Shown here in pieces: positions 1-22,439 of a stretch of 22,439 nucleotides of DNA. A program made the position numbers and the translations under genes. The stretch lies in IMG/VR virus record IMGVR_UViG_3300031088_000759, one strand, 5' to 3'. The DNA comes from a virus. Under the pieces are notes generated by a model that had not been told where the DNA came from, made no database searches, and saw only the letters and a program-made list of their open reading frames with translations. The first letter of the stretch is position 1, and every line of letters begins with the position of its first letter.

Positions 1-276
1 GATCTTAAAACAAAATCAGAAAATAGTAAAAATTGTTTTATCACAGCTTCTCAAGAATTAGAAAACATTTTTGCTCTTATGGAACAGGAAATCCGTAAAG
101 CTCAGCAAGAAGAAACTAATAAAGAAGTTCTTGATGTGTTAGTAGCAATGGAAGGAAAATATGACCATCCAAGTTCAAAGTCTACGGATTCTACACATGG
201 AATTAAAAAACACGAAGAAGAGCAAACAGAGGAATACATTCTTATAAAAGACAAAAAATATCAGATTGTGAATTAA
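1..276 (+). CDS. Hypothetical protein, 3' part (5'-truncated by the window edge)
   Basis: The frame of the 79..276 ORF is open back to base 1 (DLKTKSENSK...). It ends in TAA just before a long hairpin. Confidence 0.7.
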   Translation, partial: DLKTKSENSKNCFITASQELENIFALMEQEIRKAQQEETNKEVLDVLVAMEGKYDHPSSKSTDSTHGIKKHEEEQTEEYILIKDKKYQIVN

Positions 277-280
277 AAAG

Positions 281-337
281 TCAGATCTGAGAGAACCACA
301 CAAAGCAACAAATTTTGTGTGGTTCTCTCAGATCTGA
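281..337. terminator. Bidirectional terminator-like hairpin, 24-bp perfect stem
   Basis: 281-304 TCAGATCTGAGAGAACCACACAAA is the exact reverse complement of 314-337, with a 9-nt loop, between convergent genes. Confidence 0.8.
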
Positions 338-338
338 T

Positions 339-944
339 TCAGAAAAGCTCAAGCATGTAATCTTCCCCTAAGAGTTCAGGGTTATCATAAACATTAACTG
401 TATACTTATCTTCTGGGTTATCTAAAATATTTAACCATTCTGAAATTCTCTCTTCTACACTCAACGCAAAAGTTTTTTCATTTTCGTTTTCTTTGCCGAG
501 AATATGACTATAAGAAAATTCAATATTAAATAAGTCATTCTTTAACTCATAACTGAACCATAATTCGTCGGGAACTTCTAATTGATGAAAACTAAGCAAA
601 GGAACCACTTCGTTGAGTAGGTCATTTCCTAAGTACTTGTGAAGACTTAATTTACGTTCAGAATCAAAATCAAAGTCAATCACTTCTTTAGTCTTCTCAT
701 CTATAAATTCAGCATCATGTAGAGTATTGAGCTGGTATTTGATACCATTAATTTCAAAAATTGGAACTATTACTGCTGAAGCTTTTGATTTAATCCGAGC
801 GTATAAGTAAACTTTCTCAGGTTTATCTTTAGCATAGCCATATACTGTTCTCAGCATTCCTCGTAGTATGCGAGATACAGTTTTGTCAACACCAGCAGCA
901 GGGCCAGTATTGTTCTCAGCATTGTTTATCTTTACTTCAAGCAT
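339..944 (-). CDS. Hypothetical protein, weak resemblance to DUF600/YezG-like immunity proteins
   Basis: 201-aa ORF with GAAAGG upstream. Segments EKVYLY..IFEING..VPDELWFSYE..FSY recall that family by eye; the product call is weak. Confidence 0.65.
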   Translation of the reverse strand: MLEVKINNAENNTGPAAGVDKTVSRILRGMLRTVYGYAKDKPEKVYLYARIKSKASAVIVPIFEINGIKYQLNTLHDAEFIDEKTKEVIDFDFDSERKLSLHKYLGNDLLNEVVPLLSFHQLEVPDELWFSYELKNDLFNIEFSYSHILGKENENEKTFALSVEERISEWLNILDNPEDKYTVNVYDNPELLGEDYMLELF

Positions 945-1080
945 CTAATAACCTTTCAACGGATAGAGTAGTATGTTGAATATCTTAACGTTTTTAAAGA
1001 TAAACCGTAATTTCTCCTTGTTTAGATAACAGATTTTAAACAGTTTTCACAATTCCTTCACATTTTCACACTTTCTTCAC

Positions 1081-1570
1081 GTTTGAATCTTACATGGTAT
1101 GTAAATAAGCTTGTCGCTTTAGCGTTTTACATTTTCTACCAACCCGAAAGAAACAAGACTATGGGAATTAGCTACTAGTAGAGCAGAATCAACCGGTACA
1201 CTCAACTCCTGTTAAAGATTACTGTTTTCTACGCTAAACTGAAGAGCTCAAAACAGACTGTGAAAGGCTTACAAAACGCACCCTAAAAAACTCTCTTTAA
1301 TTCTTCACTATTTACAGGTCTTTTTAGGGGTTTACGAGAAGTTTTTTCAGAAATCTAATTTTCGATAGGGGATACAGTAATTACTAATTCTCTGTCTCAG
1401 AATGCTTTGAGGTGTTTTCTCTTCTATTGTTATTACTACTACCAAAACAGTGCGTAGGGTATTAAAGTCTGAGCTACAAACCGTCTGCCAGGTTCACCAG
1501 TTTTGAGGTTTCCCTAAAATGTAAAACGCTAAAGCGACAAGCTTATTTACATACCATGTAAGATTCAAAC
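1081..1570. repeat. Perfect 55-bp inverted repeat (1081-1135 / 1516-1570) flanking a 380-bp non-coding segment
   Basis: GTTTGAATCTTACATGGTATGTAAATAAGCTTGTCGCTTTAGCGTTTTACATTTT and its exact reverse complement, checked base by base. Confidence 0.95.
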
Positions 1571-1704
1571 CAGATTTTTAGGGTAAATCGGACATTATTG
1601 CGGTTTTTAGTGCTTAATGATCTTATTAGTTGAACATATATTATTTTTGTTAATTAGAAAAACGAACATATAATTCTTAATAAAAGTTAGATGAGGTTTA
1701 AAGT

Positions 1705-2826
1705 ATGGCTAAATGGCACGTGAATCAAGAAACAGGAAATGTAGGTAAATGCTCAGCTTCAATTAAAAGTTGCCCTTTTGGTGAAGAGTCAGAGCATTAT
1801 TCCAGTCGTGCTGAAGCTTTATATGCTTATGAGTCGGCAAATTCTAAAAATACTTTCAACCAAACTTTGAAGAAAAAGAACAATAAAAGCCTTACTAAGA
1901 AAGCTTACAGATTTGTCGCTCTTGGAGGGGTAGCACTAAGTTCAATGAGTCTTGTTGCCTGTGAAAGCGACATCGCAGTAAGTGATGATGGAAATATAGA
2001 AATCACTGTTGATGGAGAAACTGTTGACATTGAGACTAGTAGCGAACCCTCTGAGCCTACTGAATCCGCATCTGATAGCTCTAATGAAGAATCCTCATCT
2101 ACATCAAATGAAGAAATTGTTTGGCAAGGAAGAAGCATACAGCCATCTTCTGAAGAAGTTGAAGAAGCGAAGAACAACTTGAATGAGCTTGTAATAGCAG
2201 ATGAATTAGTAAGACCTGACTATTCTCGTGATGAAATGTTTGGTAGTTTTAAATCGGGAACAGTTGAATCCATACAGTTAAGAGATTTGCCTAATGCTGA
2301 GTTCGGCGAGAACGCTAAGGCAGATGGTGGATATATGATTGATCCATATACTGGTGATCACGTTGAAATAAGCGCTGAAAATAGAGCAGACATAGACACT
2401 GAACATATCATAGCATTGAAAGAGGTTACAGAATCCGAGAGAATTGTGATTAACTCTGACAGTGAAGCACAAGCAATTAAAGAGGACCCTCAGTTATTAT
2501 ATGATTATGTAGATAGTGGTGAAGCAAACTTTACAGAAGAAGAAATACAATCTATAATGAACAATCCTGAAGATTTAGATCTTTATTACTTAGATTCTGA
2601 CGCTAAGAAAGACATTGCTAATGATGAAGATAATTTGGCAATAGTCGGAAGCTCAGCAAACCGAAGCAAGGGAGATCAGGATCCGGGACAATGGATGCCT
2701 AGTTATGAGCCTATTCATTGTACATATATTGTGTCTTCTATAAAAGTAAAAACTAACTACAATTTATCAGTTGATTCCCAAGAAGAGTCTGTCATGAGGG
2801 ACACCTTAGAGAACAAATGTGGATAA
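1705..2826 (+). CDS. DUF1524/GmrSD-C-type HNH endonuclease, putative lipoprotein, with N-terminal HCCH module
   Basis: Motifs DYSRDEMFG, DPYTG, DIDTEHIIALKE, ANDEDNL, ANRSKGDQDPGQWMP, C-x-Y...VK..YNLSVD. Basic region plus hydrophobic stretch and lipobox LVAC (Cys86). GAGG RBS. Confidence 0.8.
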   Translation: MAKWHVNQETGNVGKCSASIKSCPFGEESEHYSSRAEALYAYESANSKNTFNQTLKKKNNKSLTKKAYRFVALGGVALSSMSLVACESDIAVSDDGNIEITVDGETVDIETSSEPSEPTESASDSSNEESSSTSNEEIVWQGRSIQPSSEEVEEAKNNLNELVIADELVRPDYSRDEMFGSFKSGTVESIQLRDLPNAEFGENAKADGGYMIDPYTGDHVEISAENRADIDTEHIIALKEVTESERIVINSDSEAQAIKEDPQLLYDYVDSGEANFTEEEIQSIMNNPEDLDLYYLDSDAKKDIANDEDNLAIVGSSANRSKGDQDPGQWMPSYEPIHCTYIVSSIKVKTNYNLSVDSQEESVMRDTLENKCG

Positions 2827-2983
2827 TTTTCGCTTGAAAACAATAAAGCACTTTTTGTTTAATTTATTCGTTAAATATTCATAATAGGTACATTCCTGTT
2901 GTTTAATGATTTGATCCTTAGAATATGTTGATAAGATTCTTATTATAAGAATAATGTTAATGTAGAGTTTTGAGGATTCTAAT

Positions 2984-3376
2984 ATGGTGGATAAACAGCA
3001 AGAAATATATAAAGAATTATTGTGGATAGCAGAATACCCTGGCAAAGAAGCCATTGTTGCTACTGATGATGACGTATTCTCTTCTTACAGCGATGATCAA
3101 CAAAAAGTTTTCTTAGAAAGCTTGATTGTTTTAGCATTAGATAAATTAAGTGTAGATTTGTTGAATGTTTCAATTCATGATGAAAGTCAAAGTATCCCTA
3201 TTAGTGTAGATCCTAGGCACAAAAACATTGTGGTTGGAATGTCTTTTCTGATGAATGGTGATAAGAATTTTGATTTATTGCTTTATTTCGGTGGAAAAGC
3301 GGATGACTCTACTGAACTTTCTAATGGTATTTATCATGCTGCTAAGGTTTTACAAACTCTTCAATCTAATCTTTAA
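2984..3376 (+). CDS. Hypothetical protein
   Basis: 130-aa ORF with GAGGA RBS. Confidence 0.75.
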   Translation: MVDKQQEIYKELLWIAEYPGKEAIVATDDDVFSSYSDDQQKVFLESLIVLALDKLSVDLLNVSIHDESQSIPISVDPRHKNIVVGMSFLMNGDKNFDLLLYFGGKADDSTELSNGIYHAAKVLQTLQSNL

Positions 3377-3485
3377 GAAGTTCAAAAAACTTAGAGGATG
3401 AACATAATCAAAACTTTGTGAAAACTTTTTCTTGTGGTAGAATTATCTTGATTATGATTATGTATTTTTTGAGAGGAAAACTTTT

Positions 3486-3854
3486 ATGAACACTGACAAA
3501 GATCAGGCAATTGTCTTTTATGAGCCTGCTAATGGAACAGGAGTGCGCGGAATCGTTATTCATGATGAAGGAAGTGAGATTCCAGAGGTTTTACGTAATC
3601 GTTTTCAAGGTGGATACAAGAAACTTACTGAATGGATTGAAAACGGAGTCTCTGGTGGCGGGTATCATACACCTGAAGATGTTATTACTTTTGTGAATCC
3701 GGGAGATTCCTTTGAAGAAGAATTTCAAGCATTGAATGAAATTGATATTGCTCTTTCTCCTGTCAATCAGATTTATAGAATTAATAGAAACGGTACAATC
3801 ACTCGTGTACAGGCTCATTTAAAAGTAGAATTCATGAAAGTTGAAGAACAATGA
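3486..3854 (+). CDS. Hypothetical protein
   Basis: 122-aa ORF, GAGAGGA RBS, first of three genes coupled by ATGA overlaps. Confidence 0.8.
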   Translation: MNTDKDQAIVFYEPANGTGVRGIVIHDEGSEIPEVLRNRFQGGYKKLTEWIENGVSGGGYHTPEDVITFVNPGDSFEEEFQALNEIDIALSPVNQIYRINRNGTITRVQAHLKVEFMKVEEQ

Positions 3855-4249
3855 TTAAAGAAGTTTATATAGCATCTAAGTATGAAGGTGACATTGTTGA
3901 ACAATATATTATTCATGATGATAACACTTCCATTCTTCAGTGGATGTTTGATGGAGTTGCTGAACATGATAGTGTTGTCAGGAAAATACTTATGGTTAAG
4001 CTGACAGAATCGGAAACACAAGAAGTTACAGAAAGAAACGCTGCAAAAGTAGGAATTCTTGAATCAGTGAGAAGTAAATTAACTTATCCCGAAGCAAAAA
4101 TAATGTTCATCCGTAGAGCAGCCCCTTATACTTTTTCTCAAAGCACAATCACTATTCCTACTAGCGGAAGCGAAGACGATTTTCTAGATTATATTGATGG
4201 AATAAGCAACAATATTGAAGACCTTAAACACGGAAAGCTTTCATCATGA
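3851..4249 (+). CDS. Hypothetical protein
   Basis: 132-aa ORF with ATGA overlaps at both ends. Confidence 0.8.
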   Translation: MIKEVYIASKYEGDIVEQYIIHDDNTSILQWMFDGVAEHDSVVRKILMVKLTESETQEVTERNAAKVGILESVRSKLTYPEAKIMFIRRAAPYTFSQSTITIPTSGSEDDFLDYIDGISNNIEDLKHGKLSS

Positions 4250-4755
4250 GCAATAAAAAAACTAAAATTATTCTTGACGCTGGAACTGATACAGCACTCT
4301 TTATAGAAGCGTCTACCCCCGCTGATAGGGCTTTAATGATTCCTGTTTCTGAGAGCGCTATTATCCAAAAAATGATGAAGAGAAAGATTTTTGTCAATAC
4401 GTTTAAAGCTTTAATGACAGTAGTGTGGTTGTCAAGTTTTTTCTTAATGAAAAACAGTGTTGCTAATTCTGGTCTACAAGAAACAACTCAAAACATTGTG
4501 TATTTTGTATTTTTAGGAATCGCTATTTTCGGGAGTATTCTTCTTTACAAAAGTTTGTCAAATGTTTTTGATACACCTGATGAAAAACTTCTTGTAGAGT
4601 ATGCCAGAGAAGAGATCAGAAAAAATAAATACACTGGAACTTCTACTGAGGAATATTACATCAAATCTTCTTATCTCTATTCTGGTACAGATGGCGATTT
4701 TATTACATGGTATAAACAAGAGAAGAACAAAAAGAGCAGCATTCGAAAATCTTAA
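4246..4755 (+). CDS. Hypothetical membrane protein (about 2 TM)
   Basis: 169 aa, two hydrophobic segments, ATGA overlap with the upstream gene. Confidence 0.8.
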   Translation: MSNKKTKIILDAGTDTALFIEASTPADRALMIPVSESAIIQKMMKRKIFVNTFKALMTVVWLSSFFLMKNSVANSGLQETTQNIVYFVFLGIAIFGSILLYKSLSNVFDTPDEKLLVEYAREEIRKNKYTGTSTEEYYIKSSYLYSGTDGDFITWYKQEKNKKSSIRKS

Positions 4756-4802
4756 ATCAAGTAATATAATAAATAATTCTATATAGTAAAAAGGTCAATA
4801 TA

Positions 4803-5237
4803 ATGAATACAGAAATCCTCAACTTCATTTCTTCAAGCATCTCTATTGTTGCGGTGTTAATTATTCTTATATCTTTGCCTGGGGTTGCATCATCGCTATT
4901 ATTCAAAAATATAGAAGAAAGATCTTACACTTTTTTGAAAAATCCAGATAATACTATGTCTTTTGGTGTAATGATTTTGCTTATTGGAAAGCTAGGAACA
5001 ACAGTATCTAACAATGATTTAAATAATAGCCAAATTATTTACGGGATCATTATTACTATCGCTGCTACGCTTTATATTTTGTGTAGAATTTTTGCAGCTC
5101 AAAGCTTAAAGAAGAATCTATTAAATTCTAAGTCTTTGTCAAACAGCAACAAAATTGTTAATGTTCAGCCCAAGGTGGCGGAAATACTTATTATAGGTTT
5201 AAATGTTATTTTGATACAACATTTTGTTCTTGTCTGA
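4803..5237 (+). CDS. Hypothetical membrane protein (about 4 TM)
   Basis: 144 aa, several hydrophobic segments, AAAGG RBS. Confidence 0.75.
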   Translation: MNTEILNFISSSISIVAVLIILISLPGVASSLLFKNIEERSYTFLKNPDNTMSFGVMILLIGKLGTTVSNNDLNNSQIIYGIIITIAATLYILCRIFAAQSLKKNLLNSKSLSNSNKIVNVQPKVAEILIIGLNVILIQHFVLV

Positions 5238-5478
5238 TTAATGAGTTATTCAGTTTCAGATTAGAATTTGCCTTAATTGATTGATGACAATTATTGGTTC
5301 TATCTCTTGTGATAGTTGTTATTGTTGAATTTATTAAAATTATTGAAATATTTTTAATATTAATTAAAATTCATCATAATCTTGTTAAGATAACATTGAA
5401 AAACAAGCATGTAATTCATCCAGGATTGTAATAAGTATTATTTTTGGATGAAGAGTATTTTATTATGAGGAGTCTGTT

Positions 5479-6237
5479 GTGCGTTTAGATGAGGTTCTGA
5501 GAACTGCTAATAATTCTAGTGAGGAATACACAGAAAAAGACGTGGTTGATTTATTCAAGCGTAAAAACTATGGTCATTGGCCTTCTGAAAGCGGTGAAGT
5601 TGTTATTGAAACTGATAATGGCAATATTGTATTGACTATTGGACGCAAAATGGTGGGTTCAAATAGAATACTTAATCCGCAAGGCAAAGCCTGGTTGATC
5701 AACAAGTTTTTTGAGGGTTTCAGCCCAGAAGCTTTGAAGGATATAAAATCTTTGGAAGAATACCAACCTCGAAATCGCAGAATTAGTCCTTCAGAAAAAT
5801 CAAATCCTCAAAAATTTCATAATCGTGTAGTAAAAAGAATGAGTCAGAGCAAAACTCAATTTGTTAAAAGTGGTAATACGAGATTAGCTTTTGTAGAAAG
5901 AAAAAGATTGAATAATGATGAGAGTGTATTGTATAGTTATGATATAAATATACTTGACTGTGATAAAACAAGCAAATATGCTTTAATGCTTCCTGGCCTT
6001 AAACCTTATATTCAAGTTTTTGAAGAATATAAGGGTGAAATAGTAAAAAGTACTATCTCTGTGGATGGAAGAACTTTTGGTGATATGGAACCTTGGGAGC
6101 GTGCAGAATATATAGCAATGACGCATATAGATATTTTTAATTTTCAAAAGGTTTCTAAGGAGTATTTAAATGCTGCTTTTCTCCTTACAGAATCTTATGA
6201 CCCTGATCAAATTCAGTTTTTTAATCAATTCATTTAA
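5479..6237 (+). CDS. Hypothetical protein
   Basis: 252-aa ORF, GTG start with GAGGAG RBS. Confidence 0.8.
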   Translation: MRLDEVLRTANNSSEEYTEKDVVDLFKRKNYGHWPSESGEVVIETDNGNIVLTIGRKMVGSNRILNPQGKAWLINKFFEGFSPEALKDIKSLEEYQPRNRRISPSEKSNPQKFHNRVVKRMSQSKTQFVKSGNTRLAFVERKRLNNDESVLYSYDINILDCDKTSKYALMLPGLKPYIQVFEEYKGEIVKSTISVDGRTFGDMEPWERAEYIAMTHIDIFNFQKVSKEYLNAAFLLTESYDPDQIQFFNQFI

Positions 6238-6369
6238 AAAACGATTAGGTTAAAAAGTACATTATGAACGAAGTATTGTTTAAATAATTCGAATAATATT
6301 TAAAGATGAATGTTTAGAAAAGTCTATTATTAACATGTAGAACAACTTTTATACTATAAGGAATGTAAT

Positions 6370-7209
6370 ATGACTAAGTACCATATAAGCCCAAAAAGCG
6401 GTCGTCCTAATATTTGTCGTGCTGATAAGCAGGAATGCCCTCTAAAATCTGATGACGGAAAACCAGCGCCTCACTTTACAGATAAGTCAGAAGCAAAAGC
6501 TTACGCAGAAGGAATGCTTACAGAAGAACATGGTGCACTAAGTGTCATTGTTAAAAAGAAGCCTGAAAACAAAAAGACTTCTAAAGTAAAAACTTCAAAC
6601 AAAGAAGTTAATCAAGAAGCGGAGGAGAAAAGAGAGAGAAATACTTTATCTACCCCTATTCAAAGACCAAGAGTAGAAGAAATTCCTGATAATGCTATTA
6701 AAATCCTACAAAACAAAGAACGTTCAGTTCCTAGCTTGTCTAAAAAGCAAGAAAAGAAACTTGATGCTGATGTTGCCTTAGTTCTTGATAAAAATGTGGG
6801 AATTGATGAGAAAAAAGAGCTTTTGAAGAATCATTTAACTACTCCTGAAAAACGAGATGAAATAGCCGCAAGATTTACTGAACAAGGGTATTCTTTAGAA
6901 GACAGTTCAATTTATTCAGCACTTCTTAACAATGAGACTGGTGTTAATCTAACTCTTCGTAATGCCATAAGAGAGACTGAATCTAACGGAGAAACAACAT
7001 TGTCAGATGTTTTAATTAACGCTGAGGAAGCATCATATAGCCAAAACAATAGCTATAGTTCAGATAGGTTCTCTGAGTTCACTTATTCTGATAAAGAGTT
7101 AACTTTGGAAGACTTAGATAATGACACTGAAGAAGCACCTGATTTCTTAGCGGATGATCCTGATTTCGCTATTGATGAAGATGACGATGATTTTGATGAT
7201 GAAGATTGA
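6370..7209 (+). CDS. Hypothetical protein with N-terminal HCCH module and acidic C-terminal tail
   Basis: 279 aa. Starts KYH..GRPNICRA..CP..HF..EAKAYAE and ends in a D/E-rich tail. AAGGA RBS. Confidence 0.85.
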   Translation: MTKYHISPKSGRPNICRADKQECPLKSDDGKPAPHFTDKSEAKAYAEGMLTEEHGALSVIVKKKPENKKTSKVKTSNKEVNQEAEEKRERNTLSTPIQRPRVEEIPDNAIKILQNKERSVPSLSKKQEKKLDADVALVLDKNVGIDEKKELLKNHLTTPEKRDEIAARFTEQGYSLEDSSIYSALLNNETGVNLTLRNAIRETESNGETTLSDVLINAEEASYSQNNSYSSDRFSEFTYSDKELTLEDLDNDTEEAPDFLADDPDFAIDEDDDDFDDED

Positions 7210-7226
7210 TTATTAAAAAACTAATT

Positions 7227-7284
7227 AATAAATATAGTGAGAGCGACCAAAAACAAACATTTGGTCGCTCTCACTATATTTATT
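7227..7284. terminator. Bidirectional terminator-like hairpin, 25-bp perfect stem
   Basis: 7227-7251 is the reverse complement of 7260-7284, between convergent genes. Confidence 0.8.
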
Positions 7285-7298
7285 TGATATGTTATTGG

Positions 7299-7505
7299 TC
7301 AGTTAGAGAAAGAAGCAATAACCTGAGTATTTCCGTTATTATCCACCTCTGTAACATTTCCACTAACATTAAGGTCAGCAGTCATCTTTGCCAGATTCAT
7401 GAAAAGCTTCCGGCCTGCCTTGAAGTTTTCGTTTGCCAGCTCACGAGAGCTGTACTCTTCAACTTCAATCTTATCATTTGCTGTAAACTCAACGATCCAC
7501 TTCAT
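7299..7505 (-). CDS. Small hypothetical protein (68 aa, MKWIVEF...)
   Basis: GGAGG RBS precedes the ATG at 7505, so it is preferred over the track's start at 7520. Confidence 0.75.
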   Translation of the reverse strand: MKWIVEFTANDKIEVEEYSSRELANENFKAGRKLFMNLAKMTADLNVSGNVTEVDNNGNTQVIASFSN

Positions 7506-7543
7506 TTTTATAACCTCCAAAATATTTTATAGCTAGAAATAAG

Positions 7544-7572
7544 AAACAAAAACGCGGCTCCCGTTGAACCGC
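7544..7572 (-). terminator. Intrinsic terminator within a leader region
   Basis: Minus strand reads GCGGTTC-AACGG-GAGCCGC followed by GTTTTTGTTT (7-bp stem with one G-U pair, then a U-tract). Confidence 0.65.
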
Positions 7573-7662
7573 AATAAATTAAACAAATAATACATACAAT
7601 AGAGAACTAACGACTCATCATACTACTCCTTCAAATTCCTCACTAACGAATCTTATAAAAAT

Positions 7663-7691
7663 ATTATAACAAAAAAATCATACAATGTCAA
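7663..7691 (-). promoter_or_regulatory. Consensus sigma70/SigA promoter
   Basis: TTGACA-N17-TATAAT with an extended -10 TG on the minus strand. Confidence 0.85.
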
Positions 7692-7762
7692 ATCTCAGTG
7701 TTAGCTCTAAGTATTTTATTATGTTAAAATGAGAAGAGATGTATTGATAGCAAGGAGAAAAT

Positions 7763-8164
7763 ATGAAACCGCAAAAATATCATATTGAAACGATTCTTGA
7801 AAATATTTACGGAACGTTAGAGTATAAAATCGAAGAAGAAGAAACCCTTGATTCAGAATATCTTACACTAGAAGAAATCGAAGATTTAATTTCTGAATCA
7901 CTAAAAGGTTTTAAGAATACTTTATGCTTAGATTGTTGTGTTGAAACAATCCCCACAGAATACTATATGGTTACTAATGATCTTTGGAGTAAAGCAGTTC
8001 CCGAATATGAAGGAATGTTATGCATTGGATGCTTAGAAATGAGAATAGGCAGAAAACTTAATAAAAACGATTTCACAAAAGTTCCTGTTAACCATATAGA
8101 TGACCCTACACAAAGCAAACGGCTTAAAGATCGTAAGATTAGAACTGTTGATGATGATGACTGA
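7763..8164 (+). CDS. Phage-type CxxC...CxxC putative zinc-binding hypothetical protein
   Basis: CLDC...EYYMV..DLW...GMLCIGCLE.RIGR.L...DF motif resembles phage hypothetical proteins. AAGGAG RBS. Confidence 0.75.
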   Translation: MKPQKYHIETILENIYGTLEYKIEEEETLDSEYLTLEEIEDLISESLKGFKNTLCLDCCVETIPTEYYMVTNDLWSKAVPEYEGMLCIGCLEMRIGRKLNKNDFTKVPVNHIDDPTQSKRLKDRKIRTVDDDD

Positions 8165-8251
8165 AATAGACGGATATTAGATTAAGTAGTTATCTTCATT
8201 GGTTTGCTTAACATATAATTCGCAATAATTCGTAAAGGTTTGTGGTTCATT

Positions 8252-8656
8252 ATGCCCCAAGAAATTCTTTTTTCTTTGCCTACTGTTCTCTTGGTCATTA
8301 CTTTCTGTGTAGCTCTGTGTGTTATTGGCCTAGTTCTAAAAGACAAGATACAAGGTAAAGATGACAAGACAACATACAAACATAAAAGAACTATTCTAAT
8401 ATATATAGCCGCTATGGTAGGTTATATAGGTGCTATCCTCAATAAAGTGTTGCTTTTTACAAACGAAGAAGTAACCTTTTACAATTTTTTGATACCAATA
8501 ATCTTTTATCTTAGCATGGCAGTTCTAGCTGGTTATTTTGCTTTTAAAAAACCAGTTAAAGAAGACACAAATGGCTACACAGTAGAAGACTATTATTCTG
8601 TCCAATTTATCACTGTTCTTTTGTCAAGCTTTTTGCCTCTCATTCTTCTTCGCTAA
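8252..8656 (+). CDS. Hypothetical membrane protein (about 4 TM)
   Basis: Four hydrophobic segments. Start is ATG 8252 or TTG 8240. Confidence 0.75.
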   Translation: MPQEILFSLPTVLLVITFCVALCVIGLVLKDKIQGKDDKTTYKHKRTILIYIAAMVGYIGAILNKVLLFTNEEVTFYNFLIPIIFYLSMAVLAGYFAFKKPVKEDTNGYTVEDYYSVQFITVLLSSFLPLILLR

Positions 8657-8715
8657 ATAATAAGATTCTTGATAAGATATTGCTATTCAAGAATCGTTTG
8701 AGGAGTTGATGGCAT

Positions 8716-10053
8716 ATGCGCAAAAAAGTTATTGTTGCAATTGTTAGTAGTTTTGTCGTTTTGTTAGGTCTCAGTGTAACAGCAGCAAGCTTTGCTTTTA
8801 CAGCGCCCGGTTTCCATGTTAACGGAACTGATGTTGGATTTTCTACACAGAAAAAGGCAATAGAAAAATTACACAATACACTATCTGAAACCCCGATTAC
8901 TGTTAATGATGTAGAATTCACTTATGAGGAATTAGGTGTTACCTACGATGATAAAGCCTTGCAGGATTTCTTAAACGAGAACAAAGCTTATAACGTGGAT
9001 TCTTGGAATACAGCATTGTCTCATAGTATTAAAATTGATGAATCAAAAATGAAAGAAGCAGTGTCAAAAAAACTTCCCAATTCATACAGTGAGCCTACTG
9101 ATGCTGATGTAGTGTTAAATGAGAATGGCGAGTCATGGGACGTTGTTGAAGGAAAAAATGGAACTATGCCAATTGTTGAAGATTTGCGTAAAAACATTGA
9201 AAAAGATTTAACAGCTACAAACATAACTGATGATGTAAAAAAGTATGAGCTTGTTCAAGACAGTATTGAACCTTCTATCACCACAAAAGAAGCTGAAGAG
9301 TTTACAGGAAAACTAAATACCATGGCCGATGATGCTGGTTATTATGAAGGTGATGAGAAGAAGCTTGATATATCTCGCAGTAGTTTTGCTGAATTAGTTG
9401 CTGTTGAAAAGACTGAGGATGGATTTGCTGTAGTTCCGCAGGAAGATAGCTTACGAAACTATGCGGAAACTGTTCCTGATGAAGTTAATACGAAAGTAGA
9501 CAACGGTTCAGCTGTTGTTGACGAAAATGGTAAAGTTCTCAAAACTTTGGATGAGTTTAATGATGGATATGAGTTTAATGATGTAAAAGGACTAACATCT
9601 CGAAGCATTGAACAATTATCAAAAGGTGAAGGTTCTAAGTTCCAGCTTCAAGGTAAAAAAGTTGAAGCAAAAGTTGACGAAAAATTCCGTAGAATTGATG
9701 TTGATTTGGATGCTCGTGAAGTCCGTACATATGAGAACGAAAAATTAGTGAAAACCTATAAAGTTGCGATTGGTAAACCAGCAACACCTACTGATAAAGG
9801 TAAGTTCAAAGTCTTCCACCAGACTAAAATGATGGATATGGGATGTACTCCTGCTTATGATTATTGTACAAAAGACGTTCCTTTTGCAACATTTTACAAT
9901 GGTGGTGAAGCTTTCCACGGAACATGGTGGCACAGTGATTTTGGTAATACGAACGCTTCTATGAGAAGTCATGGTTGTGTAAACATGACAATTAGTGATT
10001 CAGAAGAAATCTATTACTTTGCTCAAACAGGAACACCAGTTCATGTATTCTGA
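8716..10053 (+). CDS. Membrane-anchored L,D-transpeptidase (YkuD domain) with a PG-binding/VanW-N-like stalk
   Basis: N-terminal signal/TM segment. C-terminal RIDVDL..VAIGKPATPT..G.F..AFHGTWW..SHGCVNM..GTPV carries the catalytic His and Cys. GAGGAG RBS. Confidence 0.9.
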   Translation: MRKKVIVAIVSSFVVLLGLSVTAASFAFTAPGFHVNGTDVGFSTQKKAIEKLHNTLSETPITVNDVEFTYEELGVTYDDKALQDFLNENKAYNVDSWNTALSHSIKIDESKMKEAVSKKLPNSYSEPTDADVVLNENGESWDVVEGKNGTMPIVEDLRKNIEKDLTATNITDDVKKYELVQDSIEPSITTKEAEEFTGKLNTMADDAGYYEGDEKKLDISRSSFAELVAVEKTEDGFAVVPQEDSLRNYAETVPDEVNTKVDNGSAVVDENGKVLKTLDEFNDGYEFNDVKGLTSRSIEQLSKGEGSKFQLQGKKVEAKVDEKFRRIDVDLDAREVRTYENEKLVKTYKVAIGKPATPTDKGKFKVFHQTKMMDMGCTPAYDYCTKDVPFATFYNGGEAFHGTWWHSDFGNTNASMRSHGCVNMTISDSEEIYYFAQTGTPVHVF

Positions 10054-10065
10054 AAACCAATGATT

Positions 10066-10127
10066 AATGCCGTAGAACAACACCTGGGCCACTGCCTGAA
10101 AGCGTCCAGGTGTTGTTCTACGGCATT
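10066..10127. terminator. Terminator-like hairpin, 22-bp perfect stem
   Basis: 10066-10087 is the reverse complement of 10106-10127, between convergent genes. Confidence 0.75.
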
Positions 10128-10207
10128 TTGAGGTATCTAAGCTATCTTTATCCTAATAGAGAGTTTAACGCTCTTATATGTCCGTTAATCGCTTTTAAGA
10201 GTAAACC

Positions 10208-10645
10208 TCAACTAGCCCTCTTCTTTGTTGTTGTGAGAGAAGTGTTCTCATAGTATTGTCCTTCTAAGAATCCTTGTCGAATGTAGTTATAACCACCATC
10301 AACAAAAACATTGCCACATGAGCATTCTTGAAAATCATGACGACTGATAGACTTTACAGTTGTCTCACACTTATAGCATTTTGCGGAATTTTCCAAAATT
10401 ACAGGATTTCCCTTGTTGTATGAATAATCATCAGGGTCAGGAATAAGAGTACCATCAGGGAATTCTCTTAGCATATTAACACCTGTAAAAACTAGCGGAA
10501 AATCCCTAAAATCATGATCACTAGGGTTATGGATAGGGCAGAATTCACCTAAACAAGTTCCCACAAGATGGACATTTTCGATAATTTGCCCGCTGCTCAA
10601 CTTAAAACTAGAGTTACCTAAAAATTCTACTGAAATATTTGCCAT
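10208..10645 (-). CDS. Cys/His-rich putative zinc-binding hypothetical protein (two modules)
   Basis: CLGEFCPIHNPSDH module plus CYKC..S.SRHDF..CSCG.VFVDGG..Y.R module. ATG 10645 follows AAGGTG; alternative GTG at 10654. Confidence 0.75.
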   Translation of the reverse strand: MANISVEFLGNSSFKLSSGQIIENVHLVGTCLGEFCPIHNPSDHDFRDFPLVFTGVNMLREFPDGTLIPDPDDYSYNKGNPVILENSAKCYKCETTVKSISRHDFQECSCGNVFVDGGYNYIRQGFLEGQYYENTSLTTTKKRAS

Positions 10646-10681
10646 TACCGTCACCTTATCTTTTAAAATTTTATATTAAGA

Positions 10682-10710
10682 ATAATACAGTCCAATACGT
10701 AGTTTGTCAA
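10682..10710 (-). promoter_or_regulatory. sigma70/SigA-type promoter
   Basis: TTGACA-N17-TATTAT on the minus strand. Confidence 0.7.
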
Positions 10711-10715
10711 CAATG

Positions 10716-10767
10716 CAAATAGTAGAACCGCAATAATGAGTTTATGTTATTGCGGTTCTACTATTTG
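10716..10767 (-). terminator. Terminator-like hairpin, 21-bp perfect stem
   Basis: 10716-10736 / 10747-10767, directly after the stop at 10778. Confidence 0.75.
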
Positions 10768-10777
10768 TCAGGTTTTA

Positions 10778-12001
10778 TCAAGCGTATTGTGTATCTCCAC
10801 GTTCGGCTTTTTGTTTATTAATCTCGGCTCTGTTTTCACGACTCTTAGCTGCAGATCTAGCCACACTTGGATAATCATTCTCTAATTTATTGAATAATTT
10901 AGAATCAGTATTGTCTTTATCATATAATAAATTAAATGCGTCCCCACGATCTATTGAGTAGTCTTTATCATAGGACATTCTGATACGTGTAGCAGCTGCG
11001 GATGCTTTAATAGAAGGATCATGTTGATTATTATCTTCCATAGCAAGAGAAATTCTATCTAAACGATGAGCAAGATCTATTCCAGCTGTATCTTGTTTAG
11101 CATATTCCATAATTTTGTTAAAAGGTTCTTTTTTGATCAATAAACCATTTTCAGCATCATTCATAACAGCTCGTGCAGATGCACGAATTACAGATGGTGA
11201 TACTGGATTGTTAGATATACGGTTTTTATCACGTTTGACTTTGACATTTGAACCATTTCCCAAAATTCCCTCATGTCCGTCAGCATAAGTGACTTTTAAT
11301 TCTGTGTTCATGTTTATATCCACAAATGGTTCAATTTTGACAATCTCTGCTGAATCATCTTCAACCCATTTTCCTGAATTAGTGAATTTTTCACCTGTGA
11401 TGATGTCACCAACGCGCAATGTACGAGCTTTTGTCTCAATTGTTTCGCGCTGAATAGTAAACTCATTTGCTTTTTCTTGTGCTGCCTTTTCTTCGGATCG
11501 CTTTTTGAGCTCTTTTCTAGCGTCAGGATTAGCAAGAACATCATTGATATACTTACTGCGCAAATTATCTAAATGATCAGATGGTATTTCTCCATAGCCA
11601 GATGCAATGTTTTCATCAAAGTATGCCTCTGCCAACACAGTAGCGTTTTTATCGGATTCTTCTTGAAGTCTTGCAGTATAACCTTTCGCAAAAGCGTCAT
11701 GTTGATTAGCATATTTTAGAAGTGCATCAGGATCATGCCTAGTCAATGCTTCCTCAGCGTGTTCTCTGCCCTTTTGGCGCTCTTTTTGAGCGGGGGTTAA
11801 CTTCTTAGGCTTATTTGCGCTTTTGACAACTTTTGCTGTTGCACCATATTCTTCTGTCATCTTTGTTTCAGCATAAACTTTTGCTTCAGCCTTAGTTTCA
11901 AAGTGAGGTGGCTCTTGACCATCAACAGCAAAATCGCACTTAATTTGTGCTTTACAAATGTTAGGTCTACCTGATTCTGGATTAACATGATATCTTGTCA
12001 T
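10778..12001 (-). CDS. Hypothetical multidomain protein with N-terminal HCCH module
   Basis: 407 aa. Starts RYH..GRPNICKA..C..HF..EAKVYAE, with a central beta-rich ARTLRVGDII...LKVTYADG segment. GGAG RBS. Confidence 0.85.
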   Translation of the reverse strand: MTRYHVNPESGRPNICKAQIKCDFAVDGQEPPHFETKAEAKVYAETKMTEEYGATAKVVKSANKPKKLTPAQKERQKGREHAEEALTRHDPDALLKYANQHDAFAKGYTARLQEESDKNATVLAEAYFDENIASGYGEIPSDHLDNLRSKYINDVLANPDARKELKKRSEEKAAQEKANEFTIQRETIETKARTLRVGDIITGEKFTNSGKWVEDDSAEIVKIEPFVDINMNTELKVTYADGHEGILGNGSNVKVKRDKNRISNNPVSPSVIRASARAVMNDAENGLLIKKEPFNKIMEYAKQDTAGIDLAHRLDRISLAMEDNNQHDPSIKASAAATRIRMSYDKDYSIDRGDAFNLLYDKDNTDSKLFNKLENDYPSVARSAAKSRENRAEINKQKAERGDTQYA

Positions 12002-12065
12002 TTTTTATACTCCAATACTTGAATAATAAATATTTATCAAGTATATTTCTAACAAGAAAACTAAA

Positions 12066-12374
12066 TTACATTAACTGCAGAATTGTCTTTTCAGCGTCAA
12101 GGTTTACTTCAAAAACACCATCATATTCTTTTTTCAGAACATCAAAATTGCTCATATTAATGGTTTCGCAAGTTTTTTGAGAACTCCAAAACTCGTATTC
12201 ATTAGTTACTGAATTATAATGATACCCATTATTCTCATGTCCTTGATCAATGATTTTGTAAATATCTAGCTTCTCTGTATGGAACAATTTTTCCAAAAAA
12301 GAAAAAGCATGACCATGAACAGTGGTGAATATTTTTGATTCATCTTTCGCGTAAAACAAAATAATTTTTGACAT
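12066..12374 (-). CDS. Hypothetical protein
   Basis: 102-aa ORF with AGGA RBS. Confidence 0.7.
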   Translation of the reverse strand: MSKIILFYAKDESKIFTTVHGHAFSFLEKLFHTEKLDIYKIIDQGHENNGYHYNSVTNEYEFWSSQKTCETINMSNFDVLKKEYDGVFEVNLDAEKTILQLM

Positions 12375-12539
12375 AATTATTTCCTATATTTTTAGTGGTT
12401 TAACTGACAATATCACTAATAATACGGGAAATAAGTTCTTTAAATCAATAAAAAGTGATGAGCAGCATACAATTAGAATAACGCTACAATAAAGGATGTA
12501 GTCTTAAACAATTTACTTACTCTTTTTTGGCACTCTCTA

Positions 12540-12890
12540 TCAGAGAGAATTTTTATTAAAAATATAATTATGCAGCTCTTCACTCTGTTTTTGCTGATTT
12601 CTCGGAACTATTTTGATAAGTTCAACATATTCATTATAGTTCTTGTTGATTACCGCATCATATGCGATAATGAATATGTTGACTACTATTGCTAAGACTA
12701 ACAAGCTTATGAAAAGGGCAATTGGTGTCATAGCTGTCCATGCTGGAATAGTATCAGCAAGCCCAAAAAATCCTATAATAGTCCCAAATGTCAAAGTAGC
12801 AAGAATGCTTAGTCCAAATAATATAGATGCTATTATAAGAACTATTTTAGAACTTTGAGTGAACCCGTTCTCCATGAATTTAAAAGTCAT
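12540..12890 (-). CDS. Hypothetical membrane protein (2 TM)
   Basis: 116 aa with two long hydrophobic helices. Confidence 0.75.
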   Translation of the reverse strand: MTFKFMENGFTQSSKIVLIIASILFGLSILATLTFGTIIGFFGLADTIPAWTAMTPIALFISLLVLAIVVNIFIIAYDAVINKNYNEYVELIKIVPRNQQKQSEELHNYIFNKNSL

Positions 12891-12950
12891 TGTATAACCG
12901 TTTCTGTAATAATGAGATAGTACTTTCCCTGACTATTTTAACAAAGAAAA

Positions 12951-13211
12951 TTATTCTTTTTCTAAAAGTTTCTTAGGGTCCATGTACGGAGTGCTATGAT
13001 CAACAAATGTTGTTAAATCATCGCTAATTTGAACTTCGGGTGGAACTCCTGCACGAGTGTATGAGATATTTCTTTTCTCGCAACTAACACACTTTCGATG
13101 TGAAGAATAGTGGATTCTCCAAGGCTCATTTTTCTCAAACCTGTACTTTGACACATCATAGCCTATGTGTTGCCATTTATGAAAACCTAAACCACATAAT
13201 AATATTCTCAT
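12951..13211 (-). CDS. Small DUF1660-like phage Cys/His protein
   Basis: MRILLCGLGFHKW...RKCVSC motif. GAGGGA RBS precedes ATG 13211; the track's longer start lies inside the secY terminator. Confidence 0.7.
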   Translation of the reverse strand: MRILLCGLGFHKWQHIGYDVSKYRFEKNEPWRIHYSSHRKCVSCEKRNISYTRAGVPPEVQISDDLTTFVDHSTPYMDPKKLLEKE

Positions 13212-13271
13212 TATTCCCTCACTTTTTATAATTATAGTTATCACCAAAGACATTCTATCATGGTTTTGCGA

Positions 13272-13318
13272 AAAAGAAAAGCAAGACACTTTCGAATTTT
13301 GTGTCTTGCTTTTCTTTT
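13272..13318 (-). terminator. Terminator after secY, 18-bp inverted repeat with A/U tails
   Basis: 13272-13289 / 13301-13318. Confidence 0.8.
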
Positions 13319-13335
13319 AATAATTAATTTTTAGG

Positions 13336-14580
13336 TCAGTAGAGCATTGACTGATGCTTACCTTTGAACCTTTCACTATCAACCGCTGCTATGAAGGTTG
13401 TCACAACTGTTCCAAGAATAATAATACTTGTAGCAGCAAAAGTGTTATTATTAATACCTAATAGTGGCAATGCGATGAAAGTACCAATACTGATTAGGGA
13501 CAAGTAAACAGCATCTAGAACTGCCATACGATTACCCAGCATTGTCAAATAATTGCGCGTTTCTTTACCGGGTCTTTGTCCATCAATAAAGCCACCTTGA
13601 CTGCTTAGTTCTGTGGAGATTCTTTCTACGTCAAAGACCATTTTAATTGAGAAGAATGTGAACAAAATTGTTAACAATACGAATACTCCGATGAAGGGTA
13701 TTGATCCGTATACCATATAACCTGCTACTGTAAGAACCCAATCTTTCGGATAGAATTGCGAAAGCATCGTAGGTAGCATTGCTAATGTACTAGCGAAGAT
13801 TACTGGAAGAACACCAGCAATGGCAACTTTGATAGGCAGCATTGATGCCTGTGTTGAGCGAGAAACATTATGTGCGCTCTTGGTGTATACGATGGGAACA
13901 CGCAGTTCGCTTTTTTCAACATATAGGATAAACCCAAGAACAAGAATGAGAAGACCACCAAAAATGAGAGCCATTTGTGTTCCCTGTGAGTTATATGTTT
14001 GTATAATCAATCCTGGAAGAGTAACTAGGATAGAAGTAAAGATAACAAGTGAAACACCATTCCCGATTCCTCGCAAAGTTATTTCTTCACCGATTCTCAT
14101 AGCAAGAATAGCACCTATAACCATAGTAAGAATTCCTACAATCATAGCAAATATTGAATCTGTAAGGAAAACGTCAAATCCCATAAGGGCTGGAGCACCA
14201 ATAACAATACCAATAGACTGAGTAAGCGCTAGTGGAATAGTTAGGTAACGTGTCCATTGAGTTATTTTTTGCCTATCAGCATCATTCTTGTACATTTCAT
14301 TGATTTTTGGAACAACTACTTTAAGAAGCTGCATAATAATAGATGCTGTAATATATGGCATCACACCTAAGGATAGAACACCTAATTGTGTCAGCGATCC
14401 ACCAACCATTGTAGTAGCAAATAACAAATTATTTATGCTAGGGTTAGAAACAAAGTTTTCGAAAGCTTCTGCATTAATAAAGGGAATGGGAATGCTCACA
14501 CCAATCCTATACAGAATAATCATAGCCACTACAAAAATGAGCTTCTCTTTTAAGCCCCAATCTTTACGACGATTAGCCAT
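13336..14580 (-). CDS. secY: Preprotein translocase subunit SecY (divergent, 414 aa)
   Basis: Motifs YRIG..IP.P, LGVMPYITASIIMQLL, KITQWTRYLT, GEEIT.RGIGNGVSL.IF, LPIK...GVLPVIFA, GGFI.G.RPG.ET..YL; about 10 TM segments. Start MANRRK at 14580 with AGGAGG RBS, overlapping the upstream TGA. Confidence 0.95.
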   Translation of the reverse strand: MANRRKDWGLKEKLIFVVAMIILYRIGVSIPIPFINAEAFENFVSNPSINNLLFATTMVGGSLTQLGVLSLGVMPYITASIIMQLLKVVVPKINEMYKNDADRQKITQWTRYLTIPLALTQSIGIVIGAPALMGFDVFLTDSIFAMIVGILTMVIGAILAMRIGEEITLRGIGNGVSLVIFTSILVTLPGLIIQTYNSQGTQMALIFGGLLILVLGFILYVEKSELRVPIVYTKSAHNVSRSTQASMLPIKVAIAGVLPVIFASTLAMLPTMLSQFYPKDWVLTVAGYMVYGSIPFIGVFVLLTILFTFFSIKMVFDVERISTELSSQGGFIDGQRPGKETRNYLTMLGNRMAVLDAVYLSLISIGTFIALPLLGINNNTFAATSIIILGTVVTTFIAAVDSERFKGKHQSMLY

Positions 14581-15071
14581 CAGTACAGTCCTCCTAAGAA
14601 CATTGGTGAGAATAAGCACAACAGAAGGAAGAGTAATCCAACTATTAAGGTAAATTTAGAAATCTTTTTTATAGCACCAGCAATACTTCCCTGATACTGA
14701 GAGCCGCTTCCTAGCAATGAAGTAAGCCCGTCACTGCTGCCTTGCTGAAATAGAACTCCAATTACAGACAGGAGACCGGTAAGACCCAGAGCACCTATAT
14801 ACCAATAACCCAAAGTTTTAGACTCAACTATTTCAGGCAACAATCCTTGAAGGCCGAAAGTAGCTTGTAATAACCCATAATCAATAAGAGCAAGAATAAC
14901 GGCAAAAATGACAACGATTAAAACAACGCGCCAGAAACTATTCCACCATTCTTTTACAGAGGGAACACGAACTTTTCTTACGGTACTCCAAAAATCATTA
15001 AGATTTTTCTTCAGTGATTTAATAGGCGAAACTTTTTTCACACTACTTTCACTAACTGTTTTATTATTCAA
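14580..15071 (-). CDS. secE-secG: Fused SecE-SecG translocon subunit
   Basis: N-half FWSTVRKVRVPSVKEWW...VVLIVVIFAVILALIDYGL fits SecE (K-V-x-x-P-x3-E, TM, D). C-half VLFQQGSSDGLTSLLGSGS...IKKISKFTLIVGLLF fits SecG. TTG start after GAGGA. Confidence 0.8.
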   Translation of the reverse strand: MNNKTVSESSVKKVSPIKSLKKNLNDFWSTVRKVRVPSVKEWWNSFWRVVLIVVIFAVILALIDYGLLQATFGLQGLLPEIVESKTLGYWYIGALGLTGLLSVIGVLFQQGSSDGLTSLLGSGSQYQGSIAGAIKKISKFTLIVGLLFLLLCLFSPMFLGGLY

Positions 15072-15194
15072 AACACATTCCTCACTTCGAAATATACATT
15101 AGCAACATACAATAATATCTTAACCAAAAAGTTTTGAAATAAATTAACTTTTTAGATAAAACAAAACGTTAACCGTATTTTTGATAATTCTATC

Positions 15195-15914
15195 TTATTC
15201 AAGAAAAGAATTATCAAAAGCAGAAGCCCATTCATCAGATGTAGAAGGATAATATTTGTCAAAGTTTCCCCAACCAACAGGATCTACGAGAATAGTTCTT
15301 CCCTGAGAATAAACATACCAATCAGCAACAGGATAAACATTGCCACTTGTTCCAGCGTAAATTACAACATCTGACCATTTAACAAGCTCTAATGCTTTGT
15401 CAAGATTTTTCAACCTCTCACCAAACAAAACAATATCAGGTCGAATTCTACCAGAATAGGTTAATGAAGATTCCACTCCACTGTTATCATGTGCTTTTTT
15501 ATTGTCATTTTTAGACTCAAACGGAGCAACAATATCACCATTAATGTTCTGTAACAGATCTGCAGAAAAAGTGTTATCAGAAGTAGCTTTTAACCTTCTC
15601 CATTTCAATAGAGAACCATGAATTTCAACAACTTTTTGAGAACCTGCTTTTTGATGTAAACCATCTACATTCTGAGTAACAACGTTCCATTCTTTTTCGG
15701 CAACTAAACGATGAAAATCCGTAGGTTCAGCATTCTTCATCGTAGTCAACAAGTCTAGCCACTTTGGTTTCAGATAATCTAAATGATTGCCATATTCTTT
15801 GGCATGACTATATTTATGAAATTTTTCATCATGCCATAAAGAATTTTGCGCACGATAAGTAGGTATTCCAGCAGAAGCACTAACTCCAGCGCCGGTAATA
15901 ACTGTAATCATCAT
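15195..15914 (-). CDS. cobB: Sir2/CobB-family NAD-dependent deacylase
   Basis: TGAGVSASAGIPTYR, TQNVDGLHQKAGS, EIHGS, RPDIVLFGE, GTSGNVYP. Start is probably ATG 15914 or 15911. Confidence 0.9.
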   Translation of the reverse strand: MMITVITGAGVSASAGIPTYRAQNSLWHDEKFHKYSHAKEYGNHLDYLKPKWLDLLTTMKNAEPTDFHRLVAEKEWNVVTQNVDGLHQKAGSQKVVEIHGSLLKWRRLKATSDNTFSADLLQNINGDIVAPFESKNDNKKAHDNSGVESSLTYSGRIRPDIVLFGERLKNLDKALELVKWSDVVIYAGTSGNVYPVADWYVYSQGRTILVDPVGWGNFDKYYPSTSDEWASAFDNSFLE

Positions 15915-16051
15915 AATTATTCTTTCTATTGTTAAACTTAACATAGCCCTAAAACATTATATCATAAACAATCGTATTCCGAAATAGACAAAATTTAGTC
16001 ACCATTCAAAAGATATTTTCATAAACTATTGCAACTAGGAAAGTACATACC

Positions 16052-17170
16052 ATGCTTAAAGAATTCCAGCGAATTGAAGCGTTTGACTTAGCGCGATTTA
16101 TTGCCTTGCTAGGAATCATCCTTAACCACACTTTACAAAGTAAAACGTTTGACCCTTTTATTCAAACTATGCAAGATTATCATGCTGTTCTTTTTGTATT
16201 GTTAATGGGTTTCTTCGCTCCTAAAAAAGAATCTTCTATGAAAAAAATATTCATCAAAGGATTCGTTCTCATAGGTGTTGGATTTGCGTTAGGTTCAGCA
16301 AGCATTGCAATTGACGTTATTCTTGTCAACTTAGGAATAATATTTATCGTAGGTTCTCTTATTGTCAGAACTATAAATAAAACGAAATATTTAATCATTC
16401 TAGCTTTAACATGGATGATACTTTCACCAATTCTTAGTGTGATTCTACGTAGAAAATTCGAAGAAGCAGTTACTCCAGAATCAATGAACTTCGGGACACT
16501 CATGATACAACATGCTCCTGAACAATTATTCGTTCATCCCTTTCTTTACTCACATTATCCAGTTTTACAGTGGATATCTTTCTTCTTTGTCGGAGCTATC
16601 CTGTCAAGAATCCTTATGAATCATAAAAATGTTTATGAAAGTTCTTTGTATGATTCGATGGACAAGTCTGTTATTAAAAAAATGACAATAACAGGGTTTT
16701 TGTTTTTTGTAAGTGCAAAGATAGTCTCGTTGCTGTTGGGTGGTGAGTTATGGAAAATGGACAATGGTTTTAGCAATGCTTACCAATGGAGCGATTTATC
16801 AAATTCAGGAGCTTATACAGGAACAACTTTGGGAATGATATCATCAATCGGAATTGGCTTGATTATTATAGCTTTGTGCATGTGGTTGACAAGTTTTAAA
16901 AAGGTAGATAAAAACGGGGGCACTCAAAGTGTAATACATGTTACACCTTACTTGTCAGGAGCTACATTATCCTTGTATGCAATCCATGTATATTCTTTCA
17001 CTGTTGTTCCACCTGATCTTTTGAAAGATGATGTAAAAGTTGTCTTATTGCTGATAGCTACTATTGTTCTGCTTGCCGTTTGTGCTTTAGTGTGGAGCAA
17101 AATTGGCAAGCGTTTTAATTTTACAAAACCAGGGCCATTAGAAGAATTTATGTTTTATTTGGCTAAATAG
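16052..17170 (+). CDS. Multi-TM acyltransferase-like protein (DUF418/DUF1624, HGSNAT-like)
   Basis: RI..FDLAR.IALLG...NH at the N-terminus, LFVLLMG, YPVLQW..FF.VG, TLSLY.IH; about 10 TM segments. Confidence 0.75.
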   Translation: MLKEFQRIEAFDLARFIALLGIILNHTLQSKTFDPFIQTMQDYHAVLFVLLMGFFAPKKESSMKKIFIKGFVLIGVGFALGSASIAIDVILVNLGIIFIVGSLIVRTINKTKYLIILALTWMILSPILSVILRRKFEEAVTPESMNFGTLMIQHAPEQLFVHPFLYSHYPVLQWISFFFVGAILSRILMNHKNVYESSLYDSMDKSVIKKMTITGFLFFVSAKIVSLLLGGELWKMDNGFSNAYQWSDLSNSGAYTGTTLGMISSIGIGLIIIALCMWLTSFKKVDKNGGTQSVIHVTPYLSGATLSLYAIHVYSFTVVPPDLLKDDVKVVLLLIATIVLLAVCALVWSKIGKRFNFTKPGPLEEFMFYLAK

Positions 17171-17382
17171 TTATTAAACGATAATTAGCAACTATTTTCT
17201 TGTTGTTTAAACCTCTTAAAACGGCTTAAAAAAGAACCCCCAAATTAACTCGATATAGACGCTGTTTTTTAGGGTCTTTTTTTGAAGAAATATGATAATT
17301 TTTCTAAAAAGTCAATTTTAGATAAGGGGTCCTGAAATCTTTAAAAATTTGGGGAAAGAGGCTCAGGGCAAAAATGAAGAAT

Positions 17383-17422
17383 AAATTAATACCCAACAAA
17401 ACAACAAGTTGGGTATTAATTT
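17383..17422 (-). terminator. Terminator-like hairpin, 15-bp stem
   Basis: 17383-17397 / 17408-17422, just after the stop at 17437. Confidence 0.65.
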
Positions 17423-17436
17423 TATTAAGGTTTAAA

Positions 17437-18747
17437 TTATTTGAATTTTGGCAAATATGTTGATGGGAAAACAGGGTATCCAGACGCTTTGATAGCAAAT
17501 CTAGTATATGTTGTTACCTTCTCTACGTTCCATGTGCTCAAGTTTTGATTGAAGTTATTAGCCTCCCTGAACATATTATCCATTTTTGTTACATTACTTG
17601 TGTCCCATGAACTTATATCTTGATTAAACTTACTAGCATTTCGGAACATACTCGACATTTCTTTTACATTGCTTGTGTTCCAAGAACTGATATCCTGGTT
17701 AAAAGCAGTGTTGCCATAAAATAAATTATTCATATAGACAACATTTGAAGTGTCCCAATCAGCTATGTTTGAACCGTTAAAAGATGACCCGCTGAATGCA
17801 CTATTTAAGTTGATTACAGTTGAAGGGATTTCATTTGGCACGGATTCAATAACAGCTCCGAAGCTTAGTGTATCCACACCTGTGTTTAAACCAATCTTCT
17901 CAACATTTCGTAGGCATGACCCAAAAGTGAGGGTATTAGCTGTAAAGCTATTAAAGTTTCCATCAACTGTAACTTTATAAGAAACCCCTGCGTTCAGAGC
18001 AATTTCTTCAGATACATTGCCCATATAAGCAACATACGGCTCTCCCTTAGAACTAGGGGCATATACATTGTTTAAAGTATCTCGTAACTCTTCTTTTGTT
18101 TCGAACATTCCAGGACTTTGTTTATTGTATAAGTCAAATACATAATCTAAATAAGAAATTTGTTCAAGCTTTCTAAAAGTAGATGGTGAGTTGCTTTCTT
18201 GAATATGAACTTCTGCACCTGATTGAAGCCCCGAAACTGGCATGAGTCCACTAGTTGTACTATCACATCTTAAAGTAAAACTTGTTAAAGCATCTTGAAT
18301 AGGAGGAAGAGTAGTCCCATCTCCGGGGTCAGGTGTTTCGCCAGGATTAGTACCGTTAGAAGGCGCAATTGTCTTACTCTTATCACCCATAGAAGCAGTC
18401 ACTGTAATAACACCAGTTGTTTCATCTTTATCAATCGTTATTGTTATCTCACGAGTTCCAGCGTTGCTCTTTCCATCGGAACCTTTCGACTTACTTCTAT
18501 CATAATCGTCTTTTGCTTGTTTATATGTAGTCCTATCATTATCATCAACATCATAAGCCACAGCAGCATCGTACACCATTTGAGCAGCCTGATCCAAAGC
18601 AGCATCATCAGCATTGTCCTGCATAGAACCGTATGCTGATACTCCACCTACACTCAATATTAGAAGTATTCCTACTGCAATAACAAGCTCTAAAAGCGAG
18701 AAACCATCTTGATTTAAATCACTTCTTTCCATTAAAGAAGGCTTCAT
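17437..18747 (-). CDS. Type IV prepilin-like protein with C-terminal DUF285/BspA-type repeats
   Basis: Class III signal G|FSLLELVIAVGILLIL (Glu at +5), a P/G/T-rich linker and FNQDISSWxTSNV repeats. GGGAG RBS precedes ATG 18747. Confidence 0.85.
   Translation of the reverse strand: MKPSLMERSDLNQDGFSLLELVIAVGILLILSVGGVSAYGSMQDNADDAALDQAAQMVYDAAVAYDVDDNDRTTYKQAKDDYDRSKSKGSDGKSNAGTREITITIDKDETTGVITVTASMGDKSKTIAPSNGTNPGETPDPGDGTTLPPIQDALTSFTLRCDSTTSGLMPVSGLQSGAEVHIQESNSPSTFRKLEQISYLDYVFDLYNKQSPGMFETKEELRDTLNNVYAPSSKGEPYVAYMGNVSEEIALNAGVSYKVTVDGNFNSFTANTLTFGSCLRNVEKIGLNTGVDTLSFGAVIESVPNEIPSTVINLNSAFSGSSFNGSNIADWDTSNVVYMNNLFYGNTAFNQDISSWNTSNVKEMSSMFRNASKFNQDISSWDTSNVTKMDNMFREANNFNQNLSTWNVEKVTTYTRFAIKASGYPVFPSTYLPKFK
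17510..17781 (-). repeat. About 3.5 tandem DUF285 repeats (25 aa / 75 nt)
   Basis: Repeat-initial Phe codons begin at 17781, 17703, 17628 and 17553. Confidence 0.85.
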
Positions 18748-18792
18748 AGCAACATCTCCCATTAAAATTACGTAATATTTACTAAATATCAA

Positions 18793-18836
18793 AAAATTAC
18801 CCTACCTGCATGCTTAAAAACAGGTAGGATAATTTT
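18793..18836 (-). terminator. Intrinsic terminator
   Basis: 16-bp stem with one U-G pair on the minus strand and a U-tract, after the stop at 18848. Confidence 0.7.
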
Positions 18837-18847
18837 ATTTACGAATT

Positions 18848-19726
18848 TCAAGCAAATATATCTTCATCAATTTTTGTCTCAGCACGACGACGGCCAGCAC
18901 CAGGTTTAGCAAATTCAACTGCTTCAACATCTGCTCTATGCCTTGCTTTTTGGGCTTTTTCTAGCCCTTTGAAGTATTCATCAACAACTTCTGGGCTAAT
19001 TCTACCCTTGGTAGCCTCACTCAATTTAGTCAATTCAACAACAGCTTCTCTTTGTCGTTTTTGAGGGGAAGCTTCACGCAACGCTTTCAACGCTTCTTTC
19101 TGGTAAGAAGAAGCAGCACTCAAACGATTAGAACCTTCATTAACAGCTTCACGCAAACGATTACGAGATTTCTTTACGTGACCAATTCCATTATTAACTT
19201 TATTTTCAATCTTATCCTCGTATTTTTGAACAAAATTGATATAACCTGATTCAAGTTTCCTATACTTCTCGCGGTTAGTATTTACAAAATTCCTTGCTCT
19301 AAGGCGAGCAAAACGGTAGTTTCCAATTATGCGATTTTTGAACTGGTTTTTCTTCTTTTCGCTTTTCTCTACAAGATTTTGGACATCTTTCATGAGCATA
19401 TTAAAATCAGCTTTAGCTTGTTTAATCTCTGGGGATGCTTTTACTAATCTAACACGAGCTTTTAGTCTATTGTTAGTTTTATTTATTTTCTTTATGCCCC
19501 TGTCACGTGTAGTATAGTAAGCCTGATGGGCTTTTTGAACCGCTTTATCGCTTTTTGAGACTGTGAGTGTTTGCCCGTATTTTGTTGATTGTTCATCTTC
19601 ATATGCTTTTTGAGCTTCTTCAAAATTTGTATAATGTTCTCCACCTGCAAGAGCGTAAGGGCATTCTTGAACAGATGCTTTACATAAACGGGGACCATTC
19701 GGGCTGTTGTGGTATTTAGCTGCCAT
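18848..19726 (-). CDS. Basic, predicted helical protein with N-terminal HCCH module
   Basis: 292 aa. Starts KYH..GPRLCKA..CP..HY..EAQKAYE, followed by a K/R-rich body. AAGGA RBS. Confidence 0.85.
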   Translation of the reverse strand: MAAKYHNSPNGPRLCKASVQECPYALAGGEHYTNFEEAQKAYEDEQSTKYGQTLTVSKSDKAVQKAHQAYYTTRDRGIKKINKTNNRLKARVRLVKASPEIKQAKADFNMLMKDVQNLVEKSEKKKNQFKNRIIGNYRFARLRARNFVNTNREKYRKLESGYINFVQKYEDKIENKVNNGIGHVKKSRNRLREAVNEGSNRLSAASSYQKEALKALREASPQKRQREAVVELTKLSEATKGRISPEVVDEYFKGLEKAQKARHRADVEAVEFAKPGAGRRRAETKIDEDIFA

Positions 19727-19878
19727 ATTTTCATATCCTTGTAAATTGGTAATACAATCTTTAATAAGTTTCTAAACGAAAATGCTGATTTTTGAAGTTT
19801 ACATCATATATTTATTCAAAAACAACAACCATATATTACCAAAATATCTGGAAAACGCTTTCATTCAAGAAAAACAAA

Positions 19879-19921
19879 AGAAAACAACACTAATAAAACA
19901 ATACCATTAGTGTTGTTTTCT
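19879..19921 (-). terminator. Intrinsic terminator, 16-bp stem
   Basis: 19879-19894 / 19906-19921. Confidence 0.7.
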
Positions 19922-19949
19922 CATAAGAATATAAAAACTAAATTTTAAA

Positions 19950-20264
19950 TCAGATTTCTAGTTGTTCTAATACTTTGATTCTCCAAGAAAGGTATTCATG
20001 AATAAGTTCCATCATATTCTCGTCATCTACTACATAAGCCTCATCTTCATCATCATCAAGAGACAACACAAGATCACGTGTACTGAGAATATTGAAAGAT
20101 TGTCCAATTGCTTCAAAATAAATACCTACTAGCTTGTTGTCAGAAGCTAATATGACAGTAGCATCATCCATATAATAAGCATTATGCTCTTCCAGCTCAT
20201 CGGGAGCAAAGTTCCGTCTAACATTCTTTACAAACTGAACAACTAAATCTTTATCGACTTTCAT
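19950..20264 (-). CDS. Small acidic hypothetical protein
   Basis: 104 aa with GAAAGGTG RBS. Confidence 0.8.
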   Translation of the reverse strand: MKVDKDLVVQFVKNVRRNFAPDELEEHNAYYMDDATVILASDNKLVGIYFEAIGQSFNILSTRDLVLSLDDDEDEAYVVDDENMMELIHEYLSWRIKVLEQLEI

Positions 20265-20363
20265 TATACACCTTTCGTAAAATATTCTTTACATTCAATA
20301 TCACCAGAAATAGTCAATCGAAAAAACATTGATAATGAGCAAAGTTTATTCATCAATAGTGGA

Positions 20364-20681
20364 TCAAACATTGTGAACTGTTACAAAACTAACTGGAACA
20401 CCAAAAGTATAAGCAATATATTTGGTCAGTGTGTCCAGGGTTAAATCATAGTTATCTACGTTTTTCCGATACTCTTTTTCGTCGCTACTTTCCAGGAATT
20501 TAAACATGAACCCCATAAAAACAGGATCATTAGTCTCAAGGTAGCTTATTAGATTAATAGGATTCTTCATCATACAAGCAACATCAGACGACGAAATGAC
20601 ATTTTGCAGCTCATTGACATCAGAAACATTAAAACTAAGCATTACTTTTTCATTAATTTTTACTGTAACGATCATTCTCAA
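20364..20681 (-). CDS. Hypothetical protein
   Basis: 105 aa, AAGGA RBS, has its own promoter. Confidence 0.75.
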   Translation of the reverse strand: MRMIVTVKINEKVMLSFNVSDVNELQNVISSSDVACMMKNPINLISYLETNDPVFMGFMFKFLESSDEKEYRKNVDNYDLTLDTLTKYIAYTFGVPVSFVTVHNV

Positions 20682-20709
20682 TCCTTTTAGAAACTTAATG
20701 GTCTTAAAC

Positions 20710-20738
20710 AGGATATCATGATAAGTCTATATTGTCAA
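20710..20738 (-). promoter_or_regulatory. sigma70/SigA-type promoter
   Basis: TTGACA-N17-TATCCT with an extended TG. Confidence 0.65.
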
Positions 20739-20746
20739 GACAAAAA

Positions 20747-20788
20747 AGAAGAGGAAACAAGAACATATTAGCTCTTGTTTCCTCTTCT
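20747..20788 (-). terminator. Intrinsic terminator, 16-bp stem plus U-tract
   Basis: 20747-20762 / 20773-20788, after the stop at 20802. Confidence 0.8.
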
Positions 20789-20801
20789 CGTGTAAAACCT
20801 A

Positions 20802-21059
20802 TCAGAGATGGTTAATCATGAACTCATGGGCCTCAACATAAGTGCGAAGAGTAGCCTCAGACACCACACCATCACGATCAATAGCCTTAGCAAAATTCTT
20901 CATGCCAGAAGGCGAAACCATGATATAGCCAGCATCCTTTCCTCCGGCATACGTGAAATCATTGAAACTCAGCGACGAATCCCTCTCCTCAGAACGGAGA
21001 CCAGACTCAAAGACCTCAACACCCGACTTAGCAACAAAATCAGCACCGAACATTTTCAC
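20802..21059 (-). CDS. Small hypothetical protein
   Basis: 85 aa, GTG start with GAGG RBS, flanked by a promoter and a terminator. Confidence 0.8.
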   Translation of the reverse strand: MKMFGADFVAKSGVEVFESGLRSEERDSSLSFNDFTYAGGKDAGYIMVSPSGMKNFAKAIDRDGVVSEATLRTYVEAHEFMINHL

Positions 21060-21093
21060 AACCTCTTTCTCAACTTGTTCAACTTATATCTAT

Positions 21094-21122
21094 ACTATAC
21101 CACGGATCAAAAAACTTGTCAA
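21094..21122 (-). promoter_or_regulatory. sigma70/SigA-type promoter
   Basis: TTGACA-N17-TATAGT with an extended TG. Confidence 0.75.
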
Positions 21123-21290
21123 CAACTAAAAGAAAGCGAAAGCAAGTCTCATCAACTCTATTAATCCCGCTCCTTATTCCTGAAAAAGTCTTTCTTCAGT
21201 GTTTTATTATTAATGTTTGATAAGCTATTTCTTAGCGAACTGGAAGCTAAAACCAGCCCATTGAATATATAAAAATATAGGAGACTAAGA

Positions 21291-22109
21291 ATGAAAAACA
21301 AAAAATATGCCCAGTTAGACAATATTAGCGCTGTTTACGACGCTAAAACAAACTCTGTTTCATTAATAGGAAAACGTGGAAAGTTTGATAATGGCTTTAA
21401 AATCAGATTGAAACAAGGCAGTGTTGAAGATACACAAATTCGCAAAACGCTTTTCGAATCCGAAGCCCGAAAATTAGATTACACAAAAAATAACTTCTAT
21501 CCTGAAAACCTACCCCCAAGGATACATCAAATTCCGTTGGGAATCAACCAGGATAACGAAGAAGTTAGTTGGGACTTTACAAAAGACTTTAGCCATCTTT
21601 TAATAACCGGAAAAGTAGCTTCAGGAAAAACGCTATTGCTAAACCATATTAAAGAAATCTTGGAAGAATACTACGGCAACTATTCCAATGTATATTATTT
21701 TGATGAAAGTTTATTAAGACTAAACAGAGAAGCCGGAAGAGTACAACCAGCATTAGAAAATATTGCTGAAACTCTAAAAGTTAAAAGCAAAAACGGTGTG
21801 CCTACGTTTTTGTTGATAGACGAAATAGATTATGTTTACAATTACAATGATGATACAAAAAATATAATTGAATGGTTTTTACACACAGGACGTTCTTACA
21901 ACTTACATTTAATTCTTGCAAGCTATAATACAACCCACCTAAACAACGTGAGGAATCATTGTCAAGAAGTTTCTATGGACACTATTGCAGTTGACACTGA
22001 CAGTGTTTATGATTCAGACAGCTTTGTAAGACGCTATGGAATGTTGCTAAACAAGGATAGCACAGAAGTGTTTGTTTCTTATATTCCTAAAAGTTTCGAT
22101 AAGTGTTGA
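21291..22109 (+). CDS. FtsK/SpoIIIE-like P-loop ATPase domain protein (no TM)
   Basis: IPLG...V.WD..HLLITGKVASGKT (Walker A), LLIDE (Walker B), GRSYNLHLILA. AGGAG RBS. Confidence 0.75.
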   Translation: MKNKKYAQLDNISAVYDAKTNSVSLIGKRGKFDNGFKIRLKQGSVEDTQIRKTLFESEARKLDYTKNNFYPENLPPRIHQIPLGINQDNEEVSWDFTKDFSHLLITGKVASGKTLLLNHIKEILEEYYGNYSNVYYFDESLLRLNREAGRVQPALENIAETLKVKSKNGVPTFLLIDEIDYVYNYNDDTKNIIEWFLHTGRSYNLHLILASYNTTHLNNVRNHCQEVSMDTIAVDTDSVYDSDSFVRRYGMLLNKDSTEVFVSYIPKSFDKC

Positions 22110-22126
22110 TGAACGAATAAACGAAT

Positions 22127-22173
22127 AAAGATATCCCACACAGTTCAATTTGCTAACTGTGTGGGATATCTTT
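22127..22173. terminator. Bidirectional terminator-like hairpin, 19-bp perfect stem
   Basis: 22127-22145 / 22155-22173, between convergent genes. Confidence 0.8.
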
Positions 22174-22190
22174 TATTTTAACTTACAGTG

Positions 22191-22439
22191 TCAGCCTTCT
22201 TTGTTCTCAGCCGTTGCTCCATCTTCAAGAACTTTTACAAGCTCAGGGTTAGAACCGGGGAAACAACCGATAGGTGACTGTCCACTTTCCTCAATAATGT
22301 CAAGGCACTTAGAGATAAGAACTTCTTCACTAAGGCTTCCTTCAAGGATTCGGTTAGACTCAGCCTCAGCAGTAGAAGTGTCCTGCTTCTGCTCAGCAAC
22401 ACGAGTTCGGGCAATTTCTGACTGAAGAGATCGGAAGAG
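22191..22439 (-). CDS. C-terminus of a probable SPFH/band-7-like protein (5'-truncated; not in the ORF track)
   Basis: Open frame LFRSLQSEIARTRVAEQKQDTSTAEAESNRILEGSLSEEVLISKCLD...GCFPG...EG*. AEAExNRILxxSL resembles the SPFH coiled-coil tail. Confidence 0.6.
   Translation of the reverse strand, partial: LFRSLQSEIARTRVAEQKQDTSTAEAESNRILEGSLSEEVLISKCLDIIEESGQSPIGCFPGSNPELVKVLEDGATAENKEG

What the first reader, a model, noticed from the sequence alone, without database searches (positions are those of the whole stretch)
13336..15071. Self-contained two-gene Sec translocon: fused SecE-SecG coupled to SecY
Seen: one 163-aa ORF with a SecE-like N-half and a SecG-like C-half. Its TGA overlaps the secY ATG (TGATG, AGGAGG RBS), and a terminator closes the unit. 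Established: secY normally lies in the spc ribosomal-protein operon, secE beside nusG and secG elsewhere; none of those neighbours is present. Single-TM SecE ends outside and SecG begins outside, so the fusion is topologically coherent. Inference: a portable, element-encoded SecYEG channel dedicated to its own substrates. It is unlike the SecY2/SecA2/Asp loci of streptococci and staphylococci, as no asp or gtf genes are seen here.
Basis: partly seen in the sequence, partly recalled or inferred. Interest (0 to 1): 0.92.

Follow-up and report, generated by a model that had tools for sequence, protein, structure and literature searches.

The report
Giant-element translocon with fused SecE–SecG
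Two overlapping genes encode SecY and a natural SecE–SecG fusion that is conserved in at least 24 relatives; together they are predicted to form a two-chain version of the bacterial protein-export channel, likely carried by a giant plasmid-like element to export its own surface proteins.

Summary
ORF 14580-15071 has a SecE half (Pfam 31.5 bits, over cut-off) and a SecG half (just under cut-off). It overlaps secY by TGATG with an AGGAGG site, and a strong hairpin follows. The fusion is a family of 24 full-length proteins (29-76% identity) with a 20-22 aa linker. It travels with one deep, monophyletic SecY clade (46 proteins) seen only in metagenomic records. Strain differences are nearly all synonymous, and four pore-ring isoleucines are invariant. 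A complex prediction gives weak support (0.59, best control 0.00). The source contig is 727.6 kb and found in a phyllosphere run. Its context looks like a giant extrachromosomal element with a likely Microbacteriaceae host; neither point is proven. An element-borne SecYEG is not new: Hodor megaplasmids (2026 preprint) and Arthrobacter and Lactobacillus megaplasmids carry unfused sets. What appears new is the SecE-SecG fusion and a clade-wide rewriting of the plug and C4 loop. 'Dedicated to its own substrates' is untested, and the presence of secA on the contig could not be checked. Verdict: new variant of a known kind.

The parts
15080..15083 (-). GAGG ribosome-binding site, 8 nt before the TTG start of secEG
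   Evidence: sequence; closest homologues are also 163-164 aa
14580..15071 (-). secEG: natural SecE-SecG fusion, 163 aa, three predicted membrane helices
   Evidence: Pfam/NCBIfam; 24-member family, SecE 21 of 24 and SecG 22 of 24 at E<=0.01; profile hits PDB SecE 3din E 2e-6 and SecG 3dl8 E 0.003; AlphaFold pLDDT 78.9
14868..15002 (-). SecE half (aa 24-68): amphipathic helix, hinge proline, single TM
   Evidence: PF00584 31.5 bits; helices 16-33 and 39-77 in the model; P37 nearly invariant, W42 invariant
14805..14870 (-). predicted extracytoplasmic linker (aa 68-89)
   Evidence: 20-22 aa in 24 of 24 members; mean K+R 1.0 vs 6.2 in the N-terminal segment
14592..14807 (-). SecG half (aa 89-160): TM1, QxGxxxGLxxxxG loop, TM2
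   Evidence: TIGR00810 30.1 bits, PF03840 22.7 bits, both under cut-off; G111, G115, G121 invariant
14590..14595 (-). AGGAGG site for secY inside the end of secEG; TGATG stop/start overlap at 14578-14582
   Evidence: sequence; ATGA overlap in L023; 10-nt gap in L025
13336..14580 (-). secY, 414 aa, canonical-type, member of a distinct deep clade
   Evidence: TIGR00967 over cut-off; model TM-score 0.80 to 5AWW; clade 100/100; pore ring kept, plug and C4 loop altered
13272..13318 (-). intrinsic-terminator-like hairpin (18 bp stem, A/U-rich base, U run)
   Evidence: -24.3 kcal/mol, z -7.4
17437..18792 (-). candidate substrate (inferred): type IV prepilin-like N-terminus plus PARCEL/DUF285 repeats
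   Evidence: PF07963, TIGR02532, PF03382 over cut-offs
8716..10053 (+). candidate substrate and host marker (inferred): L,D-transpeptidase with N-terminal hydrophobic segment
   Evidence: PF03734; best named relatives Labedella, Microbacterium, Paramicrobacterium at 34-37%

Best explanation
The two overlapping genes encode SecY and a conserved SecE-SecG fusion that are predicted to assemble into a two-chain SecYEG protein-export channel, likely carried by a giant plasmid-like element of a plant-surface actinobacterium and likely driven by the host's SecA to export the element's own envelope proteins. Steps. (1) Shown: the domain content, the overlap, the terminator-like hairpin, conservation and purifying selection. 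(2) Inferred: translational coupling plus the fusion delivers E, G and Y at fixed ratio. SecY is then clamped by its own SecE at once, escapes FtsH-type degradation and does not need host SecE/SecG, from which this SecY has diverged. (3) Predicted: the SecE helix crosses in-to-out, a 20-22 aa outside linker leads into SecG TM1, and SecG packs on SecY in its usual orientation. (4) Inferred: the channel conducts, since the pore ring and R357 equivalent are kept. It probably works mostly with SecA, and its gate is probably retuned, since plug and C4-loop residues are replaced clade-wide. (5) Inferred by analogy: the cargo is the element's prepilins, lipoproteins, cell-wall enzymes and membrane proteins. 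The channel adds element-controlled capacity rather than strict exclusivity.
For: Family: 24 full-length fusions at 29-76% identity; both halves hit SecE/SecG profiles and structures. Linkage: direct in L023 and L025; 20 of 47 fusion contig lengths equal one of 54 clade-SecY contig lengths, against 0 of 75 for outgroup SecY; identity matrices co-vary (19 pairs, rho 0.82, 0 of 5000 permutations; 9 deep pairs, rho 0.43, 78 of 5000). Selection: 28 of 28 changed secY codons and 9 of 11 secEG codons synonymous, against about 24% by chance. Channel: I86, I191, I278 and I408 equivalents invariant in 46 of 46, I82 is V/I in 46 of 46, R357 kept in 40 of 46; TM-score 0.80 to 5AWW. Binding: weak support, 0.59 vs best control 0.00, contacts agree >=84%, partner pLDDT >=65. 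The mark was reached by 116 of 157 solved and 2 of 215 mismatched pairs, but at <=0.60 by only 18 solved pairs and both mismatches; like complexes are solved, so the pass may be from memory. Element: 727,572-bp contig; 7 of 30 window ORFs pass a Pfam cut-off and none is housekeeping besides Sec; L023 carries ArdC, ART-PolyVal and YqaJ genes; no clade member in GTDB pattern scans or 401 Actinomycetota genomes. Analogues: three Arthrobacter giant plasmids have secG-secY, prepilins in 3 of 3 and secA in 0 of 3; secE was confirmed in the 2 searched. Hodors have SecY/G/E in 38 of 38, and SecA was not found in the text or the held supplement.
Against: Only 22 of 727 kb could be read (no G000), so secA, replication, conjugation or capsid genes and rRNA genes are unchecked. 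No experiment shows transport or substrate choice. The SecG half is under curated cut-offs. 18 of 83 near-universal SecY positions are lost in the clade, which may be fast drift rather than retuning. The host rests on one protein at 34-37% identity, and the element is 33-38% GC. The SecY clade is not nested in Microbacteriaceae (AU p 0.041) or with the Arthrobacter-plasmid SecY (p 0.020). The SNP contigs are 2-7x deep and 5 differences were not listed.
Confidence: 0.55

Rival explanations
1. A dedicated, orthogonal export route: the channel pairs with an element-encoded SecA (or other motor) elsewhere on the 727 kb and has a relaxed, Prl-like gate that accepts element proteins with non-standard signals.
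For: Plug F67 is kept in 1 of 46 (others 68 of 72); N65 and S68 are not among the residues listed for the clade (others 61 and 60 of 72); G403 is A in 44 of 46; the C4 loop is 1-4 aa shorter with mean 0.96 Arg vs 2.6; Y429 is lost. Plug mutations lower signal-sequence fidelity (PMC3101351 passages). The SecY2 in L047 has a similarly changed plug and loop, while Arthrobacter-plasmid SecY keeps the canonical ones. Other elements carry their own secA: Lactobacillus megaplasmids, L016, Miltoncostaea 816 kb.
Against: No secA within the window or within 10 kb either side in L023; R357 and the C5 loop, where SecA binds, are kept; loop alignments are uncertain; the comparison set of 72 is mostly Actinomycetota.
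Confidence: 0.22
2. The element is a huge phage (or phage-plasmid), and the channel sustains membrane-protein insertion after host shut-off or takes over from the host translocon.
For: Very large low-GC contig, many orphan ORFs, 83% coding; three PHROG hits of note; Atlas structure look-alikes of the repeated N-terminal motif fall in Uroviricota clusters (weak).
Against: No relative of SecY, SecEG or the motif in IMG/VR; the LDT profile gave only distant IMG/VR hits at 23-46% over parts. INPHARED SecY hits are 29-35% identity and look like host fragments (not inspected). No virion gene in the window. Prepilin and polyvalent-protein context resembles megaplasmids, and Hodors were first mis-sorted as viral.
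Confidence: 0.12
3. It is the only translocon, or a chromosomal-island paralogue, of an uncultured low-GC cellular lineage (for example CPR-like) that fused secE and secG.
For: With CPR rows included, the clade groups with Gracilibacteria/Absconditabacteria/Peribacteria SecY (98/96). A Peribacteria MAG locus (L040) and a Planomonospora second copy (L034) also lack ribosomal neighbours, so an unlinked secY does not prove an element. A 727-kb contig could be part of a small chromosome.
Against: Those CPR rows were pre-selected by my clade-derived DNA pattern, and the quick tree flagged long-branch joining; without them the clade is sister to Actinomycetota (SH-aLRT 85). Six intact window genes have 149 Gly and no internal TGA, whereas 5 of 6 CPR SecYs use 4-16 TGA as Gly. 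There are no housekeeping genes in 22 kb here or 20 kb of L023, and no clade member among 185,579 GTDB genomes by pattern.
Confidence: 0.08
4. The pair is a decaying relic, or a non-conducting scaffold or decoy that binds SecA or ribosomes without translocating.
For: Loss of 18 of 83 near-universal positions; one split copy.
Against: 37 of 39 changed codons synonymous; pore ring invariant in 46 proteins down to 38% identity; intact in 24 of 24 aligned fusions.
Confidence: 0.03

Closest known systems
Canonical bacterial SecYEG (e.g. T. thermophilus 5AWW, E. coli)
   Same: SecY fold (TM 0.80), TIGR00967 over cut-off, pore ring and R357, single-TM SecE with amphipathic helix, two-TM SecG.
   Different: SecE and SecG are one chain; two-gene unit outside the spc, nusG and secG loci; plug (N65, F67, S68), C4 arginines, G403 and Y429 replaced; a deep separate clade.
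Hodor megaplasmid secY-secG-secE operon (Yuan et al., bioRxiv 2026, PMC12934698)
   Same: Element-encoded complete SecYEG, co-transcribed, conserved in 38 of 38 elements, proposed to export the element's surface proteins; no SecA found in the text or held supplement.
   Different: Separate SecE (84 aa) and SecG (87 aa); gut Bacillota hosts; next to sortase, trigger factor and giant surface proteins. Kinship of the SecYs could not be tested (sequences not held).
Arthrobacter pACHL01-type giant plasmids (NC_011879, NZ_CP104273, NZ_CP053545)
   Same: secG directly upstream of secY, secE elsewhere on the plasmid (2 of 2 searched), no secA (0 of 3), prepilins (3 of 3); one weak match to the window's repeated N-terminal motif (E 0.004, 1 of 5 records).
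   Different: Unfused; SecY is nested in Micrococcales with a canonical plug; grouping with this clade is rejected at p 0.020; 65% GC.
Lactobacillus megaplasmid secG-secE-secA-secY ('third SecY-SecA system', PMC7446861)
   Same: Complete Sec set on a large plasmid, away from ribosomal genes.
   Different: Carries its own SecA; SecG is fused to a ~220-aa N-terminal domain, not to SecE; unrelated SecY branch.
Accessory SecY2/SecA2/Asp system
   Same: A second, divergent channel; altered plug and C4 loop; Asp4/Asp5 stand in for SecE/SecG (PMC5076819 passages).
   Different: Fails both SecY2 models (130 vs 353; 125 vs 250), no asp1-3, gtf, secA2 or serine-rich substrate nearby, separate branch.

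Membership tests
SecY (canonical type) | TIGR00967/PF00344 over curated cut-off | tested here: met
   280.8 vs 253.6; 244.2 vs 32.2
SecY (canonical type) | Ten-helix clamshell fold | tested here: met
   AlphaFold model (pLDDT 70) TM 0.80 to 5AWW, 0.82 to 5NCO
SecY (canonical type) | Hydrophobic pore ring (E. coli I82, I86, I187, I191, I278, I408; positions recalled, confirmed as Ile in the fetched E. coli protein) | tested here: met
   Four invariant Ile in 46 of 46; I82 is V45/I1; I187 variable (T 26, V 9), V in the window
SecY (canonical type) | C5-loop R357 | tested here: met
   R336 in the window; R in 40 of 46, K in 3
SecY (canonical type) | Canonical plug N-x-F-S-G-G and C4 arginines | tested here: not met
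   F67 1 of 46; N65, S68 and R251 not among the residues listed for the clade; loop shorter, 0.96 vs 2.6 Arg
SecY (canonical type) | Location in the spc ribosomal operon | tested here: not met
   No rplO/rpsE/rplF/rpsM/adk/map in the window or L023; present at 30 of 30 Actinomycetota control loci
SecE | PF00584 over cut-off; amphipathic helix, hinge, one TM | tested here: met
   31.5 vs 22.7; TIGR00964 23.1 vs 27.55 is under its cut-off; model helices; PDB SecE hits
SecG | PF03840/TIGR00810 over cut-off | tested here: inconclusive
   22.7 vs 29.2 and 30.1 vs 30.85; 22 of 24 members match at E<=0.01; hhalign to a plasmid SecG E 9e-4, probability 23%
SecG | Two TMs joined by a Gly-rich cytoplasmic loop | tested here: met
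   TMs 90-108 and 142-160; loop 33-34 aa with invariant G111, G115, G121
SecYEG complex | SecE and SecG bind SecY | tested here: inconclusive
   Weak support, 0.59 vs control 0.00; no contacts given
SecYEG complex | SecA- or ribosome-driven translocation | not testable with these tools
   needs reconstitution or complementation
Accessory SecY2/SecA2/Asp | SecY2 models over cut-off | tested here: not met
   130.5 vs 353; 125.4 vs 249.6
Accessory SecY2/SecA2/Asp | secA2, asp1-3, gtfAB and a serine-rich repeat substrate in the locus | tested here: not met
   None among 30 window ORFs or 24 L023 ORFs
Hodor megaplasmids | Separate secY, secG, secE beside sortase B, trigger factor and >7300-aa protein | tested here: not met
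   Fused secEG; none of these neighbours in 22 kb or in L023
Hodor megaplasmids | Rep_3, ParA/B/M, VirB4/VirD4 backbone | not testable with these tools
   The rest of the 727-kb contig is not held
Megaplasmid or huge phage (element status) | Closed replicon without rRNA/ribosomal operons; Rep/Par or capsid/terminase genes | not testable with these tools
   Only indirect evidence

The most novel reading that the evidence does not exclude
A lineage of ~0.7-Mb elements of plant-surface Actinomycetota carries its own two-chain translocon. The SecE-SecG fusion locks SecG's topology and the E:G:Y ratio. A rewritten plug and C4 loop make a permissive, ribosome-uncoupled channel orthogonal to the host's, and it exports element proteins that the host channel would reject.
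Probability: 0.2. Interest if true: 0.85.

Novelty: new variant of a known kind. Interest (0 to 1): 0.63.

Why it matters
SecYEG is taught as three chains from three scattered genes. A natural, old, selected SecE-SecG fusion shows that a two-gene build is viable in evolution. It also gives a natural test of the SecG topology-inversion model (PMC9437254 passages; the opposing 'topologically fixed SecG' study is recalled, not read): a SecG tethered to SecE's outer end should not be free to flip. A 1.7-kb self-balancing cassette would be useful for structural work and synthetic cells if it is active. The clade-wide plug changes are a natural experiment on signal-sequence proofreading. Together with Hodors and the Arthrobacter, Lactobacillus and Miltoncostaea plasmids, it shows that giant elements repeatedly acquire their own Sec channel. 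The family also marks an uncharacterised group of very large elements (contigs of 727, 682 and 300 kb).

Tried and rejected
No whole genome is held, so secA and element hallmarks could not be searched. IMG/VR scans with SecY, the fusion, the SecY DNA pattern, P0196 and the N-terminal motif found nothing; the LDT profile gave 4 distant loci. Fusion-pattern scans of metagenome and GTDB collections found no relative. The SecY pattern gave 20 + 13 loci, of which only L023 and L025 are clade members. The fusion has no tblastn match in PLSDB at E<=1, and the 6370 N-terminus has none in plasmids or phages. Foldseek of the fusion model gave no match at E<=0.001, as expected for loose helices. ESM Atlas gave no usable hit for the fusion. 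No RNA holder was listed. No tRNA in the window. The promoter scan was at chance level (12 vs 12.5). The C. difficile, Comamonas and Agathobacter 'plasmid' secY hits are spc operons, not element Sec genes. Rows dropped before alignment A1: P0025 and P0026 (repeat matches in long proteins) and P0027 (SecG only). The longer GTG start for secY (14619) was rejected because homologues are 413-416 aa and the ATG has the RBS. An assembly artefact was rejected (family of 24). A code-25 CPR origin was rejected. The sister grouping with CPR SecY is treated as unreliable. Literature searches for a natural fusion or element Sec: searches returned no paper; others listed none describing a SecE-SecG fusion (listings only, except the papers read). 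Earlier scan notes: nothing by sequence or words; one unrelated note on the same genome.
Full report
OBSERVATION. The coordinates are exact. On the minus strand, 14580-15071 encodes 163 aa from a TTG with GAGG 8 nt upstream. Its TGA shares one base with the ATG of a 414-aa secY (13336-14580), and AGGAGG lies 9 nt before that ATG. Residues 24-68 pass Pfam SecE (31.5 vs 22.7). Residues 98-154 match SecG but fall under both curated cut-offs (22.7 vs 29.2; 30.1 vs 30.85). The SecY passes the canonical model and fails both SecY2 models. An 18-bp hairpin follows (-24.3 kcal/mol, z -7.4). None of six ribosomal-operon markers is in the window, while all 30 Actinomycetota control loci have some. A contig of run X1, a phyllosphere metagenome that may be the source, carries 3000-22427 with no difference.

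THE FUSION IS A FAMILY. Searches gave 12 proteins among 267 candidates and 16 among 1.84 billion representatives. After dropping two repeat artefacts and one SecG-only hit, 24 full-length proteins remain (135-193 aa, 29-76% identity). Pfam SecE matches 21 of 24 and SecG 22 of 24 at E<=0.01. The profile finds solved SecE (3din, E 2e-6) with its first half and SecG (3dl8, E 0.003) with its second. The linker is 20-22 aa in all 24. Mean K+R is 6.2 before TM1, 1.0 in the linker and 2.6 in the SecG loop, which fits N-in, linker-out, loop-in, C-out. All members come from metagenomic assemblies, and none of the fusions carries a name. In 401 Actinomycetota genomes the profile matched only SecG halves (8 of 401 at E<=1e-8; one of these, G121, is unpublished). 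One contrary case: a 3,792-bp ENA contig holds a 58-aa SecE piece and a 96-aa SecG piece, in a cluster whose other 9 members are whole. It may be an error or a real fission.

THE SECY PARTNER. Forty-five relatives at 38-98% identity precede a tier of mostly actinobacterial SecYs at 34-38%. They are monophyletic on a long stem (100/100 on 12 of them; 100 on 26). The origin is unresolved. With CPR rows the clade joins them (98/96), but those rows were picked by my clade-derived pattern and the quick tree warned of long-branch joining. Without them it is sister to Actinomycetota (85). Nesting with Microbacteriaceae (p 0.041) or the Arthrobacter-plasmid SecY (p 0.020) is marginally rejected. Linkage is seen directly in L023 (secEG-secY, ATGA overlap, 49% GC) and partly in L025. 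It is inferred elsewhere from matching contig lengths: 20 of 47 against the clade, 0 against 75 outgroup lengths. Divergences co-vary (rho 0.82 on 19 pairs; 0.43, 78 of 5000 permutations, on 9 deep pairs). Of 40 listed differences in three other runs, 28 of 28 secY codons and 9 of 11 secEG codons are synonymous (low-depth contigs, 5 differences unlisted).

CHANNEL ANATOMY. The model matches T. thermophilus SecY at TM 0.80. Against E. coli numbering (functional positions recalled, residues confirmed in the fetched protein), I86, I191, I278 and I408 are invariant in 46 of 46, I82 is V or I, I187 varies, and R357 is kept in 40 of 46. The plug is rewritten: F67 is kept in 1 of 46 vs 68 of 72 others, and N65 and S68 are not among the residues listed for the clade. 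G403 is A in 44. The C4 loop is 15-18 aa rather than 19, with 0.96 vs 2.6 Arg, and Y429 is lost. Overall 52 of 83 near-universal positions are kept and 18 lost, so some of this may be drift, and the 72 comparators are mostly Actinomycetota. Reviews state that plug mutations lower signal fidelity, that C4/C5 bind SecA, ribosome and FtsY (PMC3101351, passages), and that SecY without SecE is degraded by FtsH (PMC8082313, passages). The complex prediction gave weak support: 0.59 against a best control of 0.00, contacts agreeing >=84%, partner pLDDT >=65. The mark was reached by 116 of 157 solved and 2 of 215 mismatched pairs, but at 0.60 or under by only 18 solved pairs and both mismatches, and likeness to solved SecYEG may explain it.

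WHAT CARRIES IT. The fusion's record lies on a 727,572-bp contig, of which only this window is readable. Seven of 30 ORFs pass a Pfam cut-off: the two Sec genes, an L,D-transpeptidase, Sir2, an acyltransferase-like membrane protein, DUF7695, and a prepilin/PARCEL protein. Coding density is 83%. Four ORFs share a ~50-aa N-terminal motif. L023 has its own repeated N-terminal motif, on ArdC and ART-PolyVal proteins among others. The transpeptidase's best named relatives are Microbacteriaceae at 34-37% (family assignment recalled), and one unnamed relative lies on a 681,645-bp contig. No clade member appeared in GTDB pattern scans, IMG/VR or 401 Actinomycetota genomes (best 361 bits vs 520-683 for members, the latter circular; six unpublished genomes are in that tally). 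Code-25 CPR is excluded. An unlinked secY alone is not proof of an element (L034, L040). I read it as a giant extrachromosomal element, more likely plasmid-like than phage; this is inference.

MECHANISM. Most likely the element builds its own SecYEG from two coupled genes. Fusion and coupling would fix the subunit ratio and make the divergent SecY independent of host SecE and SecG. The intact pore and C5 loop would let SecA, probably the host's, push the element's prepilins, lipoproteins, wall enzymes and membrane proteins through (0.55). Rivals are an orthogonal route with its own motor and a permissive gate (0.22), huge-phage takeover (0.12), a cellular lineage (0.08) and a relic or decoy (0.03).

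COMPARISON. It works like SecYEG and is a SecY-family, SecE-family and probable SecG-family system. It is not SecY2/Asp (PMC5076819, passages). Element-borne Sec has precedents. Hodor megaplasmids have separate SecY (447 aa), SecE (84) and SecG (87) in 38 of 38 genomes, co-transcribed (PMC12934698: abstract, passages, figure legends, hits in supplement 1, which is cut; supplement 2, which may hold its SecYGE models and trees, was not held). An L. reuteri megaplasmid has a 'third SecY-SecA system' (PMC7446861, passages), seen here as secG-secE-secA-secY on two Lactobacillus plasmids. Arthrobacter giant plasmids have secG-secY, a distant secE, prepilins and no secA. None is fused E-G. Searches found no report of a natural SecE-SecG fusion; 'SecEG' in bioRxiv 10.1101/2020.12.20.422553 means the two subunits (passages). 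The library lacks most subscription papers.

VERDICT. A real, conserved and apparently unreported two-chain variant of the Sec translocon, on a probable giant element. New variant of a known kind; interest 0.63.

Noticed in passing
window 1705-1860(+), 6370-6531(+), 11840-12001(-), 19568-19726(-): Four unrelated ORFs share a ~50-aa N-terminal motif (M..YH...G.P..C.A....C...H...EA...E). One weak match lies beside a PilT-like ATPase on Arthrobacter plasmid NZ_CP104273 (L091). L023 has a different repeated motif (M..L..CPN.GKCGS.RH) on ArdC and ART-PolyVal proteins. It may be a delivery or targeting tag.
   Followed up: partly
window 1705-2826(+): After the N-terminal motif comes a lipoprotein-like signal (hydrophobic stretch ending LVAC near residue 85), then an acidic linker and a weak HNH-like domain: a signal sequence about 60 residues in from the start.
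   Followed up: no
window 1081-1135 and 1516-1570: A perfect 55-bp inverted repeat pair around 380 bp of non-coding DNA; MITE-like, invertible or origin-like.
   Followed up: no
window 281-337, 7227-7284, 10066-10127, 10716-10767, 13272-13318: Long perfect hairpins (18-25 bp stems), most between convergent genes, likely bidirectional terminators.
   Followed up: partly
L016 9416-14098 (also L009, L020, L024): A separate SecY lineage in a secY-secG-secE-secA operon without ribosomal neighbours, next to an LPxTG-like surface protein, on ENA metagenome contigs of 54-110 kb: probably another element-borne Sec system (operon read only in L016).
   Followed up: partly
L043 2489-3370, L045 2447-3295: Lactobacillus megaplasmid SecG is fused to a ~220-aa N-terminal domain, in a secG-secE-secA-secY operon.
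   Followed up: partly
L048 / NZ_CP064357 (Miltoncostaea oceani, 816 kb): A giant actinobacterial plasmid with a very divergent SecY, its own SecA and seven prepilin-motif hits (six over cut-off).
   Followed up: partly
L054 1591-4515, L055 5167-7289: On Arthrobacter giant plasmids secE lies two genes from YccA/Bax-inhibitor-1 genes; YccA is listed as an FtsH inhibitor in PMC8082313, so the plasmids may also protect SecY from degradation.
   Followed up: no
P0196 (contig 681,645 bp), P0153 (contig 300,084 bp): Relatives of window genes on other very long contigs suggest a family of ~0.7-Mb elements.
   Followed up: no
L034 (Planomonospora venezuelensis), L002, L005, L006 (Streptomyces plasmids), L003 (Bifidobacterium 193 kb), L042 (Paraburkholderia pBIL): Solo extra secY copies without ribosomal neighbours; in pBIL next to lgt.
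   Followed up: partly
P0180 + P0173 (3,792-bp ENA contig): One copy of the fusion is in two pieces, broken at the end of the SecE helix; error or natural fission.
   Followed up: partly
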